Source of the DNA: Candidatus Omnitrophota bacterium
GTDB lineage: Bacteria > Omnitrophota > Gorgyraeia > Gygaellales > Profunditerraquicolaceae
Direction: 5' to 3'
Assembly: GCA_028717245.1 (NCBI GenBank)
Contig: JAQUOD010000002.1
Coordinates: forward strand, 204,772-268,771
DNA: 64,000 nucleotides
A model generated the notes under the pieces. That model searched no databases. It had not been told where the DNA came from and worked only from the letters and a program-made list of their open reading frames with translations. Numbering within the stretch: the first letter of the stretch is position 1; each line of letters opens with the position of its first letter. The translations under genes and the position numbers were made by a program. Below are positions 1 through 64,000 of this stretch, piece by piece.

Positions 1-55
1 GCTTAAATTAAACAACTTATATTTTACGGCTGAAAATGAAATAATTTCAGAAGAG

Positions 56-3000
56 ATGAAGCGTTGTGAGGCTGCTATCATGAAATTAATCATGGAACAG
101 AACGGGACTCTTTCTGATTGGGAGGTTTTTTATTATTACGGTTGGTATATGCGGATAAGGAAGAAGTCAGCAGCGGCGAGCAGATTTAGCGGTTCATCTT
201 TAAGAGGTCTCCCAAATATTGTTTTGGCGCTCGGCACAGGATTTATCGCCGCAATGCTTTTAAGAGCAAATGGCCATTCCGGTATTAATTGGTTGAATAT
301 TAGCGCTGGTTTACTATTAGCCGGATTGCCCGTTTATATCATGATAAGAGGTCTTAGAAAAATTTCCATTAACGATTTATCCCAATCCCTAAAAAAACTT
401 ACCCGCGATGATATAATAGGATTTATAATCTTGGTTGGTTACCTTATTGTATATGCTGCCATTGTTTACGCGGCATTTTGGCTTATGCAACTGACGGCTG
501 CTCCTTCTTTAGCCCCGCACTCAATGTTGCCCAATATGCCGTTTGGCCAGGCCTTACCCTTCACTATTTCAGATTTAACTGGTTTCTTCATTAGCGCCGC
601 TTTTTTGGTTGGGATGGCACGGGGTTCGATAGGCGGCGCAGGCCAGCGTAATATTATAAGGGAAAGTGGCAATGCCAAAAAGATAATGCCCGAAGACGAA
701 ATAAGGGCCTCTGTGACGAATTTATATGTATGGTTTGACATTCTTAAAGGAACGGATCCTAAGATATCAGCGGCTTTAAGTAAGATTTATTCTGCTTATC
801 AAGAATTAGATTTTAGTCAGAATAATCGGGCTAAATTAAATGAGTTAACAGAAGCAAAAGCGAGGCTTAAGGAAGGATTAGAGCAGCTCCGAGGGATTCT
901 TCTGGGGAGAGAAAATGAGCTTACAGGAGTTATGGCTAAACTACTGGAGAAACAGCGGGTAGCAAGTAAAGACGCACCAACAAGAATAGGAGAAATGAAG
1001 AGGGAGATTAAAGCAGCGCTTGCAAAACTGGAGAGCAAAAGCACTAATGCGCTTAGCCTCAATCCCTATGCATTTTCACTTATATTTTCCATTCTTGCGC
1101 CTTTTATGCCGGTTTTAGGCCCGCTTGTTAGCATTGCCGTGAACCAGATGTACTCTCTGCCGGCTTGTATATTTGTGATTGAGGCAATATTGAATAAAAC
1201 TCAAGCCAAACGCAAGCCCAAAGAAGATATGGTTAAAGAAACAGAAGATGAAAAATCCGAAAGGCTCAGGCAGGCAAAAATATATTATAAAGAAGGGCTT
1301 TATTATGCTCAGGCAGGGCTTACTGATTTCGAAAAGGGAAATGTAAAAGCAGCAAGGAGAAACTGGTTTACGGCGATACGAAACTTTAAGGAGGCAACTG
1401 ACTCAAGCTGGGAATATACCGAAGCTTATTATAATTGGGCATTAGTTTATTACAGATACTATAATACGTTTGTTAAGCAGCCATCGCCACGGGGGGTCTT
1501 CGCTAAAATTGCAGCAGCAATAAGAGGAGACGAAGAGCATAAAAAGGAAGTTTGGGAGGAATATTTATATGAGATTAAGTTTATCTTAGGATTGTTTCCA
1601 GAATTGCGGAAGAAGCTAGAGGGTAAGATTATTATACCGGATTTAGATTCAGGAGACATTTCACCGAGCCCATCTGGAGGTAATAATTCTCTAGCCCATG
1701 GTGGCGATGTTGGCAAGGCACAATTTAGCTTAGGGAGCGGTTCTGAAGCATCAGGAATAGAGTTGGTTACCGGTCGTGAACCTCGGGAGCAATATTACGG
1801 ACCAGTTCCTGACGGGGATCTATTTAGGGGCAGCACAAGAGCCAAGCATAAATTTGAGGATGGAATAACAAGAAGCAGCGGCAGAGCGCCAGGCAAGAAA
1901 ATCTATAAAAGCCAGATTATTAGAGATGCAATTAGAGATAGAATTCCTTGTTTCTTCCTGATGCTAGTGAAAAACATTGATTTTGCGGTACCGATAAAAA
2001 GGATAATCGTCCCCAGAGATATTGCGAATTTGGAATTAGAAGGGAAAACCCCTTTTGAAAAGAAAGTTATCAGGTTAAGCCATGATTTACTGAACCAACT
2101 AAAGAATCAACATAATATTGAGGTCTTGATTAAAGAAGGCGATGATTCTATTCTAGAACATGAAACTGAAGACTTTGGAATTACTTTAAACGGCGCAGAA
2201 GGAAGGTTAAGCCCGGAGAATTTTAAGGAGATCTCAAGAAAAACCGGAAGCCTTCTAGCTGGACTACATAAGGCAGGCGTAATCGCTTCGGATTCGCACC
2301 CCGCAAATTTTATCGTTAATACTGAAACGATGGAAGTAAGAAGAATAGATTTTGAGTGGGTTGACATATTTGATAAAGAGTTAGCCCGTGAGTTAACGCA
2401 AAAATATGAATTTTCCGAAGCAGAATTAAGAGGATTAGGTATCCATTCAACCAGAATACCCAGCAGTGAAATGACTAAAGAAATTCTTACTCTTATTTGG
2501 ACTGAAAAGGACAAGTCGAAAAATTTGCATAATAGTTTATTTATCTGGCCATTTGCCGGGGGGTATTTATCAGTCAAGCATGAGTTTGATGAATGGGAAG
2601 AAGACCTTGAGAGAATGCTGTATTATTTACTCTCATTTAGAGACAAGGAAGAAGGCAATTTGGGAGGCAAAGCAAATACAGAAGCCGAGCAGTATGGCAA
2701 AACAGTTCCTGAAAGTGAGCAGCCGGTAAAGGAAACAAGGCCTAATCCTGCCAGCTCAATAGAGGTGATAGAGGCAACCCCTAAATACCGCCAAGATATA
2801 ATCTCTCTCATACATAGCTCTTTCCCCGAGCTTGACAATGAAATGGAGAGGATCCTTCGGGATAATCGGGTGTTTGTGGCTTTGGTTAAAGTTAGGGAAG
2901 AATGGGAATTCGCCGGAGCGGTCCTGACCGCAATAAAGAGGGTTATCAATGAAAAAGGAGAAATTGTTCTTCCGGCTACTTATATTGATGCCTCAAAGCA

Positions 3001-6000
3001 CGAGAGTAATTTCACAGCGCAGCCCCATAGCTTTTGGTTGATTGATTTTGCTATCGCTGTTTCTCCGGAAATTAAAGTAAAAGGCATATCTGATGCTTTA
3101 ATCCAGGCTACGGATAAGTATACCGATGAGCAGGGATTAATGAGGCCAGATGCTGCCAGCCGCGCACGGGATGCAGGAAAGTTTAAAGATGCCCTTCTGC
3201 AGGAGCGGGCAAAGGCCCTTCCTGAAGCTAAAGCAAAAAACCTTTCTGGCCTTAACATAATGATACGTTACCTTATGACTACAACGCTAAACCCCAAAGG
3301 AGTGGTTAAAGATTCATTCGCAAAATATGCAGCAATGCCCAACGGTATGAGCCCGTTTTTGCTCTGGCTTAAGGAATCCAAACGCCTGGCAAGGTCAGAT
3401 GGCGTGGATGATAGCCCTTATGCCAATTTTGTTAACGTTATTTCCCCCCTCTTAGAAGAAATTGACAAACACTCCCCTAAAGACCTCGAAGGCTTCCTGA
3501 AAACTTATGATGATTTTGATTATTCCCGCCTTGCCCAGCCGGACGTGATTGAAGAATTTGGAAAACTTCTGCGTGACTTCATCAATGGTTCCTCCAGATA
3601 TGAAGACCAGATAATAGCCGGCCTGCATATGCGCCTGGGAGCCCATATCGGAAGGATAACCAAAAACAGCCTCCCCGGCCACCCCGAGACTTTAGATATG
3701 AACATCCATATGTTTTATCCAGAAAAAGTAAATGACAATATTCCACCGGCAGATAATCCGGTTTTGCCTGTACAAGGGGTGTCCCCAAATGGGACGTCCT
3801 CAGAAGCGCATGCAAGGAATATGATTCCTCCGCTTGTGTTGACTCTTTATTTTGCCAGGATGGCTGGTTTTGCTATGCCTTCTTTAGAATTATCTGCGAG
3901 CGAGATCGATCCGGTGATAGTTATACTTTTGCTTATGTTTTTATTTGTGATAAAAAAGGTAGTGGTGGAAGAGATTGATAAAAGGAGTGAAAAATTGAAT
4001 AGGGCCAGGATTGACAAGATACTCAATAGTAACGAAATAAAGGCAGATGATACAGTGGCAAAGCCCGTTATTAAAAACTATAATTATCCGGAAAGAATTA
4101 CTCCGCATAATGCTCCTATAGCAAAGGTCTTTAAAGAACCCTTGCCGCCTTCAGCCCGGTTTTATCCAAAGACAGAACCTTCATTAAGATTGATGGACTC
4201 TAAATATCAGAATATCGCAAGGGAGTTTAAAGAAGCCATTCAGAATAAACCTTTCCCAACTGAAGGTATGTTCCTTGAAATAGGCCACGGCGGGAATCTA
4301 TCTTCCCCGGGTTTTGCTATTAAATTTGGGCTTGAGCCTTGGGGCATAGATTTAGATAGGCATGCTAATGCCGATACGATAAATGATATTGTCGGACAGG
4401 CTGAAAATATCCTGCCTTTGATAAAAGATAATTCTTTTGATGTGATAGCTGTTATTGATACCTTTGGAATTATGACCAGAGAAAATAGTTTTTATAAAGC
4501 TCAACCCATAGATCCGGTATGGTTAATAATGCAAATAGCCCGGATATTGAAACCCGATGGTTATTTGGTTATCGCAGATTTTTCCGCAGATTTAGAAGAT
4601 TTGAAGTTAAAGTATGGGATGGAACTTAATAAATTAGCTGAAGGCGCAGGCCTTAAAGTTTTGAGATATCGCATTGAAGGCAGTAGGGCAATCTCTATTA
4701 TCTATAAGCCATCAGAATTATCTCCATTAGCCCCCCGCGTAGGAGCCGCTGGTTTGGAGATAGCGGAATTTAAAAAGCCGACAGAAATAGGGTTAGGTCA
4801 AAGGCCAAGTACTGCTGTTACCCTAGATGATGTTCAACTACCTTCTGTTATAGAAAAAGACCGTAAGGATGCAGCGTTAAGCAGCCGCTCAAGGATAGAA
4901 ATAGAAGAAGTGCCTATTCCTGATGCTATGGCAGAAGACGCCAGCAAGGACTCCTTTAGTTTTAAGGAATATATGGACGCTGCGTTATATAATCCTGGCT
5001 GGGGATTTTATGGCTCAGGAAGGGTGCAGTTTACGCGAGGCAAAGATTTCGAGACCTACCCTAAAATACTTTCTCCTGTATTCGGAGAGTTAGTCTGCGA
5101 ACAGGCTTTTAAGATGTGGAAAGGCATGCTGGCTGCAAAGACTATAAGCGAGGCAGAGGAATTTACAATAGTAGAATCTGGCGCAGGCGAAGCAGATTTA
5201 TCCTATGATTTATTATCCCACGCCGAAGAGTTGGCAAAATCGGATGAGCTTTGGAATATTTTCTACCGGCAGCTCGTATATATTAGTTTAGAGCGTTCGC
5301 CGAAATTAGTAAAAAGGCAGAAAGAGAAAAACGCAAAATTCAGTCCGAAATTTCGGGTTATAGAAGGGGATGCCCGCGATGTAGCTAAGCTTATCAAAAA
5401 ACCTATTAAAGGATTAATCCTTTCTAATGAACTGATGGATAATTTCGCTGTTTATAAGGTTAGATTTGAACCAGACGGCGCAACAAAGACTCCCTTAGCC
5501 ATTCCTTTAATCAGCGTTGAGCTCGCCAAGGAATTAAGCAAAAGAGGCATAATCCGAGAATTGGATTTAGCAATGAGAAACGAACAATTGAAGAAGGATT
5601 TTTATCTCCCTAACAAGAAAGGGAAACTTTATATATCTAAAAGCGATTTCTTAAAGATTAAGGCAGAATTAAGCAAGCAAGAATATAGACAGTTGGAAGA
5701 TAGCTTTGATACCCAGATAGATTTTGTTGAGGCGTATTTGGATATTAAATACTTCCCTGAATTATTCGATTATGTCCATAAGAACAGAAGGGAGCTATCT
5801 TTTGCTATAGCCAAGGAAGCAAAAGCAGTTACTGCTTATCTTAGCCCGGATGCGGTTAGGTTTATTCAGTCCGCAGCAGGAATTTTAGATAAAGGTTATA
5901 TCCTGACTATAGATTACGGAGCAAGTACGCAGGGACTCTTGAATCCAGAATACATAAAGCATCCGATAATGATGTATGGCCCTGTATCTGTACGCGATAT

Positions 6001-9000
6001 CTTCGATGCCAATCCTTATCATTTACCGGGAAAATGCGATATTACCGTAGGTGTAGATTTTACCTCTTTGGTAGAAACCGGCGAAAATGCGGGATTGAAA
6101 TTAAAATTCTATGGTGTTCAGGGGAATCTTGAGTCAGGGATAACCAATTTGTCTCATGATGAGGAATCGAAGAGCAGGATAGTAGCCCGCCGCCTTAAAA
6201 GAGAGTACCCTCAGGCGAAGGCTCCTGAAGGTTTGCAAGAGGGAATAAGAGGCCAGGTCGAAGATGACATAAGGAGTTTTAAAAAAGATTTTCTTGGTGG
6301 CAATAGCGTTAAAATGCTAATACAGCAGAAAGAAGGCACTGATGAACAGTATGAATACAAGATACCTTCCGTAGTATCTCTTGAAGAAATGAGTTTATTC
6401 GCCAGGAGAAAAATCCCGGCCAAGCAAAGGCCTTTATTCCTTGAGCCGCGGATTAACGCCGCGATATTTATCGATGATTTTTGTAATTTAGGTTTACCAG
6501 AAAAAATAGACGCAGACGTTTTAGTTAAAGCTATCCGCGCATCCGGCATATTGCTGATGCCAGATAATAAAGACAATAAAAAATTTATTAAGAAAGAACG
6601 CTTTGAACCTTACGAGTTTGCTTCAAATTCCTATCCAGCTTATCACTGGTTAGTTTTTGGAGGGCAATTGGAAGCTTGCATTGCAAATCAGGCGAGAGAG
6701 ATTATATCAGGGGTTAGCGAATGCCCTGCTAACACTAAAATGTGGATTACATTACCATTGAATGCCATCGGATGTTTTTCTGGTAGAGACGAAAGAAAGT
6801 ATGGTTTACCGAGATATTTAGCAAAGTACCTTGTAAAGGAATATAGTTCATTTGCCGAAGGCTTACGGCCAATAAAGGAACCTTATACGCAAATTGATAC
6901 TAAAGACGTAGAAATTAATTTCGGGGATTGGGCAATAGTAGAATTTGATCCATACTCTAATGCGTCGATTTTTCAAGAGAATATAGGGTTAACCATATTA
7001 GAGAACGGCCGAGAACTGTGTTGTATTAAACCTGATGGCCGAAGAATGGTAGTACTTAATTTTATCTCTAAAAAACCAGAAAATGTATTCAGTTTATTGC
7101 AACAGAGTAGCGCAATCAAACAAGCCGGACAAAAAGAGAGCATATCAGGAAATAACACCCTGCCGCAAGGCACGATTAACAAAAAAACCCTTAACCCTGC
7201 CTTAGGCCCCGGAACATATGATCCTCGAGATCTGGCAACTCTTCAGGGGCAAAACAGTAATTCTGGAAAAACAGGGTCAGATTCAATTTTTTCCTATATT
7301 CTCGCCCATGATTTTATGAGCCCTAATAAAGTGGGGTATATTCAGGCAATAAGAGCTATGTTACCGGTAAAGAATCAAAGGAGGAGGTGCCTTTATATTG
7401 CCTTAGGCGGAGATTATTCAACCAGCCAAATGGTATCGCAGGCCCTAGAAACTATTTGTGTGGATAGGCTTCCTTTTGAGCCTTTAATAACACTATCTAA
7501 AGAAGAGGCGGATTTATATAAAGCCGTGTATATCAAAGACAGGTATTATGCGAATTTTGCTTCTTCAGTCCAATCAGTTGAAGGCGCAGTATTAAGGCGC
7601 GTAGGCGCTAAAGAATATTTTCTTTGGGAATTGGAAATGATGGGAGCCCAAGATATAGAAATAAGTTTTGATACCGCCCTTAATGCCAATAAGATTAGTT
7701 TTATCCTCCCGGGCGAATCGATGCAAAAAAGCATAATTTATTTTAGTTTTGACGCCAGGAATATAGAAGCCTACCCTCAGGCTCTGCTCAACCTTATAAA
7801 AGAAGGATTAGATTCTTTTATTTTTAAAGCCAGCGACGGCGTGGTTTTACCTCTTCAGATCAAAGACATAATTACCAACTCCTTTGATCCGGAAGCTATG
7901 CTGTTTCTGGATAGCGAAGCTTCATTTAGCCACACTTATCTTGAAGAGATAGATGAGGCAAAAATGGGGCAAATCAGGAATTTTGAAAAAATGGGTTATG
8001 CCTTTGGATATGAAAAAGTTCGTTTATTAAGGCCTAAAAAGCCCGAAATCCCCTCCCTCCCCGCAGGTGGGATAGAGGTTGAGAAAAGAAAGACACGGCA
8101 GCATCATTCGAATGACATATATCAGGAACCGTCCCCGCTGCCGTCTCTGCTAGCTAAGAATAGAATAGAGGTTTACCTAGATGATATTGCCCCCAGATTT
8201 TTTAAATTAATGAGAGCTGAATTTTCAGATGATAACAGGCTTTGTCTTATTTCTTCCAGAATTACGGGTTTAGTCCTGGCAGATAAATTTGGGATTCCTA
8301 TAGATAACAAGAGCGCCAATAGGATGGAGGTAAGGTTATGCCCTTATTTTGATGATGGCGGGAAACGTTACCATCAGATGCTTATAATTTATCGCAATAA
8401 TAACCCATGGCTTTTTGTTTATCCTGTCCTGGGATTGTTCTATAGCGGCTTAGAAGGCAGGATAATCTGCAGGGATTATCAGAAATTAAGCGAGTACAAT
8501 TTTATGGACCAGGGAAGGACAAGCTGGGTTCTCGATGAGCAGTTACAACAAAGAATAGAAAGGGTAGCCCAAGAGATTGTAGGGGATGGAAATTTAGGCT
8601 ATGGCAGCATAGCGACAACACAGCTGGCACCTTTTGAGAAGATATCCAGGGCATTAAAAATAGAAAAACTGCTTAATGAAAACTTACGGCAGGAAGGATT
8701 AAATACTCCCATTAAACATGAAGGAACAAAGGGGCTTTTCTACGAATCGGATATTTCTGATGTGGTCAAGGCCTGTCAGGTAATAGGCCTTGAGGGTAAA
8801 AGAGGCATTGATTTAGGCGCAGGCGTTGGCCACGCAGTGTTTGCTATGGCAGTAGCCGGCCTTCGGGGAGTAGGCATAGAATGGGAAAACCATTTAATTG
8901 GTATTGGTAATGGCCTCTTAGATAACAAAGAATTGAAGAAACTCGTTGATACCAGCCGCGTTGACTTAAGGCAGGGCGATTTTATGCAGGAAGATTTAAG

Positions 9001-12000
9001 CCAATACGACATAATTTACTATTATTGGAATGGCGCAGGTTATGGCAATGAAAATAAAGCCCAGGATGCGCTTATGCAAAAGATTAAGCAAGAAATGAGG
9101 CCGGATACCCTGTTGATTATTTACAGAGGGCTTGATACGCTTTCCCTCCCGGGATTTGAAAGAAAAGATTACCCCGGAATTCCCGAGACGGTGAGAGTAT
9201 TTAGGAAAGCCGAGGATATACGCAGCGATTTAGATAGCCCTGATGCAGAAATTAGAAGCAAAGCCATAAGTACTTTGCTGCGCTCAGACGAATACACGGA
9301 TAAAGAAAAGACACTTTTATTATTAAAAAGAGTTATGCAGGACGATGATAAATCAGTACGCACAGAAGCAAGAAGGGCGCTTACTATTCTCTGGTATGTA
9401 ATTGAAGGAAGGCCGAATAATAATTTTGCTGAAGTCCTGCAAGATGTGGGGCAGGGGCTTGCAAAACCAGAACGCGAAACTTTATTAGATATTCTGGTAA
9501 ATTCATTCCTTAACCGGGAAAGCCGCTATGCGCTTAACCGCTTTTGTTTGGATACATTTATGAAAGAGAATCCTAAAGTAAAGATTAATATCGACGAACG
9601 AATTCTGGAAGCAGACAATGTTGCCCCATATCTTATAACCATTGCCGGGCAGCTTTCCGGAATAAATCAGGAGAGCCTGAATTTAGAAATTATATTTTTG
9701 GATAACGTAAATGCAATTGAGAACAGGATTATGGAATCAGAGATTACCTTGCGTAAATATGGGGAGAACGGGCCAAGGGAGATGTTGATTAATATAGCCG
9801 CATTTAAAGAAAAAGCAGGCTATTCTTCGCAGGAGAACGTTATTTTCGCCAAAAAGATTTCCGAGGTATTGAATCAGTGCATTAATAAAGATAGCTGTGA
9901 TTTCGCTCCGATTGACAATACCAAAGCGGCATTGGAGGGTTTTGTGCCTTTGGATGAAAGCTTTCTCTGGAAGATAAGCAATTTATATTGGCAGTTAATG
10001 GGGAAGGATTCTTTTAAAGACCCGTACGCAGATACTTCGTTTTTCCCTGAATTACCCACGCACTTGAGAAAGGTACCCAACGGTTTATATGTTTATCACA
10101 GTTTTGCTTCTGCCTGCGCGGATAAATTCTCTAAGTATCTTTGCGAATTAGAAAATAGAGGCGATTTACCCGGGAGGATTATTGTTCAAGAATGGGGCGT
10201 GGGGAATGCCGATTTTCCGGAAAAGTTCCTGGGCGCCCTAAAACGGCTAAGCGCAGAAAAAGTAAAACAGCAGGGAGGGACGGATTTTTACGGGAGGGTA
10301 ACTTATGTAATAGGCGATATATCCCTTAAGATGTTAGAGAATATACGGCAGGCAGAATGGTACCCCCAGCATAAAGAGAAGATAGAATTTTCCGTAATGG
10401 ATGCCGTAAACCCTCCCCAGGCTTATCGGGGCAGGACTCTATTATTGATAAATAGCTATCTCTATTGCGTATTGCCGGCAAAAGTGATTGCGAAGAAAGA
10501 GGGCCGTTTTTACGAGATGTGCGTAAGGGCGTATCTGAATAAAGACATACGTATTAAAACCCGGGAGGGAAAGGACGTTTCAGCCGAAGAATTCACAGAG
10601 ATGCTGGTAAAAAATGATATACAGGCGCTTTCAAAACTCAACCCGTCTTTCTGGTATGCGTTGAATTATGAAGAGGTATATAAAGAATTTGATCCTCGGA
10701 GTAATAGCTGGGGTGATTACATAGCATGGATAACGCAAGGTAAAGATAATTGCCGGTTCATAATTAATAATCAGGCGTTAGAGAGCTTAACAAAGTCGCT
10801 TGATTTATTAGATGAAAAAAGAGGGATGATTTGGATATTTGAATTGACTTCGCCGGATGCATTAAATAACCCCCTTGCCGGCCCGATGAGTTTTGGCCCT
10901 ACGCTGGCTACACCTGTAAATACATCCTTATTGGAATACGCAATTAATAAAAACCGCGGTTGGAAAATCTCGGTTTCTCCTTCAACTATGTTTTTGCCGG
11001 AAGATACGAAGCGCGCCCAAAAATATACCTATATTGAAGTAGAAAAGAACAAATCCCCGCATATAGATACAAAAAATACGGCCTTATGTTTCAATCCCTT
11101 CATATTTTCGCTTCTTATCCCTTCCCTTATGCCCCTTATTATATTTTTGGGCGTGGCGGTATTTCCCTCTGCTCCTTTCATACCCGCGTGGCTGCCTGTA
11201 ATCAAAACAATGGTTACTAGCGCTGTAGTAAAGATTCAAAATATAGTTAGTAAGATAAAGGATAGATTCATACAAATAAAGCCAGTCCTTTATTTAGATA
11301 TATTAATATTCTTTTTTACAATCGGCATATTTATTCCTCTCTATTTCTTCCGAGATAAGATAGGAGAATTAGGAGCCTATGGCTATTTTGTGGCGTTCTG
11401 TATCTCAATACTCACTAACCTGACGGTATTTTTCCCTGTTCCAGGCATTGTAGCAACAGGTGCTTTAGCAACTGTGTTTAACCCTTTTTGGATTGGTATC
11501 GTGGTTGGCATAGGGGCGACTATCGGACAGATTACAAGTTATGGTTTTGGTTATAGCGGTAAATCCATAATTAATGGAAATCGTATCTACCAAAAACTGA
11601 TGAATTGGATACAGGGTTTGCTAATATACAAAAAAATAAATAACTGGGTAGAGAAACGGCCAAACCTGTCTATTTTTATTAGTTACTTTTTTCCTATTCC
11701 GGGTGTATCTGATACTGTCGGAGCAATAGCCGGTAGCGCAAAGTACCCTTTTTGGAAATACTTTATCTTTTGTATGTTAGGCAATATCCCTAAACATATC
11801 TTTTATGCTTATTTTAGCGCCTGGGGATTAAATTTATTTTTCCCGGATATTTTTAAATTGGGTATCTCCGGAAATCCTTTAATCTCTTTACCTCTTCTGG
11901 CAATAGCAAACTTACCTATAATGGGATATGATGATTTTGAAGGAGAAGAAGGAGAAAACCACAGAAAGAGGCCAAAGAATAAAAAAAGAAGAGAGGAAGA

Positions 12001-14530
12001 CGATATCGAAGCCCGGCTTAAGAATGTGGTGAGATTTACAGATGTGCAAGAAGCTGTTTCTAAAGCGCCAGTTAAAGAAAGATCTGTATCTGCGCAGGCA
12101 GTGGTTGTAGAGAATTCAGCAGAGGGAAGAAAAATTACTCCCAAGCAAGCCAAACCGGTTACAAAAATCAAGGCCACGGGAGTTGATAGGTTAAGGCAGA
12201 TTTCCGTTTTGCTTGAAAGAGGATTGGCGTCCGATGGGTTTACGGGATTTCAAAGAGAGGCTTATGAGATTAGCGAAGAAATGGCAGCAGAGCAAGGCAA
12301 TGTTGCCTTAAAACAACTCTACGATTTAATTACAAGGCCGGATTTACACCAAGGCGTAAACAGGTGGATAATCGGAGGAATAAGTAATTATTTTAAGCGT
12401 CCGAGCGTGAGCTTAAAGGATATTATGCTTTTACTTGCCGACGAATTTTGGCAAGATAACGCGGGAACAGGAAATATGATAACCGGCGTAATGATAACGG
12501 CGGTTAAAAGGCGATTACCCGAATATAAGGGCGCTGCAGGGATCGTCGAATTACACGTCCTGCTCCACGATAAGAATATTCGTAAGTATAAAGGCCTGCG
12601 CGCCTTGTTGTACAATCAAATCAGGGGCGATTTAAATAATATAATTTCCCTCAACGAATTAATTGAATTATATTTAAGCCAGAGATGGTTCGAGGGCGTG
12701 GGCAGGAATATGGTATTTCCCAGAATAGAAGAATTGATCGGTAAAGGCGCGTTAGCGCGGGTTGATTTTTTTAAGCTGGCTAACTGGTATATGGACCCTT
12801 TTCTTGATTCGGAAAGAAATGAAAAATCATTTTGTGAAGAACTGAATAGAAGGATTAGGGGCTTAGATTTAAATACAATAGATTCATACCTCGTTGATTC
12901 CGGCATCCCTAGAGAAGTAAAAGAATTAATACGGAAAATAAGAGGTGATGAACTTAAGGGTTTCTACGAAGAAAAAGAAAGGGAAAAGAAAGAGGCAGAT
13001 AGAAAACAAAAGATAGGGGGTCATTTGGCTTGCGTAGAGAGATTAAGCGCGGAGGGTAAATTAGAGGAATCGTCGGCAGAATTACGGGTACTACTTGAAG
13101 TTGAGCCTGAAGATGAAGGAGCGTTGTTAGAGTTTATGCTGCAACGGTGCAGCAACGCACAAGTCTTAAATAATTATATCCGTATCAGGAAAGATTTTAT
13201 AATAGATAAAATTCTGGAGGCCAAAGAAGGCAGGCCAGATTATTTCTATTGTTTGCTTGAAGTCATGCAAAAAGTTTACGGCCGGCAGGATATAGACAAA
13301 AAGGTCGCAGAGGAATTTAAAGCTCAGGCGCAAGAAATAATAAAATCCATAATTGACAGGGACATCAAAAAAATAAACCATATCTTTACGCTTCCTGCCA
13401 GCAGAGAGGTAAAACTTGGCATGCGCGATGAGATTCTGGGAGGCCTTTTTCTAAAGACGGATGATTTAGTAAAACGATTCCTGGATACCTTATCTGAAAA
13501 TGAAATCCCTGTGTTTCTGGAGTCAATGTCAGGAGCCGTCGCTTTTTATGATTTATGCGCGCGCAAGGATATAAGTAATGCCATAAGGGCGCAGCTTAGG
13601 CAGATAGTAGATTCAGCCATTGATTTTATATACTTTAACCGTTCGTTTGACTTGCCGCGCAATACTATGCTGTTTATTAAATGCCTGCTTAGTAAGGAAG
13701 AGTTTTCTCAGACTGTATTCAGCGTTCAGGCAGAGTTGATGCCTTATTTACAAGAAGACAATCAGGATAAACTGATGGGATTTGTGATGGATAAAAATAT
13801 TTCTTATAAGGAAAAGAAGGCAATTTTATTCCGGTTAGCGATGTTGTGGACAGAGTTTTTGAATAAAGACGGAAGCCCAGGGCAGATAGCTAATCTGTGC
13901 GATAATGCTGACCCGCTGGTTAGGGCGTATCTTTATTATGCCTTGTCTTTGATACGCAGCCCTAAATATGACGAGGCGAAGGCGATACAACAAGAGCTTG
14001 CGCGTAAAATAGCGGGTCTGGTTAAGGCAGGACAGATAAATAGAAAAGCGTTGATGGATATTCTTTATGAACTTCAGCCGGTAGATAGTCGTAACAGGTT
14101 GTTCTTAATCTACTGTATAGTGGCATCTTTAGCGGTTGAGAGAAAGATTTCCGCGTTCATTCCCAAGGAAAATCCGGGCGGTAAGATGTTAACAAAAGAT
14201 AGCAGTAAGTTGATAAAAGAAGCGTTGGCCGAAGCAGCAGAGAGCGATTTTGTAAAGAGCGATAGCTGGCATCAAGAATTGATTGAAGACGCGTTATGGT
14301 TGCTTGAGCAGGATGATAATTTAAAGAAACATGCCCTGAGGAATATAATTGAATTGATTACAGCTGCGGGGAGCTCAAGTAATATTTGGGCACTCTATAG
14401 GCGTAAGATTGACGCTTTGAAGAAGAAAAGAAAGGGCACTCTTGGCAATGTAGTTACTATTCCGGGCAAACAGGAACCGTTTACAAGGCAACAGCGTTCG
14501 CCTGGATGGGATGGTTTTATTTATAAGTAG
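56..14530 (+). CDS. giant multidomain membrane protein (4,824 aa): N-terminal TM bundle and coiled coil, two atypical kinase-like modules, Methyltransf_11-like SAM MTase, two MidA/NDUFAF7-like MTase modules, DOT1-like MTase motif, HEAT-like repeats, embedded DedA/VTT-like multi-TM block, helical C-terminal third
   Basis: Single uninterrupted 14.5-kb frame in an AT-rich genome; the other five frames show only ORFs under 160 aa. ATG at 56, but this frame has no stop back to base 2, so the true start may lie upstream of the window. Motifs were read directly from the translation (see findings). Confidence 0.85.
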   Translation: MKRCEAAIMKLIMEQNGTLSDWEVFYYYGWYMRIRKKSAAASRFSGSSLRGLPNIVLALGTGFIAAMLLRANGHSGINWLNISAGLLLAGLPVYIMIRGLRKISINDLSQSLKKLTRDDIIGFIILVGYLIVYAAIVYAAFWLMQLTAAPSLAPHSMLPNMPFGQALPFTISDLTGFFISAAFLVGMARGSIGGAGQRNIIRESGNAKKIMPEDEIRASVTNLYVWFDILKGTDPKISAALSKIYSAYQELDFSQNNRAKLNELTEAKARLKEGLEQLRGILLGRENELTGVMAKLLEKQRVASKDAPTRIGEMKREIKAALAKLESKSTNALSLNPYAFSLIFSILAPFMPVLGPLVSIAVNQMYSLPACIFVIEAILNKTQAKRKPKEDMVKETEDEKSERLRQAKIYYKEGLYYAQAGLTDFEKGNVKAARRNWFTAIRNFKEATDSSWEYTEAYYNWALVYYRYYNTFVKQPSPRGVFAKIAAAIRGDEEHKKEVWEEYLYEIKFILGLFPELRKKLEGKIIIPDLDSGDISPSPSGGNNSLAHGGDVGKAQFSLGSGSEASGIELVTGREPREQYYGPVPDGDLFRGSTRAKHKFEDGITRSSGRAPGKKIYKSQIIRDAIRDRIPCFFLMLVKNIDFAVPIKRIIVPRDIANLELEGKTPFEKKVIRLSHDLLNQLKNQHNIEVLIKEGDDSILEHETEDFGITLNGAEGRLSPENFKEISRKTGSLLAGLHKAGVIASDSHPANFIVNTETMEVRRIDFEWVDIFDKELARELTQKYEFSEAELRGLGIHSTRIPSSEMTKEILTLIWTEKDKSKNLHNSLFIWPFAGGYLSVKHEFDEWEEDLERMLYYLLSFRDKEEGNLGGKANTEAEQYGKTVPESEQPVKETRPNPASSIEVIEATPKYRQDIISLIHSSFPELDNEMERILRDNRVFVALVKVREEWEFAGAVLTAIKRVINEKGEIVLPATYIDASKHESNFTAQPHSFWLIDFAIAVSPEIKVKGISDALIQATDKYTDEQGLMRPDAASRARDAGKFKDALLQERAKALPEAKAKNLSGLNIMIRYLMTTTLNPKGVVKDSFAKYAAMPNGMSPFLLWLKESKRLARSDGVDDSPYANFVNVISPLLEEIDKHSPKDLEGFLKTYDDFDYSRLAQPDVIEEFGKLLRDFINGSSRYEDQIIAGLHMRLGAHIGRITKNSLPGHPETLDMNIHMFYPEKVNDNIPPADNPVLPVQGVSPNGTSSEAHARNMIPPLVLTLYFARMAGFAMPSLELSASEIDPVIVILLLMFLFVIKKVVVEEIDKRSEKLNRARIDKILNSNEIKADDTVAKPVIKNYNYPERITPHNAPIAKVFKEPLPPSARFYPKTEPSLRLMDSKYQNIAREFKEAIQNKPFPTEGMFLEIGHGGNLSSPGFAIKFGLEPWGIDLDRHANADTINDIVGQAENILPLIKDNSFDVIAVIDTFGIMTRENSFYKAQPIDPVWLIMQIARILKPDGYLVIADFSADLEDLKLKYGMELNKLAEGAGLKVLRYRIEGSRAISIIYKPSELSPLAPRVGAAGLEIAEFKKPTEIGLGQRPSTAVTLDDVQLPSVIEKDRKDAALSSRSRIEIEEVPIPDAMAEDASKDSFSFKEYMDAALYNPGWGFYGSGRVQFTRGKDFETYPKILSPVFGELVCEQAFKMWKGMLAAKTISEAEEFTIVESGAGEADLSYDLLSHAEELAKSDELWNIFYRQLVYISLERSPKLVKRQKEKNAKFSPKFRVIEGDARDVAKLIKKPIKGLILSNELMDNFAVYKVRFEPDGATKTPLAIPLISVELAKELSKRGIIRELDLAMRNEQLKKDFYLPNKKGKLYISKSDFLKIKAELSKQEYRQLEDSFDTQIDFVEAYLDIKYFPELFDYVHKNRRELSFAIAKEAKAVTAYLSPDAVRFIQSAAGILDKGYILTIDYGASTQGLLNPEYIKHPIMMYGPVSVRDIFDANPYHLPGKCDITVGVDFTSLVETGENAGLKLKFYGVQGNLESGITNLSHDEESKSRIVARRLKREYPQAKAPEGLQEGIRGQVEDDIRSFKKDFLGGNSVKMLIQQKEGTDEQYEYKIPSVVSLEEMSLFARRKIPAKQRPLFLEPRINAAIFIDDFCNLGLPEKIDADVLVKAIRASGILLMPDNKDNKKFIKKERFEPYEFASNSYPAYHWLVFGGQLEACIANQAREIISGVSECPANTKMWITLPLNAIGCFSGRDERKYGLPRYLAKYLVKEYSSFAEGLRPIKEPYTQIDTKDVEINFGDWAIVEFDPYSNASIFQENIGLTILENGRELCCIKPDGRRMVVLNFISKKPENVFSLLQQSSAIKQAGQKESISGNNTLPQGTINKKTLNPALGPGTYDPRDLATLQGQNSNSGKTGSDSIFSYILAHDFMSPNKVGYIQAIRAMLPVKNQRRRCLYIALGGDYSTSQMVSQALETICVDRLPFEPLITLSKEEADLYKAVYIKDRYYANFASSVQSVEGAVLRRVGAKEYFLWELEMMGAQDIEISFDTALNANKISFILPGESMQKSIIYFSFDARNIEAYPQALLNLIKEGLDSFIFKASDGVVLPLQIKDIITNSFDPEAMLFLDSEASFSHTYLEEIDEAKMGQIRNFEKMGYAFGYEKVRLLRPKKPEIPSLPAGGIEVEKRKTRQHHSNDIYQEPSPLPSLLAKNRIEVYLDDIAPRFFKLMRAEFSDDNRLCLISSRITGLVLADKFGIPIDNKSANRMEVRLCPYFDDGGKRYHQMLIIYRNNNPWLFVYPVLGLFYSGLEGRIICRDYQKLSEYNFMDQGRTSWVLDEQLQQRIERVAQEIVGDGNLGYGSIATTQLAPFEKISRALKIEKLLNENLRQEGLNTPIKHEGTKGLFYESDISDVVKACQVIGLEGKRGIDLGAGVGHAVFAMAVAGLRGVGIEWENHLIGIGNGLLDNKELKKLVDTSRVDLRQGDFMQEDLSQYDIIYYYWNGAGYGNENKAQDALMQKIKQEMRPDTLLIIYRGLDTLSLPGFERKDYPGIPETVRVFRKAEDIRSDLDSPDAEIRSKAISTLLRSDEYTDKEKTLLLLKRVMQDDDKSVRTEARRALTILWYVIEGRPNNNFAEVLQDVGQGLAKPERETLLDILVNSFLNRESRYALNRFCLDTFMKENPKVKINIDERILEADNVAPYLITIAGQLSGINQESLNLEIIFLDNVNAIENRIMESEITLRKYGENGPREMLINIAAFKEKAGYSSQENVIFAKKISEVLNQCINKDSCDFAPIDNTKAALEGFVPLDESFLWKISNLYWQLMGKDSFKDPYADTSFFPELPTHLRKVPNGLYVYHSFASACADKFSKYLCELENRGDLPGRIIVQEWGVGNADFPEKFLGALKRLSAEKVKQQGGTDFYGRVTYVIGDISLKMLENIRQAEWYPQHKEKIEFSVMDAVNPPQAYRGRTLLLINSYLYCVLPAKVIAKKEGRFYEMCVRAYLNKDIRIKTREGKDVSAEEFTEMLVKNDIQALSKLNPSFWYALNYEEVYKEFDPRSNSWGDYIAWITQGKDNCRFIINNQALESLTKSLDLLDEKRGMIWIFELTSPDALNNPLAGPMSFGPTLATPVNTSLLEYAINKNRGWKISVSPSTMFLPEDTKRAQKYTYIEVEKNKSPHIDTKNTALCFNPFIFSLLIPSLMPLIIFLGVAVFPSAPFIPAWLPVIKTMVTSAVVKIQNIVSKIKDRFIQIKPVLYLDILIFFFTIGIFIPLYFFRDKIGELGAYGYFVAFCISILTNLTVFFPVPGIVATGALATVFNPFWIGIVVGIGATIGQITSYGFGYSGKSIINGNRIYQKLMNWIQGLLIYKKINNWVEKRPNLSIFISYFFPIPGVSDTVGAIAGSAKYPFWKYFIFCMLGNIPKHIFYAYFSAWGLNLFFPDIFKLGISGNPLISLPLLAIANLPIMGYDDFEGEEGENHRKRPKNKKRREEDDIEARLKNVVRFTDVQEAVSKAPVKERSVSAQAVVVENSAEGRKITPKQAKPVTKIKATGVDRLRQISVLLERGLASDGFTGFQREAYEISEEMAAEQGNVALKQLYDLITRPDLHQGVNRWIIGGISNYFKRPSVSLKDIMLLLADEFWQDNAGTGNMITGVMITAVKRRLPEYKGAAGIVELHVLLHDKNIRKYKGLRALLYNQIRGDLNNIISLNELIELYLSQRWFEGVGRNMVFPRIEELIGKGALARVDFFKLANWYMDPFLDSERNEKSFCEELNRRIRGLDLNTIDSYLVDSGIPREVKELIRKIRGDELKGFYEEKEREKKEADRKQKIGGHLACVERLSAEGKLEESSAELRVLLEVEPEDEGALLEFMLQRCSNAQVLNNYIRIRKDFIIDKILEAKEGRPDYFYCLLEVMQKVYGRQDIDKKVAEEFKAQAQEIIKSIIDRDIKKINHIFTLPASREVKLGMRDEILGGLFLKTDDLVKRFLDTLSENEIPVFLESMSGAVAFYDLCARKDISNAIRAQLRQIVDSAIDFIYFNRSFDLPRNTMLFIKCLLSKEEFSQTVFSVQAELMPYLQEDNQDKLMGFVMDKNISYKEKKAILFRLAMLWTEFLNKDGSPGQIANLCDNADPLVRAYLYYALSLIRSPKYDEAKAIQQELARKIAGLVKAGQINRKALMDILYELQPVDSRNRLFLIYCIVASLAVERKISAFIPKENPGGKMLTKDSSKLIKEALAEAAESDFVKSDSWHQELIEDALWLLEQDDNLKKHALRNIIELITAAGSSSNIWALYRRKIDALKKKRKGTLGNVVTIPGKQEPFTRQQRSPGWDGFIYK

Positions 14531-14550
14531 TTGGTAAAAACTATGCAGAA

Positions 14551-14590
14551 GAACGGGGACGTTTCCCGACGGGGATACCCCGTTTAATTA
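14551..14590 (+). terminator. candidate intrinsic terminator after the giant gene
   Basis: Hairpin ACGGGG-ATA-CCCCGT at 14569-14583 followed by TTTAATTAAA, 20 bp past the stop codon. Confidence 0.5.
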
Positions 14591-14604
14591 AAGGGCAGAA
14601 AAAG

Positions 14605-15294
14605 GTGAAAGATAGAAGACGCAGTATCCGCTGGCAGATAAATCAACAGGCAAAGGTGAAATTAGAGGGCGCCTATGCCTTTATCCAATGTTTTATTAAG
14701 GATATCAATTTTACGGGCCTGCAGATTTCTCTCCGTATGAAGTTGCCGGAAGATACATTTTTAAAGTTTAACCTGGTTTTATCTGAAGAGGCTACTTTAG
14801 ATATAGAGGCATGGGTAGTTTGGCATAAAAGGAGAGATGATTTTAATGTCTACGGCCTTCGTTTTACTCAGATAAATGAAGAAAACAGGGGGGAAATCTA
14901 TAAATTTCTCTATAAATATTTCCCTGAGGAGGTGGTTAAAAGATGGGGACAAAAAACAGCAGTTAATACAGGAGGCGAGACTATGCAAGACAAGAGGATT
15001 TTTGAGAGGTTTCCCGCGAGTTTACCTTTAAGATTCATCGACTTAAGCGTAAATAAAGAGAGCCAGGCGCAGACACAGGATATCAGCGCTAAAGGGATTG
15101 GGCTAATGACAGATAAAGAGCTTAGCCCGCAAACGCCTTTAGAGATGTGGCTGGATATCCCTGACCACCGCGAGCCGCTTTATACCCGGGGAGAAGTGGC
15201 CTGGTCTAAGCTATTGGGGCCCGATAAATACAGGGTAGGAGTTAATTTAGAAAGGGCGGACTTAATGGGTATAGCGCGGATATTAAGGTCATAA
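14605..15294 (+). CDS. tandem PilZ-domain protein (c-di-GMP receptor-like)
   Basis: Two repeats of the PilZ signature: RRRSIRW ... DINFTGLQI, and KRIFERF ... DISAKGIGL. GTG start, with AAAAAGG upstream. Confidence 0.7.
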   Translation: MKDRRRSIRWQINQQAKVKLEGAYAFIQCFIKDINFTGLQISLRMKLPEDTFLKFNLVLSEEATLDIEAWVVWHKRRDDFNVYGLRFTQINEENRGEIYKFLYKYFPEEVVKRWGQKTAVNTGGETMQDKRIFERFPASLPLRFIDLSVNKESQAQTQDISAKGIGLMTDKELSPQTPLEMWLDIPDHREPLYTRGEVAWSKLLGPDKYRVGVNLERADLMGIARILRS

Positions 15295-15301
15295 TTTTTA
15301 G

Positions 15302-15340
15302 GGCTCTGGCTATGTTAAGAGAAGAAAAGCCAGTTTTTTA
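15302..15340 (+). terminator. candidate terminator after the PilZ gene
   Basis: Stem CTGGCT / AGCCAG with a 16-nt loop, followed by TTTTTT. Confidence 0.45.
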
Positions 15341-15342
15341 AC

Positions 15343-15371
15343 TTGACAGAACTTTAATTATATTATATACT
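15343..15371 (+). promoter_or_regulatory. sigma70-like promoter, TTGACA-17-TATACT
   Basis: Exact -35 TTGACA (15343-15348), 17-nt spacer, -10 TATACT (15366-15371). It lies about 190 bp upstream of the second PilZ gene. Confidence 0.5.
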
Positions 15372-15377
15372 TATGAC

Positions 15378-15486
15378 AAAGATAACAAGAAAACGTTTTT
15401 TTCATAAGAGTTTTTTAAAAGATTTAAAAATCAGGGCCACGGTTGAAATTGGACTTGAAAAGATCCAAAGAAACGCGGCCTTTTTA
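15378..15486 (+). ncRNA. candidate small RNA or 5' leader (about 110 nt) ending in a hairpin plus T-tract
   Basis: The promoter above is followed by a non-coding stretch that ends in GGCCACG...CGCGGCC TTTTTA (15435-15486). No ORF over 20 codons lies in between. Confidence 0.3.
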
Positions 15487-15564
15487 TTTATTGTATAAAT
15501 TTAGGGTTTGTGTTAAAATAAATTTTTAAAGGAATAAAGCCACGGAGAAAGGAAGGAGAGAAAT

Positions 15565-15906
15565 ATGGAGGACCGCAGGGTGTTCGCCCGGATAAATACC
15601 AGTTTTCCTGTAAGATTCTTAGACCCCACTCGCGGGATAGAGGGCCGGGCAGAGACGGTGGACATTAGCGCTAATGGCTTGGGTTTAGTTACTCAAGAAA
15701 ACTTATCGTCCAGGACGCCTTTAGAGATTTGGTTGGACATTCCTGACCAACATGAGCCGCTGTATACCCGGGGGAATGTGGTCTGGTCACAGGCCTCTTC
15801 CGATGCAGGGCAGCAGCGCGTAGGCATACGTTTGGAAAAAGCCGAACTCATGGGCCTGGCGCGCGTATTATGGATGCGGAAACAAGCAGAGGATAGGTTT
15901 AATTGA
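15565..15906 (+). CDS. single PilZ-domain protein, paralog of the C-terminal half of the upstream tandem PilZ protein
   Basis: RVFARI ... DISANGLGL motif. Roughly half the residues are identical to residues 130-229 of the upstream protein. RBS GGAAGGAGAG. Confidence 0.7.
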   Translation: MEDRRVFARINTSFPVRFLDPTRGIEGRAETVDISANGLGLVTQENLSSRTPLEIWLDIPDQHEPLYTRGNVVWSQASSDAGQQRVGIRLEKAELMGLARVLWMRKQAEDRFN

Positions 15907-15914
15907 GTTTGTTA

Positions 15915-17249
15915 ATGAAAAGGATTTGTTGCGCGTTTTTATTTGTTTTTTGTTCTTTTTTATGCCTCGCCGGTTGCGTGCCGCAGCAGTCGGATAAATA
16001 CCAAACCACCTTGACTGTCTGGCATTGGATGACCGACAGAGAAGAAGCCTTCCAGGAGTTGGCCAAAAGATATGAGGCTTCTTCCGGCGTAAAAGTAAAT
16101 TTTGAACTCTACGCGCCATCGGATGCCTACGCGCAGAAGGTGCGCGCTGCTGCCCAGGGGCAAAACCTTCCTGATATTTTTGGCGTGCTGGGCGAGACGC
16201 GGGATTTCGCGTCCTTTATAAAGGCGGGCCATGTCTTGGGCCTGACCTCCTATATGGATGCAGACAGCGCTAAATGGCGTAATACTTTTTTCAGTAAGGC
16301 CCTGGCAGTAAACGGATTCTCCGACGGTAACAGCTACGGCATCAAACCCGGCATTTACGGCGTACCCATAGATATTATGACCATCCAGATGGTCTATAAC
16401 AAGGATTTATTCAAGAAATTAGGGCTTAACCCCAATGCGCCTCCGGAAACTTTTGCGCAATTCCTGGAGATAGGAAAAAAGATATCCGCCACAAATCGTG
16501 GCGGATCGGGCGGAAAAGAGGCAAAGATGCAGGGCCTGGTTTCCGGGTGGGGAGAGATATGGATGATAGATTGTTTAGCAAACAATTACGCTTTTAATAT
16601 CATGGGCGAGGACAAGGTATTGGCCACCATAAAAGGTGAGATTCCCTATACCGATCCCGATTGGGTCAGGGTATTAACGCTTTTTAAGGAGATGCAGGAT
16701 TCGGGGGTTTTATATAACGGATTGGTGACCATGGCCAATAAGAACGCGGAGCAGTTATTTGCTAACGGAAGGGCGGTCTTTGCCTTTAACGGTTCATGGT
16801 GCGTAAATGTATATAAGTCCATGAATCCGCGCCTGGATTACGCCGCAATGCTCCTGCCAAAGGCCTCGGAAAAATTTCCGGTGAGTATCTGGGGAGGCGC
16901 CGGTTCTTCATTTATGGTAAGCGCTAAATCAAAAAATAAAGAAGAGGCAGTAAATTTTTTAAAATGGCTTACTGACCGCAGCCAACAGGCATATTTAGCG
17001 CAAACTACTTCCAACCCCCCGGCAAATAAAGAGGCGTTAAGTGAGATTCCTCCTGTCCTGGCGCAGTTTGCCGATGATATGGAGTACGCCACGCATCCGA
17101 ATACTTGGGGCGTATCCGAGTCACCCCAGGTTATAGAAACCTTTAATAGAGGGATACAGTCAATAATTATCGGCGAGAAGAGCCCCGAACAGGTAGCGCA
17201 GGAAACGCAGAAGATTAAAGAAAAAGAATTAGCAAAAAAGAAACGATGA
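15915..17249 (+). CDS. ABC transporter substrate-binding lipoprotein, carbohydrate (family 1 SBP)
   Basis: Lipobox LAGC after a hydrophobic signal; overall extracellular solute-binding protein pattern. ATG 15915 is preferred over the TTG at 15903 reported by the ORF track. Confidence 0.7.
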   Translation: MKRICCAFLFVFCSFLCLAGCVPQQSDKYQTTLTVWHWMTDREEAFQELAKRYEASSGVKVNFELYAPSDAYAQKVRAAAQGQNLPDIFGVLGETRDFASFIKAGHVLGLTSYMDADSAKWRNTFFSKALAVNGFSDGNSYGIKPGIYGVPIDIMTIQMVYNKDLFKKLGLNPNAPPETFAQFLEIGKKISATNRGGSGGKEAKMQGLVSGWGEIWMIDCLANNYAFNIMGEDKVLATIKGEIPYTDPDWVRVLTLFKEMQDSGVLYNGLVTMANKNAEQLFANGRAVFAFNGSWCVNVYKSMNPRLDYAAMLLPKASEKFPVSIWGGAGSSFMVSAKSKNKEEAVNFLKWLTDRSQQAYLAQTTSNPPANKEALSEIPPVLAQFADDMEYATHPNTWGVSESPQVIETFNRGIQSIIIGEKSPEQVAQETQKIKEKELAKKKR

Positions 17250-17276
17250 TTTCGTTATTGGGTTACTTGCGTTTTT

Positions 17277-17327
17277 GCGTTATAGCGTTCGAACGCAATA
17301 ACGCTATAACCCTATAACGCTATAACG
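17277..17327 (+). promoter_or_regulatory. 28-bp imperfect palindrome centred on GCGTTCGAACGC, plus three CTATAAC(G) direct repeats, between the SBP and permease genes
   Basis: GCGTTATAGCGTTCGAACGCAATAACGC is self-complementary except for one position per arm. It is followed by GCTATAAC CCTATAAC GCTATAAC immediately before the ATG at 17328. Confidence 0.4.
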
Positions 17328-18206
17328 ATGAGAATTAAGTCCACATTAGAAAATTATCTATTTGTTTTGCCCGCGGTATTAATCTTCGTTATTTTTTACA
17401 TTATTCCTTTTATCTGGGTCTTTCAACTGGGGATGTATGAATGGGACGGTATACTCCCCACCAAGGTCTTTGTGGGCCTGGCGAATTTTAAGGAGATATT
17501 CTTTGAAGATAAGATCTGGTGGCAGTCCATGCTTAACGCCGGATGGATTACTTTTATTGCTTTAACTTTTCAAAATGCCCTGGCATTTCTTTTAGCCTTA
17601 GCCTGTGACCGCGAGATAAAACTAAAGCATTTTTACCGGCTCATCTTTTTTATCCCGCCGGTTTTATCCGAGGTAGTGGTAGGCCTGGTCTGGCAGTGGA
17701 TGCTCGACGGGAACTATGGGTTGTTAAATCATTGGCTTACGCAATTAGGCCTGGGGAATTTAGCCAGGAATTGGCTCTCTGACCCCCGAACCGCACTTAC
17801 TACCGTGGCTATTGTGCATTCCTGGAAGGGGTTTGGCTGGGGATTTTTGATATTTTTAGCCGGCCTGCAGACGATACCGCGCGAACTCTATGAGGCGGCG
17901 CGCTTAGACGGAGCAAATGCCTGGCATTGTTTTAAAAAGATTACCCTTCCTTTAATGGTGCCTGTGGCAGTATTGGTAGGGATACTCACGGTCTTAGGCA
18001 CCATGCAGGCTTTTGTCCTGATTACGGCCATGACCGACGGCGGCCCGGCATATCATACGCAGGTGCCGGTGCTAAGGATCCTGTGGGCAATGCGCGGTTC
18101 ATCGCGTTTCGGTTATGCCTGTGCCCAGGGGATTAGTTTCGGTTTGATTCTGGTGGCAATTTCTTTTATTCAGTACCGTTTTTCGCGCAAGGCGCGCCAA
18201 GCATAA
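17328..18206 (+). CDS. carbohydrate ABC transporter permease (MalF/UgpA-like, 6 TM)
   Basis: EAA-type permease motif region ELYEAARLDGA...ITLP. Confidence 0.75.
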   Translation: MRIKSTLENYLFVLPAVLIFVIFYIIPFIWVFQLGMYEWDGILPTKVFVGLANFKEIFFEDKIWWQSMLNAGWITFIALTFQNALAFLLALACDREIKLKHFYRLIFFIPPVLSEVVVGLVWQWMLDGNYGLLNHWLTQLGLGNLARNWLSDPRTALTTVAIVHSWKGFGWGFLIFLAGLQTIPRELYEAARLDGANAWHCFKKITLPLMVPVAVLVGILTVLGTMQAFVLITAMTDGGPAYHTQVPVLRILWAMRGSSRFGYACAQGISFGLILVAISFIQYRFSRKARQA

Positions 18207-18208
18207 AC

Positions 18209-18315
18209 TCGCACCTGGTGCGAAACTGAGATTGTACCGTTTCTGAATTTAAGCTTGTACCTGGTACCCGATTGGTTTCGCAGACGGTATAAGATTGGAT
18301 CTGCACCTGGTGCCA
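18209..18315. repeat. degenerate composite copy of REP family A (GCACCWGGTGC palindromes)
   Basis: GCACCTGGTGCGAAACTGAGATTGTACC, then GTACCTGGTACCCGATTGGTTTCGCA, then GCACCTGGTGCC. It matches the other family A copies with substitutions. Confidence 0.55.
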
Positions 18316-18322
18316 AAATGAA

Positions 18323-19171
18323 ATGAAGACGATAGCGTATTATAAGACTAAGAAGGTAATGATAAATTTATTCATCCATCTTTTTTTAATTACCATTGCC
18401 GCAAGCTGCATATTTCCCTTGTTATGGATGGTTTCCTCAAGCCTGAAGACCCAGGAGACGGTATTTAAAGACATGTCTTTAATCCCGCATCAGTTTCATT
18501 TTGAAAATTATCTCCTTGCCTGGAAAGAAGGGGGGTTCGGCAGGTATGCCTTAAACAGCATAATTTACACTGCCTCGGTGGTAATCGGCATAATTATTAT
18601 CGCCTCTTTAGCCGCTTACGCGTTTAGCCGCTTGCGTTTCCCGGGAAGGAATATTCTTTTCTTCATGTTTATGGCGGCGATGATGATACCCATACCCGGA
18701 AGTTTTGTTCCCCTATACGTCCTCTTGAGTAAATTGCACTTAAGGAATACCGCCTTGGGCTATATCCTGTGCATGGTGAGCGTGGGGTTATCCACAAGTA
18801 TCTTCCTTTTAAAGACCTTTTTTGATAAACTTCCGCGCGAATTAGAAGACGCGGCCAGGATAGACGGGTGCTCCAAATTCGGCATCTGGTGGCACGTGGC
18901 TTTACCTTTGGCAAAACCGGTATTGGCAGTAGTCGTGGTCTTTAACGCCCTGAATGTCTGGAACGAATACGTGCTGGCCCTGATAATATTTGAGAATAAA
19001 AACCTGATGCCCCTGCAACGGGCGTTGATGATGTTTCGGGGAGAGTTCTTGACTGATTACCCGCTTTTGATGGCTGGCTTGACTATAACGGCCCTGCCTA
19101 TAATCATAGTGTACCTCCTGATGCAGAAGTATATTGTTAAGGGAGTAACTTCCGGCGCGTTATTTGAATGA
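18323..19171 (+). CDS. carbohydrate ABC transporter permease (MalG/UgpE-like)
   Basis: ELEDAARIDGCS permease signature; 6 TM segments. Confidence 0.75.
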   Translation: MKTIAYYKTKKVMINLFIHLFLITIAASCIFPLLWMVSSSLKTQETVFKDMSLIPHQFHFENYLLAWKEGGFGRYALNSIIYTASVVIGIIIIASLAAYAFSRLRFPGRNILFFMFMAAMMIPIPGSFVPLYVLLSKLHLRNTALGYILCMVSVGLSTSIFLLKTFFDKLPRELEDAARIDGCSKFGIWWHVALPLAKPVLAVVVVFNALNVWNEYVLALIIFENKNLMPLQRALMMFRGEFLTDYPLLMAGLTITALPIIIVYLLMQKYIVKGVTSGALFE

Positions 19172-19179
19172 AAAAATTG

Positions 19180-19216
19180 TTTAATGCGCGAGGCATATTT
19201 GTTATAATGCCCATAC
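19180..19216 (+). promoter_or_regulatory. candidate promoter with extended -10 (TGTTATAAT) for the MFS gene
   Basis: TTAATG-16-TATAAT with TG at -15/-14; RBS AAAGGAGAGAGG before the ATG at 19264. Confidence 0.4.
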
Positions 19217-19263
19217 TTATCGTCACTAATTAGGTAAAACCTAATAAAGGAGAGAGGTTATCA

Positions 19264-20763
19264 ATGGAACAATCAACTAGTCAGCCAAAACACCATGTTA
19301 CGGCCCGCGAAGACCGCATCCCTGTTTTTCAAAAAGCCATATACAGCATAGGAGGGCTGGTTAATAGTATTCAGTCCGCAGCTATTGGGGCGATGGTCAT
19401 TGTTTTAAACATCGGATTAGGCGTGAACCCCGCTTTAGTGGGCCTGGTGGGGGCCATCCCTCGCCTTATCGACGCCATATCAGATCCCATTACCGGCTAC
19501 TTTTCAGATAATTTCCGAAGCCGATGGGGACGCCGCAGGCCTGTTATATTCTTCGGAGCGATTATCGGGGGAATCCTTTTCGCATTGATGTTCCAGCTAT
19601 ATAAGGGGCATAGCGAGAGTTTCTATTTCTGGTATTTCGCGGCATTCCAGAGCCTTTATTTTCTTGGATTTACCTGTTTTTCCATCCCCTGGATCGCCTT
19701 AGGGTATGAAATGACGCCTGATTATCATGAACGCACACGCTTGCAGGCGGCCAGCAATTTTATCGGCCAATTTGCCTGGATAATCGCTCCCTGGTTCTTC
19801 AAGATTATGGACAATAAGAGTATGTTTGTAGATATTGTCCATGGGGCGCGAGTCCTCTCAATAATCCTTGGTGCCTTTATCGTGGTTGGCGGCATACTTC
19901 CGGCAATTTTTATCAAAGAGCGTTTCGCTGACATACCGAAACCTAAAAGAGGAGAGGGCCCTTGGAATATTACCAAAGACTTCTTCCGCGGTTCTGTGAT
20001 TGCTTTCCAATGCCGCCCGTTTGTTAAACTGTGCGCGGTAACATTCTTGATCTTTAACGGATTTATGCTTGCCTCCGCCTTCTCAGCCTATGTTATTTTC
20101 TTCTATGTGTATCATGGCGATTATTCCAAAGGCGGCACACTGCTTGGTTGGTTTGGCTCGCTTAGTTCCGTTTGTACTTTCTGCGTCATTTACTTGGCCA
20201 CATGGCTCTCCACAAAGATCGGCAAGCGAAAAACCTTTTTAATCACCATTTCCATTTCCATCATCGGTTACGCTTTGAAATGGATAGGGTATAACCCCGA
20301 CCATCCATACTTACTGCTGATCGCAGCCCCCTTTATTGCCTTCGGCCTGGGATCGCTCTTCACATTGGTCAGTTCCATGGTTGCCGATGTTTGTGATTTT
20401 GACGAACTTTTGACCGGCACGCGCAGAGAAGGTTTGTTTGGCGCTATTTACTGGTGGATGGTAAAACTGGGACTTGCGATTTCATCGCTTCTCTCCGGGA
20501 TCCTCCTGAATGTAACCGGCTTCAATATCGCATTAGGCGCTAACCAGACGGTCAGCGCTTTATTCTGGATGAGGATATGCGATATCGGAATTCCAATTGT
20601 GACCTCTTTAGTTGCTATTTTCATTATTATGACTTTTGAAATTTCAGAAGCTAAGGCATGTGAAATTCGTGCGCAGGTAGAGCGGCGAAGAGGGGAAAGA
20701 CGAAGCGAAGAAATGCGGGTAGAAGAAGAAAGGCGTAGAGGCGAAAGACGGGAACAGGGTTAA
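19264..20763 (+). CDS. MFS transporter, glycoside-pentoside-hexuronide (GPH) cation symporter family; Arg/Glu-rich low-complexity C-terminal tail
   Basis: GPH signature DxxxxxxGRRRP (SDNFRSRWGRRRP), 12 TM. The tail ERRRGERRSEEMRVEEERRRGERREQG is encoded by imperfect direct repeats. Confidence 0.75.
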   Translation: MEQSTSQPKHHVTAREDRIPVFQKAIYSIGGLVNSIQSAAIGAMVIVLNIGLGVNPALVGLVGAIPRLIDAISDPITGYFSDNFRSRWGRRRPVIFFGAIIGGILFALMFQLYKGHSESFYFWYFAAFQSLYFLGFTCFSIPWIALGYEMTPDYHERTRLQAASNFIGQFAWIIAPWFFKIMDNKSMFVDIVHGARVLSIILGAFIVVGGILPAIFIKERFADIPKPKRGEGPWNITKDFFRGSVIAFQCRPFVKLCAVTFLIFNGFMLASAFSAYVIFFYVYHGDYSKGGTLLGWFGSLSSVCTFCVIYLATWLSTKIGKRKTFLITISISIIGYALKWIGYNPDHPYLLLIAAPFIAFGLGSLFTLVSSMVADVCDFDELLTGTRREGLFGAIYWWMVKLGLAISSLLSGILLNVTGFNIALGANQTVSALFWMRICDIGIPIVTSLVAIFIIMTFEISEAKACEIRAQVERRRGERRSEEMRVEEERRRGERREQG

Positions 20764-20799
20764 TATATCCAAGGGAGTAACCATGGGAGCGATTGTAGG

Positions 20800-23145
20800 A
20801 TGATAAGTTCAGTTTTAAGCTATAAGCTATCAGTTTTAAGCAAGAAAAAAAATATTTTGTTTCTTTTGTTGCTGTTTCTTACAGCTTACAGCTTACAGCT
20901 TACAGCTTACAGTTGTTTTGCTGAAGAGCTAAGTAACCCTTCTTCCGGCGAGCTCATCGTCAAGGCCTGGGAGGCGCACGGTAAAAGAGACACAGAGGCG
21001 ACTTTTAGATATACGCAGGAGTGTATTGATTTATATAAAGGAGAAGCCGATAAACAACAGGCAGCCTTAGGGGCGCTTCCTAAGAATAAAGAAGAAATCG
21101 GGCAGGTAGCGGTTTTAAATGACGTAGCCACCGCTTATTTTATTCAGGCAGAAAGCCTGATGCGCCAGGAAAAGATTGGAGAAGCCAAGAAGATTTTTCA
21201 ATTAATTATTGATAAATATTCTTATGCCCAGGCGTGGGATCAGCGCGGCTGGTACTGGCAGGTCGCGCAGGCAGCAGGCCAGAGCATAAAGAAGATAGAG
21301 ATCGGCTCCATTGAGATAGATAAAAAAATCAAAATAAGCCAAATCTCTACTACTATAACCCTATACGATACGGGTAAGGAAGACTTCGTAGATTACGCCA
21401 AATACGGCGAGTTTAAAAATATCGGGACAAAGGATTACGCCTATGTAATAAAAGACCAGGAAGGTTTGAGCCAAGCAGTAGGCGAAGGCATCTATCCGAA
21501 TACTAGTTCAGTCAGGTGGGACCCGGAATTTAAAAAGGCGCGCGAGGAAAAAAGGCTGGAAGGCAACCACTGGGATTTTTTGCATTCCCCGGATTTGGAA
21601 GCTGCTTTTTTAAAATGGGCCACTACTTCTGAGCCGATGGGGATAAAGTTATTTTATACCGGCATTATCTTAGAAAAGGCAGGCCTGATAAAACACGCCA
21701 TTAAATGCTATTATGCTATTGTGGTGCATTTTCCGGGCAGTACCGGCTGGACTTATTGGCATACGCCCTGGTCAGTGGGGCAGGCGGCAATCTCCAAAAT
21801 AAATTTTCTCCTGCGCACCCAATCCAATTTAGGCTATAAGCTTGTGGATGCGGATATCCGCATCATTAACGGATACGATAATGATATCTCTAACGATATC
21901 GTGATTACCAATCCGGGCAGGTTTGAAAAGGTCAATTTTTTAGAGAAATTCAAACCCAAAACATTGCCCGCAGGGGCAAAGAATATCAAGCGGCGCCTGG
22001 GAGAAGGCAAAGTGCACCTGGTCCAATATGAAAACGGAGACTGGCAGCTTATGGTGAATAATAAGCCCTATATAATTAAAGGTATTACCTACGCCCCGAC
22101 AAAAGTAGGCGAGTCTCCCGATGAAGGGACAATGACCAACTGGATGGAAGACGATTTTAACCAAAACGGCAAAATCGACGGGCCTTATGACGCCTTTGTG
22201 GACAAAAACAGGAATAACCTGCAGGATGCAAATGAGCCGAGCGTCGGAGATTTTTATCTCATGAAGGAAATGGGTGTAAATACTATCCGGCTCTACCAGC
22301 AGCCTTTTAAGGTAAATAAAGAGCTGCTGCGTGAACTTTATCAGAATTACGGTATTATGGTGATTATGGGAGATTTTTTAGGTAAATATGCCTTAGGTTC
22401 CGGGGCGAGCTGGTATCCGGGTACGGATTATAATAACGAAGAACACAGAAAAAATATGTTGGAATCCGTCATCAAGATGGTTTTGGAATTTAAGGATGAA
22501 CCATACGTTCTGTTCTGGTTATTAGGTAATGAGAATGTCTATGGGTTTGCCTGTAATGCCAATACCGAGCCGGATGCCTTTTTTAAATTTGCCAATGAAG
22601 TAGCCAAACAAATCAAGGCGATTGACCCTGAGCATCCGGTAGCTATCTGTAGCGGCGATACCTTATTTTTAGATAAATTCGGCAAGAATTCATGCGATAT
22701 TGATATCTTCGGCACCAATGCCTACCGGGGCGAATATGGTTTTGGTTTTATCTGGAAACAGGTAAAAGAAGAGGCGGATAAAGCGGTATTTATTACGGAA
22801 TTCGGCTGCCCGGCTCATGCTGAGAGTAAAGCCTTAGACAAAGCGGAATTTTTGCAGGCGCGATATCATCAGGGGGCCTGGGGCGATATAGAGCATAATA
22901 TGGCCTTTCAGCATGGCGCGGGAAATGCCTTAGGTGGCGTAGTCTTTGAATGGCTGGATGAATGGTGGAAGGCCTATGAGCCTTTTTTGCATGATACCAA
23001 AGGCCTCTTCACCGGCCCTTTTCCCGACGGATTTATGCATGAGGAGTGGCTGGGTTTGAGCGGCCAGGGCGACGGCAAGCTAAGCCCGTTCTTGCGGCAG
23101 TTACGCCAGTCATATTATACGTATAAGAAATTATGGAGGCGATAG
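20800..23145 (+). CDS. secreted clan GH-A (TIM-barrel) glycoside hydrolase-like protein with an N-terminal helical/TPR-like region
   Basis: Signal peptide. LLGNENVYG (NE acid/base) and FITEFGCP (nucleophile) occur at the spacing typical of GH2/GH5-type retaining hydrolases. Paralogous to 24489..25748. Confidence 0.55.
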   Translation: MISSVLSYKLSVLSKKKNILFLLLLFLTAYSLQLTAYSCFAEELSNPSSGELIVKAWEAHGKRDTEATFRYTQECIDLYKGEADKQQAALGALPKNKEEIGQVAVLNDVATAYFIQAESLMRQEKIGEAKKIFQLIIDKYSYAQAWDQRGWYWQVAQAAGQSIKKIEIGSIEIDKKIKISQISTTITLYDTGKEDFVDYAKYGEFKNIGTKDYAYVIKDQEGLSQAVGEGIYPNTSSVRWDPEFKKAREEKRLEGNHWDFLHSPDLEAAFLKWATTSEPMGIKLFYTGIILEKAGLIKHAIKCYYAIVVHFPGSTGWTYWHTPWSVGQAAISKINFLLRTQSNLGYKLVDADIRIINGYDNDISNDIVITNPGRFEKVNFLEKFKPKTLPAGAKNIKRRLGEGKVHLVQYENGDWQLMVNNKPYIIKGITYAPTKVGESPDEGTMTNWMEDDFNQNGKIDGPYDAFVDKNRNNLQDANEPSVGDFYLMKEMGVNTIRLYQQPFKVNKELLRELYQNYGIMVIMGDFLGKYALGSGASWYPGTDYNNEEHRKNMLESVIKMVLEFKDEPYVLFWLLGNENVYGFACNANTEPDAFFKFANEVAKQIKAIDPEHPVAICSGDTLFLDKFGKNSCDIDIFGTNAYRGEYGFGFIWKQVKEEADKAVFITEFGCPAHAESKALDKAEFLQARYHQGAWGDIEHNMAFQHGAGNALGGVVFEWLDEWWKAYEPFLHDTKGLFTGPFPDGFMHEEWLGLSGQGDGKLSPFLRQLRQSYYTYKKLWRR
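20878..20912 (+). repeat. perfect (CTTACAG)x5 heptanucleotide tract inside the signal-peptide coding region
   Basis: Five exact 7-nt units at 20878-20912, encoding LTAYSLQLTAYS. Confidence 0.9.
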
Positions 23146-23174
23146 GGGGGGTGGTAAGAAGCATAAATAGATAA

Positions 23175-23233
23175 AAGGGACAGGTACAATCTTAATTCCG
23201 CACCAGGTGCCCGATTAGATTTGCACCTGGTGT
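23175..23233 (+). repeat. REP family A copy (A2)
   Basis: AAGGGACAGGTACAATCTTA..GCACCAGGTGCCCGATTAGATTTGCACCTGGTG; an internal hairpin is formed by GCACCAGGTGC / GCACCTGGTGC. Confidence 0.8.
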
Positions 23234-23262
23234 AAACAAAAAATAAAGAGGAGGTGTGGGAG

Positions 23263-24402
23263 ATGAAGAAGTTATTAGTAGTATTATTGGCGTTGGCGCT
23301 CTTGGTTCCTGCTTGCATTTACGCAGAAGAGCAACTTAAAGAATTTGTGGTTTACAGCGATAAAAGTTCCAGGGATAACCATTATATTCCCGCAGGCTGG
23401 ATAGGCGACTATGGCGACATCAAGATAAACGACCAGGCCGCGGCCAATCCGCATTCGGGCAATACCTGTATCCAGTTCGTTTATACGGCCAAGAAATCTC
23501 AAGGCCAGGGTTGGGCAGGCATTTACTGGCAGAATCCCGCGAACAACTGGGGAGGCAAAAAGGGCGGTTTTGATTTGACCGGGATGACTAAGCTCACCTT
23601 TTGGGCGCGCGGGGAAAAGGGCGGTGAGATCATCCAGAAGTTTGTCGTAGGCGGCATCAAAGGTACATATCCGGATTCAACAGTCGTGGAAATGGGCCCT
23701 GTTGAGCTTACGGATACCTGGACAGAATACACCATCAATCTGGCCGGCCGCGACTTATCTTATCTTAACGGCGGTTTCAGCTGGGTGACTACCGCGGATT
23801 TAAACCCTAATGGCATGACCTTCTACCTTGATGATATAAAATTTTCGGCAGATACCTCTATGAAACCCGAAGCTAGGAAACAGGATAATATGCCTTTCTA
23901 TGTCTACGCCGACAGGGGTTCCATAAATAATCACTTCGTCCCTTCTGGATGGGTAGGCGATTATGGCGACTTAAGATACGATAATGCCTCTAAAGAAGAC
24001 CCTTACTTAGGCGATACCTGCGTAAAGATAATTTATTCAGGCAAGGCCACTCAGGGCGCGCGCTGGGCAGGTATATACTGGCAGAATCCCGCCAACAACT
24101 GGGGGACAGTGGATGCAGGTTATGACCTTTCCCGCGCTACCAAGCTTACCTTTTGGGCACGCGGAGAAAAAGGCGGCGAGAGGATAGAAGAATTTAAGTT
24201 AGGCGGTATAATGGGAGAGTTTTCCGATTCAGATACTGCTGTGATCGGGCCTGTGATCCTGGATAAAACCTGGACCCAATATACCATTGACTTAAAGGGC
24301 AAGGATATGTCTTACATCATCGGCGGTTTCTGCTGGTCAACAAATGTTGACGTTAACCCCGAAGGTGCTACTTTCTATTTAGACGAGATTAAGTACGAAT
24401 AA
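23263..24402 (+). CDS. secreted protein made of two ~185-aa internal repeats (beta-sandwich CBM-like modules)
   Basis: Signal peptide. Each repeat carries GWxGDYGD ... WAGIYWQNPANNWG ... KLTFWARGEKGG ... FYLD(D/E)IK(F/Y). ATG 23263 with RBS AAGAGGAGG is preferred over the GTG at 23254. Confidence 0.5.
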   Translation: MKKLLVVLLALALLVPACIYAEEQLKEFVVYSDKSSRDNHYIPAGWIGDYGDIKINDQAAANPHSGNTCIQFVYTAKKSQGQGWAGIYWQNPANNWGGKKGGFDLTGMTKLTFWARGEKGGEIIQKFVVGGIKGTYPDSTVVEMGPVELTDTWTEYTINLAGRDLSYLNGGFSWVTTADLNPNGMTFYLDDIKFSADTSMKPEARKQDNMPFYVYADRGSINNHFVPSGWVGDYGDLRYDNASKEDPYLGDTCVKIIYSGKATQGARWAGIYWQNPANNWGTVDAGYDLSRATKLTFWARGEKGGERIEEFKLGGIMGEFSDSDTAVIGPVILDKTWTQYTIDLKGKDMSYIIGGFCWSTNVDVNPEGATFYLDEIKYE

Positions 24403-24407
24403 AACCC

Positions 24408-24484
24408 TAGGGACGGTTCTCAAGCCAAAGCAAGAAGTGTCCCCATAAGGGGACACTTCTCCGATTGGACTAAGAACCGTCCCT
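24408..24484. repeat. REP family B doublet (B1): ~77-bp long palindrome
   Basis: TAGGGACGGTTCTCAAGCCAAAGCAAGAAGTGTCCCC-ATAA-GGGGACACTTCTCCGATTGGACTAAGAACCGTCCCT; arms of about 36 bp. Confidence 0.8.
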
Positions 24485-24488
24485 CTAT

Positions 24489-25748
24489 ATGCAGTATGCA
24501 GTGAAGAAATTAAACGCTACATTCATTATTGCCGTATTTTTTTTGGTCTTAACGGCTATATCCTGTGCTCCGGCTAATAGGCCGAGCGTCTATATTCAAA
24601 AACTCAAAAATAGCCGTTACCAGTTAATGGTAGAGCGTAAGCCCTATGTGGTCAGAGGCGTCTGTTATAATCCTATCCCCATCGGAGCGAACCACGAATA
24701 CGATTGGTGGTCAGACTCCAATAAACCTTGGCTTATAGACGGAAAATTAATGCAGGAGATGGGCGCGAATACTGTCAGGCTCTATCAGGTCCATGAGAAT
24801 GCCGAAGAGGTCAAGACGGTCATCCGCGATTTATACGAACGTTACGGTATCCGCACTATTCTCGGGCATTGGCTGGGTTTTTGGGAATATCCCTGCCCGC
24901 TTTACGCGGATAAAGGCTTCCAGGATAGGATAAAGGGAGAGGTCCTGGCTATGGTTTCTACATACAAGGATGAGCCGGGCCTGCTCTTATGGATTCTGGG
25001 TAATGAAAATAATTATTCCTGTTGGGGCAGGGTTAATCCCTGGTCGGATGATGGAATAGACAAGGAGCCTGACCCGCAGAAAAAATGCCTCATGCGCGCC
25101 GATATTTATTATTCTTTTGTGAACGAGTTGGCAAAAGAGATACACAAGATAGACCCAGAGCATCCGGTGGCGCTGGGTAACGGAGAATTAATAGGTTTGG
25201 ATATTGCCAACAAAGCATGCCCGGATATAGACCTGGTTGCCTGCATTATTTACCGGGGCAAGACCTTTGGTAATCTTTTCCAGTCTTTGAAGTTATCCTT
25301 TGATAAGCCGATATTGTTATCGGAGATCGGCGCAGACAGTTACAATGCCCACAAAAATGTAGAGGACCAGAACATGCAGGCCTTCTTCTTAGAATCGCAG
25401 TGGCGCCAGATTTATGAAAACTTAGCCCGGAATAAAAAAGGCGCGGGCAATTGTTTAGGAGGCGCAATCTTTGAATGGACAGACGAGTGGTGGAAACATA
25501 ATGAAGGCGACCCCGAAGGCTGGAAGATGCATAATACCGAAGCCGGCTGGTCCAGCGGCAGTTATTATTTTGATATACAGGCGCCCAATAATATGAATAT
25601 GAACGAAGAGTATTTCGGTATTGTGGCCCTCTCGCAGGACTTAGAGGGCGGCATCGATAAGCGTATCCCCAAAAAAAGCTATTATGTCATCAGGGAGTTC
25701 TGGAAGAATCCCGTTGAGAAGCCAAAAGCCAAAAATAAAAAGCCGTAA
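24489..25748 (+). CDS. secreted clan GH-A glycoside hydrolase-like protein (paralog of the 20800 gene catalytic region)
   Basis: LLWILGNENNYS and LLSEIGADS motifs, with AIFEWTDEWWKHNEG matching VVFEWLDEWWKAYE in the paralog. Confidence 0.55.
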   Translation: MQYAVKKLNATFIIAVFFLVLTAISCAPANRPSVYIQKLKNSRYQLMVERKPYVVRGVCYNPIPIGANHEYDWWSDSNKPWLIDGKLMQEMGANTVRLYQVHENAEEVKTVIRDLYERYGIRTILGHWLGFWEYPCPLYADKGFQDRIKGEVLAMVSTYKDEPGLLLWILGNENNYSCWGRVNPWSDDGIDKEPDPQKKCLMRADIYYSFVNELAKEIHKIDPEHPVALGNGELIGLDIANKACPDIDLVACIIYRGKTFGNLFQSLKLSFDKPILLSEIGADSYNAHKNVEDQNMQAFFLESQWRQIYENLARNKKGAGNCLGGAIFEWTDEWWKHNEGDPEGWKMHNTEAGWSSGSYYFDIQAPNNMNMNEEYFGIVALSQDLEGGIDKRIPKKSYYVIREFWKNPVEKPKAKNKKP

Positions 25749-25787
25749 GCTATAAGTCCTAAGCTTTAGGCCGAAAAGGAAAAAAGA

Positions 25788-27410
25788 ATGAGAAAAATAA
25801 AATATAAACTTATCAAAGCATTTTTGATATTTATTTTTGCTTACAGCTTACAGCTTACAGCTTACAGCTTATTCGCCCAGGACGCCGATAAAACAGCCGC
25901 GCTTATGCAACAGATTATTGAAGTGAAAACAAACACGGATTTATACGCGCCCTTTGAGGAATTAAAGAACTTATATTTTCAAGAGAATAAATATTCGGAA
26001 TTTATAGAATCCTTAGGCCCTTTACTTACGAAAAAAGAGGCCTCAGCGCCCTTCGTAAATTATTACACTGCCTTAAGCCGCTATTCCCAGCTTAAATATT
26101 TGGAAGAGACACAGAACTGGGACGAATATTTTAATAAAGGTAATACCTATAGGGATGAACTCAACTTAGGCCTGCAGAATACAATCGCTTCTACGAACGC
26201 TAAAGAAGCCTTGAATCTTTATGCTAAGCTTCTCTTGTGGCAGTTCCATAAGGACCAGCAGGATGTTTTTGCGGATGCCGCATTTACTGACTTATTGAAT
26301 ACCGCCTCGGAGTATGCCAAAGATACGCAAAACCCCAAGCCCATAAAAGATGTTGCGGATAAACTTTTAGCCTACGCGGAAAAAAACGAATCCAGGCAGT
26401 TGTACCGGCTTTATGTAGAGAAGTTAATCGCTTCGGTTAAGGAAGACAAGGAATTGGAGAATATTGCCTTAGGATTTTATCAGGAAGGTAATTTAGAGTT
26501 ATCCGAGGCCCTTTTTGATGCTTATATAGAGCGTATCAGTAAAGAATCTCCAAAAGATAGGGTCCTGTTGGCGCTGATAGATATTGCCCGGAAATTTTCC
26601 TATCGGGAGGATGGGACAAAAGATGCCGCTTACGCCGAGAAGATATTTGCCAAGATCGAGGAGATAGGCAAAAAGGATGCCTTTAGTGAAGAGCTGAAGT
26701 ATCTACGCGCTTTCAATGCGCAGACATTAAAGGAATACGCAAAGGCAAAAGATTTTTATCTGGATTTGCTGCAGCGTTATCCTAAGAGCGCTTATGCTGA
26801 TGAGGCGAATCTCAAGGCGGGCATTATCTCTACCTATATATTAAGGGATATAAAAGCAGGCAGGGATTATTTTAGCATATTGGTGCAGAAGGAGCCATTA
26901 GCCCCGGGGGGCATCTTGAGTTTATACCAATTAGGATTACTTAGCCAGTGGGAGAATGATTTAGAAAAGGCCAAGGGTTATTATCGTCAACTGCTTGAGA
27001 AAGCAGGCGAGAATTTCCCTGAGACCACGGCATTGGCTAGGGAGAGGCTGAAAGAGATAGAAGAGGCAAAGCCGTTGGAATATAATCTTAAGACGTTCTT
27101 AGACCTTTCCTTAAAAGACGAATATAAAATTTTCGATATGACCAAGCTGGATTTAAAGGCATCTTTGGCTAAAGCCAGGAAAGGCCAAGGCATAAACTTC
27201 AGCACTAGCACTTATGCTGGCGAAAGCGGCTGCATGCAGGTAGAAATACAATATCTCTGGTCAGGCGAGCTCGGGGCGACACAACCTGCTACGCAGGAGC
27301 AGGCATTTGATACTGCCTACAACCAGGCCGGCACTAAAATCATAAGTTTAGTCGTAGCTTCTCCTTCAGGCATTATAGACAGAGGCATCGTAATACTAGA
27401 CATCGATTAG
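25788..27410 (+). CDS. secreted TPR-repeat protein
   Basis: Signal peptide followed by helical repeat composition. Confidence 0.55.
   Translation: MRKIKYKLIKAFLIFIFAYSLQLTAYSLFAQDADKTAALMQQIIEVKTNTDLYAPFEELKNLYFQENKYSEFIESLGPLLTKKEASAPFVNYYTALSRYSQLKYLEETQNWDEYFNKGNTYRDELNLGLQNTIASTNAKEALNLYAKLLLWQFHKDQQDVFADAAFTDLLNTASEYAKDTQNPKPIKDVADKLLAYAEKNESRQLYRLYVEKLIASVKEDKELENIALGFYQEGNLELSEALFDAYIERISKESPKDRVLLALIDIARKFSYREDGTKDAAYAEKIFAKIEEIGKKDAFSEELKYLRAFNAQTLKEYAKAKDFYLDLLQRYPKSAYADEANLKAGIISTYILRDIKAGRDYFSILVQKEPLAPGGILSLYQLGLLSQWENDLEKAKGYYRQLLEKAGENFPETTALARERLKEIEEAKPLEYNLKTFLDLSLKDEYKIFDMTKLDLKASLAKARKGQGINFSTSTYAGESGCMQVEIQYLWSGELGATQPATQEQAFDTAYNQAGTKIISLVVASPSGIIDRGIVILDID
25840..25867 (+). 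repeat. perfect (CTTACAG)x4 heptanucleotide tract inside the signal-peptide coding region
   Basis: Four exact units plus a partial CTTA, encoding AYSLQLTAYSL. Same repeat as at 20878. Confidence 0.9.
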
Positions 27411-28080
27411 CACCAGGTGCAAATCTAATCGGGCACCTGGTGCGGAATCAATCTTGTACCTGTCCCTCCCGGATTAAAGAAGAAATAATTGATTGAGAAT
27501 CCCGTCATCCTTACCTAATACCCGTGCATTATAGCTATTCCACGGATATTCCGAAAGTTGTTTTACCAAACCCGCTTTTAATGGATTTAATTCTATATAG
27601 TTTATACATTCGATTAAATAGTTATCTTTAGTGATAATCATACTTTTGAATCTACCTTGCCAGAGATGGCCGACTTCCTCATATTTATTATTAAAATAGA
27701 GGGTGTAGGCCCTATTTAAATCGTGCATAAAACTAGATAGCAATAAATGGTCATCCATTTCGCCGAGTAGATGTACGTGGTTAGGCATGAGACAATAAGC
27801 ATATGCCCGGAAATTATGTTTTCGCTTGAATTTCTTTAAAAGTGAAAGATAAAAAAGATGATCCTCCCGGCATTTAAAGACTTCCCGTTTTTGGTTGCCC
27901 CTTGTTATTAAGTGATAGCAGGCATTTTTTATCAAAAGCCTCTTTACGTTACTCATTCCAATCACCTCCTTCTATTATAATAGACGCAGAGATACCGGTT
28001 TTCTAACAGAAAAATTATAAAAGGGACAGGTACAATCTTAAATTCGCACCAGGTGCCCGATTGAAATCGCACCAGGTGCG
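27409..28080 (-). mobile_element. RAYT-REP unit 1: RAYT gene bracketed by inverted REP family A copies (A3 27409-27466, A4 28021-28080)
   Basis: The reverse complement of A4 aligns with A3 (TCGGGCACCTGGTGCG.AAT..A..TTGTACCTGTCCCT). The RAYT sits between them. Confidence 0.8.
27474..27956 (-). CDS. REP-associated tyrosine transposase (RAYT; IS200/IS605-like Y1 HUH transposase fold)
   Basis: CYHLITRGNQ ... CLMPNHVHLL (HUH) ... GHLWQGRFKS ... YIELNPLKAG (catalytic Tyr + NP). ATG at 27956 with RBS GGAGGTGAT is preferred over the GTG at 27965. Confidence 0.85.
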   Translation of the reverse strand: MSNVKRLLIKNACYHLITRGNQKREVFKCREDHLFYLSLLKKFKRKHNFRAYAYCLMPNHVHLLGEMDDHLLLSSFMHDLNRAYTLYFNNKYEEVGHLWQGRFKSMIITKDNYLIECINYIELNPLKAGLVKQLSEYPWNSYNARVLGKDDGILNQLFLL

Positions 28081-28093
28081 ATAATTCTTTCCT

Positions 28094-28122
28094 TGACTTA
28101 TATTCCGGTTAGTAGTATAAAT
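28094..28122 (+). promoter_or_regulatory. candidate promoter TTGACT-17-TATAAA for the ROK regulator
   Basis: Hexamers and spacing were read directly. Confidence 0.35.
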
Positions 28123-28181
28123 AAAGTTTAAGCAAGCATTAAATAAGATAAAAATCCCCGCAGCAATACCAAAAAGATTAG

Positions 28182-29417
28182 ATGTATCCCATCGATTTGC
28201 AAAAAAATAATCTTACCGAAAAAGAAAAACGCAGTATTGATATCCTGGAGGCCTTAAGGAGGCGCGGCCCCTTAAGCCGGCCGGATATCTCCAAGGAATT
28301 AGGTATCAACGTAGTCACTATCTCCAATTATGTAGACGAATTTATCAGGCGCAAGCTGGTCTTTGAAAAAGAGCTGGATATCTCAGAAGGCGGCCGGCCC
28401 CCGGCCCTTTTGGCCTTGAATGCCGAAGGCGGGTATATAATAGGAGTAGGTCTGAACCTGGTGAATATGGTCGGTATTTTAATGGATTTACAGGGCAATA
28501 TTATTACCAAGACCCAGATTGTCAGGCCTGAGCCTTCGGTTAAAGAAGTCACCGAATGTTTATTGGAGATTATCCGTGAAATCCTGCGGCGTTCCAAGGA
28601 ATATACCTCTAATATCAAAGGCATAGGCATAGGCCTTGCGGGCCTGGTAAACAAACAAAACGGCTCTATCCATTGGCCGCAAAAAACCGGCCATCATTAT
28701 ACTTATGCGTCGGTGGACGTGCCTATCCTGGACCTGATCCAGAAAGAATTCAGCCTGCCTGTGTTAGTGGAGAACGACGCCACCTGCGCCTGTTTTGGCG
28801 AATATTGGCTGAATTTAAAAGGCGTATATAAAAATGTTATCTATATGTTTTCCGGAGTAGGCTGCGGGATCATCATTAACGGAGAAATCTATAGCGGCGC
28901 CAAGGGTTATGCCGGGGAGGTCTCTATTTATAATTATAAAGAAGAGGACCTCTTTGAGTGTGCTGAGGCGCGCGGTTGTTTTATGAAGCGTTGGGAGATG
29001 GACCTGGGGATCATAGAAGATGTTAAGCTGTTGTTGGCCAAAGAGCACAAATTAGCTAAAGAATTCTTTGAGCTGACCTCCAGCAATATGAATAACGTGG
29101 ATTTAAAAAGCGTATTTATCGCTAACCGCAGTAATGACGCCATTGCCCGCGCTGCCTTAGACAGGGCAGCCAGGAGGCTGGGGATAAAAGTTGCCTATCT
29201 GGTAAATTTATTAAATCCGGAAGTGGTCATGATCGGCGGCGGGTTAGAGGACGCGGGCGAGGAATTTCTCGCCAAGGTCAACCTGACCATAAAGGAGTGG
29301 GCCTTTCGGGAGGCGACCGAAGACCTGAAAGTTATTTATTCCCAGTTAAGGGAGAACGCAGTGGCTACAGGCGCAGGCAGCCTCCTGACCCAGAAGGTCT
29401 TCGCCGGGATATTGTAA
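28182..29417 (+). CDS. ROK-family transcriptional regulator (N-terminal winged HTH + sugar-kinase-like domain; NagC/XylR type)
   Basis: HTH region ILEALRRRGPLSRPDISKELGI; ROK glycine-rich motifs GIGIGLAGLV and GCGIIINGE. Confidence 0.7.
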   Translation: MYPIDLQKNNLTEKEKRSIDILEALRRRGPLSRPDISKELGINVVTISNYVDEFIRRKLVFEKELDISEGGRPPALLALNAEGGYIIGVGLNLVNMVGILMDLQGNIITKTQIVRPEPSVKEVTECLLEIIREILRRSKEYTSNIKGIGIGLAGLVNKQNGSIHWPQKTGHHYTYASVDVPILDLIQKEFSLPVLVENDATCACFGEYWLNLKGVYKNVIYMFSGVGCGIIINGEIYSGAKGYAGEVSIYNYKEEDLFECAEARGCFMKRWEMDLGIIEDVKLLLAKEHKLAKEFFELTSSNMNNVDLKSVFIANRSNDAIARAALDRAARRLGIKVAYLVNLLNPEVVMIGGGLEDAGEEFLAKVNLTIKEWAFREATEDLKVIYSQLRENAVATGAGSLLTQKVFAGIL

Positions 29418-30530
29418 ATGAAGATAAAAACTATCCTCATTATTTTAATCGGTTCATTGATTATCAGCCTCTTGATTAACCTGCAGGCTTATATGGCTAA
29501 AAAATCCACAGAGATAGAAATAAACGCCTTAAGAAACGAAAACGGAGTATTGTCCGCAAAGATTGACGAAGCGGCCAGGAATCATAAGCAACTCGGGGAT
29601 AAAATTAGTGCCTTGAGTAACGATTTGGCGCAGGTTTCTCAGGAGAGGGAAAGCCTGAAGAAAGAAAAGGCGGATATTCAGGAACTATATGAAGCAGTTG
29701 CTAAAGAAAAAGAAGCGCTGATAGAAAAAATAAAAACCCAGGAGGCCCTTAAAGAAGAGCAAAAGAAGCCATTGTCCTTAAGTGATAAAGATAGTTACTG
29801 GGCTGGCATTCTTAAGGCCAAGGCGGATTTAGAAACGCAATTAGAAAAAACATATAGCCAGTTACAAACTGCCCAGGGCGAGAATGAGCGGTTGCGTCAG
29901 GAGAAAAAGAACTTAGAGTTGGAACTGGCCAGCCAGAAGGATATAGTTGATTCCATGGCCTTAGAGCTTGTCCAAAAGAATAAGGATAGTTTTCAACTTG
30001 AGGAGGCCTTAAAACCGTTAAGAGACAAAAATGAAATCTTGAAATTACAGTTAAGGGCGCTGAATAAAGAACGGAATAAATTAGAGGGGCAGCTTCAAGA
30101 GCTGCGGGCAGAAAAGGCTACTATGGACAGACATCCAGAGCCCACCCGTATTGAAAGCCGTGCGGGCAGTACGCCGCCGCCCGCGACAAAAGAATCTGTA
30201 GAATTACCGCCTATTATTGTTCGTCTACAGTCAAGCGGCGTATCCGCATCTGCCGCTAGCCCCGATACGCAGATACCTGTGGCGCGCAGCAGGGATAAAG
30301 GTAAGGAAGCATATTCAGGGGGGTCGATCCTGACGGTAAACAGAGAGAATAATTTTGTGGTAGTTAATCTCGGCCGCAGCGCCGGCATAGAGGTAGGTAA
30401 CACCATGCAGGTGTATAGGGGGGCAAGCCCTATTGCTACTATTGAAGTCATCCAGGTGCGCGAAAGCATCTCAGCCTGTAATATAAAAGAGGAAGTTTCG
30501 AATCCCCAAGTGGGCGATACAGTCAGGTAA
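29418..30530 (+). CDS. membrane-anchored coiled-coil protein with C-terminal beta-rich domain (hypothetical)
   Basis: N-terminal TM, about 200 aa of heptad-rich sequence, and C-terminal SILTVNRENNFVVVNLGRSAGIEVGNTMQVYRG. Confidence 0.45.
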   Translation: MKIKTILIILIGSLIISLLINLQAYMAKKSTEIEINALRNENGVLSAKIDEAARNHKQLGDKISALSNDLAQVSQERESLKKEKADIQELYEAVAKEKEALIEKIKTQEALKEEQKKPLSLSDKDSYWAGILKAKADLETQLEKTYSQLQTAQGENERLRQEKKNLELELASQKDIVDSMALELVQKNKDSFQLEEALKPLRDKNEILKLQLRALNKERNKLEGQLQELRAEKATMDRHPEPTRIESRAGSTPPPATKESVELPPIIVRLQSSGVSASAASPDTQIPVARSRDKGKEAYSGGSILTVNRENNFVVVNLGRSAGIEVGNTMQVYRGASPIATIEVIQVRESISACNIKEEVSNPQVGDTVR

Positions 30531-30532
30531 AT

Positions 30533-31561
30533 ATGCGGATTAAAAAAGGCCCTTCTAAAACCGTTTCCATAAAAGACGTAGCGCGTATGGCCGGGGTATC
30601 TATTACTACCGTCTCGCGCGTCATCAATAAATTCCCTTCGGTTAAAGAAAGTAACCGCATCAGCGTGCTGGAGGCAGTCAAACAGCTTAATTTCCAGCCT
30701 TCTGTTTTTGCGCAACGCCTCGCCACCGGTAAGAGCAATGTGGTGGCCTTGGTCATACCGCGTTATGAGGGGATATTTTATTCCTATTATGCCTTGGAGT
30801 TGATACGCGGTATCGGCACGCTTTGCGAGGCATTGAAGTTGGATTTATTGCTGCACCTGACCGACGCGCATACCCCGCTGAATTTAAAGGGCGTAGGCGG
30901 GATAATCTTTGCCGATATCATCGGTAATAAAAAACAATTTGAAGATACCTTTAATTCCGGGGCACCTTGTATAGTAATCAATAATTATGTGGAAGGACTA
31001 GAGGTCGATTGTATTGCTATAGATAATATAGGAGGCGCCCGGGAAGCGGTGGATTATTTAGTTGGCCTGGGCCATAGAAAAATAGCGCATATTACCGGTG
31101 ACTTAATCACTCAGGCAGCCGCCTGGCGTTTTGAAGGATACAAGCAGGCCTTGGAAAAAAATAAAATTGTATTCCGGCCGGACTATGTATTTAAGACGGA
31201 TTATTCGCGCGGGCAGGCCAGGCTTGCGGCAGAAAAATTAATCAAGATGGATGAGCCTCCTACTGCGGTATTCATCGCCTCTGATTCCATGGCTCTTGAA
31301 GTGATGGCAGTAGCTGCGGAATTAGGCCGTAAGATTCCGCGTGATTTATCCATTGTAGGTTTTGACGATAATCCTTCGGGGCTTTATGGGCCGGTAGCTT
31401 TAACCACGGTGAAACAGCCCCTGATTAAAATGGCAGAGGAGAGTGTCAAGGAATTGAACCTTTTGCTCTCCCGTAAAGATAAGCCCCATAAGGCAAAAAA
31501 AGTTCTTCTGCCGGCAGAGTTGGTAATCAGAGAATCTTGCCAGGCCCCGGTTTCTGCTTAG
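30533..31561 (+). CDS. LacI-family transcriptional regulator
   Basis: HTH VSIKDVARMAGVSITTVSRVIN followed by a periplasmic-binding-protein-like sugar-binding domain. Confidence 0.8.
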   Translation: MRIKKGPSKTVSIKDVARMAGVSITTVSRVINKFPSVKESNRISVLEAVKQLNFQPSVFAQRLATGKSNVVALVIPRYEGIFYSYYALELIRGIGTLCEALKLDLLLHLTDAHTPLNLKGVGGIIFADIIGNKKQFEDTFNSGAPCIVINNYVEGLEVDCIAIDNIGGAREAVDYLVGLGHRKIAHITGDLITQAAAWRFEGYKQALEKNKIVFRPDYVFKTDYSRGQARLAAEKLIKMDEPPTAVFIASDSMALEVMAVAAELGRKIPRDLSIVGFDDNPSGLYGPVALTTVKQPLIKMAEESVKELNLLLSRKDKPHKAKKVLLPAELVIRESCQAPVSA

Positions 31562-31589
31562 AGTTTTTTTAAAGGCCCCGTCGCGTTTA

Positions 31590-31636
31590 ATACAAAATGT
31601 TGTATGCCAGTAGCAAACTAATACTATATATTGTAT
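31590..31636 (+). promoter_or_regulatory. pair of NrdR-box-like 16-bp sites (ATACAAAATGTTGTAT and ATACTATATATTGTAT) spaced 31 bp centre to centre
   Basis: They match the NrdR consensus acaCwAtATaTwGtgt at 12/16 and 14/16 positions. They lie directly upstream of a TTGACA-17-TATATT promoter (31644-31672) driving nrdJ. Confidence 0.5.
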
Positions 31637-31643
31637 TTTTTTC

Positions 31644-31672
31644 TTGACAGGCAAATACAAGAGTGTTATATT
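31644..31672 (+). promoter_or_regulatory. sigma70-like promoter TTGACA-17-TATATT for nrdJ
   Basis: Exact -35 hexamer and 17-nt spacer. Confidence 0.5.
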
Positions 31673-31717
31673 TTCTTACAGGGTTTTTATTTTTTTAGTC
31701 TTAATATTTGATGTAAT

Positions 31718-34030
31718 ATGGAGGATAAAATGACGCTGCCACTTTCGGAGAATGCCTTAAAGGTATTGGAGAAAAGATACCTTAGTAAAGACGAAGCGGG
31801 AAAGGCCATTGAGACGCCGCAAGGGATGTTTCGCCGCGTCGCCAAGGCCATTGCCGCGGCAGATAAATCTTACGGCAAAAAAGAAGAAGAGGTAGAGGCC
31901 CTTGAGGAATCTTTTTACCGTATTATGGCAGCACTGGAATTTATCCCCAATTCACCTTGTTTAATGAATGCGGGAAAGGAATTAGGGCAATTAAGCGCTT
32001 GCTTTGTTTTGCCTATTGAAGACTCAATGGATTCTATTTTTGAAAGCCTTAAGGCGACGGCCATGATACACAAGTCAGGAGGCGGGACAGGGTTTTCTTT
32101 TTCGCGGCTGCGCCCGAAAAATTCGGTAGTAAGGACAACAGGGGGGATTGCATCCGGGCCAGTTTCCTTTATGAAGGTTTATGACGCGGCAACTGAAGCA
32201 GTGAAACAAGGGGGTAGCCGTCGCGGAGCGAATATGGGAATCCTGAGGGTGGACCATCCAGATATCCTGGAATTCATTACCTGCAAGGAAAACGATAAAC
32301 ACATAAATAACTTCAATATCTCGGTCAATATCACCGAAGATTTTATGAAGAAATTGGAAAAGGGCGAAGATTATGACCTGGTTGATCCTCGCACGCAAGA
32401 AGTAGTAAAGCGCATTAATACCAAAGATGTATTTGAGCTGATCGTCAAGCAGGCGCATAAGAACGGAGAACCGGGGGTTGTTTTTATCGACCGGATGAAT
32501 GATTTTAATCCCACGCCAAAATTAGGAAGGTTTGAGTCGACCAATCCCTGCGGTGAACAGAATTTACTTCCTTATGAAAGCTGCGATTTGGGTTCCATAA
32601 ATTTATCCGTCATGCATAAAAAGGTGGAAGGCCGTTTTGAAATTGATTGGGAGAGGTTAAAGTCAGTCACACATCTATCAGTACATTTCCTGGACAACCT
32701 CATTGATGTAAATAAGTTCCCCCTTCAGCAGATTGAAAAGGCCACAAGGCTTACGCGTAAAATAGGCCTTGGGGTTATGGGCTGGGCAAGCCTGTTGATA
32801 CGTTTAAATATCCCTTATAACAGCGACGAGGCAGTTGCCCTAGGCGAAAAGGTCATGTCATTTATTTTAAACGAGGCAACCAAGAAGTCGCTGGAATTAG
32901 GTAAGAGTAAAGGACTTTTTCCTGCCTTTAAGGGGAGTATTTACGATAAAAAAGAAGGCGTGTTGAGGGTGCGTAACGCCACCCTCACCACTATTGCTCC
33001 CACAGGTACAATAAGCATAATCGCCGGGCCCTGTTCGTCTGGCATCGAGCCGCTCTTTGCCATATCTTATTACCGTAACGTAATGGATAATGATAAATTA
33101 GTTGAGGTTGACCCCTTATTTGAAGAGATTGCCAAAACACGGGGTTTTTACAGCCGCGAACTGATGGAGAAGATTGCCGAGAAATCCTCCCTCCAGGGTA
33201 TTGAAGGGATTCCCGAAGACGTAAAGAGGATTTTTGTCACGGCGCATGACATCTCTCCTGAATGGCATGTACGCATGCAGGCGGCATTTCAGAAATACGT
33301 GCATAATGCCACCTCCAAGACCATAAACTTTCCTCACGAAGCAAAGGCAGAAGAAGTAAAAAAGGCATATCTTTTAGCTTATGAGTTGGGCTGCAAAGGC
33401 ATAACCATTTACAGGGACAAGAGCCGCGAGGAACAGGTCTTGAATGTCGGCCAAGCGACAGAAAAGCCGCAACAGCAATTGAAAGAGCTCAAAAAAGAGA
33501 TTGCCCCCCGGCCGCGCCCGGAAGTGATCATGGGCACGACTACCAAAGTGGCTACGGGCTGCGGTAACCTCTATGTGACCATAAACAGCGACGAGACTGG
33601 TGCGCCTTTTGAACTTTTTACGCAGATGGGTAAGGCCGGCGGTTGCGCCGCCAGCCAGCTTGAGGCTATCGGCCGTTTAGTTTCCCTGGGTTTTCGTTCC
33701 GGCATTGAAGTAAAAGCTATTATCGAGCAGTTACGTAATATCCGTTGTCCCTCGCCTTCCTGGGAAAAGGGGCAGCGTATATTTTCCTGCGCGGACGCTA
33801 TCGCCCGCGTAGTGGAGAAGAGGCTATTGAACGGCGTGGCGGATATTCCTGTTCCTTTAGAAGAGGCCGCGAATATCGCTATGAAACATTCCCACCATGA
33901 TGAGATTACGGCCTCCGATGATTTCAGCCTGCACGGAGATATCGTTGGCGTCTGCCCTGATTGCGGAGGCGCGCTGCGTCATGAAGAGGGCTGTGTTAAA
34001 TGCCATGCCTGCGGATTTTCGAAGTGTTGA
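31718..34030 (+). CDS. nrdJ: ribonucleoside-diphosphate/triphosphate reductase, class II (adenosylcobalamin-dependent), with C-terminal Cys4 zinc ribbon
   Basis: NPCGEQ active-site thiol motif, ESCDLGSINL, and C-terminal CPDCGG...CVKCHACG. Confidence 0.8.
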   Translation: MEDKMTLPLSENALKVLEKRYLSKDEAGKAIETPQGMFRRVAKAIAAADKSYGKKEEEVEALEESFYRIMAALEFIPNSPCLMNAGKELGQLSACFVLPIEDSMDSIFESLKATAMIHKSGGGTGFSFSRLRPKNSVVRTTGGIASGPVSFMKVYDAATEAVKQGGSRRGANMGILRVDHPDILEFITCKENDKHINNFNISVNITEDFMKKLEKGEDYDLVDPRTQEVVKRINTKDVFELIVKQAHKNGEPGVVFIDRMNDFNPTPKLGRFESTNPCGEQNLLPYESCDLGSINLSVMHKKVEGRFEIDWERLKSVTHLSVHFLDNLIDVNKFPLQQIEKATRLTRKIGLGVMGWASLLIRLNIPYNSDEAVALGEKVMSFILNEATKKSLELGKSKGLFPAFKGSIYDKKEGVLRVRNATLTTIAPTGTISIIAGPCSSGIEPLFAISYYRNVMDNDKLVEVDPLFEEIAKTRGFYSRELMEKIAEKSSLQGIEGIPEDVKRIFVTAHDISPEWHVRMQAAFQKYVHNATSKTINFPHEAKAEEVKKAYLLAYELGCKGITIYRDKSREEQVLNVGQATEKPQQQLKELKKEIAPRPRPEVIMGTTTKVATGCGNLYVTINSDETGAPFELFTQMGKAGGCAASQLEAIGRLVSLGFRSGIEVKAIIEQLRNIRCPSPSWEKGQRIFSCADAIARVVEKRLLNGVADIPVPLEEAANIAMKHSHHDEITASDDFSLHGDIVGVCPDCGGALRHEEGCVKCHACGFSKC

Positions 34031-34083
34031 TATAAAGCCGTAAGTCCTAAGCTGTAAGCTTAAAGCTTTTTAAGTTTACGAAT

Positions 34084-35367
34084 ATGAAGAAAATATTATA
34101 TATTGTTCTCGACGGCCTCGGCGATCTCCCGATTAAGGAGTTGGACAACAAGACCCCGCTTGAGGCGGCCTTAACGCCTAACCTTGACCGACTCACTCAA
34201 AAAGGCAGGACTGGGATTGTCTATCCGGTCGCCAAAGGCATTGCCCCGGAATCGGATATCGCGGTAATCAGCCTTTTGGGCTATGATGCCCGTAAATATT
34301 ATACAGGCAGGGGCCCCTTGGAGGCCTTTGCCGAGGGTTTAAGCATACAGGATGGCAATCTGGCGCTAAGGGTAAATTTCGCTACTGCCGCAGAAGACGG
34401 TAAAACCATCAAGGACCGACGGGTAGGGAGGAATTTGACTACAGAGGAGGCTACCAGTTTAGCTAAAGAGATAAATTCTAAAGTTACTCTATCCAGCGCT
34501 ACCTTTGAATTCAAGAATACCATCGGCCACCGGGGGATTTTAGTCATCAGGGGCGTTCGTTCTAAATTATCCGGATGGATTACCAATACTGACCCGGCAT
34601 ATGAGCGCGAGGGGGTATTCGGCATAGCCAAAGAAAAATTTGAAAATCTTGTCGCAGAGTCTCTTCCTATGCCGGGCTATGAAAATGTAAGCGAGGCAAA
34701 GGAAGCAGCCGCGTTGTTAAATGAATTTACGCAGAAATCTCACCCGGTGCTTAACGAATCGGGAGTGAATAAAAAAAGGATCTCCGAGAATAAACTCCCG
34801 GCCAATATCATATTATCCCGTGATGCCGGCGACCACCTTCCGCAATTCCCCAAGATAGAAGGCCTTTATAATATAAAATTCGGCTCTTTTGTGCAGATGC
34901 CGGTAGAAAAAGGCATTGCCCTTTTAACCGGAATAGAGGTGATAGATGTGCCTTCATCTAGCGGACACTTGGATGTGGATTATCCGGTCTGGGCTAAAGT
35001 AGCGCTGGATTCCATCAAAAAATATGGAGGTATCTACGTCCACATCAAGGGCCCTGATGAGCCGGCACACGACGGAGATTTTCAGAAAAAGAAAGAAATC
35101 ATCGAGGCAATCGATAAATTTTTCTTCGCTAATTTATTACCCAAGTTAGATATGGCCAACACGATTATCGCCGTTACCGCCGACCATTCTACTGTTTGTG
35201 CTATCAAGGCCCATTCCAGCGACCCTGTGCCGCTACTAATTTGCGGGGGCAATATCCCTGCCGATGGCAGCTTGAGTTTCTCGGAGAAGACAGCCCGGCT
35301 TGGTTCCATAGGGGAACTACGCGGCCAGGAAATTATACCCCTCCTTGTAAAATTCGCTCAAACTTAA
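34084..35367 (+). CDS. apgM: cofactor-independent phosphoglycerate mutase, archaeal type
   Basis: N-terminal VLDGLGD metal-binding motif and the overall aPGAM layout. Confidence 0.7.
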   Translation: MKKILYIVLDGLGDLPIKELDNKTPLEAALTPNLDRLTQKGRTGIVYPVAKGIAPESDIAVISLLGYDARKYYTGRGPLEAFAEGLSIQDGNLALRVNFATAAEDGKTIKDRRVGRNLTTEEATSLAKEINSKVTLSSATFEFKNTIGHRGILVIRGVRSKLSGWITNTDPAYEREGVFGIAKEKFENLVAESLPMPGYENVSEAKEAAALLNEFTQKSHPVLNESGVNKKRISENKLPANIILSRDAGDHLPQFPKIEGLYNIKFGSFVQMPVEKGIALLTGIEVIDVPSSSGHLDVDYPVWAKVALDSIKKYGGIYVHIKGPDEPAHDGDFQKKKEIIEAIDKFFFANLLPKLDMANTIIAVTADHSTVCAIKAHSSDPVPLLICGGNIPADGSLSFSEKTARLGSIGELRGQEIIPLLVKFAQT

Positions 35368-35369
35368 TC

Positions 35370-35989
35370 AGGGACGGTTCTCAAACTAACCTAAAAGTGT
35401 CCCCCTCCCGCAGAGATATTGTCTAGAGAAGAGGAATATCGTCTAAAAACAGACTATTTTTTAGCCTAAAAACATAGCTGCTCCAGCGATATCCGTTTAT
35501 GTTTGCAGTTATAGACGCCCTCAAAGGATTAGTTTCTATATAGTTTATACATGCTAAAAAATAACCATCTTTATGTATAATTTTACTTTTATATCTGTCC
35601 TGCCAGAGATGACCAACTGTTTTATATCTGTAATTGAAATATAAGGTATAGCTCAAATTTAAGCCACGCATAATCTTATTTAATAGGAACGGATTTTCAA
35701 CCTCGATAATAAGATGCACGTGGTTAGGCATTAAACAAAAACAATATAGTTTAAATTTATATCGTCTTTTGTATTTAATTAATATGTTTAAGTATTTTTC
35801 GTAATCTTGAGGGTTCCTAAAAACCGATTGTTTTTGATTACCCCTTGTGATAATATGATAACAGCTATTCTCTATAGTTATTCTTGCTGTTCGTGGCATA
35901 TTTCTCACCTCCCAATATAATAGACGCATAAAGTATAAATTTCTAACATAAAAAGGGGACACTTTTAACCGCAATTGAGAACCGTCCCT
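35370..35989 (-). mobile_element. RAYT-REP unit 2: RAYT gene bracketed by inverted REP family B half-elements (35370-35405 and 35955-35989)
   Basis: The reverse complement of the right arm, AGGGACGGTTCTCAATTGCGGTTAAAAGTGTCCCC, matches the left arm AGGGACGGTTCTCAAACTAACCTAAAAGTGTCCCC. Confidence 0.8.
35423..35899 (-). CDS. REP-associated tyrosine transposase (RAYT), second paralog
   Basis: CYHIITRGNQ ... CLMPNHVHLI ... GHLWQDRYKS ... YIETNPLRA. ATG at 35899 with RBS GGGAGGTGAG. The longer ORF-track start at 35974 would read through the REP arm. Confidence 0.85.
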   Translation of the reverse strand: MPRTARITIENSCYHIITRGNQKQSVFRNPQDYEKYLNILIKYKRRYKFKLYCFCLMPNHVHLIIEVENPFLLNKIMRGLNLSYTLYFNYRYKTVGHLWQDRYKSKIIHKDGYFLACINYIETNPLRASITANINGYRWSSYVFRLKNSLFLDDIPLL

Positions 35990-35997
35990 AATAGAAA

Positions 35998-37896
35998 ATG
36001 GATAATTATGACGTCATCGTTATCGGTGCAGGGCACGCGGGCATAGAAGCAGCCTTAGCTTGCGCACGCATGGGCGCTAAGACGCTGATTTTAACCTTAA
36101 AGCGCGATACCATAGGCCTGATGAGCTGTAATCCCGCTATCGGCGGCGTGGGCAAGGGCCAGCTGGTGAAAGAAGCCGATGCCTTGGGCGCAGAGATGGC
36201 CAAGGCAGCTGATGCCTGCGGGATACAGTTTCGCATACTCAATGCCTCTAAAGGCGCGGCAGTGCAGTCATCGCGCGCGCAGATAGACCGCAATAAATAT
36301 AAGCAGTATATGCAAAAGTTGCTCCAGGGCCAGGAGAATCTTTTTATAAAGGAGGCGGAGGCGAGCAGTTTAATCGTGGAGGGTAATTTTGTAAGAGGAG
36401 TACTCACGAATAAGAATGAAGAGATTAATTCTTCTACTGTGATTATTTGTCCGGGGACTTTTTTGGACGGTTTAATACACATAGGCCTGAATCATTTTAG
36501 CGCAGGCAGGATTGATGAGCCCGCGGCATCCGGCTTGGCAAAAAACTTAAAAGAATTAGGGTTTAATTTACTCAGGTTCAAGACCGGCACCTGCCCGCGT
36601 TTAGATAAAAACACCATAAATTTTTCTCAATTAACCGTTCAGCAAGGCGATAGCCCGGCGCGCCCCTTTTCTTTTTCTACTAAAGAAATAACCCAAAGAC
36701 AGATCCCCTGCCACATCACTTACACCAATAATAATACCCATAAGATTATCCGGGATAATCTGGATGAGTCTCCTCTATATACCGGCATAATTAAAGCTAC
36801 AGGCGTAAGGTACTGCCCGTCAATTGAAGATAAGGTGGTTAAATTCAGCGATAAGCAGAGGCACCAGGTATTTTTAGAACCGGAAGGTTATGAAAGCGAT
36901 GAAGTCTACCCCAATGGTTTAGCCACGAGCCTGCCTGAGGAAGCGCAGCTTAAGATTTTACATTCCATAGGGGGTTTAGAAAATGTCAGAGTAATTAAGT
37001 TCGGCTATGGCATAGAGCATACGGTAGTTGAGCCCACGCAACTTTATCCTACCCTAGAAACAAAGTTGATTAAGAACCTGTATCTTGCCGGACAGATAAA
37101 CGGCACTACCGGTTACGAAGAAGCCGCAGCCCAGGGGTTGGTAGCGGGTATAAATGCTGCTTTGCGGGTAAAAAATAAAGAGCCGCTGATTTTAGACCGT
37201 GCCTCAAGTTATATCGGGGTATTAATTGACGATTTGACTACCAAAGGCACAAACGAGCCCTATCGGATGTTTACCTCGCGCGTAGAATACCGCCTCATTT
37301 TACGCGAAGACAACGCGGATTTACGCCTGAGGAAGACAGGCTATGATTTAGGCCTGGTGAGTAAGGCGGATTACGAAAAATCCCAGGAGAAAGAGCAGGC
37401 TATAAAGCAGGCGGTTAATTTATTAAAGACGCATTACCTTAAGCCTACGCCGCAGGTTAATAACCGTCTTGCGGATTTAAAGACTTCGCCTATAAGAAAG
37501 GTAGTCAGCCTGGAGGAAATTTTAAAAAGGCCAGAGATAAGTTTCAAGGACTTAGAGGGTCTTGATGGGATGGGGCTGGATATCCAGGAATCTGCTTTGC
37601 GTCAGGCAGAAATAGAGGTAAAATATGCTGGGTTTATCCAGAGGCAATTAAGTGAGGTAGAGCGCTTTAAGAACCTTGAGAAGATAAGAATACCCCGGGA
37701 TTTAGATTATGGTAATATTTGCGGCCTTTCGCGGGAGATAAAAGAAAAGTTGCATAATCTTAAACCGATTAACCTGGGTCAGGCCTCGCGGATTTCCGGA
37801 GTAACCCCGGTAGCCATTTCCCTTTTGATGGTATATTTGAAAAAGATCAGCCTACGCCTGCCTAGGGCTAAAGCCCGGGGTTTGCCAAATGTATAA
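35998..37896 (+). CDS. mnmG: tRNA uridine 5-carboxymethylaminomethyl modification enzyme
   Basis: N-terminal FAD fold YDVIVIGAGHAGIEAALACARMG and the overall GidA layout. Confidence 0.85.
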   Translation: MDNYDVIVIGAGHAGIEAALACARMGAKTLILTLKRDTIGLMSCNPAIGGVGKGQLVKEADALGAEMAKAADACGIQFRILNASKGAAVQSSRAQIDRNKYKQYMQKLLQGQENLFIKEAEASSLIVEGNFVRGVLTNKNEEINSSTVIICPGTFLDGLIHIGLNHFSAGRIDEPAASGLAKNLKELGFNLLRFKTGTCPRLDKNTINFSQLTVQQGDSPARPFSFSTKEITQRQIPCHITYTNNNTHKIIRDNLDESPLYTGIIKATGVRYCPSIEDKVVKFSDKQRHQVFLEPEGYESDEVYPNGLATSLPEEAQLKILHSIGGLENVRVIKFGYGIEHTVVEPTQLYPTLETKLIKNLYLAGQINGTTGYEEAAAQGLVAGINAALRVKNKEPLILDRASSYIGVLIDDLTTKGTNEPYRMFTSRVEYRLILREDNADLRLRKTGYDLGLVSKADYEKSQEKEQAIKQAVNLLKTHYLKPTPQVNNRLADLKTSPIRKVVSLEEILKRPEISFKDLEGLDGMGLDIQESALRQAEIEVKYAGFIQRQLSEVERFKNLEKIRIPRDLDYGNICGLSREIKEKLHNLKPINLGQASRISGVTPVAISLLMVYLKKISLRLPRAKARGLPNV

Positions 37897-38560
37897 AAAT
37901 TACCTGATGACAAAACGGTTTTGCCGTAGCCTGGGCGTAGATTTATTTGGCGTGGCGGATATTTCTAAGATAAAGGATGAGTTCGCGCTTTCAAAAAAGG
38001 TTTTAGATAAGTTTGACCGGGCGATCTGTATGGGGGTGAGGTTATCCGCAGGTATATTGGAAGAAATAACGCAGGCGCCCACGCGTTTATATTTCCACCA
38101 CTATCGCACAGCCAATGCCTTTATGGATCAGGCAGCGTTTAAAGTTTGTAATTGGATACAGTCTAAGGGTTATCTGGCCATACCCATACCCGCCTCTCAG
38201 ATTTTAGATTGGCAGAATCAGAAGGCCCACCTTTCACATAAGAGGCTGGGTGTTTTAGCCGGCCTAGGCTGGATAGGCAGAAACAACCTCTTGGTAAATA
38301 AAAAATTGGGCAGCCAGTTCCGTTTAGTTTCCATCCTGACGGATATGCCCTTAAAAGCAGATAAGCCGCTTAAACAGGATTGCGGGCCTTGCCGGCTTTG
38401 TATTACGGTTTGCCCTTGCGCTGCCATAAAAGATAATCCTGCGGATTTTGACTATTTGAAATGCTTTGAAAAATTAAAAGAATTCCAAAAACAGCATTTA
38501 GTTGACCAGTATGTCTGCGGGGTGTGCGTGAACGCCTGCCAGGGGGTTGAAAAAAAATGA
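37889..38560 (+). CDS. QueG-like 4Fe-4S protein (short homolog of the epoxyqueuosine reductase core; C-terminal HEAT region absent)
   Basis: GWIGRNNLLVNKKLGSQFRLVSILTDMPL..D.P..CGPCRLCITVCPCAAI parallels the QueG catalytic segment. A second Cys cluster is CGVCVNAC. Confidence 0.45.
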   Translation: MYKNYLMTKRFCRSLGVDLFGVADISKIKDEFALSKKVLDKFDRAICMGVRLSAGILEEITQAPTRLYFHHYRTANAFMDQAAFKVCNWIQSKGYLAIPIPASQILDWQNQKAHLSHKRLGVLAGLGWIGRNNLLVNKKLGSQFRLVSILTDMPLKADKPLKQDCGPCRLCITVCPCAAIKDNPADFDYLKCFEKLKEFQKQHLVDQYVCGVCVNACQGVEKK

Positions 38561-39252
38561 AAGAGAAAATCCTGATTGTGGAAGACGAGAGAGATATCGT
38601 CAAGATGCTGGAGTATAATCTTAAGAAAGAAGGATTTAGGACCATATCGGTTTATGACGGAGAAGATGCTTTAGATTCGGCAAACAGGGAGCACCCTGAC
38701 CTTATTCTTTTGGATTTAATGCTGCCCGGGATGGATGGCCTTGAGGTCTGCAAGGCGCTAAAGAAAGAGATTAAGACCGCATCTATACCCATTATTATGC
38801 TTACGGCTAAGAGCCAGGAATCGGATAAGGTAGTAGGGTTGGAATTAGGCGCCGACGATTATATTACCAAACCCTTTAGCCCCAGGGAGCTGATTGCCCG
38901 GATTAAGGCAGTCTTACGCCGGGTGAAAGACAAGGAAAAGCCGCCTGAGGCCTTGAAAATCGGAGATTTAAGTATTGATTTTTCCAAGATTCAGGTAAGC
39001 GTAAAAGGAAAACCGGTAGAATTGACTTCCAAAGAATTCGAACTTTTGCGGGTACTTATAAAAGCTAAAGGTAGATTTCTCTCCCGAGATTATCTTTTAG
39101 ATACTATCTGGGGTTTTGACCATGCCATAGAGATAGAGACCCGTACAGTAGATGTGCATATCAGGACGCTACGCAAAAAATTAAAAAGCGAGGCCAGGCG
39201 GATTATTACCGTAAAGAATTACGGCTACAGATTTGAAGCAGAAGAGGACTAA
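38557..39252 (+). CDS. phoB: OmpR-family response regulator, phosphate regulon type
   Basis: Receiver domain with DLILLDLMLPGMDG plus a winged-helix output domain. Adjacent to phoR and the pst operon. Confidence 0.75.
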   Translation: MKEKILIVEDERDIVKMLEYNLKKEGFRTISVYDGEDALDSANREHPDLILLDLMLPGMDGLEVCKALKKEIKTASIPIIMLTAKSQESDKVVGLELGADDYITKPFSPRELIARIKAVLRRVKDKEKPPEALKIGDLSIDFSKIQVSVKGKPVELTSKEFELLRVLIKAKGRFLSRDYLLDTIWGFDHAIEIETRTVDVHIRTLRKKLKSEARRIITVKNYGYRFEAEED

Positions 39253-39318
39253 AGCTAAAATATGACCCATTCGACTTTCGCTTTAGGGTCATCCTGAGCG
39301 ACCGGAGGGAGCAGAAGG

Positions 39319-40434
39319 ATGATATTTTTTAAGCGCAACCGATACCTTAAATTAATCGAAGGCTTAAACGCCAAGATTACGGCGTTAAATGAAAAAATCC
39401 ATAAATTAGAAAGCGAAAACAGCCAGATGCAGGCCATCTTAAGCAGCATGGCAGAGGGGGTTATCGCTGTTGATAAGGAATCAAGGATCCTTTCTATCAA
39501 TCCCGCGATAGAGAAAATATTTAATATTATAAAGAAAGACGCCGGAGGGAAATTTTTTCTTGAGGTCATCCGCAATAACGACATTTCGGAAATTATAAAT
39601 AACGTTCTAAAGAAAGGGGAATTTATATCAAAAGAACTAAATCTGGTCTGGCCCATCCAGAAAGTTTTTCAGATTAATGCTTCGCCTCTCTTTGAAAATG
39701 CTGCTGTAAACGGATGTTTAGTAGTCTTACACGATATTACCGAGATAAGGAAACTAGAGAAGATGCGCTCGGATTTTGTGGCAAACGTATCGCATGAACT
39801 CAAAACCCCGCTTACCTCCATAAAGGGTTTTGTGGAGACCCTTCTTGAGGGTGCGTTAGAAGACAAAAAGAATAGCCGTCATTTTTTAGAGATCATCCAG
39901 GAGCACGCCAACCGGCTGAATATCCTTATTAGAGACCTGCTGGATTTATCGTACCTTGAATCCCAAGAGGCGCAATTACATAAAGAAGAAATCAATCTTA
40001 AAGATTTGACCGACGACATCTTAGCCGGGTTTAAATCACAATTAAAAAAGGGCCCTATCAAAGCCGAGAATAACTTACCCGCTGGCTTATCAGTAAAAGC
40101 AGATAAAGATAAAATCGGGCAAGTCCTGACTAATCTTATTGATAATGCCATAAAGTTTAACCGCGAAAACGGCACAATCAAAATTTATGAGCAGGATTCA
40201 GCGGATAAAATAAAAATTGTTGTAGAAGACTCCGGTACCGGCATTCCCCCTAAAGATATCCCCCGTATTTTTGAGCGTTTTTACCGCGTAGATAAAGCGC
40301 GCTCGCGCGAACTCGGCGGCACGGGCCTGGGGCTATCCATCGTAAAGCATATTGTAGAATTACACGGCGGTTCAGTCGGCGTAGAAAGTACCGAAGGCTT
40401 AGGCTCCGGGTTCTTCTTTACCCTCCCCAAGTAA
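39319..40434 (+). CDS. phoR: sensor histidine kinase (PAS + HisKA + HATPase), PhoR-like
   Basis: H-box SHELKTPL plus N, G1 and G2 boxes; PAS segment upstream. Confidence 0.7.
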   Translation: MIFFKRNRYLKLIEGLNAKITALNEKIHKLESENSQMQAILSSMAEGVIAVDKESRILSINPAIEKIFNIIKKDAGGKFFLEVIRNNDISEIINNVLKKGEFISKELNLVWPIQKVFQINASPLFENAAVNGCLVVLHDITEIRKLEKMRSDFVANVSHELKTPLTSIKGFVETLLEGALEDKKNSRHFLEIIQEHANRLNILIRDLLDLSYLESQEAQLHKEEINLKDLTDDILAGFKSQLKKGPIKAENNLPAGLSVKADKDKIGQVLTNLIDNAIKFNRENGTIKIYEQDSADKIKIVVEDSGTGIPPKDIPRIFERFYRVDKARSRELGGTGLGLSIVKHIVELHGGSVGVESTEGLGSGFFFTLPK

Positions 40435-40447
40435 ACCCTTTATTTAA

Positions 40448-40456
40448 CCCCCCCCC
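40448..40456 (+). repeat. C9 homopolymer tract in the phoR-porin intergenic region
   Basis: Nine consecutive C residues in an AT-rich spacer. Confidence 0.9.
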
Positions 40457-40631
40457 AATAATTTTACCTACTTTTTACTTATCCTATAAGTTTATTTAAC
40501 GCCCTTAGTTTATACTTCTTTTAGAAATCAAAAGAAAGGAGGTTAAATATTACTTGAGTTGAGTCTATTATATGCAGTTTGTATTTTAGGCGGTTTAAAG
40601 GAAAAGTATCATTCTAAAAAGGAGTATAACG

Positions 40632-41285
40632 ATGAAGAAAGAAATTCTTGCGGCGGTTGGATTAAGCCTAATGATAGCCGGGCCGGTTTACGCTTACGAT
40701 GACGGAGATTTTCAGCTATGGCATACCGAGAACCAGGAATTTAAGGCCAGCAAGGAATCAAAGGTAACCTTAGAAGAAGAATTCCGCTGGGGCGACGATG
40801 CCAGTGATTTCTATTATCAGCATTATGACGCGGGGTTTGTTTATAGTTTGAATAAGAGTTTGGACTTGGGGTTAAATTATCGGCAGGTTTATGAAAAGAA
40901 GGGTAGTAAATTTAAAGAAGAAAACCGGCCCCATATAAATGCTACCCTGAAGTGGGATTTAGCGGGATTCAAATTTGATGACCGTAACCGCTTTGAGTAC
41001 AGGCATTTCAACTACCAGACAGATTACGGCCGCTACCGTAACAAGTTCAACGTAAAATTTCCCTGGAAATTTACCAAAATAGCAATCCAGCCGTATCTCG
41101 CGGATGAAATATTCTTAAACTTCAAATACAAGGCATTTAGCCGTAATCGGTTCTACGCTGGCTTTAGCATGGCTTTTACACAGAACGTTAAAGCAGAGGT
41201 CTATTATTTACTCCAAAGCAACAGGAGTTCGGATAGATGGACCGATGCCAATGCATTGGGTACGAAGCTAAAAATAGCCTTTTAA
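40632..41285 (+). CDS. outer-membrane beta-barrel protein (DUF2490-like), possible Pho-regulon porin
   Basis: Signal peptide ending in AYD, alternating amphipathic beta-strand pattern, C-terminal aromatic residue. Confidence 0.45.
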   Translation: MKKEILAAVGLSLMIAGPVYAYDDGDFQLWHTENQEFKASKESKVTLEEEFRWGDDASDFYYQHYDAGFVYSLNKSLDLGLNYRQVYEKKGSKFKEENRPHINATLKWDLAGFKFDDRNRFEYRHFNYQTDYGRYRNKFNVKFPWKFTKIAIQPYLADEIFLNFKYKAFSRNRFYAGFSMAFTQNVKAEVYYLLQSNRSSDRWTDANALGTKLKIAF

Positions 41286-41297
41286 TTTTTTCCGCTA

Positions 41298-41320
41298 AGG
41301 GCGGGATCCCGCCTTCTCTA
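41298..41320 (+). terminator. candidate terminator after the OM barrel gene
   Basis: GGGCGGGATCCCGCC palindrome followed by TTCTCT. Confidence 0.4.
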
Positions 41321-41338
41321 AATAGCCTTACGGGAAAA

Positions 41339-41377
41339 TTTTACACAGATTTTACATTATTCTCACACGGATATAAT
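41339..41377 (+). promoter_or_regulatory. Pho-box-like array: three 7-bp direct repeats at 11-bp periodicity (TTTTACA-caga-TTTTACA-ttat-TCTCACA), then TATAAT
   Basis: The 7-bp repeat plus 4-bp spacer architecture is characteristic of PhoB/PhoP sites. It lies 40 bp upstream of the pstS ATG. Confidence 0.55.
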
Positions 41378-41416
41378 ATGGATAAGATATCCTTTATTTA
41401 AAAATAGGGAGGAAAT

Positions 41417-42271
41417 ATGCTGAAAAAAATATTTATCATTTTATCCGTAATCATGTTCTTAAGGCCCGCCTTTGCTGCTATACAGAAAAATTCCATACAA
41501 ATAAAAGGCTCTGATACGATGGTTAATTTAGGCCAGGCCTGGGCTGAAAAATATATGGAGAAAAACGCAGGCGATTTCGTGGCAATTACCGGGGGAGGTT
41601 CAGGCACAGGGTTCTCCAGCCTCATCAGTAATACCTGCGATATTGCCATGAGTTCAAGAAACATCAAAGAGAAGGAAATCGCTCTCGCTAAACAAAAAGG
41701 TATAAACCCGGATGAAATTAAGGTAGCGCTGGACGGTTTGGCAGTGGTAGTAAACCCGGCTAACCCGGTGAATAGGCTTACCACAGATCAGCTTGCCGGG
41801 ATTTTTACCGGTAAAATTATCAACTGGAAAGATGTAGGCGGGCAAGAGAAGAAGATCGTCATCCTTTCGCGCGAGGTCAATTCCGGCACGCACGTTTATT
41901 TTAAAGAGCATGTTTTAAGAAGGAATGATCCGAATTCCAAAGAGGAGTTTTCCCCTGCCGCATTGTTATTATCTTCTTCGCAGGCCATTGCCGATGAAGT
42001 AGCGGGTAACCCCGCGGCAGTTGGTTATTACGGTATGGGTTATATCTCTAGCGGACAGAAAGCCATTGCAGTCGCAAAAGATGAGAAGTCCGGATATGTG
42101 GCGCCTACTATAGAAAATGTAATAAGCGGTAAATACCCGATATCCCGGCCGTTGTTTCTTTATACCAATGGGCGAGGAGAGGGGTTGGTTAAGAAGTTTA
42201 TAGATTTCTGTCTTTCAGAAGAAGGCCAGGCAATTGTTTTGAAGACAGACTTCGTTCCTATAAGCAGGTAA
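41417..42271 (+). CDS. pstS: phosphate ABC transporter substrate-binding protein
   Basis: GSDTMVNLGQAWAEKY and GGGSGTG phosphate-binding signatures. Confidence 0.85.
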   Translation: MLKKIFIILSVIMFLRPAFAAIQKNSIQIKGSDTMVNLGQAWAEKYMEKNAGDFVAITGGGSGTGFSSLISNTCDIAMSSRNIKEKEIALAKQKGINPDEIKVALDGLAVVVNPANPVNRLTTDQLAGIFTGKIINWKDVGGQEKKIVILSREVNSGTHVYFKEHVLRRNDPNSKEEFSPAALLLSSSQAIADEVAGNPAAVGYYGMGYISSGQKAIAVAKDEKSGYVAPTIENVISGKYPISRPLFLYTNGRGEGLVKKFIDFCLSEEGQAIVLKTDFVPISR

Positions 42272-42358
42272 TCCGATAGGTATGCGTAAATTAAAAGAAT
42301 TCATCCCCCTTCGCTAAAGCTTCGGGGGATTTCACTGAATAACAACATATTGTGTCCA

Positions 42359-43225
42359 ATGCGTAAAATTAAGGAGTTCATTATCGAGAAGCTCATTCTA
42401 CTCTGCGGCATTGCTTCAATATTTTTTGTGGTATTGATATTCCTGTTCCTGTTGAAAGAGGGGCTTGCGGTTTTTAAAACCGTAAGCCCTTTTCATTTTC
42501 TTTGCGGTAAAAACTGGTATCCCATTTCAGAGCCGGCGCAATTAGGGATACTCCCTTTGATACTTGGTTCGTTGTTGGTTACCTTTGGCGCTGCAATTAT
42601 TTCTGTTCCGATTGGTGTCGCCTGCGCAGTTTATATCGCTGAGATAGCGCCCGTAAAAATTAAAGAGGCCCTTAAATCGGGGATCGAGTTGTTAGCTGCT
42701 ATACCAAGCGTGGTCCTGGGATTCATCGGCATGGTGACGCTTGTGCCGTGGGTAAAGAATGTCTTTAATTTGCCTACCGGCCTGACTGCCTTATCCGGTT
42801 CAATAATGTTGGCATTTATGGCTATGCCTACGATAGTTTCTATCGCCGAAGATGCGCTTTATTCTATACCGAAAACTTATAAGGAAGGCGCCCTGGCATT
42901 AGGGGCAACGCAGTGGCAGGCAATATGGCGGGTGATGTTACCGGCGGCATCTTCAGGCATTCTGGCAGCGGTAATGCTGGGGATCGGCAGGGTTATCGGC
43001 GAAACTATGGCAGTGATGATGATTACGGGAAATGCCGCAGTTATCCCGCAGAGTATTTTAGCCCCGGTGAGGACTTTAACTGCTACCATTGCCGCTGAGA
43101 TGGGTGAGGCGGTAGTGGGGAGTGAACATTATTTTGCTTTATTTGCTATTGGCATAGTTTTATTTATCATCAGTTTTGCCATTAACGTAACCGCAGATTT
43201 AGCTCTACATAGAAGGCAAGAATGA
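42359..43225 (+). CDS. pstC: phosphate ABC transporter permease
   Basis: 6-TM PstC pattern. ATG 42359 is preferred over the TTG at 42350. Confidence 0.8.
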   Translation: MRKIKEFIIEKLILLCGIASIFFVVLIFLFLLKEGLAVFKTVSPFHFLCGKNWYPISEPAQLGILPLILGSLLVTFGAAIISVPIGVACAVYIAEIAPVKIKEALKSGIELLAAIPSVVLGFIGMVTLVPWVKNVFNLPTGLTALSGSIMLAFMAMPTIVSIAEDALYSIPKTYKEGALALGATQWQAIWRVMLPAASSGILAAVMLGIGRVIGETMAVMMITGNAAVIPQSILAPVRTLTATIAAEMGEAVVGSEHYFALFAIGIVLFIISFAINVTADLALHRRQE

Positions 43226-44070
43226 GGAACTCCCATAGAGTACAAAATATCGCCTTTTTCTTTTTATTCCTGGCAACCCTTTTAATAGTCGTGCCTGTGG
43301 GGTTAATTATAGTCATTATTATTCAAAAAGGCCTGCCTGCTATAAGCTGGCAGTTCCTTTCGGATATACCGCGCCAGGGTATGCGTAGCGGAGGGATATT
43401 CCCGGCAATCGTAGGCACAATATATTTAGTTTTGGGCGCGATTATCTTTGCCCTGCCCGTTGGATTGCTGGCAGCTATATATTTAAGCGAATACGCCAAA
43501 GATAATCTTCTCACCCGGATGATTAAGCTGGCGATTGTTAATTTAGCAGGTGTGCCTTCGGTGGTTTACGGCCTTTTTGGCCTGGCGTTATTCGTAGTCT
43601 TCTTTAAATTCGGGGTCTCGGTTCTTTCGGGTTCATTGACCTTGGGGATTATGATCCTGCCGATAATTATCACCACTTCGCGCGAGGCCCTAGAAAGCGT
43701 TCCGCATTCTTTCCGTGAAGTAAGTTTATCCTTGGGTGCTAGTAAATGGCAGACCATCAGGCACATTGTTTTACCTAATGCCATCCCCGGCATATTAACC
43801 GGGACCATCCTGGGCTTGGGCAGGGCTGCCGGTGAGACTGCGCCTATTCTTTTTACCGTGGCAGCTTTTTATCTGCCGCAACTACCAAAGTCTATTTTTG
43901 AGCAAGCCATGGCGTTACCTTATCACCTGTATGTTATTTCAACTCAAGTGCCTAATGTGGATGAGAAGGTAAGATATGGCACTGCCCTGGTTTTGTTAAC
44001 CCTGGTTCTGCTTATGAATCTACTTGCGATAATTATACGTTATCAATTCAGAAAGAAAAAGAGATGGTAA
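43222..44070 (+). CDS. pstA: phosphate ABC transporter permease
   Basis: PstA pattern; ATGA overlap with pstC. Confidence 0.8.
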   Translation: MRNSHRVQNIAFFFLFLATLLIVVPVGLIIVIIIQKGLPAISWQFLSDIPRQGMRSGGIFPAIVGTIYLVLGAIIFALPVGLLAAIYLSEYAKDNLLTRMIKLAIVNLAGVPSVVYGLFGLALFVVFFKFGVSVLSGSLTLGIMILPIIITTSREALESVPHSFREVSLSLGASKWQTIRHIVLPNAIPGILTGTILGLGRAAGETAPILFTVAAFYLPQLPKSIFEQAMALPYHLYVISTQVPNVDEKVRYGTALVLLTLVLLMNLLAIIIRYQFRKKKRW

Positions 44071-44810
44071 AGCTTGAGATACACGACCTCAATATATGGT
44101 TTGGTTCATTGCACGCCATAAAACAGGCGAACATGGAGATCCAATCTAATGAGATCCTGAGTATAATAGGGCCGGCGAATAGCGGTAAGACTACTCTCTT
44201 AAGGGCTTTGAACCGCCTGAATGATCTTAATGCGAATTATAGGATGGACGGGGCAGTAGAATTTGAAAGAGAGGATATCCGCAGGTTCGATATAGAATTA
44301 TTGCGCCGTAAAATAGGTATGGTATTCGCCTTGCCATTACCGCTTCCTTTATCCATATTTGACAATGTGGCATATGGGATAAGGATGCACGGGGAAAGAA
44401 ATAAGAAAAGGCTGGAAGAAAAAGTCCGGGAGGCATTACGGCAGGCGTATCTTTTTGAAGAAGTGAAAGGGAGGCTGGATGAGTCAGCCTTTAAACTTTC
44501 GGGAGGCCAACAGCAGCGCCTGTGTATTGCAAGGACACTGGCAGTTGAACCTGAGATAATCTTGTTTGATGAACCATGCTCGGGCCTTGACCCTATTTCT
44601 ACGGCGAAAGTAGAAGACGCTATGATTAAACTAAAAGAGAAATATACCATAATCCTGGTGACTAATAACGTTAAACAGGCAGCGAGAGTAGGAAATAGAA
44701 CGGCATTTTTCTTAAACGGCGAGCTTATTGAAATAGATAAGACCGAAAGAATTTTTACTGCTCCTTCTGATAAGAGGACCGAGGGTTATATTTTAGGAAA
44801 GTTCGGATAA
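44064..44810 (+). CDS. pstB: phosphate ABC transporter ATP-binding protein (copy 1)
   Basis: Walker A GPANSGKTT, signature LSGGQQQRL, Walker B ILFDEP. Confidence 0.85.
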   Translation: MVKLEIHDLNIWFGSLHAIKQANMEIQSNEILSIIGPANSGKTTLLRALNRLNDLNANYRMDGAVEFEREDIRRFDIELLRRKIGMVFALPLPLPLSIFDNVAYGIRMHGERNKKRLEEKVREALRQAYLFEEVKGRLDESAFKLSGGQQQRLCIARTLAVEPEIILFDEPCSGLDPISTAKVEDAMIKLKEKYTIILVTNNVKQAARVGNRTAFFLNGELIEIDKTERIFTAPSDKRTEGYILGKFG

Positions 44811-44814
44811 TGAG

Positions 44815-44940
44815 GGCGTAAAGTGTAAAGCGCCTGCCTGCCGGCAGGCAGGAAAAGCGTAGAACTAAAACGCAAAGTTTAAAACATTTTTAAGTTTTAC
44901 ACTTCAACTTTACGCCTTGCGCTTTGAGTTTTACGTTAAA
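44815..44940. repeat. structured spacer between the two pstB copies: perfect 21-bp palindrome GCCTGCCTGCCGGCAGGCAGG flanked by ~23-bp imperfect inverted repeats
   Basis: Palindrome at 44842-44862. GGCGTAAAGTGTAAAGCGC at 44816-44834 pairs with GTTTTACACTTCAACTTTACGCC at 44895-44917. Confidence 0.7.
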
Positions 44941-44944
44941 ATAT

Positions 44945-45748
44945 ATGTACAAAATAGTCACTAAAAATCTGAATCTCTGGTATAGCGGGTTTCATGCTTT
45001 AAAGAATGTAGACTCGGTATTTAAGGAAGATAAGATTACAGCTATTATCGGTCCTTCGGGCTGTGGAAAATCAACTCTGCTCAGGGTTTTTAACCGGATG
45101 AATGATTTGATTGAAGGCGTACGTACTTCAGGCGAAGTTTTAATTGATGGCACAGATATTATTGATTCTCCCGCTATTGTTCCTAATACGCTTGCCGGAT
45201 CCCGCCAAAAGCGGGAAAAAATAGATTTGGTTGTCCTGCGCAAGAAAGTGGGCATGGTATTCCAGAGGCCTAACCCTTTTCCTCTCTCAATTTACGAGAA
45301 CATTGTTTTTGGAGAGAGAATTCACGCTGACTCTATCAGCAGGGATAAATTAGATGAAATTGTAGAGGAGAGTTTAAGGTCAGTCCTCTTGTGGAAGGAA
45401 TTAAAAGATAAGCTCCGTAAGCCGGCATTAGGGTTATCATTAGAACAGAAGCAGAGGCTTTGTATTGCCCGCCTCATAGCCGTTAAACCCGGCATATTAT
45501 TGATGGATGAACCCTGTTCTGCCCTGGACCCCCAGGCTACCGCCAGGATCGAAGAATTAATGCGTGAGCTTAGGAATAATTATACTATAATAATAGTTAC
45601 CCATAATATGCAGCAGGCAGCGCGCGTTTCTGATGAAACGGGGTTTATGCTTTTAGGCGAATTGATAGAGTCCGGCAGGACCGAAGATATTTTTACCAAT
45701 CCCAAAGACAGGCGCACCGAGGATTATATTACGGGGAGGTACGGATAA
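44945..45748 (+). CDS. pstB: phosphate ABC transporter ATP-binding protein (copy 2; B. subtilis pstBA/pstBB-like tandem arrangement)
   Basis: Walker [10 protein letters not shown], signature LSLEQKQRL, Walker B LLMDEP. Start taken at the internal ATG 44945. Confidence 0.8.
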
Positions 45749-45821
45749 TCCCTCGCCGCAATTTGTAATAGATGGTGGCTCGGGATGAAATTCCAGATAA
45801 TAAAAGAAAGGGGAAATTTCA

Positions 45822-46490
45822 ATGGAAAGGTACTTTGACGAAGAATTAAAAGAATTACGCGAAGAAATCTTAAGGATGGGCGTTTTGACTCAGGAGGCAA
45901 TCTACAAGTCCATAGAGGCCTTAAAAAATCGTGATAAAAATGAGGCCCAGGAAGTCATTGATAAAGACGCTAAGATAGACGGGCTGGAGCTTCTGGTTGA
46001 TGAGCGCTGCATTGACCTGATTGCCCGGCATCAGCCTATGGCCGGAGACTTGAGGTTTATTACTACCGGTATGAAAATAAATGCTGAACTTGAACGGATG
46101 GCGGATTTGGCCGTTGATATCGCCCAGCGGGTGATAGAACTGGTAGATAAGCCGTTATTAAAACCGTTACTTGATATACCTAAATTATCCGGTATCGCCC
46201 AGAATATGGTATGTGATTCTATAGACGCCTTTTTAAAAAAGGACGCAGAACTCGCCAAGAAAGTGGTACTTTCCGATTCAGAGGCGGATAGATTACGCGA
46301 TTTAGTCCAGGGCGAATTGATTAATGACTATATGGCGCATGATGCCAAAACCGTAGACCGCGCAGTGCCGTTGTTATTAATCGCCCGTTATCTGGAGCGC
46401 ATATGCGACCACGCTACTAATATTGCCGAAGATGTTATTTATCTGGCTAAAGGGCAAGTAGTAAAACATCATCCTGAAGAGTTAAACTAG
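45822..46490 (+). CDS. phoU: phosphate transport system regulator
   Basis: Two PhoU repeats with conserved D/E..ERI.DH motifs (ERMADLAVDIA and ERICDHATNIA). Confidence 0.8.
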   Translation: MERYFDEELKELREEILRMGVLTQEAIYKSIEALKNRDKNEAQEVIDKDAKIDGLELLVDERCIDLIARHQPMAGDLRFITTGMKINAELERMADLAVDIAQRVIELVDKPLLKPLLDIPKLSGIAQNMVCDSIDAFLKKDAELAKKVVLSDSEADRLRDLVQGELINDYMAHDAKTVDRAVPLLLIARYLERICDHATNIAEDVIYLAKGQVVKHHPEELN

Positions 46491-46565
46491 AATTCTCTCC
46501 CTTTACTTATCCTGCCTTAAGTGTTATAATTCAACTAATAAAATTTACTAAACCAATACGGATAA

Positions 46566-47552
46566 ATGTATCTGTTATTAGTTTCGTTTGCCATATTAAT
46601 GGGCCTTGCCGTAGGCTGGTCAATCGGCGCTAATGATGCCGCCAATTCCCTGGGCACGGCAGTCGGCTCAAAAGTCCTCACCCTAAAGCAGGCGATTATT
46701 TTAATTACCATATTCGGTTTCCTGGGTGCTTTCTTGCAGGGGTCTTATGTTACCAAGACCATCGGCAAGGGTATTGTGCCGATGGCTGAGTTAGGTAAGA
46801 ACTTAGCGCTCTATTTAGCGTTAGTATCTACCTTTGCTGCTTGCGCCTGGGTGGTGCTGGCGACATACTGGAAGATGCCCATTTCTACCAGCCACTCTAT
46901 CGTGGGCGCAGTCGCAGGCGCGGGCCTGGCAATAGGCGCGCCGATTAGATGGAAAGTACTTTTAGATATATTTATCTGCTGGGTTTTTACTCCTGTAGGC
47001 GCAGCTATCTTAGGTTATATTTTCTACCGGATTTTTAAAAATATTTTTTACCGGATTATCCCCCGCAAATATATAAAGATAACCATGGCAGCGTTGATTA
47101 CCGTGAGCGGTTGTTATGTGGCTTATTCCTGGGGGGCAAATGATGTGGCTAACGCTACAGGCGTGATGGTAGGCGCGGGAATATTATCGCCGCATATCAG
47201 CGTAATGTTAGGGGGCGTTGCGATTGTCTTAGGTATTGTTACCTGGGGATATAAAGTTATCGAGACCATAGGCACGCAGATAACCCGCCTTTTACCGATT
47301 ATGGCTTTTTCGGTGCAGTTAGCCAGCGCCATCAACGTGCATATTTACACGGTTTTCGGCATACCGGTTTCTACCAGCCACTCTATCGTGGGCGCTATTT
47401 TCGGGGTAGGGTTAGTCAGGGGTGTGCGGGTTTTAAATGTCCGCATTATGCGCGAGATAATCATCTGTTGGCTGGCGACGCCTTTTATTTCCGGTATCAT
47501 TAGTTTTCTAGTGCTTAAAGGGATAATGGTTTTTGTAAAAATAGGAGGTTAA
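46566..47552 (+). CDS. pit: inorganic phosphate transporter, PiT family
   Basis: Two PHO4 repeats with GANDAAN and GANDVAN signatures. Confidence 0.85.
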   Translation: MYLLLVSFAILMGLAVGWSIGANDAANSLGTAVGSKVLTLKQAIILITIFGFLGAFLQGSYVTKTIGKGIVPMAELGKNLALYLALVSTFAACAWVVLATYWKMPISTSHSIVGAVAGAGLAIGAPIRWKVLLDIFICWVFTPVGAAILGYIFYRIFKNIFYRIIPRKYIKITMAALITVSGCYVAYSWGANDVANATGVMVGAGILSPHISVMLGGVAIVLGIVTWGYKVIETIGTQITRLLPIMAFSVQLASAINVHIYTVFGIPVSTSHSIVGAIFGVGLVRGVRVLNVRIMREIIICWLATPFISGIISFLVLKGIMVFVKIGG

Positions 47553-47554
47553 AG

Positions 47555-48223
47555 ATGAAAGAGATAAGAAATATACTAGGTTGGTTAGGCATGGCAGAGG
47601 AACAGTCCATATTACTGGATGCCCAGAAGCACGTTGAAGAAACTTACAAGACCGTGGCGTATTTCTCCGACGCGGTTGAGGCTTTTATCCAGGGGGATTT
47701 AGCCGCTAAGGCAAAAGCCATAGAGAGCGTCAGGGAGAGTGAGCATCAGGCAGATATATTAAGGTCAAAGATGGTGGATGAACTTTCCGAAGGGCTCCTG
47801 CTTCCGCCGGATAGGGAAGACCTGATGCATTTCGTCAAAGGCCTGGATAAAATTGCCGACTGGACCAACGGCGCAGCCAGGATCCTGGGGTTCATTGAGC
47901 AGAAACTACCGGAAAATATCTTAGGCAATATCTCCTCAGCCACAGCGTTAATCTTTGCTTCCATCTCCAAACTAAAAGAGGCTATTCAGTCTATCAGCAA
48001 GAATGATCTGAAGAAGGCGCTTGAAGATTGCCAGGCTGTGGACCACATTGAACATGACGCTGATGACCAGAAAAAGCTCCTCATTGAGACAATCATCCAT
48101 GCCAAGCTTGAGCCGGCTACGCTTTTATTGTGCTACCAGTTAGCCGAATACTTAGAAGGGGTAACGGATAAAATAGAAGACGCAGCGGATTTCATCAAGG
48201 TCTTGGCCATTAAGTCAAAATAA
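47555..48223 (+). CDS. Pit accessory protein (DUF47 / PhoU-like, TIGR00153 family)
   Basis: Immediately downstream of pit with a 2-bp gap; PhoU-like helical repeats. Confidence 0.65.
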   Translation: MKEIRNILGWLGMAEEQSILLDAQKHVEETYKTVAYFSDAVEAFIQGDLAAKAKAIESVRESEHQADILRSKMVDELSEGLLLPPDREDLMHFVKGLDKIADWTNGAARILGFIEQKLPENILGNISSATALIFASISKLKEAIQSISKNDLKKALEDCQAVDHIEHDADDQKKLLIETIIHAKLEPATLLLCYQLAEYLEGVTDKIEDAADFIKVLAIKSK

Positions 48224-48225
48224 GA

Positions 48226-48303
48226 TAGGGACGGTTCTTTAAGCCAAAGCAAGAAGTGCCCCTTTTTAGGGACACTTCTCCGATTGTATTGAGAACCGTC
48301 CCT
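48226..48303. repeat. REP family B doublet (B2): ~78-bp long palindrome
   Basis: TAGGGACGGTTCTTTAAGCCAAAGCAAGAAGTGCCCC-TTTTTA-GGGACACTTCTCCGATTGTATTGAGAACCGTCCCT. It shares GCCAAAGCAAGAAGTG and GACACTTCTCCGATTG with B1. Confidence 0.8.
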
Positions 48304-48312
48304 AATGTTTTC

Positions 48313-48341
48313 TTGACCCTGTATTCTTTAAATGATATAAT
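48313..48341 (+). promoter_or_regulatory. sigma70-like promoter TTGACC-17-TATAAT for nadE
   Basis: Hexamers and 17-nt spacer were read directly. Confidence 0.5.
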
Positions 48342-48350
48342 TCAAGCCAT

Positions 48351-49067
48351 ATGAAAAAGAAGATTATTTCCTGGCTGAAAAAGCAATTAAAAGATTCAGG
48401 CGCAAAGGGTATGGTGATGGGCCTTTCCGGCGGCCTGGATTCAGCAGTAGTAGCGGCCTTGGCAAAAGAAGCAGTCGGTAAGAAGGGGGTTTTGGCCCTG
48501 CTTTTACCTTGTCATAGCCAGGCGCAGGATTTAAAAGACGCGCGCTTGGTGGCTAAGTGGATGGGCATTAAGACTAAGACCATTGACCTGACTAAGGTAT
48601 ACGATAATCTGTGGAAAATCCTGCCTCAGGCAGGCGGGCTGCCCTTAGCGAATCTGAGGCCGCGTTTACGCATGACAATTTTATATTATTTTGCCAATAA
48701 ATTTAATTATCTGGTTTGCGGCACAGGGAATAAATCGGAACTTGCGGCGGGGTACTTTACAAAATACGGAGATGGCGGCGTAGATATATTACCCATAGGG
48801 GATTTATTAAAGACACAGGTGAGGAAATTAGCCGGGGAATTCGGGATTCCTCTGTCTATAATCAGTAAACCGCCTACTGCAGGGCTTTGGCCCGGCCAGA
48901 CTGACGAAGGCGAAATGGGCATAACCTACCCGGAATTAGACGATATATTAGAGCGCCTTGAGCATAAAAGAAGACAGGCGCTTCCGGCAAGTAAAGTGAA
49001 TAAGGTCCAAGATATGGTTAAACGTTCCCAACATAAGAGGCAGGGGCCTCGTATATGCTATGTTTAG
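48351..49067 (+). CDS. nadE: NH3-dependent NAD+ synthetase
   Basis: PP-loop GLSGGLDSAVVAAL. Confidence 0.8.
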   Translation: MKKKIISWLKKQLKDSGAKGMVMGLSGGLDSAVVAALAKEAVGKKGVLALLLPCHSQAQDLKDARLVAKWMGIKTKTIDLTKVYDNLWKILPQAGGLPLANLRPRLRMTILYYFANKFNYLVCGTGNKSELAAGYFTKYGDGGVDILPIGDLLKTQVRKLAGEFGIPLSIISKPPTAGLWPGQTDEGEMGITYPELDDILERLEHKRRQALPASKVNKVQDMVKRSQHKRQGPRICYV

Positions 49068-49080
49068 AGCTAAGTTAGTG

Positions 49081-49170
49081 TCATTGTGTCAAGTATCAAT
49101 GTATCAAAGAAAAAGCTTAAAAGATAACACTTTGACACTATGACACTTTGATACCCTGATACTATGTAAC
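49081..49170 (+). promoter_or_regulatory. operator-like array of inverted/direct GTGTCAA / ATCAAAG elements upstream of the Lrp/AsnC regulator gene
   Basis: GTGTCAAG at 49106 pairs with CTTTGACAC at 49143; ATCAAAG at 49124 pairs with CTTTGAT at 49157; TGACAC appears as a direct repeat. Confidence 0.35.
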
Positions 49171-49177
49171 TTTTAAA

Positions 49178-49675
49178 ATGGAGGCGAAAATGGATGAGAT
49201 ATTAGAGATATTACAGAAGGACGCGCGCACCACGGCGGAAGATATTGCCAAGATGCTCAAAAAGAGTCCTCAGAAAATAAAGGAAGCCATAAAGAAATAT
49301 GAGAAAGAAGGGGTGATATTAAAGTATAAGACAGTAATTAACAGAGAGTTAATCAAGGATACGAATTCCGAGGTCCGCGCCCTGATAGAAGTCAATATTG
49401 CCCCGCAGAAAGACGTAGGTTTTGATAAGGTTGCCGAACGGATATATTCGTTTCCCGAAGTTTCCAGTTGTTATCTGATTTCCGGCACCTATGATTTATT
49501 ATTGATTGTCGAAGGCCCTGACCTGCATACTGTTTCCCGATTTATAGCGGAAAAACTGGCTCCATTAGAGAATATCAAGGGGACAACCACGCATTTCCTC
49601 TTAAAAAAATACAAGGAAGACGGCGTGATTTTAAAACATAGAGAAGAGAATAAAAGAATAGCAATATCGTATTAG
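49178..49675 (+). CDS. Lrp/AsnC-family transcriptional regulator
   Basis: N-terminal HTH (ILEILQKDARTTAEDIAKML) plus a C-terminal RAM domain. Confidence 0.75.
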   Translation: MEAKMDEILEILQKDARTTAEDIAKMLKKSPQKIKEAIKKYEKEGVILKYKTVINRELIKDTNSEVRALIEVNIAPQKDVGFDKVAERIYSFPEVSSCYLISGTYDLLLIVEGPDLHTVSRFIAEKLAPLENIKGTTTHFLLKKYKEDGVILKHREENKRIAISY

Positions 49676-49762
49676 TTTATTGAGTTTATAGAGTTCGTTG
49701 AGTTTGTTGAGTTTTGGGTTTAACTCAATAACACAATAAACTCAAGTAACGCAATAACGAAA

Positions 49763-50914
49763 ATGATTTCCCAAAAAGTCAAAAATATGCAGCCTTCCGG
49801 CATCCGGGCATTCTTTGATTTGGTGCTCGGGATGAAGGATGTGATCTCTTTGGGGGTGGGGGAGCCGGATTTTGTGACTCCCTGGCAGATCCGCGAAGCA
49901 GGCATATATTCTTTGGAGGAGGGTTTTACCTCCTATACCTCCAACAAAGGGCTCTATAAATTAAGACTAAGCGTAAGCCGTTATCTGAAAAACCGGTATG
50001 GCCTCAACTATTGCCCTGACGAAGAAATCCTGATTACCGTGGGGGTAAGCGAGGCTTTTGATCTGGCTTTGCGGGCAATCATCAACCCGGGAGATAAAAT
50101 TTTAATCCCCAGTCCTTGTTACGTTTCTTACGGCCCGCTTACGGAATTAGCCGGCGGGCTGCCCGTCTATATAGATACTCAAGGCGGAGGGTTTAAACTT
50201 ACGCCCCGGGCTTTGGAAAAATCTATCGATAAAAAAACTAAAGGCATAATCCTGAACTATCCCGTAAACCCCACGGGTGTTTCCTATACAAAAAAAGAAT
50301 TAGAGGAGATTAAAAAGGTTATCCTTAAAAATAAATTGTTCTGTATATCCGATGAGATTTACGCGGACCTGACCTATGATTTTGAGCATACACCGTTTCC
50401 TACCCTATCCGGGGCAAAAGAAAATACGCTTTATCTAAGCGGTTTCTCCAAAAGTTACGCCATGACCGGATGGAGGGTAGGTTATGCCTGCGGGCCGAAG
50501 GATATCATCGCTGCTATGACTAAAATTCATCAGTACACTATTATGTGCGTCTCCATCACCAGCCAGATGGCTGCCTGCGAGGCGCTGCAGACAGGCAGGA
50601 AATCCGTAGAAGAAATGAAACGCGAATACAAGAGGCGCAGGGAATTTATCTGCGAGGGTTTAAATAAGCTGGGATTAGGCTGCCGCAAGCCCGACGGCGC
50701 ATTCTATGTATTCACCTCCATAAAGAAGACAGGCCTGGATTGCCTGGCTTTCGCAGAGAGGCTGCTTAAAGAACAAAAAGTAGCGGTAGTCCCGGGGACG
50801 GCTTTTGGAGAGCACTATAAAGATTATGTCCGTATATCCTATGCCTCCAGTTTTGATAACCTCAAAGAGGCGCTTTTGCGGTTGGATAATTTTTTAAAAA
50901 AGATAGGGAGATAA
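49763..50914 (+). CDS. PLP-dependent aminotransferase, class I (aspartate aminotransferase-like)
   Basis: SGFSKSYAMTGWRVGY, with the PLP lysine in the SK motif. Confidence 0.75.
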   Translation: MISQKVKNMQPSGIRAFFDLVLGMKDVISLGVGEPDFVTPWQIREAGIYSLEEGFTSYTSNKGLYKLRLSVSRYLKNRYGLNYCPDEEILITVGVSEAFDLALRAIINPGDKILIPSPCYVSYGPLTELAGGLPVYIDTQGGGFKLTPRALEKSIDKKTKGIILNYPVNPTGVSYTKKELEEIKKVILKNKLFCISDEIYADLTYDFEHTPFPTLSGAKENTLYLSGFSKSYAMTGWRVGYACGPKDIIAAMTKIHQYTIMCVSITSQMAACEALQTGRKSVEEMKREYKRRREFICEGLNKLGLGCRKPDGAFYVFTSIKKTGLDCLAFAERLLKEQKVAVVPGTAFGEHYKDYVRISYASSFDNLKEALLRLDNFLKKIGR

Positions 50915-50918
50915 TAAA

Positions 50919-52277
50919 ATGAGACCCAAGACAAAATCAGAATTAATGAAATTAGTAAAAGAACAAAAAGTGAGGTACATCAGGTTGTGGTTTACCGATG
51001 TATTGGGATTCCTCAAAGGTTTTACCATAACCGTGGATGAACTGCCGCGGGCCTTAGGGGATGGCATGGGTTTTGACGGCTCCTCTATCGAGGGGTTTGC
51101 CCGCATAGAAGAATCAGACATGATCGCCCGGCCCGATATCTCTACCTTTGCTATTTTGCCCTGGGAGTCAAAGGAGCAGCCGGTAGCGAGGATGTTTTGC
51201 GATATCTACATGCCCGACGGTAAACCTTTTGTCGGCGATCCCCGCTATGTCTTAAAAAGGAATTTGGATAAGGCTAAGAAGATGGGGTTTACCTATTATG
51301 TGGGGCCGGAACTGGAATATTTTTATTTTAATAACCCCAAGAATGCCATTGTTTTGGATAGGGGCGGATATTTTGATTTAACACCCTTAGATGTGGCCCA
51401 GGGCGTAAGGAATGAAACTGTGAGCGCCTTAGAGGATTTAGGTATCATTGTGGAATACAGCCATCATGAAGTAGCTTCCAGCCAGCATGAGATTGACTTA
51501 AGATACTCCGATGCCCTGTCTATGGCGGATAATGTGATGACCTACCGGCTGGTAGCTAAGGAGATTGCTCAAGGTAAGGGCCTGCATGCTTCGTTTATGC
51601 CTAAGCCGATTTACGGGATAAACGGTTCGGGTATGCATACGCACCAGTCATTATTCTCCGCCAAAGGCGGATCCGCCTCCGGCGGAAAGGGCGAAACTAA
51701 TGCCTTTTTTGAAAAAAAAGATAAGTTCCATCTTTCTGAAATTGCTAAACAATTTATCGGCGGATTGCTAAAATATAGCACGGAGATAACCTCCATAACC
51801 AGCCAGTGGGTCAATTCTTACAAGCGCCTGGTGCCCGGATACGAAGCTCCGGTTTATATCTGCTGGGCGCAGATGAACCGTTCAGCTTTAATCAGGGTGC
51901 CGATGTATAAGCCCGGGAAAGAGAAATCTACGCGCATAGAATACCGTTCTCCCGATCCGGCGTGTAACCCTTATTTGGCTTTTTCCGTGATGTTAGCGGC
52001 AGGCCTTGAGGGCATTGAAAAAAAATGCGCCTTACCGGAACCGGCCAATGACAATATTTATCATATGACTGACGAACAGAGGGAGCGTGCCAAGATTAAG
52101 TCTTTGCCGGAAGACCTTCTTGAGGCAATCAAGATCACGGAGAAATCGGAATTAGTGAAGAAGGCATTAGGCGAGGAGCTTTTTCATTTCTTTATCCGCA
52201 ACAAAAAATTAGAATGGGATGAATATAAGCAGCAGGTTACCCAATACGAAATAGACAAATACCTGCCTATACTGTAA
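50919..52277 (+). CDS. glnA: glutamine synthetase, type I
   Basis: Overall GS beta-grasp plus catalytic domain pattern, including the GINGSGMHTHQS region. Confidence 0.85.
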   Translation: MRPKTKSELMKLVKEQKVRYIRLWFTDVLGFLKGFTITVDELPRALGDGMGFDGSSIEGFARIEESDMIARPDISTFAILPWESKEQPVARMFCDIYMPDGKPFVGDPRYVLKRNLDKAKKMGFTYYVGPELEYFYFNNPKNAIVLDRGGYFDLTPLDVAQGVRNETVSALEDLGIIVEYSHHEVASSQHEIDLRYSDALSMADNVMTYRLVAKEIAQGKGLHASFMPKPIYGINGSGMHTHQSLFSAKGGSASGGKGETNAFFEKKDKFHLSEIAKQFIGGLLKYSTEITSITSQWVNSYKRLVPGYEAPVYICWAQMNRSALIRVPMYKPGKEKSTRIEYRSPDPACNPYLAFSVMLAAGLEGIEKKCALPEPANDNIYHMTDEQRERAKIKSLPEDLLEAIKITEKSELVKKALGEELFHFFIRNKKLEWDEYKQQVTQYEIDKYLPIL

Positions 52278-53008
52278 TGCCAAAGGCGAAAAAGAGCGAA
52301 AATTACAAAATTTATCTGAAGCAGATTGAGGCCCTGGCCAAGGTAGCCAACCTGATCACTTCCGGGCTCTATTTAGAGGAACTCCTGCGTTTAGTGGTCC
52401 AGGTTACCGCCGAAATAATGAATTCCAAAATTTCCTCTCTTATGCTCTTTGACCCGTTCAAGAAAGAATTGGTGGTCAGGGCTACGCAATCTATTTCTGA
52501 GGCCTACAATAAAAAACCCAATGTCAAATTAGGAGAAGGTATTGCCGGTATAGTTGCGCGGGATAATAAGGCTATCTGTGTATTAGATGTCAAAGAAGAT
52601 GAGCGCTATCTAAATAGAGATATTGCCGTAAAAGAGGGGCTCTGTTCTTTGGCCAGCGTCCCTTTAGCAGTAAAGGCCAGGGTGATAGGCGTACTGAATT
52701 GCTATACCTCCAGAAAACATAAATTTACCAAGCCCGAGTTAGATGTCTTGACTGCTTTGGCTAATCAGGCAGCCGTGGCCATTGAAAACGCGGAATTAGA
52801 CCTGCGGGCGCGCAGCGCCGAAGAGGCGTTAACCACGCGTAAACTTATTGAGCGGGCCAAAGATATTCTTTCGCAGGAAGCAAAGGTCTTGCCCTCTGAG
52901 GCTTATCGCTTAATCCAGAAACAGAGCATGGATAGCCGTAAATCCATGCGCGAAATTGCCGAGGCCATAATTCTGGCTAAAGATGTAAAAGAACCAAAAC
53001 TCAAATGA
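52277..53008 (+). CDS. GAF + ANTAR domain RNA-binding antiterminator-type regulator
   Basis: N-terminal GAF-like segment; C-terminal ANTAR helix pattern TRKLIERAKDILSQEAKVLPSEAYRLIQKQSMDSRKSMREIAEAI. Its start overlaps the glnA stop. Confidence 0.65.
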   Translation: MPKAKKSENYKIYLKQIEALAKVANLITSGLYLEELLRLVVQVTAEIMNSKISSLMLFDPFKKELVVRATQSISEAYNKKPNVKLGEGIAGIVARDNKAICVLDVKEDERYLNRDIAVKEGLCSLASVPLAVKARVIGVLNCYTSRKHKFTKPELDVLTALANQAAVAIENAELDLRARSAEEALTTRKLIERAKDILSQEAKVLPSEAYRLIQKQSMDSRKSMREIAEAIILAKDVKEPKLK

Positions 53009-53070
53009 TTTAATGCAAAGTCTGCCTTCAATTTCAAACCTCTACGATCCTCCTTTAAGAACGGCATAAG

Positions 53071-54897
53071 ATGCCTGAAGAAAATTTAAAAGAATACCTG
53101 ATTAAAACCCCCGCGCAAGATAAATGGAAAAGAATCGGCACGCAAAAGAGGGCAGGCATATTAGCCCCTTTGTTTTGCGTTTATTCTAAAAAGAGCGCGG
53201 GTATAGGCGAATTCAGGGATTTAAAACTCTTGATAGATTGGGCGAAATTAACCGGTAATTCCATTATTCAGCTTTTGCCCTTGAATGAAGTCGGCCCTCT
53301 TTTTTGCCCCTATGATTCCTTAAGTTCTTTTGCCCTTGAACCGGCATACCTGTCTTTAGAGGTTATTCTCAGCAGAAATAAAAATTCTTTCAGAACAAAA
53401 ATTAATCAACTTAAAGAGGAATTCCCGGCAGGCAGGCCATATCTGGATTACCGTATCAAAAAGAGGAAAATAGGGTTACTCCGGGAGATATTCCTTGCCG
53501 GAGAAGAGCCCGCTTCCAAAGACTTAGAAAAATTCAGGCGGGATAATGATTATTGGATTGATGATTTCGTTCTATTTAAAGCCCTTAAGGATTATCATGG
53601 GGGTAAGCCCTGGTATGAATGGGAGGCGCGCTATAAAGACCGCGATGTCGCGGCCCTTAAGGAATTCTTCGAAGCGCACTCTAAGGAAATTACTTTTCAA
53701 ATCTGGCTGCAGTGGCAGGCATCTAAGCAGTTTAAAGAGGTAAGAAAATACGCCGAGGTGAAAAAAATCCTGTTAAAAGGGGACCTGCCTTTTCTTGTTT
53801 CCAGGGATAGCGCGGATGTCTGGCAACACCGGCGATTTTTTAAATTAGGGTTTGCCGCAGGCGCTCCGCCGGATATGTATTGCGCTAAGGGCCAGCGCTG
53901 GGGTGTACCTACCTATAATTGGGATGAGGTAGCCGCAGATGATTACAGGTATTTAAAAGAGAAACTTAAATTCGCCCAGCAATTTTATGACATATTGCGC
54001 ATAGACCATGTCGTGGGCTTATTCCGTATCTGGAGTATCCCTTATCAGGAGCCTTTAGAGAACCAGGGCCTAAACGGTTTTTTTGACTTGCCTGATGAGA
54101 ATAAATGGGAGCAACAGGGCAGAAATATTTTATCGGTTATGCTCAATAATACCAGGATGCTTTTATGCGCGGAAGATTTAGGGATAATACCCGATATGTG
54201 TAAAAAGACATTAAGAGAATTAGGCATACCCGGTAATGATGTCCAACGCTGGACTAAAGATTGGAAGATAAAGCACGATTTTCTCCTGCCGCAGGATTAC
54301 CGTGTTCTTTCCGTGGCCATGCTCTCTACCCATGATACGACTAACTGGGCTGCCTGGTGGGAGAACGAAGCCGGGACAGTGGATGCGGAACTCTTTAAAA
54401 GGAAATGCGCTGAGCGTGGGGTAGATTATAACTCTGTAAAAGATAAATTATTTGATTTGGCGCGTTCGGGGCACGCTAGATTACGCTGGTTAGATAGTAT
54501 CAATTCAAGCGATATTCTGACAGCCGTTCTAGGCAAAAAGAGAGAGGAAATCGGGGATTTTATAGATATCTATGATAATACTTACCGTGAAAAAGAAAAA
54601 CTCTTTCAACGTTTGGGTTTACCCGGGCCGATGCCGGATAAGGTAGGTGCGGATATTATCAAAGCCGCGTTAAAAATAACCCTTGGCTCAAGCGCGATAT
54701 TCTGCATAGAGTTGATACTAGACTGGATGTATCTAGCCGGCATACTTAAGGGAGAACCCTATCAATACCGCATAAACACACCCGGCACAATCAGCGTAAA
54801 GAACTGGTCTCTGGTTATTCCTCTGCCGCTTGAAGATTTAATCAAACATAAGGTTACGAAAGAGATCAGGAGTATGGTTATCGTTTCCCGCAGGTAG
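53071..54897 (+). CDS. malQ: 4-alpha-glucanotransferase (amylomaltase, GH77)
   Basis: GH77 conserved segments (DHVVGLFR, GIPGNDVQRW). Confidence 0.75.
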   Translation: MPEENLKEYLIKTPAQDKWKRIGTQKRAGILAPLFCVYSKKSAGIGEFRDLKLLIDWAKLTGNSIIQLLPLNEVGPLFCPYDSLSSFALEPAYLSLEVILSRNKNSFRTKINQLKEEFPAGRPYLDYRIKKRKIGLLREIFLAGEEPASKDLEKFRRDNDYWIDDFVLFKALKDYHGGKPWYEWEARYKDRDVAALKEFFEAHSKEITFQIWLQWQASKQFKEVRKYAEVKKILLKGDLPFLVSRDSADVWQHRRFFKLGFAAGAPPDMYCAKGQRWGVPTYNWDEVAADDYRYLKEKLKFAQQFYDILRIDHVVGLFRIWSIPYQEPLENQGLNGFFDLPDENKWEQQGRNILSVMLNNTRMLLCAEDLGIIPDMCKKTLRELGIPGNDVQRWTKDWKIKHDFLLPQDYRVLSVAMLSTHDTTNWAAWWENEAGTVDAELFKRKCAERGVDYNSVKDKLFDLARSGHARLRWLDSINSSDILTAVLGKKREEIGDFIDIYDNTYREKEKLFQRLGLPGPMPDKVGADIIKAALKITLGSSAIFCIELILDWMYLAGILKGEPYQYRINTPGTISVKNWSLVIPLPLEDLIKHKVTKEIRSMVIVSRR

Positions 54898-54906
54898 AAA
54901 AATTAT

Positions 54907-54984
54907 TTGACAAAATTTATTTTGCTGATATTATGTATGATAATATTCAATTTGTGAGAAAGACAATGGTGTCTTTCCTTTTAT
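54907..54984 (+). promoter_or_regulatory. gdhA promoter (TTGACA-16-TATTAT) followed by a leader hairpin GAAAGAC-AATGGT-GTCTTTC plus CTTTTAT
   Basis: Promoter at 54907-54934. A perfect 7-bp stem with a 6-nt loop (A at loop position 1, G at position 4) and a T-rich tail at 54958-54984, about 85 nt before the gdhA ATG. Confidence 0.45.
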
Positions 54985-55054
54985 AAAAGGGGAGGCGCCA
55001 TTTTATTTTTATGTTCCTTGCCTGAAAATTAAGCAGTATCTGGATAAAACATAA

Positions 55055-56407
<1,353 letters not shown>

Positions 56408-56412
56408 GTATA

Positions 56413-56786
56413 GCGGCCTGTCTTGGCTTGCTTTAAATGAATCTGTCAATTTTCTCGCTCAAGTCGGTTTTGCCCTATCGGGCACGCCAAAGGTCTTTCG
56501 TGAACTCGGCAGCTGCGGAACTCGCCCGTCGGCTTTCGCCAGGACGGGCTCAAACATCCTCGCTGTCCGAATGCTTCCGCGTTCGGATTCCCTCGTTCAC
56601 TCAAGCTGCTTTGGCTAAAACCTCCATTTGCTCGAAAACCGCCAGATTCATTTGTTGTAAATTGACATATTTATTTTTAGCGGGTGGCGCGGGGATGCCT
56701 CGAGGAAAATTTGACGAGAGGCACCCCGTGACAGGACCCGCTACCTCATAAGATAGAAATGCGAGAAAGCAAGACAAGGCAGCCGC
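56413..56786. ncRNA. candidate large structured non-coding RNA or structured element (~375 nt, GC-rich, unidentified family)
   Basis: GCGGCCTGTCTTGGCTTGC (56413-56431) is complementary to GCAAGACAAGGCAGCCGC (56769-56786). Internal hairpins include GCCCGTC...GACGGGC, CCGAA...TTCGG and a nested GCGGGT/GGGG/GCCTC...GAGGC/CCCC/ACCCGC structure. Local GC is near 58% against a ~45% background. Overlapping ORFs are R/S/A-rich and not protein-like. Confidence 0.3.
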
Positions 56787-56805
56787 TAAGAGTGTTATTG
56801 AGTCA

Positions 56806-56834
56806 TTTACAAATTTCAATCTGCGTATTATAAT
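56806..56834 (+). promoter_or_regulatory. sigma70-like promoter TTTACA-17-TATAAT for the UPF0371 gene
   Basis: Hexamers and spacer were read directly; RBS AAGGAG precedes the ATG at 56859. Confidence 0.5.
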
Positions 56835-56858
56835 ATAGATGATAATGATAAGGAGTAT

Positions 56859-58385
56859 ATGGTTAAGAGAGTAGGTTTTGATAATGAGAAGTACCTCAAA
56901 GAGCAGACTGCCGCGATTTCAGATAGGGTAAAAAAGTTCGATAATAAATTATATCTGGAATTTGGCGGAAAGCTCTGTTTTGATTATCACGCCGCGCGCG
57001 TCCTGCCCGGATATGACCCCAATGTCAAAATAAGGCTATTGCAGTTATTAAAGGATAAAATAGATATTGTCCTGTGTATCTATGCCGGAGACATTGAGAA
57101 AGGAAGGGTAAGGGGGGATTTCGGGATAACTTACGATGTTGCTACTTTAAAGTTAATCGATGATTTGAGAAAATGGGGGCTGGATATTGTTGCGGTGGTA
57201 ATCACGCGTTTTACCAACCAGCCCACGGCAGTTATCTTTAAGAATAAATTAGAACGCCGGGGCGTAAAGGTCTATCTGCATTACCCTATAGAAGGATATC
57301 CTGCCAATATAGATTTAGTGACTAGCGAGGAGGGTTTCGGTAAAAACGAATATATAGAAACCCAAAAGCCGATTGTTATAGTAACCGGCCCGGGCCCGGG
57401 GAGCGGGAAACTGGCTACCTGCCTCTCGCAGTTATACCAGGAGCACAAGCGCAGGGTAAACGCCGGCTACGCAAAATTTGAAACTTTTCCTATTTGGAAT
57501 ATCCCGCTCAAACATCCGGTTAACGTTGCCTATGAAGCAGCCACCGCCGACATACAGGATTTTAATTTAGTAGATCCTTTTCATCTGAATACTTATAGCG
57601 AAACCGCTATAAATTATAACCGTGACGTAGAGAGTTTTCCTATACTGAAATTGATCCTGGGCAAGATTTTCGATAAAGGCGCGCAGGTACCTATGTATAA
57701 TTCGCCTACGGATATGGGGGTTAACCGTGCGGGTTTCGGTATTGTGGATGATGCCATAGTGCAGGAGGCGGCAAAACAGGAATTAATCCGCAGGTATTTC
57801 AGGTATAACTCAGAATATGTTTTGGGCATAGAAAAGAAAGAGACAGTAGACAGGGTGATGCTTTTGATGGAAGAGCTAGGCGTTAAGATTACGGACCGCT
57901 CTGTCGTAGAACCGGCCAGGGTTGCTGCTGAAGAGGCAGAAGCCAAAGCTCAGGGCAATGCCGGCATATATTGCGGGGCTGCCATAGAGTTAAAAGACGG
58001 CCGGATTATCACCGGTAAAAATTCCCACCTGATGCATGCTGCTTCAAGCCTGATATTGAACGCCACAAAGGTCCTGGCCAATATTCCCGACGAAATACTC
58101 CTGCTTTCTCCGCATATCATAAACCAGATCTCCAAGTTAAAAGAAGGGATCTTAAATGCCGAATCCGAGAGTTTGGATTTAGAGGAGACTTTAATTGCCC
58201 TCTCCATCAGCGCCACCACCAACCATACCGCAGAATTAGCCATGAAAAAGCTGGTAGAATTAAAAGGCTGCGAAGTGCACACAACGCACATCCCTACCCC
58301 CGGAGATGAGGTCGGCTTAAAAAGGTTAGGCGTGAACTTGACTACCGACGGTAAATTTTCGTCCCGTAATCTCTTCGTAACTTAA
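56859..58385 (+). CDS. UPF0371/DUF1846-family protein (function unknown)
   Basis: From memory, the N-terminal GFDNEKYLKEQ and overall ~500-aa layout look like this family. Not verified. Confidence 0.4.
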   Translation: MVKRVGFDNEKYLKEQTAAISDRVKKFDNKLYLEFGGKLCFDYHAARVLPGYDPNVKIRLLQLLKDKIDIVLCIYAGDIEKGRVRGDFGITYDVATLKLIDDLRKWGLDIVAVVITRFTNQPTAVIFKNKLERRGVKVYLHYPIEGYPANIDLVTSEEGFGKNEYIETQKPIVIVTGPGPGSGKLATCLSQLYQEHKRRVNAGYAKFETFPIWNIPLKHPVNVAYEAATADIQDFNLVDPFHLNTYSETAINYNRDVESFPILKLILGKIFDKGAQVPMYNSPTDMGVNRAGFGIVDDAIVQEAAKQELIRRYFRYNSEYVLGIEKKETVDRVMLLMEELGVKITDRSVVEPARVAAEEAEAKAQGNAGIYCGAAIELKDGRIITGKNSHLMHAASSLILNATKVLANIPDEILLLSPHIINQISKLKEGILNAESESLDLEETLIALSISATTNHTAELAMKKLVELKGCEVHTTHIPTPGDEVGLKRLGVNLTTDGKFSSRNLFVT

Positions 58386-58409
58386 TAGCTAAAATCGGGA
58401 ATATCAAAA

Positions 58410-59804
58410 GTGCCTATAACCATAAAATTTTTAGGCGGAGTAAGGACCGTTACGGGCTCAAGCCACTTAGCCTCAACAGATAAGGCCGAGGTCCTTATTG
58501 ATGCCGGGCTCTTCCATGGGCATCGCGATGCCTTTTATCGGGTGAATACTACTTTCAACTATAATCCGCGCAAAATAAATGCCCTGGTTTTATCCCACGC
58601 CCACATTGACCATTGCGGCAACATACCCAGCTTGATAAAGCAGGGCCTGCGCTGCAGGATATATACTACATCTGCTACCCGGGATTTAGCCAGGTTGATG
58701 CTGGAAGATTCAGGCAAAATCCAGGAAGAAGATGTCCGTTATGTCAATAAAATCAATAAAAGGCTGGGGTTGCCTTTACGCAAACCTCTTTACACCCGCA
58801 AAGAAGCATTAAAAGCCATGTCCAGATTCAGGGCCATTTCTTATGCGCAAAAATTTTGCGTGGCAGGAGATATCTTTGTTACTTTTTATGACGCCGGGCA
58901 CATTTTAGGTTCAAGCATTATCGTCCTGGATATAAAAGACGGCGCAAAGGCCGTGAGGTTAGGTTATGCCGTGGACTTAGGCAGGAAGAATTTGCCTTTG
59001 CTTAATGACCCGGTAGTGCCGCCGGGGTTAGATTATTTGATTCTGGAGAGCACTTACGGCGGCAGGCTCCATGCGCCCATAGAGCAGGCAAGGGCCAGGC
59101 TCAAAGATGCGATTAACGGCACTGTGGGGCGTAAAGGAAAAATCCTTATTCCCGCCTTTACCCTTGAACGCACGCAAGAAGTCATCTATTTTTTAAACGA
59201 ACTCTTAAAAGAGAAAGCTATAGCGCCTATACCCGTGTATGTGGATAGCCCTCTGGCCCTGGGTATAACCGATTTATTCAAATACCACTCTTCTTACCTG
59301 AATGAACAGACCCGTCAGGATATGCGTCAGGGTAATAATCCCTTTGAATTCCTGAACCTTAAATTTATCCGCGACCAGAATGAATCAAAGGCATTGAATA
59401 ACGATAAGCGGCCGATGATTATCATTGCCGGTTCGGGTATGTGCGAATCCGGGAGGATCCTGCACCACTTAAAGAACAATATCGAGGATTCCCGCAATAC
59501 CATTTTGGTCGTAGGTTATATGGCAGCCGATACCCTGGGTAAAAAAATTGTAGATAAGGCGCGTTTTGTGCATATATTCGGGGTGGAATATGAACTCAAT
59601 GCCGAGGTGATAGTCATTAATGCCTTCTCCGGCCATGCCGATAAAAACGGGTTAGTGGATTTTGTTTCGCGCTGCCTTCCTTTAAAGCGGATATTTTTAG
59701 TCCACGCTGACCCCGGCCAATCTCAGGCCCTATTTGAGATACTTACCCAACAGGGGCTGGCTGCTTATCTTCCCGAAAAGAACGAAGAAATCTTGCTTAA
59801 TTAA
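58410..59804 (+). CDS. beta-CASP family MBL-fold hydrolase (putative RNA-processing nuclease)
   Basis: MBL motif HAHIDHCG, beta-CASP motifs downstream; GTG start. Confidence 0.6.
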   Translation: MPITIKFLGGVRTVTGSSHLASTDKAEVLIDAGLFHGHRDAFYRVNTTFNYNPRKINALVLSHAHIDHCGNIPSLIKQGLRCRIYTTSATRDLARLMLEDSGKIQEEDVRYVNKINKRLGLPLRKPLYTRKEALKAMSRFRAISYAQKFCVAGDIFVTFYDAGHILGSSIIVLDIKDGAKAVRLGYAVDLGRKNLPLLNDPVVPPGLDYLILESTYGGRLHAPIEQARARLKDAINGTVGRKGKILIPAFTLERTQEVIYFLNELLKEKAIAPIPVYVDSPLALGITDLFKYHSSYLNEQTRQDMRQGNNPFEFLNLKFIRDQNESKALNNDKRPMIIIAGSGMCESGRILHHLKNNIEDSRNTILVVGYMAADTLGKKIVDKARFVHIFGVEYELNAEVIVINAFSGHADKNGLVDFVSRCLPLKRIFLVHADPGQSQALFEILTQQGLAAYLPEKNEEILLN

Positions 59805-59846
59805 GGATTGTGTGGTAATATTAGCGGAATTAAATAGGAGGACACA

Positions 59847-60095
59847 ATGGCAGGCGGAAAATCAACGCCCAAGAAAGATAAGGCGCTTAAGGTATCCGGA
59901 GGAAAAATAGTCAAGACAGGCGAAATCCTGGCCAGGGGAATTAATACTTATAAGGCAGGCCAGAACGTCAGGGGAAGGGGTACACTTTTTGCCCTCTGCC
60001 CGGGGAAAATTCATTTTACGAAAAAAAAGACCAGTCACGGCAGGCCCCGGACCTTTATCAATATCATGCCGGTTAACGAAAAATCCGTTAAATAG
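59847..60095 (+). CDS. rpmA: 50S ribosomal protein L27
   Basis: G.IL.R.G......G.NV..G.TLFAL..G.I.F pattern matches the L27 core. RBS AGGAGG. Confidence 0.55.
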   Translation: MAGGKSTPKKDKALKVSGGKIVKTGEILARGINTYKAGQNVRGRGTLFALCPGKIHFTKKKTSHGRPRTFINIMPVNEKSVK

Positions 60096-60097
60096 AC

Positions 60098-61222
60098 GTG
60101 TCCGGCCCAGGTGATGATAATCTTTTAAATAAGGCCAAGAGATATTCTTCCCTCAAGTATAGCCTGGCCCTTTTGGATATAGTTTATGTTATCGCGCTAC
60201 TTTTAATATTTTTAGGGCTGGGCATATCCAAGGGCCTGGCAGAGACGCTCAGCAATTTTACTCAGAGTCAATATATCGTCGTCCCGCTCTTTATCCTCAT
60301 AGTCTCACTTGCCTATTATCTGCTTAGCTTTCCTTTAAATTTTTATTCCTCGTATATACTGGAACATAAATTTTCCCTCTCCCGGCAGAAATTAGGGGAT
60401 TGGTTCCTGGATCAGGCCAAGGCAGGCATTATTTCTTATCTCATCGGCCTCATCTTTATTTCTGTATTGTATTATGTATTGAAGTGTTATGTCTTTAGCT
60501 GGTGGTGGATTATTTCTTTTATCTGGATATTCTTCAGCCTGATTTTAGCCAGGCTTACGCCTGTTGTGATTATACCTTTATTTTTCAAATATAAGAAACT
60601 CTCAGACGATAATCTCCGGCAGCGGATTCTACGCCTGGCAGATAAGATGAGAATCAGAGGGCTTGATGTCTTTGAGATAGACTTCAGTAAAAAAACGCAA
60701 AAAGCAAATGCTGCTTTTGTCGGAGTCGGCAGGACAAAACGGGTGATATTGGCGGATACGTTAAGGGATAAATATAGCCCTGATGAAATTGAGGTTATCC
60801 TGGCGCATGAATTCGCGCATTACAGGTTAAGGCACCTGCTTAAGCTTATTCTGGTCAGTTCTTTAGCTACGCTGCTGACATTTTATTTTATATTTAAAAC
60901 CAGTAATTATCTCCTGGGCCTGTTTGGTTTATCTTCCTTATTGGATATTGCGGCACTGCCGGTTATTTTTCTCTATTGGATTATATTCGGGATAATCACG
61001 CAGCCCTTGAATAACTATATCAGCCGCAGATTAGAAAGGAATGCGGATGCCCTGGCGTTAGAAACGACCGGATTAAAAGAGGCCTTTATTTCTACTATGG
61101 ATAAACTCTGTGAACAGAATCTTGCCGATAGAAAACCCCACCCGCTGATCAAGTTTTTTTTCTTTGACCACCCGCCCATCGATGAACGCATAACTCTTGC
61201 AAAGGGACAGGTACAATCTTAG
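60098..61222 (+). CDS. polytopic membrane zinc metalloprotease (HExxH; M48/M56-like)
   Basis: ILAHEFAHYRLRH zincin motif after multiple TM segments. The last six codons and the stop are contributed by REP copy A5. Confidence 0.5.
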   Translation: MSGPGDDNLLNKAKRYSSLKYSLALLDIVYVIALLLIFLGLGISKGLAETLSNFTQSQYIVVPLFILIVSLAYYLLSFPLNFYSSYILEHKFSLSRQKLGDWFLDQAKAGIISYLIGLIFISVLYYVLKCYVFSWWWIISFIWIFFSLILARLTPVVIIPLFFKYKKLSDDNLRQRILRLADKMRIRGLDVFEIDFSKKTQKANAAFVGVGRTKRVILADTLRDKYSPDEIEVILAHEFAHYRLRHLLKLILVSSLATLLTFYFIFKTSNYLLGLFGLSSLLDIAALPVIFLYWIIFGIITQPLNNYISRRLERNADALALETTGLKEAFISTMDKLCEQNLADRKPHPLIKFFFFDHPPIDERITLAKGQVQS

Positions 61223-61260
61223 TTTTGCACCAGGTGCCCGATTGGATTTGCACCAGGTGC
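61202..61260 (+). repeat. REP family A copy (A5) between convergent genes; overlaps the 3' end of the M48-like gene
   Basis: AAGGGACAGGTACAATCTTAGTTTTGCACCAGGTGCCCGATTGGATTTGCACCAGGTGC. The TAG at 61220-61222 inside the element terminates the upstream gene. Confidence 0.8.
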
Positions 61261-62480
61261 TAAAGGCCGAGGTTTTTGAATAAGGGGATGGAGATTTTAG
61301 CAATCTCAGGGTCAAACTGCTGTCCGGCGAGCCTCTTGATTTCCTGGCAGGCTTCGCTAGGAGTAAGGGAGGTGCGGTAAGGCCGGTTTGAGGTCATGGC
61401 ATCAAAGGCGTCGCAGACAACCAGGATCCTGGCGCCTAAGGGTGCCTCGTTACCTTTTAGCCCTTGAGGATAACCTGAACCGTTAAAGTATTCATGGTGG
61501 TCTGAAGCAATCTCCACAATTTCTTTTAAGCTGGGCAGCATCCCCATAATCTTACGGGTATGCGAGGCGTGTTTTTTAACTTCCAGGAATTCCTTCTCGG
61601 TAAGTTTCGTAGGCTTATTCATGATGTAACGGGAGATATTGATTTTGCCGATATCGTGTATAAGCCCTGCCCATTTTATCCGGGTTACTTCATCGTGTTC
61701 CAGTCTCATAGCTAAGGCAATCGCCAGGGCATAGCGCGAAACGCGCAGTGAATGCCCGGCAGAATAGGGGTGGCGCATATCGATAATCTGCGCCACAAAC
61801 TCCAGGGTTTTGCCGATGGCATCAATTTTAAAAGGTATGGGGATAAGCCCAACCGCAGCGCTCGTTTTCTTAAAGATTGAATCTGTGTTACGCCGGCCGG
61901 TTATTTGATGGAATAGCCTGTCCTCTTTCAATGCCTTTAATCCGGCGTCGAATAAATCCTGAGAATACTCTTTCCCGATATTTAAAGAAAGCTTATCCTC
62001 CATCTTTTTTAAATTACGGTAGCGGCCTGTCTGCAGGAGGATATCTATAGCATCACCCATCCTGATTATCTGGGAACCGAGAGGAATATATTTCTTTATT
62101 TTTGCCCGGGGGTAACCTGCGCCGTTTATCCATTCGTGATGGTCAAGGATTAGCCTTGCTATTTCATTCATCTGGGGGATATTGGATACCAGCTGCGCGC
62201 CGATGATAGGATGAGACAAAAGTATATTCCTGCTCGTCTTATCCTTACGTTTGAGATAATGGATTATATGAAAGGGAAACCCCACTCCGCCGATATCATG
62301 CAGGAGGCTGGCATAGAAGACGCATTTTAAAAGGCGGGTATCCGTTTTTTTACGGGCGAGCTTTGCCGATATTATGGCGACGCGCCAGGCATGATAGATA
62401 TTTTTTTTGCCTTCAATGTTGGTTACATAAGAAATAGTGTTGATTAATTCGCTTACGGTTTTAGTGGGGTCTATCTTCAT
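61260..62480 (-). CDS. tandem HD-GYP domain protein (putative c-di-GMP phosphodiesterase)
   Basis: Two HD modules (LLHDIGGVG; LIHDIGKINI), each followed by an HHE..NG.GYP signature (HHEWINGAGYP; HHEYFNGSGYP). Confidence 0.7.
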   Translation of the reverse strand: MKIDPTKTVSELINTISYVTNIEGKKNIYHAWRVAIISAKLARKKTDTRLLKCVFYASLLHDIGGVGFPFHIIHYLKRKDKTSRNILLSHPIIGAQLVSNIPQMNEIARLILDHHEWINGAGYPRAKIKKYIPLGSQIIRMGDAIDILLQTGRYRNLKKMEDKLSLNIGKEYSQDLFDAGLKALKEDRLFHQITGRRNTDSIFKKTSAAVGLIPIPFKIDAIGKTLEFVAQIIDMRHPYSAGHSLRVSRYALAIALAMRLEHDEVTRIKWAGLIHDIGKINISRYIMNKPTKLTEKEFLEVKKHASHTRKIMGMLPSLKEIVEIASDHHEYFNGSGYPQGLKGNEAPLGARILVVCDAFDAMTSNRPYRTSLTPSEACQEIKRLAGQQFDPEIAKISIPLFKNLGL

Positions 62481-62482
62481 TT

Positions 62483-63628
62483 TTACCTAAGCATTTCAGC
62501 AACTATCTGCGCTGCTTTCATGCTTGCTCCTTTTTCTCCGAGAGAGGCAGCGACATAAGACAGGCCTTCCCGTATCCGGCTTAATTTTTCCTTATCCTTC
62601 AGGGTTTTAATTATATAACCGGCGATTCTGCGGGGCCGGGCATTATATTGTATAAATTCTTCGATGATTTTCTCTCCTTTAACTACATTGACTAAACCTA
62701 TGTAAGGTATCCTGATTTTCATCCTCAAATAGGCCCAGGTGGGGAAGGAGACCTTGTATAAAATTACCATCGGTATTCCCAGTATGGCTGTTTCCAAGGT
62801 AGCGGTCCCTGAGGCAACCAGGGCAAAATCCGAAGCTGCTAAGCCGTCGTAAGCCCTGCCCGAAACCAGCCGTAGCGTCAGCGCCTTATGGCGGAGAAGC
62901 ATTTTTTTAAATAAATCTTCTTTTACCGTCGTAGACCTGAGGATTAAAAATTGGGTATTGCCCCCCATGCCCTTAGAAATCAAAGCGGCACTATCCAGCA
63001 TTACCGGTAGGAGCGCCTTGACTTCTTTTTCCCTTGAGCCGGGCAGGAGCGCCAGAGTGAGGCGATTTGAATCTAGATTGAGTTCTCTAAAAAGTTCTTC
63101 CCTGTTCACCTTAGGCCTGACAATATCCAGCAAGGGGTGGCCAACGAAGGATACCGGTATGTTATGTTTTTGGTAAAGCGCCTCTTCAAATTTAAAGACC
63201 ACCAGCATTCTTTTTACCAATTTTCCGATAATCTCTATCCTATTTTCACCCCAGGCCCAGACCTGGGGGCTGATATAGTAGATAATAGGTATATTTCTTT
63301 TTTTTAGTTCTCCTGCCAGGCGCAGGTTAAAACCCGGATAATCCACCAGTATGGCCAAGTCGGGCCTTACTTTATCTACTTCCCTGAGTATCCCGCAGAA
63401 GACCTCGCGGAATTCCTTAAGGTTTTTCAGGACCTCAAAGAACCCCACTACTGCCAAATCCACCAGATTAAAATACAGGTTTACCCCTTCTTTTTTTAAG
63501 GCCTCACCGCCCAGGCCGAAGAAATTCAACTGCGGGTAAATATTTTTTAGGGCTTTCACCAGGCACGAGGCGTGCAGGTCTCCTGATGCCTCGCCTGCGA
63601 CGATCAGGATATTCTTTGGGTTTTCCAT
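62483..63628 (-). CDS. lpxB: lipid-A-disaccharide synthase
   Basis: N-terminal ILIVAGEASGDLHA and the overall GT19 layout. Confidence 0.8.
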   Translation of the reverse strand: MENPKNILIVAGEASGDLHASCLVKALKNIYPQLNFFGLGGEALKKEGVNLYFNLVDLAVVGFFEVLKNLKEFREVFCGILREVDKVRPDLAILVDYPGFNLRLAGELKKRNIPIIYYISPQVWAWGENRIEIIGKLVKRMLVVFKFEEALYQKHNIPVSFVGHPLLDIVRPKVNREELFRELNLDSNRLTLALLPGSREKEVKALLPVMLDSAALISKGMGGNTQFLILRSTTVKEDLFKKMLLRHKALTLRLVSGRAYDGLAASDFALVASGTATLETAILGIPMVILYKVSFPTWAYLRMKIRIPYIGLVNVVKGEKIIEEFIQYNARPRRIAGYIIKTLKDKEKLSRIREGLSYVAASLGEKGASMKAAQIVAEMLR

Positions 63629-64000
63629 ATTTGTTTGGAGATTTCAAAGGCGACTCTCAACGCTTCTCTGGCTACCTCGCCGGAAACAAGCGGCACTCTG
63701 TTTTGCGCTACGCAGTCGATAAAAGCGGAGAGTTCTTTTTTCAGGGGTTGTTCTTTTTCTATGGGCAGGGCTTCTTTAGAAATAGAGGAATCCGTTTTTT
63801 TATAGACAAAGGCCTCTTCGTTCTTGTAATCCAGGGATATGTAGGTATTCTTAAAGAAAATGCGGATTTTACGCATCGCTTCATCGGAGACGCGGCTGGC
63901 AGTCAAATTACACACGCAGCCATTCTTAAAGGTAAGGCGGGCATTGGCAATATCCTCAAGCGGGGTCAGGACCGGGATGCCTACTGCCTCAATTTTCTTT
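63604..64000 (-). CDS. partial CDS (5' end beyond the window): C-terminal part of a Gfo/Idh/MocA-like oxidoreductase, as is common next to lpxB
   Basis: The frame is open from 63604 to the window edge. The ORF-track start at 63915 is only an internal GTG. The tail EALRVAFEISKQIW looks Gfo/Idh/MocA-like. Confidence 0.4.
   Translation of the reverse strand, partial: KKIEAVGIPVLTPLEDIANARLTFKNGCVCNLTASRVSDEAMRKIRIFFKNTYISLDYKNEEAFVYKKTDSSISKEALPIEKEQPLKKELSAFIDCVAQNRVPLVSGEVAREALRVAFEISKQIWKTQRIS

Follow-up and report, generated by a model that had tools for sequence, protein, structure and literature searches.

Four methyltransferase modules, a kinase-like core and a DedA domain embedded in one 4.8-kAA Omnitrophota membrane protein: a candidate membrane-tethered protein-modification platform

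Multi-enzyme, transmembrane (TM)-anchored long proteins with methyltransferase (MTase), kinase-type and HEAT content have already been catalogued by the thousand in Candidatus Omnitrophota – a class that is numerous but functionally opaque. West-Roberts et al. (2023; 10.1101/2023.11.21.568195) described a conserved giant-gene locus, in which a type II/type IV-like secretion locus lies ahead of the giant, while one or more small pilZ homologs come immediately after it, with SBPs, ABC permeases and a glycosidase further on. The same study reported a divergent SecA DEAD-like domain in ‘most’ of these giants and put forward the hypothesis that they are directed at prey. In a further catalogue (bioRxiv 10.64898/2026.06.07.730766), 46% of the Omnitrophota long proteins are ‘TM-only’, a category enriched in MTase content.

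Two protein families are also relevant to the modules discussed here. DedA proteins fall into three subfamilies, with 90-99% of the members of each being single-domain (Todor et al. 2023, PMC10127716), and the UndP flippases among them (COG0586) are marked by an acidic pair in re-entrant helix 1 and an Arg pair in re-entrant helix 2 (PMC10127716). In the MidA family, arginine methylation is known for the mitochondrial enzyme NDUFAF7 only, which methylates Arg85 of NDUFS2 (PMC3829151).

The gene described here lies at the left end of the window – the whole 64,000-nucleotide stretch of Candidatus Omnitrophota DNA that was analysed – and is one more of the class catalogued in thousands: it belongs to the already described Omnitrophota giant genes and sits at their conserved locus (Table 1). 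pilZ follows directly downstream, with no terminator-like site seen between the giant’s stop codon and the first pilZ, and an SBP, permeases, an MFS protein and a glycoside hydrolase come next; no tRNA or Rfam features were found in the window. The size associated with ‘giants’ in the 2023 study (>30,000 aa) is not reached by the visible open reading frame (ORF) of 4,824 aa, whose 5′ end is unbounded, and no SecA family appears among the Pfam and NCBIfam matches of the protein at E up to 1. A first-pass annotation, made from the letters alone, had likened this to the giant genes of lineages such as Omnitrophota, and both its module homologs and its locus context agree.

Table 1. Features of the giant ORF and its downstream neighbours (nucleotide positions in the window; residues in the protein)
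Feature	Residues (aa)	Nucleotides	Strand	Basis
Giant ORF, at least 4,824 aa		56..14530	+	Open frame
N-terminal 4-TM cluster	48-189	197..622	+	Kyte-Doolittle scan and flanking charge
Charged helical/coiled-coil-like segment, weakly supported	200-335	653..1060	+	Modest 3.5-residue hydrophobic periodicity
TM hairpin	336-378	1061..1189	+	Hydropathy scan and flanking charge
Atypical protein-kinase-like core	~630-800	1943..2455	+	Convergent sub-threshold matches
Probable TM hairpin	1256-1275 (weak), 1284-1304 (strong TM)	3821..3967	+	Hydropathy and charge
Class I SAM MTase, Methyltransf_11/31 type	1394-1517	4235..4606	+	Pfam E 1.3e-10 and 3.9e-6, above cutoffs
MidA/NDUFAF7-type module 1	1626-2105	4931..6370	+	Pfam Methyltransf_28 at aa 1679-2016, E 3.2e-28
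X1, conserved module without known fold	2389-2662	7220..8041	+	Homologs in MDD4939503.1 and P0028
X2, conserved module without known fold	2703-2824	8162..8527	+	Invariant Cys2730 and His2773
DOT1/aKMT-like small class I MTase	2866-3054	8651..9217	+	Family profile versus PDB
HEAT-like repeats, about two recognisable units	3055-3150	9218..9505	+	Sub-cutoff Pfam matches
Second, divergent MidA-like module	3335-3641	10058..10978	+	hhalign versus module 1 family
Membrane block: TM hairpin, complete DedA/VTT domain, terminal TM	3679-3958	11090..11929	+	VTT_dom E 1.8e-12
Highly charged linker and orphan C-terminal region	3959-3990, 3991-4824	11930..14527	+	
Two PilZ-domain genes		14605-15294, 15565-15906	+	Pfam PilZ E 4e-24, 5e-12
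Sugar ABC importer (SBP_bac_8 and two BPD_transp_1), MFS sugar transporter (MFS_2), GH2-like glycosidase		15903..23145	+	Domain matches

The open frame and its 5′ end

The ORF is stop-free over all of its 4,824 codons, an outcome with a chance of about 1.5e-148 given the regional base composition, while the longest ORF in the five other frames of the same interval reaches 156 aa. Codon-position GC and codon usage are even across it (r = 0.95 between its two halves), no nucleotide tandem repeats were seen within it, and BLAST found no internal repeats in the protein. The first-pass annotation, which had proposed a real giant gene in one 14.5-kb frame with nothing beyond ~160 aa in the others, was right on both counts: this is a genuine 14.5-kb bacterial gene. 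The one sign that might point to an assembly or frameshift artefact fusing separate genes is its GC3 of 0.39, against 0.45-0.58 in the neighbouring genes. A random mis-join, however, cannot yield so many stop-free codons, neither composition nor codon usage shifts from one end of the ORF to the other, repeats able to seed mis-assembly are absent, and the same modules are embedded in 4,400-7,600-aa ORFs of independent assemblies; we therefore regard an artefact as very improbable.

The start of the gene is less sharply bounded. No in-frame stop lies 5′ of ATG56, with the frame remaining open back to window base 2, so that 4,824 aa is a minimum length. The visible ORF might be the 3′ part of a larger gene cut by the edge of the window or contig, in which case the full protein would exceed this length and could include SecA-like and further modules that are characteristic of Omnitrophota giants. 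The edges of the window were not trimmed to gene boundaries, since its right end cuts a gene, and a random cut is far likelier to hit a very long gene somewhere along its length than to land 55 nt or less before its start – the window beginning 55 nt 5′ of the ORF. Related genes, too, are open to the edges of their loci (at least 5,408 aa in L001 and at least 6,099 aa in L003), and the SecA DEAD-like domain, not found here, is reported in most full-length giants. On the other side, the first 55 nt have a GC content of 25%, a value equally low in just 1.3% of the 55-nt windows inside the ORF; 18 stop-free codons would occur by chance in ~17% of cases in such sequence, as estimated from base composition; an alternative start, ATG80, is preceded 8 nt upstream by GAGG, a plausible Shine-Dalgarno sequence; and the predicted N-terminus runs, as is usual, from a basic stretch into TM1. 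The low GC of these first 55 nt favours a real start at ATG56 or ATG80. A longer gene is nevertheless a possibility to be taken seriously, if not the one we would expect, and it is compatible with the function proposed below as regards the visible part.

Module content and relatives

The enzymatic parts that the first-pass annotation had named – a Methyltransf_11-like module, two MidA/NDUFAF7-like modules and a DOT1-like motif – were all recovered by profile methods. MidA module 1 matches Methyltransf_28 (PF02636) with 99.3 bits (cutoff 23.3) over profile positions 1-245 of 249, finds PDB 4f3n with E 3e-7 and is 41-43% identical to modules inside Omnitrophota giant ORFs. The second module was detected by profile-profile comparison only (hhalign probability 98.9%, E 1.7e-17 over 291 columns against the module 1 family), and its own homologs match Methyltransf_28 with E down to 2.4e-13. 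It keeps motif I as EWGVGN, with NELYDDLP and DYG altered, and, departing from two family motifs, may be inactive.

The third MTase, at aa 2866-3054, has intact class I motifs and is 54% identical to the Omnitrophota protein MDO8489173.1. Its family profile finds as the best PDB match 5bxy (E 1.3e-13), deposited as an RNA methyltransferase, then the aKMT structures 5fa8 (E 3.4e-13) and 5jwj (E 1e-11), and DOT1L with E 1e-9 to 3e-5, so that its closest solved relatives include archaeal protein-lysine MTases and DOT1L. Pfam DOT1 (PF08123) matches six of the ten members of the family. The likeness to aKMT/DOT1 protein-lysine MTases comes from the family profile; the module’s own sequence stays under the Pfam DOT1 cutoff (E 0.0091, 16 bits, cutoff 23).

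The DedA/VTT-like multi-TM block of the first-pass annotation proved to hold a complete domain, with VTT_dom (PF09335) matched at aa 3796-3921 (48.3 bits, cutoff 33.9). The module aligns over its full length, both re-entrant-loop regions included, with stand-alone DedA-like proteins, and most of the matches listed among the 351 found with E<1e-10 by a three-module query are DedA proteins of ~200 aa. Re-entrant helix 1 (PVPGIV; PVPGIVATG) has no acidic residues and re-entrant helix 2 (IPGVSDTVGAIAGSAKY) no Arg pair, and the NCBIfam UptA model reaches 17.9 bits (cutoff 250); judged by these residues, the module is without the markers of the COG0586 UndP flippases.

Two kinase-like modules had been proposed, of which one has profile support, convergent but sub-threshold. 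It combines the Lys of AVPIK with a catalytic loop, LHKAGVIASDSHPANFIV, and RRIDFE at aa 733-772; ASD stands in place of HRD and DFE in place of DFG, and candidate catalytic residues are present. The loop matches Pkinase (E 0.02, 14.7 bits, cutoff 31.7), Bud32 (E 0.0044, 16.5 bits, cutoff 125), LanKC (E 0.003), WaaY, ABC1 and, in PADLOC, PD-T4-6 (E 5.8e-4, aa 706-767), none of these profile matches reaching its curated cutoff, and 12 of the 14 weak PDB matches of the core are protein kinases. A word-seeded protein search found no homologs of aa 560-1256, and an AF2 single-sequence model of aa 590-1260 has a pLDDT of 34, too low for use. The second proposed loop (DSPYANF, aa 1119) is a motif-level match without profile support and was dropped; likewise, a GNAT-like appearance of aa 905-1030, noted by eye, was rejected (Acetyltransf_7 E 0.28).

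Of the two conserved modules without known fold, X1 is 40.6% identical to a part of MDD4939503.1 (E 2.5e-53) and 27% to one of P0028; it has no Pfam match, nor does its profile match the PDB. X2 gave no relatives in metagenome scans. By eye it resembles a transglutaminase- or papain-like protein – with Cys at a helix start and His on a strand – a reading without profile or PDB support that we do not claim. The HEAT-like repeats are weakly matched by HEAT_2 (PF13646; E 0.003, 18.2 bits, cutoff 27.7) and by Cnd1 (E 0.0085, under its cutoff), and no direct similarity links aa 3055-3150 to the corresponding parts of relatives, the HEAT region of MDD4939503.1 included. The TPR-like patch is likewise weak (TPR_11 E 0.088), and the supposed coiled coil at aa 200-335 keeps its periodicity (Table 1) without any profile match; the highly charged linker was confirmed. 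For aa 3960-4824, a word-seeded search among 5.8 billion proteins gave no homolog, and there is no Pfam match; altogether, no homolog was detected for ~64% of the chain.

All named homologs of the non-DedA modules come from Candidatus Omnitrophota (P0001, P0005, P0017, P0134, P0143, P0062, P0022 and P0157; loci L001 and L003); loci L001-L003 showed no synteny with the window. Each database match covers a single module of the giant protein, and relatives have just one, two or three of its modules, separated by unrelated sequence. In P0028 (5,424 aa), X1, MidA-like 2 and VTT are colinear with the giant protein, while in P0007 the DOT1-like and MidA-like modules stand in reverse order; chance alone would make two or three modules colinear in three proteins in about 1 in 12 cases.

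Topology and possible function

A Kyte-Doolittle scan finds ~15 hydrophobic segments in four clusters, in line with the clustered TM helices described in the first-pass annotation. The N-terminus has five K/R before TM1, and no signal peptide was found there. By charge counting, every TM cluster has its K/R-rich flanks on one and the same side, and both flanks of the hairpin at aa 1256-1304 are positively charged, as expected on the cytoplasmic side. This topology needs hairpins at aa 336-378, 1256-1304 and 3679-3716, and one of the TM segments that it requires (aa 1256-1275) is weakly hydrophobic. Folds that depend on SAM and ATP need cytoplasmic cofactors, SAM and ATP being unavailable outside the cell. 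From these charges, the large soluble blocks would all face the cytoplasm.

We hold, with moderate confidence, that the long protein, genuinely of the Omnitrophota type, works as a membrane-tethered protein-modification platform. Such a platform, rather than an extracellular effector, is the likeliest role because the charge-based topology puts the soluble blocks in the cytoplasm. The modules sit in one polytopic membrane chain, and its soluble blocks would lie on the membrane’s inner face; the MTase modules would methylate Arg or Lys side chains there, either in client proteins or in the giant itself; the kinase-like core would perhaps phosphorylate the same clients or the giant; and the VTT module might act as a lipid scramblase or a specialised anchor, with the co-located PilZ proteins possibly setting the system under c-di-GMP control. 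By analogy with their relatives, the MTase families – MidA/NDUFAF7 and DOT1/aKMT, with PCMT in the analogous protein discussed below – point to protein-directed chemistry. The first-pass annotation had suggested an envelope, secreted, or host or prey target; the lack of a signal peptide, the cytoplasmic placement of the SAM- and ATP-dependent blocks by the positive-inside rule and the fact that characterised members of these MTase families methylate proteins all speak against it.

The soluble blocks might instead lie outside the cell, where they would modify or bind the envelope of prey or host. The HEAT repeats of the Archaeovorins are predicted to be extracellular, and 39% of the catalogued Omnitrophota long proteins combine a signal peptide with TM helices. 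The charge bias and the absent signal peptide point the other way here, however, the catalytic folds identified all depend on cofactors confined to the cytoplasm, and the domain searches of the giant protein showed neither a glycosidase or peptidase nor a dockerin or adhesin domain, so that an extracellular, prey-directed effector seems to us rather improbable. An anti-phage defence protein combining MTase and kinase along the lines of BREX or MADS deserves hardly any credence: it would rest on PADLOC matches to mad2 at aa 2909-3022 (E 6e-7) and to PD-T4-6, both confined to generic parts, the core that binds SAM or the catalytic loop of the kinase, and it was rejected, as a DNA-MTase family, a nuclease, an ATPase and a partner defence gene are all absent and the surrounding genes serve transport and sugar metabolism.

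A loose accretion – independent enzymes and a DedA protein fused but functionally uncoupled, each with an unrelated job of its own – is harder to set aside, although we still think it unlikely. Single-module database matches, the unrelated content between the modules shared with relatives and the reversed pair in P0007 are what accretion would leave behind, and 80% of the Omnitrophota proteins of at least 10 kAA are sequence singletons. Set against this are the order X1, MTase, HEAT, MTase, VTT, repeated with other MTase families in MDD4939503.1, the colinear modules of P0028 and the circumstance that the MTase families involved all have protein-directed members. If the platform indeed faces the cytoplasm, at least part of this gene class would be internal membrane-tethered modification machinery rather than a prey-directed weapon, and the reading of the conserved giant-gene locus would change. 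In this comparatively small giant, four SAM MTases can be read, along with the kinase-like core and the DedA domain, and its single modules of 150-480 aa are tractable constructs for biochemistry.

Comparison with described systems

With the Omnitrophota ‘Archaeovorin’-type (West-Roberts et al. 2023) and ‘multi-enzyme, TM-only, Module 1’ proteins (bioRxiv 10.64898/2026.06.07.730766), the giant protein shares its architecture as one very long TM-bearing ORF. Its TM density (~1 per 320 aa) is close to that reported for Omnitrophota long proteins (~1 per 370), and it has in common with them MTase, kinase-type and HEAT content and a mostly orphan sequence. At 4.8 kAA, it is shorter than the minimum size used in either catalogue (at least 10 kAA; >30 kAA for ‘giant’), and, unlike the catalogued class, it shows no glycosyltransferase, glycosidase, peptidase, NUDIX, GGDEF or SecA DEAD-like domain. 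Term searches of these two papers turned up neither MidA-type modules nor an embedded VTT/DedA domain, and among the papers covered none connects Omnitrophota with DedA.

Individual modules differ from their known relatives mainly in setting. The DedA/VTT domain is 30-45% identical to stand-alone DedA-like proteins of ~180-230 aa; in this mostly single-domain family, it stands out by sitting 3,700 aa into a chain. MidA module 1 retains the E-x-G-x-G SAM motif and DYG of the MidA/NDUFAF7 family (PF02636, COG1565; PDB 4f3n, 1zkd), with an insertion of ~90 aa, yet canonical members are stand-alone proteins of ~380-430 aa, whereas the giant has two copies inside a membrane protein.

The first-pass annotation knew of no comparable protein, a view overtaken both by the catalogued long proteins and by MDD4939503.1 (P0157), from a Candidatus Omnitrophota MAG. 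Annotated as ‘protein-L-isoaspartate O-methyltransferase’ and of near-equal length (4,853 aa), it has counterparts of X1 and VTT (the latter 34% identical to the giant’s) flanking MTase and HEAT modules, with HEAT_2 in the slot equivalent to the giant’s HEAT region. It also carries winged-helix HTH and TPR modules and is without a MidA module, the kinase-like core, X2 or a long C-terminal region past VTT. The order X1, protein MTase, HEAT, MTase, VTT is common to both proteins, and the MTase slots are filled by PCMT and Methyltransf_11 in MDD4939503.1 and by DOT1/aKMT-like and MidA-like modules in the giant. As it recurs in this one further Omnitrophota giant with the MTase families swapped, the order looks like the outcome of selection on the arrangement rather than on particular sequences. 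A bolder reading, which we consider doubtful, would make the arrangement a selected cassette – an undescribed, Omnitrophota-specific system of membrane-coupled protein methylation, in which interchangeable DOT1/aKMT-like, MidA-like and PCMT enzymes would work beside a lipid-scramblase domain of the non-flippase DedA type, possibly with constituents of the adjacent secretion or pilus apparatus as their targets and under c-di-GMP/PilZ control.

The reading frame and its edges

The giant gene runs as a single plus-strand frame, and the longest ORF across the other five frames of the same stretch has 156 aa. As a stop is expected in 6.8% of codons from the base composition of the region, 4,824 stop-free codons would arise by chance with a probability of ~1.5e-148, and the giant ORF noted in the first-pass annotation is thus correct. 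No nucleotide tandem repeats were found in the ORF, and BLAST detects no internal repeats in the protein. Neither GC at any of the three codon positions nor codon usage (r = 0.95 between the two halves) changes along the ORF, so there is no sign of joined unrelated sequences; an assembly artefact appears highly improbable.

That the ORF is a truncated fragment of a larger gene – which would be compatible with the role proposed below – is a serious, if minority, possibility. No stop precedes ATG56 in its frame, which is open from window base 2 (a point missed in the first-pass annotation); the two other forward frames at window 1–58 both meet a stop by nt 11. At its right end the window stops inside a minus-strand gene, of which 131 codons are open from the edge; window edges are thus arbitrary, and what is visible of the giant gene could be the 3′ portion of something longer. 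Two features speak against truncation: the first 55 nt have 25% GC, as low as just 1.3% of the 55-nt windows taken from within the ORF, and a GAGG is located 8 nt before ATG80.

GC3 of the giant gene (56–14527) is 0.39, ranging from 0.36 to 0.45 along its length, compared with 0.45–0.58 in 16 other window genes (14605–58385), with whose codon frequencies its own correlate at 0.87. The lower GC3 might stem from a separate evolutionary history, or from codon selection being weak in a long gene with poor expression.

Modules along the chain

Positions and search results of features in the giant protein and in the window
Feature	Giant protein (aa)	Window (nt)	Result
Giant ORF	1-4824	56..14530 (+)	4,824 aa
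Kinase-like core	630-800
GNAT-like region	~905-1030	2768-3145	Acetyltransf_7 E 0.28
Methyltransf_31/11	1400-1517		Pfam, whole protein, E 1e-10 and 4e-6
Methyltransf_28 (MidA)	1679-2016		Pfam, whole protein, E 3.2e-28
X1 (no assigned fold)	2389-2662
X2 (no assigned fold)	2703-2824	8162-8527
Small methyltransferase (DOT1/aKMT-like)	2866-3054		HMMER matches
MidA-like 2	3335-3641		HMMER matches at aa 3349-3600
DedA-like module	3729-3957		HMMER matches are DedA-like proteins, ~200 aa, 30-45% identity
VTT_dom	3796-3921		Pfam, whole protein, E 1.8e-12
Two adjoining ORFs, 3′ of the GH2-like gene		23254-25748	382 and 419 aa; no Pfam match at E <=0.001
Gap between plus-strand genes		27411-28181	771 nt
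Gap between plus-strand genes		35368-35997	630 nt
First minus-strand genes		61260-63628
Minus-strand gene at right edge		63608-64000

The earlier module reading was mostly good: Pfam on the whole protein bears out the MidA, Methyltransf_11 and DedA/VTT modules. An exhaustive HMMER search of aa 2850–4049 against 1.84 billion representative proteins gave 1,289 matches, and among those listed each spans one module only. The 'DOT1-like' call for the small methyltransferase stands at family level, since the profile of its family matches 5bxy (E 1.3e-13), aKMT – an archaeal protein-lysine methyltransferase – (5fa8, E 3.4e-13) and DOT1L in the PDB, and Pfam DOT1 is matched by 6 of 10 family members. 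The second MidA-like module likewise proves real but divergent, as hhalign relates it to the family of the first (probability 98.9%, E 1.7e-17, 291 columns) and several of its homologs match Methyltransf_28 directly; motif I (EWGVGN) is kept and two other MidA family motifs are altered. Undecaprenyl-phosphate flippases are marked by an acidic pair in re-entrant helix 1 and by two Arg in re-entrant helix 2 (Todor et al., PMC10127716). The VTT module has neither pair and, judged by these residues, resembles the putative scramblase-type DedA subfamily.

Of two kinase-like loops proposed earlier, one has a motif-level match only; the other draws convergent, but sub-cutoff, matches. Every profile score in this core falls below its curated cutoff, and independent kinase models converge on one catalytic loop, LHKAGVIASDSHPANFIV...RRIDFE (PD-T4-6, E 5.8e-4; LanKC, E 0.003; Bud32, E 0.0044; Pkinase, E 0.02; WaaY; ABC1). 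Protein kinases make up 12 of 14 sub-threshold PDB matches, and the catalytic Asp, catalytic Asn and DFG Asp are present, with ASD in place of HRD. The proposed HEAT repeats (HEAT_2, E 0.003) and TPR patch (TPR_11, E 0.088) fall below cutoff, and the heptad periodicity of the coiled coil is no more than modest. A further region resembles GNAT acetyltransferase motif A by eye (LIDFAIAVSPEIKVKGISDALIQ), an assignment rejected on its Pfam score.

Modules with any homolog cover only ~36% of the chain, aa 1–559 and 1257–1639 having been compared with Pfam, NCBIfam and PDB alone; homolog searches detected none for aa 560–1256 and 3960–4824. X2 is common only to the giant and the Omnitrophota protein P0001. 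Its invariant Cys starts a predicted helix and its invariant His falls within a predicted strand. This pattern recalls transglutaminase- or papain-like folds, yet profile and structural searches give no support for either.

Relatives and module order

The best named matches to the non-DedA modules all come from Candidatus Omnitrophota: P0001 (41% identity over the MidA module, 43% over X2), MDO8489173.1 (54% over the DOT1-like module), MDD4939503.1, NQU96001.1, MFC1666310.1, MFH1062785.1, MFH1847882.1 and a protein of Candidatus Tantalella remota. Among the GTDB representative genomes, two Omnitrophota MAGs likewise encode the MidA module within frames that stay open for at least 5,408 aa in one and at least 6,099 aa in the other. 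A third MAG, assigned to Altiarchaeales (archaeon), has the module in a frame of at least 2,824 aa (QMZJ01000003.1, 3–8474; 36% identity to the MidA module of the giant). The MidA module is the sole part that these three frames have in common with the window. The last frame, binned as Candidatus Altiarchaeales, could be a mis-binned Omnitrophota contig or an inter-domain transfer.

MDD4939503.1 (4,853 aa) has X1 and VTT in the same order as the giant, at 40.6% (E 2.5e-53) and 34% identity, respectively, but between them Pfam finds PCMT, HEAT_2, Methyltransf_11 and TPR, where the giant has X2, the DOT1/aKMT-like methyltransferase, putative HEAT-like repeats and MidA-like 2. In the related protein P0028 (5,424 aa), X1, MidA-like 2 and VTT are colinear with the giant; in P0007 (7,631 aa, JGI metagenome), MidA-like 2 lies at the extreme N-terminus (aa 8–323) and the DOT1-like module at aa 6817–6970, the reverse of the giant's order. 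As the methyltransferase slots hold different families, each with protein-directed members, the sequences hint that selection may act on the arrangement; against this, the sample is three proteins, colinearity by chance is at ~1 in 12, and the order in P0007 is reversed. Beside this arrangement a loose accretion of independent enzymes has to be weighed, and we consider it rather unlikely. The conserved methyltransferase–HEAT–VTT arrangement offers a modest, testable new lead.

Orientation, proposed role and gene neighbourhood

Lys and Arg counts around the hydrophobic clusters put the N-terminus and aa 190–335, 380–1255, 1305–3675 and 3960–4824 on the cytoplasmic side, a placement that depends on weakly hydrophobic aa 1256–1275 pairing with the strong TM at aa 1284–1304. 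No signal peptide was found in the giant. The predicted orientation agrees with what SAM- and ATP-dependent folds require as cofactors, and also with the 'TM-only' class, to which 46% of the catalogued long proteins of Omnitrophota belong (bioRxiv 10.64898/2026.06.07.730766).

Beyond the module identities, module order and gene context established here, we give roughly even credence to the giant being a membrane-tethered, cytoplasm-facing protein-modification platform, and less to the functional part of this reading. Its soluble blocks would face the cytoplasm, proteins would be the substrates of its modules, and there may be coupling with the VTT module or PilZ. An extracellular, prey-directed effector seems improbable, given the topology, the cofactor needs of the catalytic folds and the absence of glycosidase, peptidase and adhesin domains from the giant; the envelope or prey target suggested in the first-pass annotation is unsupported. 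An anti-phage defence protein is scarcely credible, PADLOC matches being at fold level only.

The first of two PilZ genes begins 74 nt past the giant gene, with no terminator-like site found in between. Next come genes for a sugar-type ABC importer (two permeases with a solute-binding protein), for an MFS sugar transporter and for a GH2-like glycosidase; the remainder of the window consists of ordinary bacterial housekeeping genes. Over the first 61 kb (window 1–61222), every ORF of at least 150 aa with a Pfam match lies on the plus strand; the scan left out a few equally long minus-strand ORFs, which are in gaps or overlap plus-strand ORFs. The two intergenic gaps (33–37% GC) each hold only one minus-strand ORF, of 160–180 aa and lacking supporting evidence, and Rfam finds nothing in them. 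Cumulative GC skew rises steadily to ~58 kb and levels off thereafter, where the first minus-strand genes appear.

Exactly this order of PilZ, importer, transporter and glycosidase genes is reported downstream of the majority of Omnitrophota giant genes (West-Roberts et al., bioRxiv 10.1101/2023.11.21.568195). The earlier claim of uniqueness is therefore unsupported: although at 4.8 kAA it falls under the size thresholds of the Omnitrophota giant- and long-protein papers, the giant, by its downstream context and its Omnitrophota homologs, is a member of the class that they describe.

Follow-up and report, generated by a model that had tools for sequence, protein, structure and literature searches.

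A predicted, highly divergent protein-kinase-like domain in a membrane-anchored giant protein of an Omnitrophota bacterium

Results

The window analyzed here, a 64,000-nt stretch of contig JAQUOD010000002.1 from a Candidatus Omnitrophota bacterium (assembly GCA_028717245.1), opens with a giant ORF whose product is predicted from hydropathy and the positive-inside rule to be a transmembrane (TM)-anchored, multidomain protein (Table 1). Because nt 2–55 contain no in-frame stop codon, its start possibly lies upstream of the window. In addition to the methyltransferase modules listed in Table 1, the Pfam domain map places a further one at residues ~2918–3016, and all of these modules lie downstream of both proposed kinase-like sites. 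The VTT/DedA membrane domain is accompanied by a weak UptA-like NCBIfam match, and ~80% of the protein is dark. The region of the first proposed kinase-like module sits between two low-complexity linkers and is flanked by TM hairpins, with positive-inside counts that put it on the cytoplasmic side.

Table 1. Features of the giant ORF, in window coordinates
Feature	Position (nt)	Strand	Residues	Basis or remark
Giant ORF	56..14530	+	4824 aa	TM-anchored multidomain protein with both modules
First module, divergent protein-kinase-like (PKL) domain	1859..2614	+	~602-853	BLASTP, phmmer, hhalign, PDB profile search
K648 in FAVPIK	1997..1999	+	648	Candidate β3 (VAIK-type) lysine, uncertain
First string, LHKAGVIASDSHPANFIVNTETMEVRRIDFEW	2264..2359	+	737-768	End of helix αE, catalytic loop, β7-β8, DFE (DFG-equivalent)
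Catalytic-loop core DSHPAN	2291..2308	+	746-751	D746, catalytic Asp equivalent; N751, metal-binding Asn equivalent
D765	2348..2350	+	765	DFG Asp equivalent; family alignment and hhalign
Second module region, orphan domain	2831..3175	+	~926-1040	
Second string, SKHESNF-TAQPHS-FWLIDFAIA	2993..3058	+	980-1001	Not a kinase catalytic loop
SKHESNF	2993..3013	+	980-986	
FWLIDFAIA	3032..3058	+	993-1001	
Class I SAM methyltransferase module	4253..4606	+	1400-1517	Pfam Methyltransf_31, _11, _23
Methyltransf_28 module	5090..6103	+	1679-2016	Pfam E = 3.2e-28
VTT/DedA membrane domain	11441..11818	+	3796-3921	Pfam E = 1.8e-12

The original prediction proposed two kinase-like modules in the N-terminal third of this protein, the first on the strength of a catalytic-loop string that does occur in the ORF, starting ~26 nt earlier than the nt ~2290–2370 first given for it. 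Within this string, the spacings from D746 to N751 (5 residues) and from N751 to D765 (14 residues) are right for PKL kinases. To gauge chance expectation, motifs were counted in residue-shuffled versions of the same 4824-residue protein. The pattern D.HP.N is expected 0.011 times and the longer pattern DxxxxN-x(11-16)-[ILV]D[FLW][GE] 0.026 times; each is observed once, at residue 746. For the motif by itself, a chance origin is improbable yet possible; it is the profile evidence that makes the assignment solid.

Relatives of the domain are very few. Of 1.84 billion representative proteins searched exhaustively with phmmer, only three matched. Two are true relatives, P0001 (E = 1.2e-10) and P0003 (E = 1.5e-4), and the remaining one, a tandem Ser/Thr kinase from a eukaryote (E = 1.5e-5), aligned on its catalytic loops. 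By BLASTP and phmmer, the domain is the sole region common to the giant protein, P0001 (residues 72–320), and P0003 (residues 1092–1314). Identity among the three family members is 27 to 30%, and D746, H748, and D765 are invariant in their alignment. The position of N751 is occupied by Gln in both relatives, and the residues that follow D765 vary, the motif reading DFE in the giant protein and DLP or DLG elsewhere in the family, where VDLPN and IDLGK replace IDFEW. Given these substitutions, the string that first drew attention is not the conserved part of the domain. Hydrophobic, TM-like segments are present in all three proteins.

Searches of domain libraries point to kinases at low scores. 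Pfam matches the domain to kinase families exclusively (Pkinase, E = 0.0094; WaaY, 0.051; ABC1, 0.1), and the best NCBIfam matches are LanKC (1.1e-4), Bud32 (3.4e-4 and 8.6e-4), LanL (9.7e-4), and RfaY (4.9e-3), below which come two weak unrelated ones, adenosine deaminase and HisB. The weak kinase-family matches converge on one site, and P0001 and P0003, taken singly, give weak RfaY, LanL, LanKC, and Bud32 matches at the equivalent site, along with a few unrelated ones (two SDR-type oxidoreductases and one hypothetical protein). Scores fall short of the curated Pfam cut-offs (15.8 versus 31.7 bits for Pkinase, 13.6 versus 20.3 for WaaY, and 12.1 versus 22.9 for ABC1) and of further curated kinase-family cut-offs (20.4 versus 174 and 20.7 versus 575). 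The domain lies outside every named family tested, that is, Pkinase, WaaY, and ABC1 in Pfam and Bud32, LanKC, LanL, and RfaY in NCBIfam.

Profile comparisons carry the kinase relationship further. Searched against the PDB, the three-sequence profile yields 125 matches at E ≤ 10, and all 60 of the matches listed are protein kinases; the best among them, MAPK11 (E = 0.001), aligns over about 120 residues from αC to past the DFG motif. Using hhalign, we compared the family profile with one built from CDK2, PKA, p38α, PknB, and one further kinase, obtaining a probability of 90.1%, p = 1.6e-6, and a score of 50.2. Controls scored 13.3 ± 2.8 for 120 column shuffles (maximum 25.3), 19.9 for the reversed alignment, and 13.8 for a GNAT alignment, which leaves the family ~13 SD above the column-shuffled controls. 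D746, N751, and D765 are paired with CDK2 D127, N132, and D145, respectively. The alignment is collinear through the hinge, αE, the catalytic loop, and DFG, and in the PDB search it extends upstream as far as αC; its confident stretch in hhalign is the 74 columns from hinge to DFG only.

The N-lobe is far less clear, being aligned to kinases by hhalign only at near-zero confidence. No GxGxxG or equivalent loop is found in residues 602–647 or in the relatives; within this stretch only K614 and P631 are invariant. A glycine-rich loop is also missing from several atypical PKL families. The upstream VAIK-type lysine sought together with this loop has an uncertain candidate in K648, which lies within a predicted strand (pLDDT ~57–69), is kept in P0003, and has no Lys counterpart at that column in P0001; it falls on CDK2 K33 in the global hhalign alignment only, with near-zero posterior confidence. 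The αC Glu is not assignable from the family alignment, the PDB search, or hhalign.

AF2 models of the domain have a mean pLDDT of 38.6 from the single sequence and 45.4 from the three sequences, and in the latter the catalytic loop, at pLDDT below 50, is too poor for reading Lys/Asp geometry. The low-confidence order of secondary structure, β3-αC-β4-β5-αE-β7-β8, is PKL compatible. Foldseek with this low-confidence model gave no significant match (best E 0.064, TM ≤ 0.3), and each of its 50 top-ranked entries is a protein kinase or PRPK/Bud32, a uniformity that overlaps in part with the sequence evidence because the PDB is kinase rich and Foldseek also uses sequence. Taken on the profile comparisons, residues ~602–853 form what we predict to be a genuine, highly divergent PKL domain of a tiny, uncharacterized, and unnamed family.

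The second proposed module fared differently. Its string is found where it was reported, with the two halves separated by six residues (TAQPHS) rather than 17, and the catalytic Asp is missing, as S980 stands five residues before N985 in SKHESN. With --max and a domain limit of E ≤ 10, the family HMM of the kinase-like domain recovers one domain from the giant protein and no second copy; hhalign of the family profile against residues 860–1330 scores 16.7 outside the trivial overlap (null, 14.6 ± 2.3); and BLASTP self-comparison of the giant protein detects no internal repeat. Compared with kinases by hhalign, the second region gives p = 0.27, at noise level, and lands off the proposed site. 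It has no Pfam, NCBIfam, or PDB match, and no homologs were found. The region is rejected as a kinase remnant and treated instead as a separate orphan domain; of the two kinase-like modules first proposed, one divergent PKL domain stands.

Discussion

The reading that jointly best explains these results, and one that we hold to be likely, is that residues ~602–853 are an atypical PKL domain of a rare family, cytoplasmic and with a putative phosphotransfer function, and that residues 980–1001 are no kinase remnant. The kinase-family, PDB profile, and hhalign evidence makes it reasonable to look, as the original prediction did, to the atypical APH/Kdo-kinase/RIO-like side. The domain resembles the small atypical PKL kinases (Bud32/PRPK of KEOPS, RIO, WaaY/RfaY, and WaaP, the Kdo kinase) in its size of ~250 residues, its lack of an activation segment and APE motif, and its spacing of Asp, Asn, and the downstream metal-binding Asp. 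Such kinases are also among the best weak matches for all three family members, and PRPK appears in the Foldseek list. Unlike them, the domain scores far under the family cut-offs, has no Gly-rich loop and an uncertain β3 Lys, and is embedded in a 4824-residue TM-anchored mosaic rather than being free-standing or fused to Kae1.

The loop D-S-H-P-A-N, with its His at +2 and IDFEW following, recalls the D-x-H-x-x-N of APH/choline-kinase-type (PF01636 clan), PI3/4-, and HipA kinases. The APH-type consensus is HGDLHPGN...IDWE/IDFEY. This APH resemblance is a motif reading with no passed test: APH/choline-kinase models give no Pfam match at E ≤ 10, and IDFEW is not kept in the relatives. The best profile-level alignments are with eukaryote-like Ser/Thr kinases (PF00069), a group that takes in the kinase domains of class III/IV lanthionine synthetases (LanKC and LanL); they are those to MAPK11, the kinase profile, and LanKC. 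Unlike the Ser/Thr kinases, however, the domain has a loop that is neither HRD nor DLKPEN and lacks a recognizable G-loop, APE motif, and substrate-binding C-lobe subdomains.

Because the phosphotransfer residues D746, N751, and D765 are retained, the domain would most likely bind ATP in the cleft between its lobes and phosphorylate a substrate with the γ-phosphate. The domain would act while tethered by its low-complexity linkers on the cytoplasmic side, upstream of several SAM-methyltransferase modules. A D-x-H-x-x-N loop as in APH-, lipid-, and HipA-type kinases, together with the lack of an activation segment, favors a substrate outside classical signaling, which we infer may be a small molecule, a lipid, an envelope component, or a neighboring segment of the protein. 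A fuller proposal, which we regard as improbable, is that the domain is the first of a new PKL family, with a D-x-H-x-x-N/Q loop, no G-loop, and in every case a tether beside a membrane anchor; that in this protein it serves as the phosphorylating station of a membrane-bound "assembly line"; and that the methyltransferases and the DedA/VTT domain then modify and flip a lipid or envelope precursor.

The strongest competing account, possible if not the one we favor, keeps the PKL fold and gives it an unconventional role, such as a pseudokinase, a nucleotide-binding scaffold, an AMPylation enzyme, or a Bud32-like ATPase. The missing glycine-rich loop, the β3 Lys not kept in P0001, the replacement of Asn by Gln in both relatives, the near-zero confidence of the N-lobe alignment, and the presence of Bud32 among the best named matches are all consistent with it. 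Within KEOPS, Bud32 is mainly an ATPase. Against it, neither the catalytic Asp nor the DFG Asp varies among three proteins of only 27 to 30% identity, which argues for predicted retention of catalysis, and Gln can coordinate Mg, as in alpha-kinases. One observation counts against the kinase reading itself: P0001 carries one signal-anchor-like helix, at its N terminus, and the same topology rule would make its copy of the domain extracellular, in surroundings that lack ATP.

For the second region, an identity as a divergent GNAT-type acyltransferase (residues ~926–1040, perhaps with a C-terminal part near residues 1200–1245) is a doubtful lead. By eye, a GNAT motif-A-like stretch, IDFAIAVSPEIKVKGISDALIQ, can be picked out there without statistical support. 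The accompanying assignment of FWLIDFAIAV to strand β4 and of SPEIKVKGISDALIQ to the acyl-CoA pyrophosphate-binding motif A is just as tentative. VSPEIKVKGISDALI can be aligned by eye with VDPDYQRQGLGRALL of RimI, the low-confidence AF2 secondary-structure order (β-α-α-β...β-β-α) roughly fits, and GNAT modules are frequent among giant mosaic proteins that contain methyltransferases, according to a preprint (10.64898/2026.06.07.730766). The best local hhalign alignment against three Pfam-validated GNATs (RimI, SpeG, and AAC(6')-Ib) also falls on this exact site, an agreement that is not independent because the site had been chosen by eye beforehand; its p = 0.25 and probability of 0.25% are noise. 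Further points against a GNAT are that no Pfam GNAT-clan model matches at E ≤ 10, that motif A reads K-x-x-G-x-S (K-V-K-G-I-S) rather than Q/R-x-x-G-x-G/A, differing conservatively from the consensus at two of its three defining residues, and that the model pLDDT is below 50 in this region.

Two other readings have little to recommend them. It is very unlikely that residues ~602–853 adopt an unrelated fold whose kinase likeness is a motif arisen by chance or convergence: the curated thresholds that are not reached, the poor structure model, the nonsignificant Foldseek result, and the partly redundant all-kinase lists from a kinase-rich PDB and a sequence-using Foldseek speak for it, but against it stand the hhalign margin over column-shuffled controls, the collinear alignment, and three divergent sequences that each lead to kinase families, plus a few unrelated weak matches. 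That the second site is a degenerate duplicate of the first is scarcely credible, since the points in its favor are confined to local strings (HESN, then 12 residues from N985 to D997 in LIDFA, near the kinase Asn-to-DFG spacing) and all tests run contradict it, from HMM, hhalign, and BLASTP to Pfam, NCBIfam, and PDB searches and S980 itself.

With the atypical PKL domain as the preferred reading, one annotated domain is gained for a protein ~80% dark, a very rare and deeply divergent PKL branch is defined, to which three of 1.8 billion representative proteins belong, and a second kinase module is removed as a false lead. The finding alone is routine remote homology and brings no new mechanism; if the domain is active, it would offer a handle on the role of TM-anchored multi-enzyme giants, for which envelope or lipid modification and self-regulation are candidates. 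The pairing of a kinase with methyltransferases on one polypeptide, first thought unusual, loses force because a 2026 preprint presents TM-anchored multi-enzyme mosaic giants as common in Omnitrophota (bioRxiv 10.64898/2026.06.07.730766). With those giants (10.64898/2026.06.07.730766; West-Roberts et al., bioRxiv 10.1101/2023.11.21.568195) the present protein shares a TM-anchored, largely cytoplasmic chain built from methyltransferase, HEAT, and further enzyme modules; at 4.8 kaa it is smaller than the set of at least 10 kaa analyzed in 10.64898/2026.06.07.730766, where the kinase-like family is not described. P0003 is itself a giant of 4082 residues, with TPR and HATPase_c domains. The C-terminal region of P0001 is weakly methyltransferase-like (E = 0.02 only) and may be another instance of this pairing.

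A single kinase-like domain in the giant protein

We examined two regions of the 4824-residue giant protein that the original prediction had read as kinase-like modules, the second a more degenerate copy of the first. The giant ORF opens the window and spans 14.5 kb; its frame is free of stops from nt 2 to the ATG (nt 56), and its start may therefore lie farther upstream, outside the window. Exact look-ups of the 4824-residue product in the assembly index, and of two neighboring genes, found no record. Two minus-strand ORFs (2107–2577 and 2623–2949) are shadows of the giant's frame. Pfam recognizes only five parts of the protein and gave nothing useful for the remaining dark segments. From Kyte–Doolittle segments and K/R counts, a simple rule, residues 379–1254 are predicted to lie between two transmembrane hairpins on the cytoplasmic side, as is the methyltransferase part.

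Domains of the giant protein and other features of the window
Feature	Position	Strand	Support
Giant ORF	nt 56–14530	+	
Class I SAM methyltransferase	giant aa 1400–1517	+	Pfam
Methyltransf_28	giant aa 1679–2016	+	Pfam
Third methyltransferase-like stretch	giant aa ~2918–3016	+	Pfam
HEAT repeats	giant aa 3059–3109	+	Pfam
VTT/DedA membrane domain	giant aa 3796–3921	+	Pfam
Two-domain PilZ protein (c-di-GMP receptor family)	nt 14605–15294	+	
Sugar-uptake cluster (SBP, two permeases, MFS, GH2-like enzyme, ROK)	nt 15903–29417		
IS200-like Y1 transposase ORF	nt 27474–27965	-	Pfam Y1_Tnp, E = 6e-17
IS200-like Y1 transposase ORF	nt 35423–35974	-	Pfam Y1_Tnp, E = 1.2e-18
Phosphate cluster (PhoU, PHO4-type transporter, PhoU_div/DUF47 protein)	nt 45822–48223		

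The motif string reported for the first module, LHKAGVIASDSHPANFIVNTETMEVRRIDFEW, is present at residues 737–768 (nt 2264–2359). The pattern D.HP.N occurs once in the giant, at residue 746, against 0.011 expected from residue shuffles of the protein, and the longer DxxxxN-x(11-16)-[ILV]D[FLW][GE] occurs once at the same residue against 0.026 expected. In Pfam, residues 601–895 gave weak matches to kinase families and to nothing else (Pkinase, 0.0094; WaaY, 0.051; ABC1, 0.1), and the best NCBIfam matches were LanKC (1.1e-4), Bud32 (3.4e-4), LanL (9.7e-4), and RfaY (4.9e-3), with two unrelated weak matches, adenosine deaminase and HisB, lower down. A phmmer search of the PDB found MAPK11 and PknA at E ~0.6–1. 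These weak kinase-family matches all fall on residues ~715–775. The module was compared with each curated cut-off and reached none, so we place it in no named family.

Run exhaustively over 1.84 billion representatives, phmmer with residues 601–1100 found three proteins: P0001 (675 aa, E = 1.2e-10); P0002, a eukaryotic protein with tandem Ser/Thr kinase domains matched on their catalytic loops (E = 1.5e-5); and P0003, itself a giant of 4082 aa (E = 1.5e-4). By BLASTP, residues 602–853 are the only region common to the giant, P0001, and P0003, which sets the boundaries of the module (hereafter module 1); low-complexity linkers flank it. In the three-way alignment, at 27–30% identity, the invariant positions include an NTGxLLAxxH helix, Asp746, His748, and Asp765, whereas Asn751 is replaced by Gln in both relatives and DFE by DLP or DLG. 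Searched singly, P0001 and P0003 gave weak RfaY, LanL, LanKC, and Bud32 matches at the equivalent site, with a few unrelated weak matches mixed in. Word-indexed homologue searches with residues 601–1060 and with the family alignment gave no matches, scans of genome, metagenome, and viral contig collections with the alignment or a single sequence yielded no confirmed relative, and tblastn found nothing in plasmids and phages.

Profile comparison bears out the kinase-like assignment of module 1. Against the PDB, the three-sequence family profile gave 125 matches at E ≤ 10, and all 60 of those listed are protein kinases; the best (E = 0.001) spans helix αC, β4/β5, the hinge, αE, and the catalytic loop and continues past DFG. 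An hhalign comparison with a reference alignment of CDK2, PKA, p38α, PknB, and the P0002 kinase scored 50.2 (probability 90.1%, p = 1.6e-6), compared with 13.3 ± 2.8 (maximum 25.3) for 120 column shuffles, 19.9 for the reversed alignment, and 13.8 for a GNAT alignment. It pairs Asp746, Asn751, and Asp765 with Asp127, Asn132, and Asp145 of CDK2.

Support for the N-lobe is weak. Upstream of the motif string, where the original prediction had suggested looking for a glycine-rich loop, none is recognizable, and the candidate β3 lysine, Lys648 in FAVPIK, is kept in P0003 and absent from that column in P0001; it pairs with CDK2 Lys33 only when the alignment is global, and there with negligible confidence. 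AlphaFold2 models were unusable from the single sequence of module 1 (mean pLDDT 38.6) and poor from three sequences over residues 601–1250 (45.4), where pLDDT exceeds 70 only at residues ~631–700 and 771–800. The order in this low-pLDDT model, a strand, a long helix, two strands, a long helix, three short strands, and helices, would fit β3-αC-β4-β5-αE-β7/β8. A Foldseek search of the PDB with the poor model returned nothing at E ≤ 0.001 (best E, 0.064; TM ≤ 0.3); its best 50 matches are all protein kinases or PRPK, none significant. Judged by its profile similarity and catalytic residues, module 1 is a member of the protein kinase-like (PKL) superfamily and, as far as sequence indicates, a single new kinase-like domain, rare and deeply divergent. 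Like the small atypical PKL enzymes (Bud32/RIO, LPS-core and Kdo kinases, and APH-like phosphotransferases), it comprises ~250 residues, lacks an activation segment, and carries a D-x-H-x-x-N catalytic loop.

Possible function and protein context

Most likely, module 1 would bind Mg-ATP, and Asp746 would catalyze phosphotransfer. Speculatively, the membrane tether, along with the methyltransferase and DedA domains, hints at a lipid or envelope substrate. A serious rival is that module 1 is a pseudokinase, an ATPase, or otherwise non-canonical, to which the missing glycine loop and the Asn-to-Gln change in both relatives point; the catalytic residues paired with those of CDK2 are the basis on which we favor phosphotransfer. 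One relative does not fit: in P0001 a single signal-anchor-like helix stands at the N terminus, and the topology rule used for the giant would then place its kinase-like domain outside the cell, a location hard to reconcile with ATP use.

P0001 (contig L001, 52–2079) comprises the N-terminal helix, the kinase-like domain, and a C-terminal region, in that order. A methyltransferase assignment for its C terminus was rejected, with a weak PDB match only (7v2s, E = 0.02) and no Pfam match. Residues 408–460 of P0001 weakly match residues 3331–3383 of the giant (BLASTP E = 0.078). By eye, a further SAM-methyltransferase-like stretch, IIVQEWGVGNADF...YVIGDISLKML, lies at window positions ~10040–10500 (giant residues ~3330–3480) and is not called by Pfam.

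The pairing of a kinase-like module with methyltransferases on one polypeptide, originally considered unusual, is present but is less unusual than supposed, since transmembrane-anchored multi-enzyme mosaic giants in which methyltransferase, HATPase_c, GNAT, and HAD modules co-occur have been catalogued in Omnitrophota (10.64898/2026.06.07.730766). The host protein of module 1 resembles these giants, and P0003, with TPR and HATPase_c domains, is of the same type.

The second region is not a kinase copy

The motif string of the proposed second copy (module 2, residues ~926–1040) is found at residues 980–1001 (nt 2993–3058), but its halves, SKHESNF and FWLIDFAIA, are 6 residues apart rather than 17. 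The region has no catalytic Asp, because a Ser stands five positions before Asn985. With all filters off, the family HMM finds a single domain in the giant; hhalign of the family profile with residues 860–1330 scores 16.7 once the trivial overlap is set aside (null, 14.6 ± 2.3); BLASTP detects no internal repeat; and alignment of module 2 with the kinases (p = 0.27) falls elsewhere. Pfam, NCBIfam, and the PDB hold no match to it, nor did any collection searched contain a homologue (word-indexed searches with residues 911–1260, phmmer, contig scans, plasmids, and phages). These results refute a kinase-like module 2, leaving the original observation partly confirmed and its interpretation partly supported.

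As a lead rather than a result, module 2 may be GNAT-like: by eye, IDFAIAVSPEIKVKGISDALIQ resembles strand β4 and motif A, and hhalign against three Pfam-validated GNATs picks the same site, although without statistical support (p = 0.25) and with K-x-x-G-x-S where GNAT motif A has Q/R-x-x-G-x-G/A. A hidden second PKL domain, considered because DSPYANFVNV (residues 1119–1128; window 3410–3439) resembles DSHPANFIVN of module 1, was rejected, and we take the likeness as coincidence because the family profile finds nothing there.

Genomic neighborhood

The other genes of the window are those of an ordinary bacterial chromosome, including PilZ, sugar ABC transporter, MFS, GH2-like, ROK, PhoU, and IS200-type transposase genes; no tRNA or Rfam match was found in it. 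The PilZ gene shares the strand of the giant gene, starts 75 nt beyond its 3′ end, and is possibly co-transcribed with it. Both transposase ORFs run opposite to nearly all other genes in the window. Near the P0003 gene, two ROK genes stand beside an AbiEii/AbiEi pair (contig L002, 25291–27758). A PhoU identical to that of the window is encoded on one contig of 0.2–1 Mb and on short Logan contigs (SRR22315506 and SRR22315508).

Follow-up and report, generated by a model that had tools for sequence, protein, structure and literature searches.

Two methyltransferase-like modules, one of a long-form MidA/NDUFAF7 type, in a giant membrane protein from Candidatus Omnitrophota

Introduction

Near one end of a 64,000-nt stretch of Candidatus Omnitrophota DNA (the window, meaning the whole stretch that we analysed), an earlier note described two neighboring SAM-methyltransferase modules in one giant protein, the first resembling Methyltransf_11 and the second resembling MidA/NDUFAF7. 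We asked what these modules are, whether they work as a pair, and what they might modify. The only characterized members of the second family are mitochondrial (NDUFAF7/MidA) and dimethylate an arginine of NDUFS2. Canonical NDUFAF7 is a complex I assembly arginine methyltransferase that symmetrically dimethylates a conserved arginine of NDUFS2/NuoD. To our knowledge, almost no function has been assigned to the family outside mitochondria.

Results

The giant protein was confirmed as a single ORF of 4,824 aa. No in-frame stop occurs in nt 1-56, so the true start may lie upstream of the window. The features that frame the two modules are as follows.

56..14530, + strand: single ORF of 4,824 aa (ORF list and translation)
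3911..3967, + strand: hydrophobic segment PVIVILLLMFLFVIKKVVV, aa 1286-1304 (Kyte-Doolittle score 2.74)
4235..4714, + strand: class I SAM methyltransferase module of the Methyltransf_11 type (MT11 module), aa ~1394-1553 (PF08241, PF13847, PF13489)
4715..4912, + strand: linker of ~70 aa between the modules, aa ~1554-1619 (from the sequence; charged, containing Pro and Ser)
4913..6370, + strand: long-form MidA/NDUFAF7-like module (COG1565, PF02636), aa ~1620-2105 (Pfam, homologues and structure model)

The MT11 module precedes the MidA-like module as originally described, but the two do not abut directly, because the linker, which has no family match in Pfam, lies between them. The range first given for the pair (4260-6100) ended too early, since the MidA-like module runs to ~6370.

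The 4,824-aa product is a multi-pass membrane, multi-module "giant" protein from a Candidatus Omnitrophota MAG. The MnmG and PilZ proteins encoded in the window are 100% identical to MDD4980059.1 and MDD4980042.1, respectively (NCBI, Candidatus Omnitrophica/Omnitrophota MAG), and the closest relatives of the MidA-like module are from Omnitrophota. A Kyte-Doolittle scan with a 19-residue window gave hydropathy peaks at aa 51-185, 342-375, 1286-1304, and 3682-3823. The segment at aa 1286-1304 is the final span ahead of a ~2,380-aa soluble region (aa 1305-3680) that holds all of the methyltransferase modules. This region between membrane spans contains three SAM-type modules and HEAT repeats; at least one further methyltransferase-like module, a weaker one, is found at aa ~2914-3020. 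The protein also has a kinase-like module and a VTT/DedA domain of the lipid-transport type (48 bits, Pfam). A possible second span at aa 1262-1283 is marginal (mean ~1.4, computed by hand), which makes the topology ambiguous. Basic residues after the 1286-1304 span favor an inside location for what follows. From the hydropathy map, these basic residues, SAM dependence, and the ATP dependence expected of the kinase-like module, we infer that the modules are cytoplasmic.

Every peptide quoted in the earlier note occurs once in the ORF, where that note had put it.

4271-4297, + strand: FLEIGHGGN, motif I of the MT11 module, aa 1406-1414
4436-4468, + strand: FDVIAVIDTFG, MT11 module
4547-4582, + strand: LKPDGYLVIADF, MT11 module
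4970-5014, + strand: YMDAALYNPGWGFYG, MidA-like module
5039-5092, + strand: GKDFETYPKILSPVFGEL, MidA-like module
5162-5215, + strand: FTIVESGAGEADLSYDLL, MidA-like module
5417-5461, + strand: ILSNELMDNFAVYKV, MidA-like module
5906-5920, + strand: TIDYG, MidA-like module

We analyzed the MT11 module by profile search. PF08241 matched the giant protein at aa 1407-1506 (nt 4274-4573) with 27.9 bits against a gathering cut-off of 21.2 (E 3.9e-6), in agreement with the proposed Methyltransf_11-like assignment, and it scored 26.9 bits on the isolated segment. Its clan relatives matched the same stretch, PF13489 with 21.7 bits and PF13847 with 24.6 bits on the module alone (41.5 bits for two stretches of the whole protein summed). 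Motif I reads LEIGHGGN (G-x-G-G-N, with the last Gly shifted), and the acidic D1432 (GID) follows eighteen residues on. The best match among PDB sequences was 1vlm at E 0.07. We assign the MT11 module, on a modest score, to the generic class I methyltransferases; it and the MidA-like module look like two intact, separate SAM-dependent methyltransferase domains.

The MidA-like module gave much clearer matches. PF02636 (Methyltransf_28) matched aa 1679-2016 at 99.3 bits (cut-off 23.3, E 3.2e-28), covering profile positions 1-245 of 249, and scored 101.8 bits on the isolated segment. We set the extent of the module from homologues and the structure model, and it is wider than the Pfam match. The database holds 2,630 relatives. 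Against the PDB, phmmer found 4f3n (3.8e-10) and the MidA structure 5ztz (6.5e-5). A profile search of PDB sequences returned only 4f3n, 5ztz, and 1zkd (8.7e-34, 6.8e-18, and 1.9e-14), with nothing else below 1e-3. An AlphaFold model of aa 1605-2110 reached a pLDDT of 89.6 and a pTM of 0.91, with low confidence for the residues at its N-terminal start. Foldseek ranked MidA-family structures in all of the first six places (4g67, 4f3n, 5zu0, two chains of 1zkd, and 5ztz; E 1e-16 to 1e-14, TM on target 0.60-0.73); generic class I methyltransferases came next, at E 1.7e-6 or weaker. The model therefore has the MidA-type fold, in which a Rossmann methyltransferase core carries N- and C-terminal elements specific to the family. 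Of these structures, 5ztz and 5zu0 are Dictyostelium MidA, 4f3n and 4g67 are from Burkholderia, and 1zkd is from Rhodopseudomonas. The MidA-like module is a real domain of the MidA/NDUFAF7 superfamily. The checks proposed beforehand came out in favor of both family assignments: both Pfam profiles were significant, and the comparison of the MidA-like module with NDUFAF7/MidA structures was specific to that family.

Column conservation located the motifs that define the family, and motif spacing together with the model located an insertion that sets this module apart.

5174..5194, + strand: motif I, E1707-S-G1709-A-G1711-E-A1713, with Ala in place of the third Gly
5426..5440, + strand: N1791-E1792-L-M-D1795 (NE..D), after strand 4, family-invariant
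5516..5716, + strand: mostly helical insertion relative to canonical MidA, aa ~1821-1887 (approximate boundaries)
5912..5920, + strand: D1953-Y-G1955 (DYG), followed by D1995/T1997 and Q2022, family-invariant

The module keeps E1707, G1709, G1711, E1746 (the acidic residue after strand 2), D1772-A1773, N1791, E1792, and D1795, as well as D1953-Y-G, D1995, T1997, and Q2022. The SAM-binding residues that were to be checked are therefore present at E1707, G1709, G1711, E1746, and D1772, but the third glycine is A1713. In long-form and canonical members, respectively, motif I is conserved at 99% and 100% (E), 100% and 100% (first G), 100% and 94% (second G), and 93% and 100% (third G); the corresponding values for NE..D are 90% and 100% (N), 96% and 100% (E), and 97% and 100% (D). 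Lys-1811 replaces a residue that is Glu in 32 of 32 canonical MidA sequences and in just 49% of the long-form subfamily. The GT...H motif that follows DYG in canonical MidA (G/T 94%, H 88%) is not conserved in the window module or across the long-form subfamily.

The spacing of these motifs separates the two groups. NE..D and DYG are 162 aa apart in the window module, close to the long-form median of 164 (148-221, n=70), whereas the canonical median is 85 (76-95, n=32); the two distributions do not overlap. Long-form members carry ~80 extra residues between NE..D and DYG; the window module also has ~15 extra between motif I and NE, and the model shows helices at module residues 217-283 for the insertion. 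Clustered at 50% identity, the subfamily forms at least 103 groups; 103 representative clusters matched below 1e-30 and were 30-42% identical along the full ~410-490 aa of the module. Its profile scored 359-533 bits on long-form members and 61-228 bits on canonical MidA. The branch includes Omnitrophota, Bryobacteraceae/Terriglobia, and Elusimicrobia, and it also occurs in non-giant proteins of roughly 450-1,260 aa. Signal-peptide-like leaders, in which a strongly hydrophobic N-terminal stretch follows basic residues (e.g. MHLLRPRTLRSLFLIPLLIAAQLLA-ADR and MALRPVFVLATLACLVAVTAPAAP), were called heuristically from hydropathy, without SignalP, in 31 of 87 non-giant long-form relatives and in 0 of 35 canonical MidA. 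Gene neighborhoods of stand-alone members are not conserved and thus indicate no pathway. Judged by sequence, the MidA-like module belongs to a distinct, undescribed, divergent long-form subfamily rather than to canonical MidA.

We then compared proteins that contain the long-form module. It recurs inside other Omnitrophota giants of 5,379 aa and of at least 1,934, 4,029, and 6,099 aa. These proteins resemble the 4,824-aa protein in the MidA-like module alone; elsewhere they are unalignable, and their remaining Pfam domains differ. The module is the sole part of the giants that stays 35-43% identical across genomes, which argues for selection on its function. Of 43 multidomain relatives, just 3-5 contain another class I methyltransferase. 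The nearest relative, P0002, has an MT11-like domain after its MidA-like module, the reverse of the order in the window, and the window MT11 module shares 31% identity over 70 aa with this bona fide MT11 domain. The MT11/MidA pairing is not a fixed unit. We read the two modules as mosaic pieces of a multi-enzyme scaffold that has been shuffled, and not as a conserved functional pair.

Discussion

Our main reading, to which we give a probability of about 55%, joins this mosaic scaffold to a best guess, by analogy with NDUFAF7/MidA, that the MidA-like module N-methylates proteins on the cytoplasmic side of the membrane. Both modules would bind SAM and be catalytically active. The MidA-like module would most likely N-methylate a protein side chain, belonging either to a partner or to the giant protein, and the MT11 module would work separately on a substrate of its own, both within the soluble stretch that they would share with the third, weaker methyltransferase-like module and the HEAT repeats. 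Against this explanation stand the Ala at the third motif I position (93-100% Gly elsewhere), Lys-1811, the ambiguous topology, and the leaders of the 31 non-giant relatives, which hint that the family may reside outside the cytoplasm. Because of Lys-1811 and the missing GT...H motif, arginine specificity cannot be transferred to the module with confidence. The window ORFs covered by family scans yielded no gene for a NuoD/NDUFS2-type substrate.

The same two departures from canonical MidA could instead mean that the module methylates something other than protein, such as a lipid head group, small metabolite, or nucleic acid, with arginine as the target in the mitochondrial/alphaproteobacterial branch only. 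The extra helical subdomain could shape a different substrate pocket, the giant protein is membrane-anchored and carries the DedA/VTT domain, and DNA methylation was seen in a preliminary report on Wolbachia MidA in E. coli (PMC12455994). We nevertheless consider a non-protein substrate unlikely, if worth keeping in mind: nothing positively supports any such substrate, the gene neighborhoods of stand-alone members point to no pathway, and solid biochemical work on the family exists for protein arginine alone (PMC3829151; PMC9006661).

The leaders raise the question of whether the long-form module works outside the cytoplasm, in the periplasm, at the cell surface, or in a prey or host cell, on envelope or foreign targets. 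This would fit the predatory or parasitic lifestyle proposed for Omnitrophota, and without a span at aa 1262-1283 the soluble region that starts at aa 1305 would face outward. The basic residues after the 1286-1304 span favor the inside, however, the leaders were called by a heuristic, and the stretch in question combines HEAT repeats with three SAM-type modules, while SAM is not, as far as we know, available outside the cytoplasm. Most domains detected in Omnitrophota giant proteins were predicted to be extracellular by West-Roberts et al. (10.1101/2023.11.21.568195), but that study flagged such predictions for giants as unreliable (bioRxiv, 2023). TM-only long Omnitrophota proteins with PF08241/HATPase/GNAT have been read as membrane-anchored and cytoplasmic in a 2026 preprint (10.64898/2026.06.07.730766), which defines a "Module 1" of PF08241/HATPase_c/GNAT/HAD. 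We regard an outside location as doubtful. We are equally skeptical of its fullest version, in which the long-form module is an undescribed, envelope-associated NDUFAF7 branch with exported stand-alone members, repeatedly captured in Omnitrophota giants and acting outside the producer's cytoplasm. If true, the targets would be, for example, prey or host proteins or envelope components, with a specificity unlike complex I arginine methylation.

It is improbable that either module, or both, is an inactive relic kept in the giant protein purely as a structural or binding scaffold. Neither module has a standard motif I (GHGGN in MT11, GAGEA in the MidA-like module), MT11 scores a modest 27.9 bits, and giant Omnitrophota proteins evolve very fast, with only the MidA-like module alignable between them. 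Yet that module keeps nearly all family-invariant positions, and its 35-43% identity across genomes speaks for a function under selection. A chance motif match with no real domain can be dismissed given the PF02636 E-value of 3e-28, the 2,630 relatives, and a confidently modeled fold like that of the MidA structures.

For the window itself, the domain annotation is sound but routine; the subfamily behind the MidA-like module is modestly novel. A separate and fairly large long-form MidA branch is delimited, with a well-marked insertion and changes at conserved positions. Neither PF02636 nor MidA is mentioned in the main text of 10.1101/2023.11.21.568195 or 10.64898/2026.06.07.730766, or in one supplement. 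Because this module alone is recognizable between otherwise unalignable Omnitrophota giants, it offers a practical handle on the role of these proteins through cloning, SAM-binding assays, and substrate screens.

We compared each component with known systems. The MT11 module has its motif I, the acidic position past strand 2, and DNSFD-type strand 4 and LKPGG-type motifs in the canonical order of the Methyltransf_11 type (PF08241; e.g. PDB 1vlm), and it scores above the Pfam cut-off. It differs in having GHGGN instead of GxGxG in motif I, in being very divergent (best PDB E 0.07), and in lacking an orthologue from which a substrate could be inferred.

The MidA-like module shares with NDUFAF7/MidA the fold, a match across the whole Pfam model, exclusively MidA-family best structural matches, and the motif order F..YM..AL..P..GYY, DF.T.P...FG, E.G.G.G, Y..E.S, NE..D, DYG, D.T..V.F, Q, much as the earlier note had recognized. 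Canonical members are soluble, stand-alone proteins of ~350-430 aa, whereas this module sits within a 4,824-aa membrane protein, has 162 rather than 76-95 aa between NE..D and DYG, carries Lys-1811 in place of Glu, and lacks GT...H. In the window ORFs covered by family scans, nothing tied it to complex I or NuoD.

Finally, we compared the whole protein to the published Omnitrophota giants (10.1101/2023.11.21.568195; 10.64898/2026.06.07.730766). SecA-DEAD, peptidase C39, and dockerin domains were not found in it by Pfam, and at 4,824 aa it falls below the thresholds of 10,000 aa (2026 preprint) and 30,000 aa (West-Roberts et al.). It shares with them the phylum, many spans between long soluble regions, the tiling of those regions with enzyme domains unrelated to one another (PF08241, HEAT, and kinase-like modules among them), very fast sequence turnover, and recurring domain types. 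We conclude that the 4,824-aa protein is below the published size definitions but resembles the Omnitrophota giant class in construction.

Two methyltransferase modules in one membrane protein

The window opens with a single unbroken reading frame.

nt 56-14530, plus strand: giant ORF encoding a multi-pass membrane protein of 4,824 residues (the giant protein, to which aa numbers refer)

The ATG at nt 56 is a plausible start because the AT-rich 55 nt upstream of it terminate in GAAGAG, a Shine-Dalgarno-like sequence. Since nt 1-55 hold no in-frame stop, the ORF may begin upstream of the window edge. An exact look-up with six candidate start codons did not find the giant protein in the public protein collection.

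An earlier note had described adjacent Methyltransf_11-like and MidA/NDUFAF7-like modules in this protein, which we delimit as follows.

aa ~1394-1553: MT11 module, a Methyltransf_11-type class I methyltransferase
aa ~1620-2105, nt ~4913-6370: MidA-like module, with its extent taken from homologues and a structure model

Each motif peptide quoted for these modules occurs exactly once in the giant-protein translation, at the correct coordinates. In a whole-protein Pfam scan, both families exceeded their curated cut-offs. Methyltransf_11 (PF08241) matched aa 1407-1506 with 27.9 bits (cut-off 21.2, E 3.9e-6), and its clan relatives Methyltransf_31 and Methyltransf_23 matched the same stretch. Methyltransf_28 (PF02636) matched aa 1679-2016 with 99.3 bits (cut-off 23.3, E 3.2e-28), spanning profile positions 1-245 of 249. 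Because the peptides are present and the Pfam scores lie above the cut-offs, both the observation and the two family assignments were right. The modules are neighbours in the same protein but not directly adjacent, as a charged linker of ~70 aa with proline and serine lies between them. The MidA-like module reaches nt ~6370, past the end originally proposed (nt 6100).

Comparison with known structures agreed with the MidA/NDUFAF7 assignment. A phmmer search of the PDB with the MidA-like module returned MidA-family entries only: Burkholderia COG1565 (4f3n/4g67, E 3.8e-10), Dictyostelium MidA (5ztz, E 6.5e-5) and 1zkd (E 1.7e-3). A profile built from the module and 32 relatives matched the same entries (8.7e-34, 6.8e-18 and 1.9e-14, respectively) and no further PDB entry under E 1e-3. 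We used an alignment-based AlphaFold model of the module, which was confident (pLDDT 89.6, pTM 0.91); a single-sequence version reached only pLDDT 33.6. The top six Foldseek matches of this model in the PDB were chains of the MidA family without exception (E 1e-16 to 1e-14, TM on target 0.60-0.73), followed by generic class I methyltransferases at E 1.7e-6 or weaker.

We aligned the window sequence with 70 relatives that share an insertion described below (long-form) and 32 MidA proteins that lack it (canonical). The SAM-binding residues E1707, G1709, G1711 and E1746 are kept, as are N1791, E1792, D1795, D1953-Y-G1955, D1995, T1997 and Q2022. The N-terminal signatures M..AL..P..G.Y and DF.T.P...FG are also retained. 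The conservation expected at the SAM site is incomplete in one respect: the third glycine of motif I is Ala-1713 in the window, whereas 93% of the long-form proteins and 100% of the canonical ones have Gly there. The giant protein contains two intact-looking SAM-methyltransferase folds or profiles, the second of which belongs to the MidA superfamily.

A long-form MidA-like subfamily

A word-indexed search with aa 1391-2130 gave no match at E <=1e-5. This reflects a prefilter limitation, since an exhaustive HMMER search with aa 1391-2560 against 1.84 billion cluster representatives returned 2,630 relatives, 103 of them under E 1e-30. The best-scoring stretches all fall on aa ~1605-2105, with 30-42% identity over ~410-490 residues. 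The distance from the NE..D motif to the DYG motif separates two groups. It is 162 aa in the window and has a median of 164 (148-221) in the 70 long-form relatives, compared with 85 (76-95) in the 32 canonical MidA proteins; the two ranges do not overlap. In the AlphaFold model, the extra segment is mainly helical (module residues ~217-283). A subfamily profile scored long-form proteins at 359-533 bits and canonical MidA at 61-228 bits, with about one third of the query covered in the latter.

We also scanned one genome per species with a profile from five sequences. The nearest loci were in Omnitrophota metagenome-assembled genomes (43, 40, 36, 35 and 32% identity). Loci from Bryobacteraceae/Terriglobia (32-35%) and an Elusimicrobia metagenome-assembled genome (30%) formed a second tier, and canonical MidA genes from cyanobacteria, Flavobacterium and others ranked below all of these. 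Public records annotate long-form proteins as 'SAM-dependent MidA family methyltransferase' or 'HEAT repeat protein/SAM-dependent MidA family methyltransferase'. We found no published description of the subfamily, and neither PF02636 nor MidA is mentioned in the main text and one supplement of two studies of Omnitrophota giant proteins (West-Roberts et al., 10.1101/2023.11.21.568195; 2026 preprint, 10.64898/2026.06.07.730766). We conclude that the long-form subfamily, with its defined insertion and altered conserved positions, is the part that is new, and that its novelty is modest.

Sequence comparison points to a mosaic

Five Omnitrophota open frames carry the MidA-like module (5,379 aa and at least 1,934, 4,029, 1,027 and 6,099 aa). 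Their similarity to the giant protein is confined to this module. What else could be recognised in them is different (weak GNAT, HATPase_c, helix-turn-helix repeats, HEAT), and Pfam scans detected no class I methyltransferase in any of them in addition to the MidA-like module. PF02636 is present in 43/43 multidomain relatives (663-2,713 aa), only 3-5 of which have a second class I methyltransferase by Pfam scan, though this is still the most frequent partner domain. The nearest relative, the partial Omnitrophota protein MDO8489726.1 (P0002), has the order Methyltransf_25, MidA-like module, Methyltransf_11, followed by a region with 43% identity to window aa 2703-2824. Its domain nearest to the window MT11 module is a weak match (31% over 70 aa, E 0.002) and sits after the MidA-like module rather than before it. 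A metagenome scan found no close orthologues of the MT11-MidA stretch.

Because partner domains differ, a second methyltransferase occurs in only 3-5/43 relatives and the order in P0002 is different, sequence comparison indicates that the pair is not a conserved unit and that the modules are shuffled parts of a mosaic. In these comparisons, the MidA-like module recurs as the one piece conserved between giant proteins that are otherwise unrelated.

Other regions of the giant protein and its topology

Several further stretches of the giant protein resemble known domains or proteins.

nt 2189-2425, aa ~712-790: weak protein-kinase-like signature (HPANFIV...RRIDFEW)
nt 8162-8530, aa 2703-2825: unannotated stretch, 43% identical to P0002 aa 1225-1347 (E 3e-30)
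nt 8795-9115, aa ~2914-3020: third stretch resembling a class I methyltransferase (IDLGAGVGHAV as motif I, followed by GVGIEWE and QGDF)
nt 9230-9382, aa 3059-3109: HEAT-like repeats directly after it (HEAT_2, 18-20 bits, sub-threshold)
nt 11441-11818, aa 3796-3921: VTT/DedA-type membrane domain (PF09335, 48.3 bits, cut-off 33.9)

The kinase-like signature matches Bud32, Pkinase, WaaY, ABC1 and lanthionine-synthetase kinase models, all below threshold. Apart from the weak MT11 match, aa 2703-2825 is the only strongly similar part found elsewhere besides the MidA-like module; it has no match in Pfam or PDB. The third methyltransferase-like stretch has sub-threshold Pfam matches only (Methyltransf_25 21.8 bits, Methyltransf_31 20.6, DOT1 14.5) and shows no significant similarity to the first, so we rejected the two as duplicates. 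A second MidA-like module at aa 3200-3700 ('IIVQEWGVGNADF') was rejected on the same grounds. No match was found for aa 3261-3700 in PDB or Pfam, or by sequence for aa 2131-2880 in PDB. Strong HEAT arrays (155.8 bits) accompany the MidA-like module in two relatives (P0003/P0188). The VTT/DedA domain lies near the C-terminal third and weakly matches the undecaprenyl-phosphate transporter UptA; finding such a lipid-flipping-type domain in one protein with methyltransferases is unusual.

A hydropathy scan gave four peaks within aa 51-185, two within 342-375, a peak at 1286-1304, and further peaks from 3682 on, inside VTT/DedA. The intervening aa 1305-3680 contain all three methyltransferase stretches and the HEAT-like repeats. 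This region would be cytoplasmic if the marginally hydrophobic aa 1262-1283 pair with the 1286-1304 span. Such a placement is suggested because basic residues follow that span, because SAM is needed (and ATP for the kinase-like part), and because long Omnitrophota proteins with transmembrane segments only have been read as membrane-anchored and cytoplasmic (10.64898/2026.06.07.730766).

Gene neighbourhoods and N-terminal leaders

The families scanned near the giant ORF are those that a bacterial chromosome ordinarily carries: ABC transporters for sugar and phosphate, an MFS transporter, a GH2-like hydrolase, ROK and LacI regulators, a PhoB/PhoR-like pair, NrdJ, MnmG, GlnA, MalQ, GdhA and a PilZ protein. 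Three loci are listed individually.

nt 14605-15294, plus strand: PilZ-domain gene, c-di-GMP receptor type (PF07238, 85 bits, two stretches)
nt 23254-25748: two adjoining ORFs, 382 and 419 aa long, downstream of the GH2-like gene
nt 58410-59804: beta-CASP metallo-beta-lactamase RNase gene

The PilZ gene begins 75 nt past the giant gene stop on the same strand and is possibly co-transcribed with it. The MnmG and PilZ proteins are 100% identical to MDD4980059.1 and MDD4980042.1, respectively, from a Candidatus Omnitrophica/Omnitrophota metagenome-assembled genome. Synteny through 632-aa ORFs near the giant genes of two other loci (L003 and L013) was rejected, as these ORFs are unrelated to the window MnmG. 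The 382- and 419-aa ORFs had no Pfam match at E <=1e-3. The top NCBIfam match of the RNase was 'type VII CRISPR-associated Cas14' at 424.6 bits, well under the 800-bit cut-off, and its aCPSF1 score (302 bits) was under the 580 cut-off; its sequence is probably that of a generic beta-CASP nuclease.

In contigs from Bryobacteraceae, Terriglobia and others, the genes around stand-alone long-form members showed no conservation and gave no pathway clue. A 998-aa member (P0151; L001, 8001-10997) lies in an envelope polysaccharide/capsule-type locus with CapC, a Mur-ligase-domain gene (CapB-like), OmpA/DUF4398, glycosyltransferases, Acyl_transf_3-SGNH and NeuB. Others lie near FtsZ/FtsA or near an amidohydrolase, a tannase and an FkbH-like gene.

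We applied a crude hydropathy heuristic to 87 non-giant long-form relatives with N-terminal leaders of >=25 aa. A strongly hydrophobic 12-residue stretch, usually preceded by basic residues, occurred in the first ~50 leader residues of 31 (P0016, P0021, P0025, P0039, P0061, P0075, P0008, P0019, P0024, P0027 and others); in 29 of these it fell inside the first ~30. Many of these leaders resemble classical signal peptides, compared with 0/35 canonical MidA proteins in the same test. If the hydropathy call holds, part of the subfamily would be exported or N-terminally anchored, which would leave room for an extracytoplasmic or prey-directed role. Such a location is odd for a SAM-dependent enzyme.

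Predicted activity and relation to known enzymes

It is fairly likely that the MT11 and MidA-like modules both bind SAM and are both active, because SAM-contact positions are kept and because, among rapidly evolving giants, only the MidA-like module has stayed conserved. More tentatively, and by analogy with NDUFAF7/MidA, the MidA-like module may methylate a side chain of a protein at the membrane's cytoplasmic side. A non-protein substrate is possible, and a preliminary report describes DNA methylation by a Wolbachia MidA (PMC12455994).

For NDUFAF7/MidA, symmetric dimethylation of Arg-85 of NDUFS2 is described in PMC3829151 and PMC9006661. The window differs from canonical MidA in having Lys-1811 where 32/32 canonical proteins, and 49% of long-form proteins, have Glu. 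Neither the window nor the long-form subfamily has the GT...H motif that follows DYG in canonical MidA. Arginine specificity cannot be assumed because this Glu is changed, the GT...H motif is missing and an extra subdomain is present. PF08241 is documented as common in mosaic Omnitrophota membrane giants (10.64898/2026.06.07.730766), and our finding is a correct domain annotation within this already-described class. Its modest new element is the long-form MidA-like subfamily, including stand-alone members with signal-peptide-like leaders.
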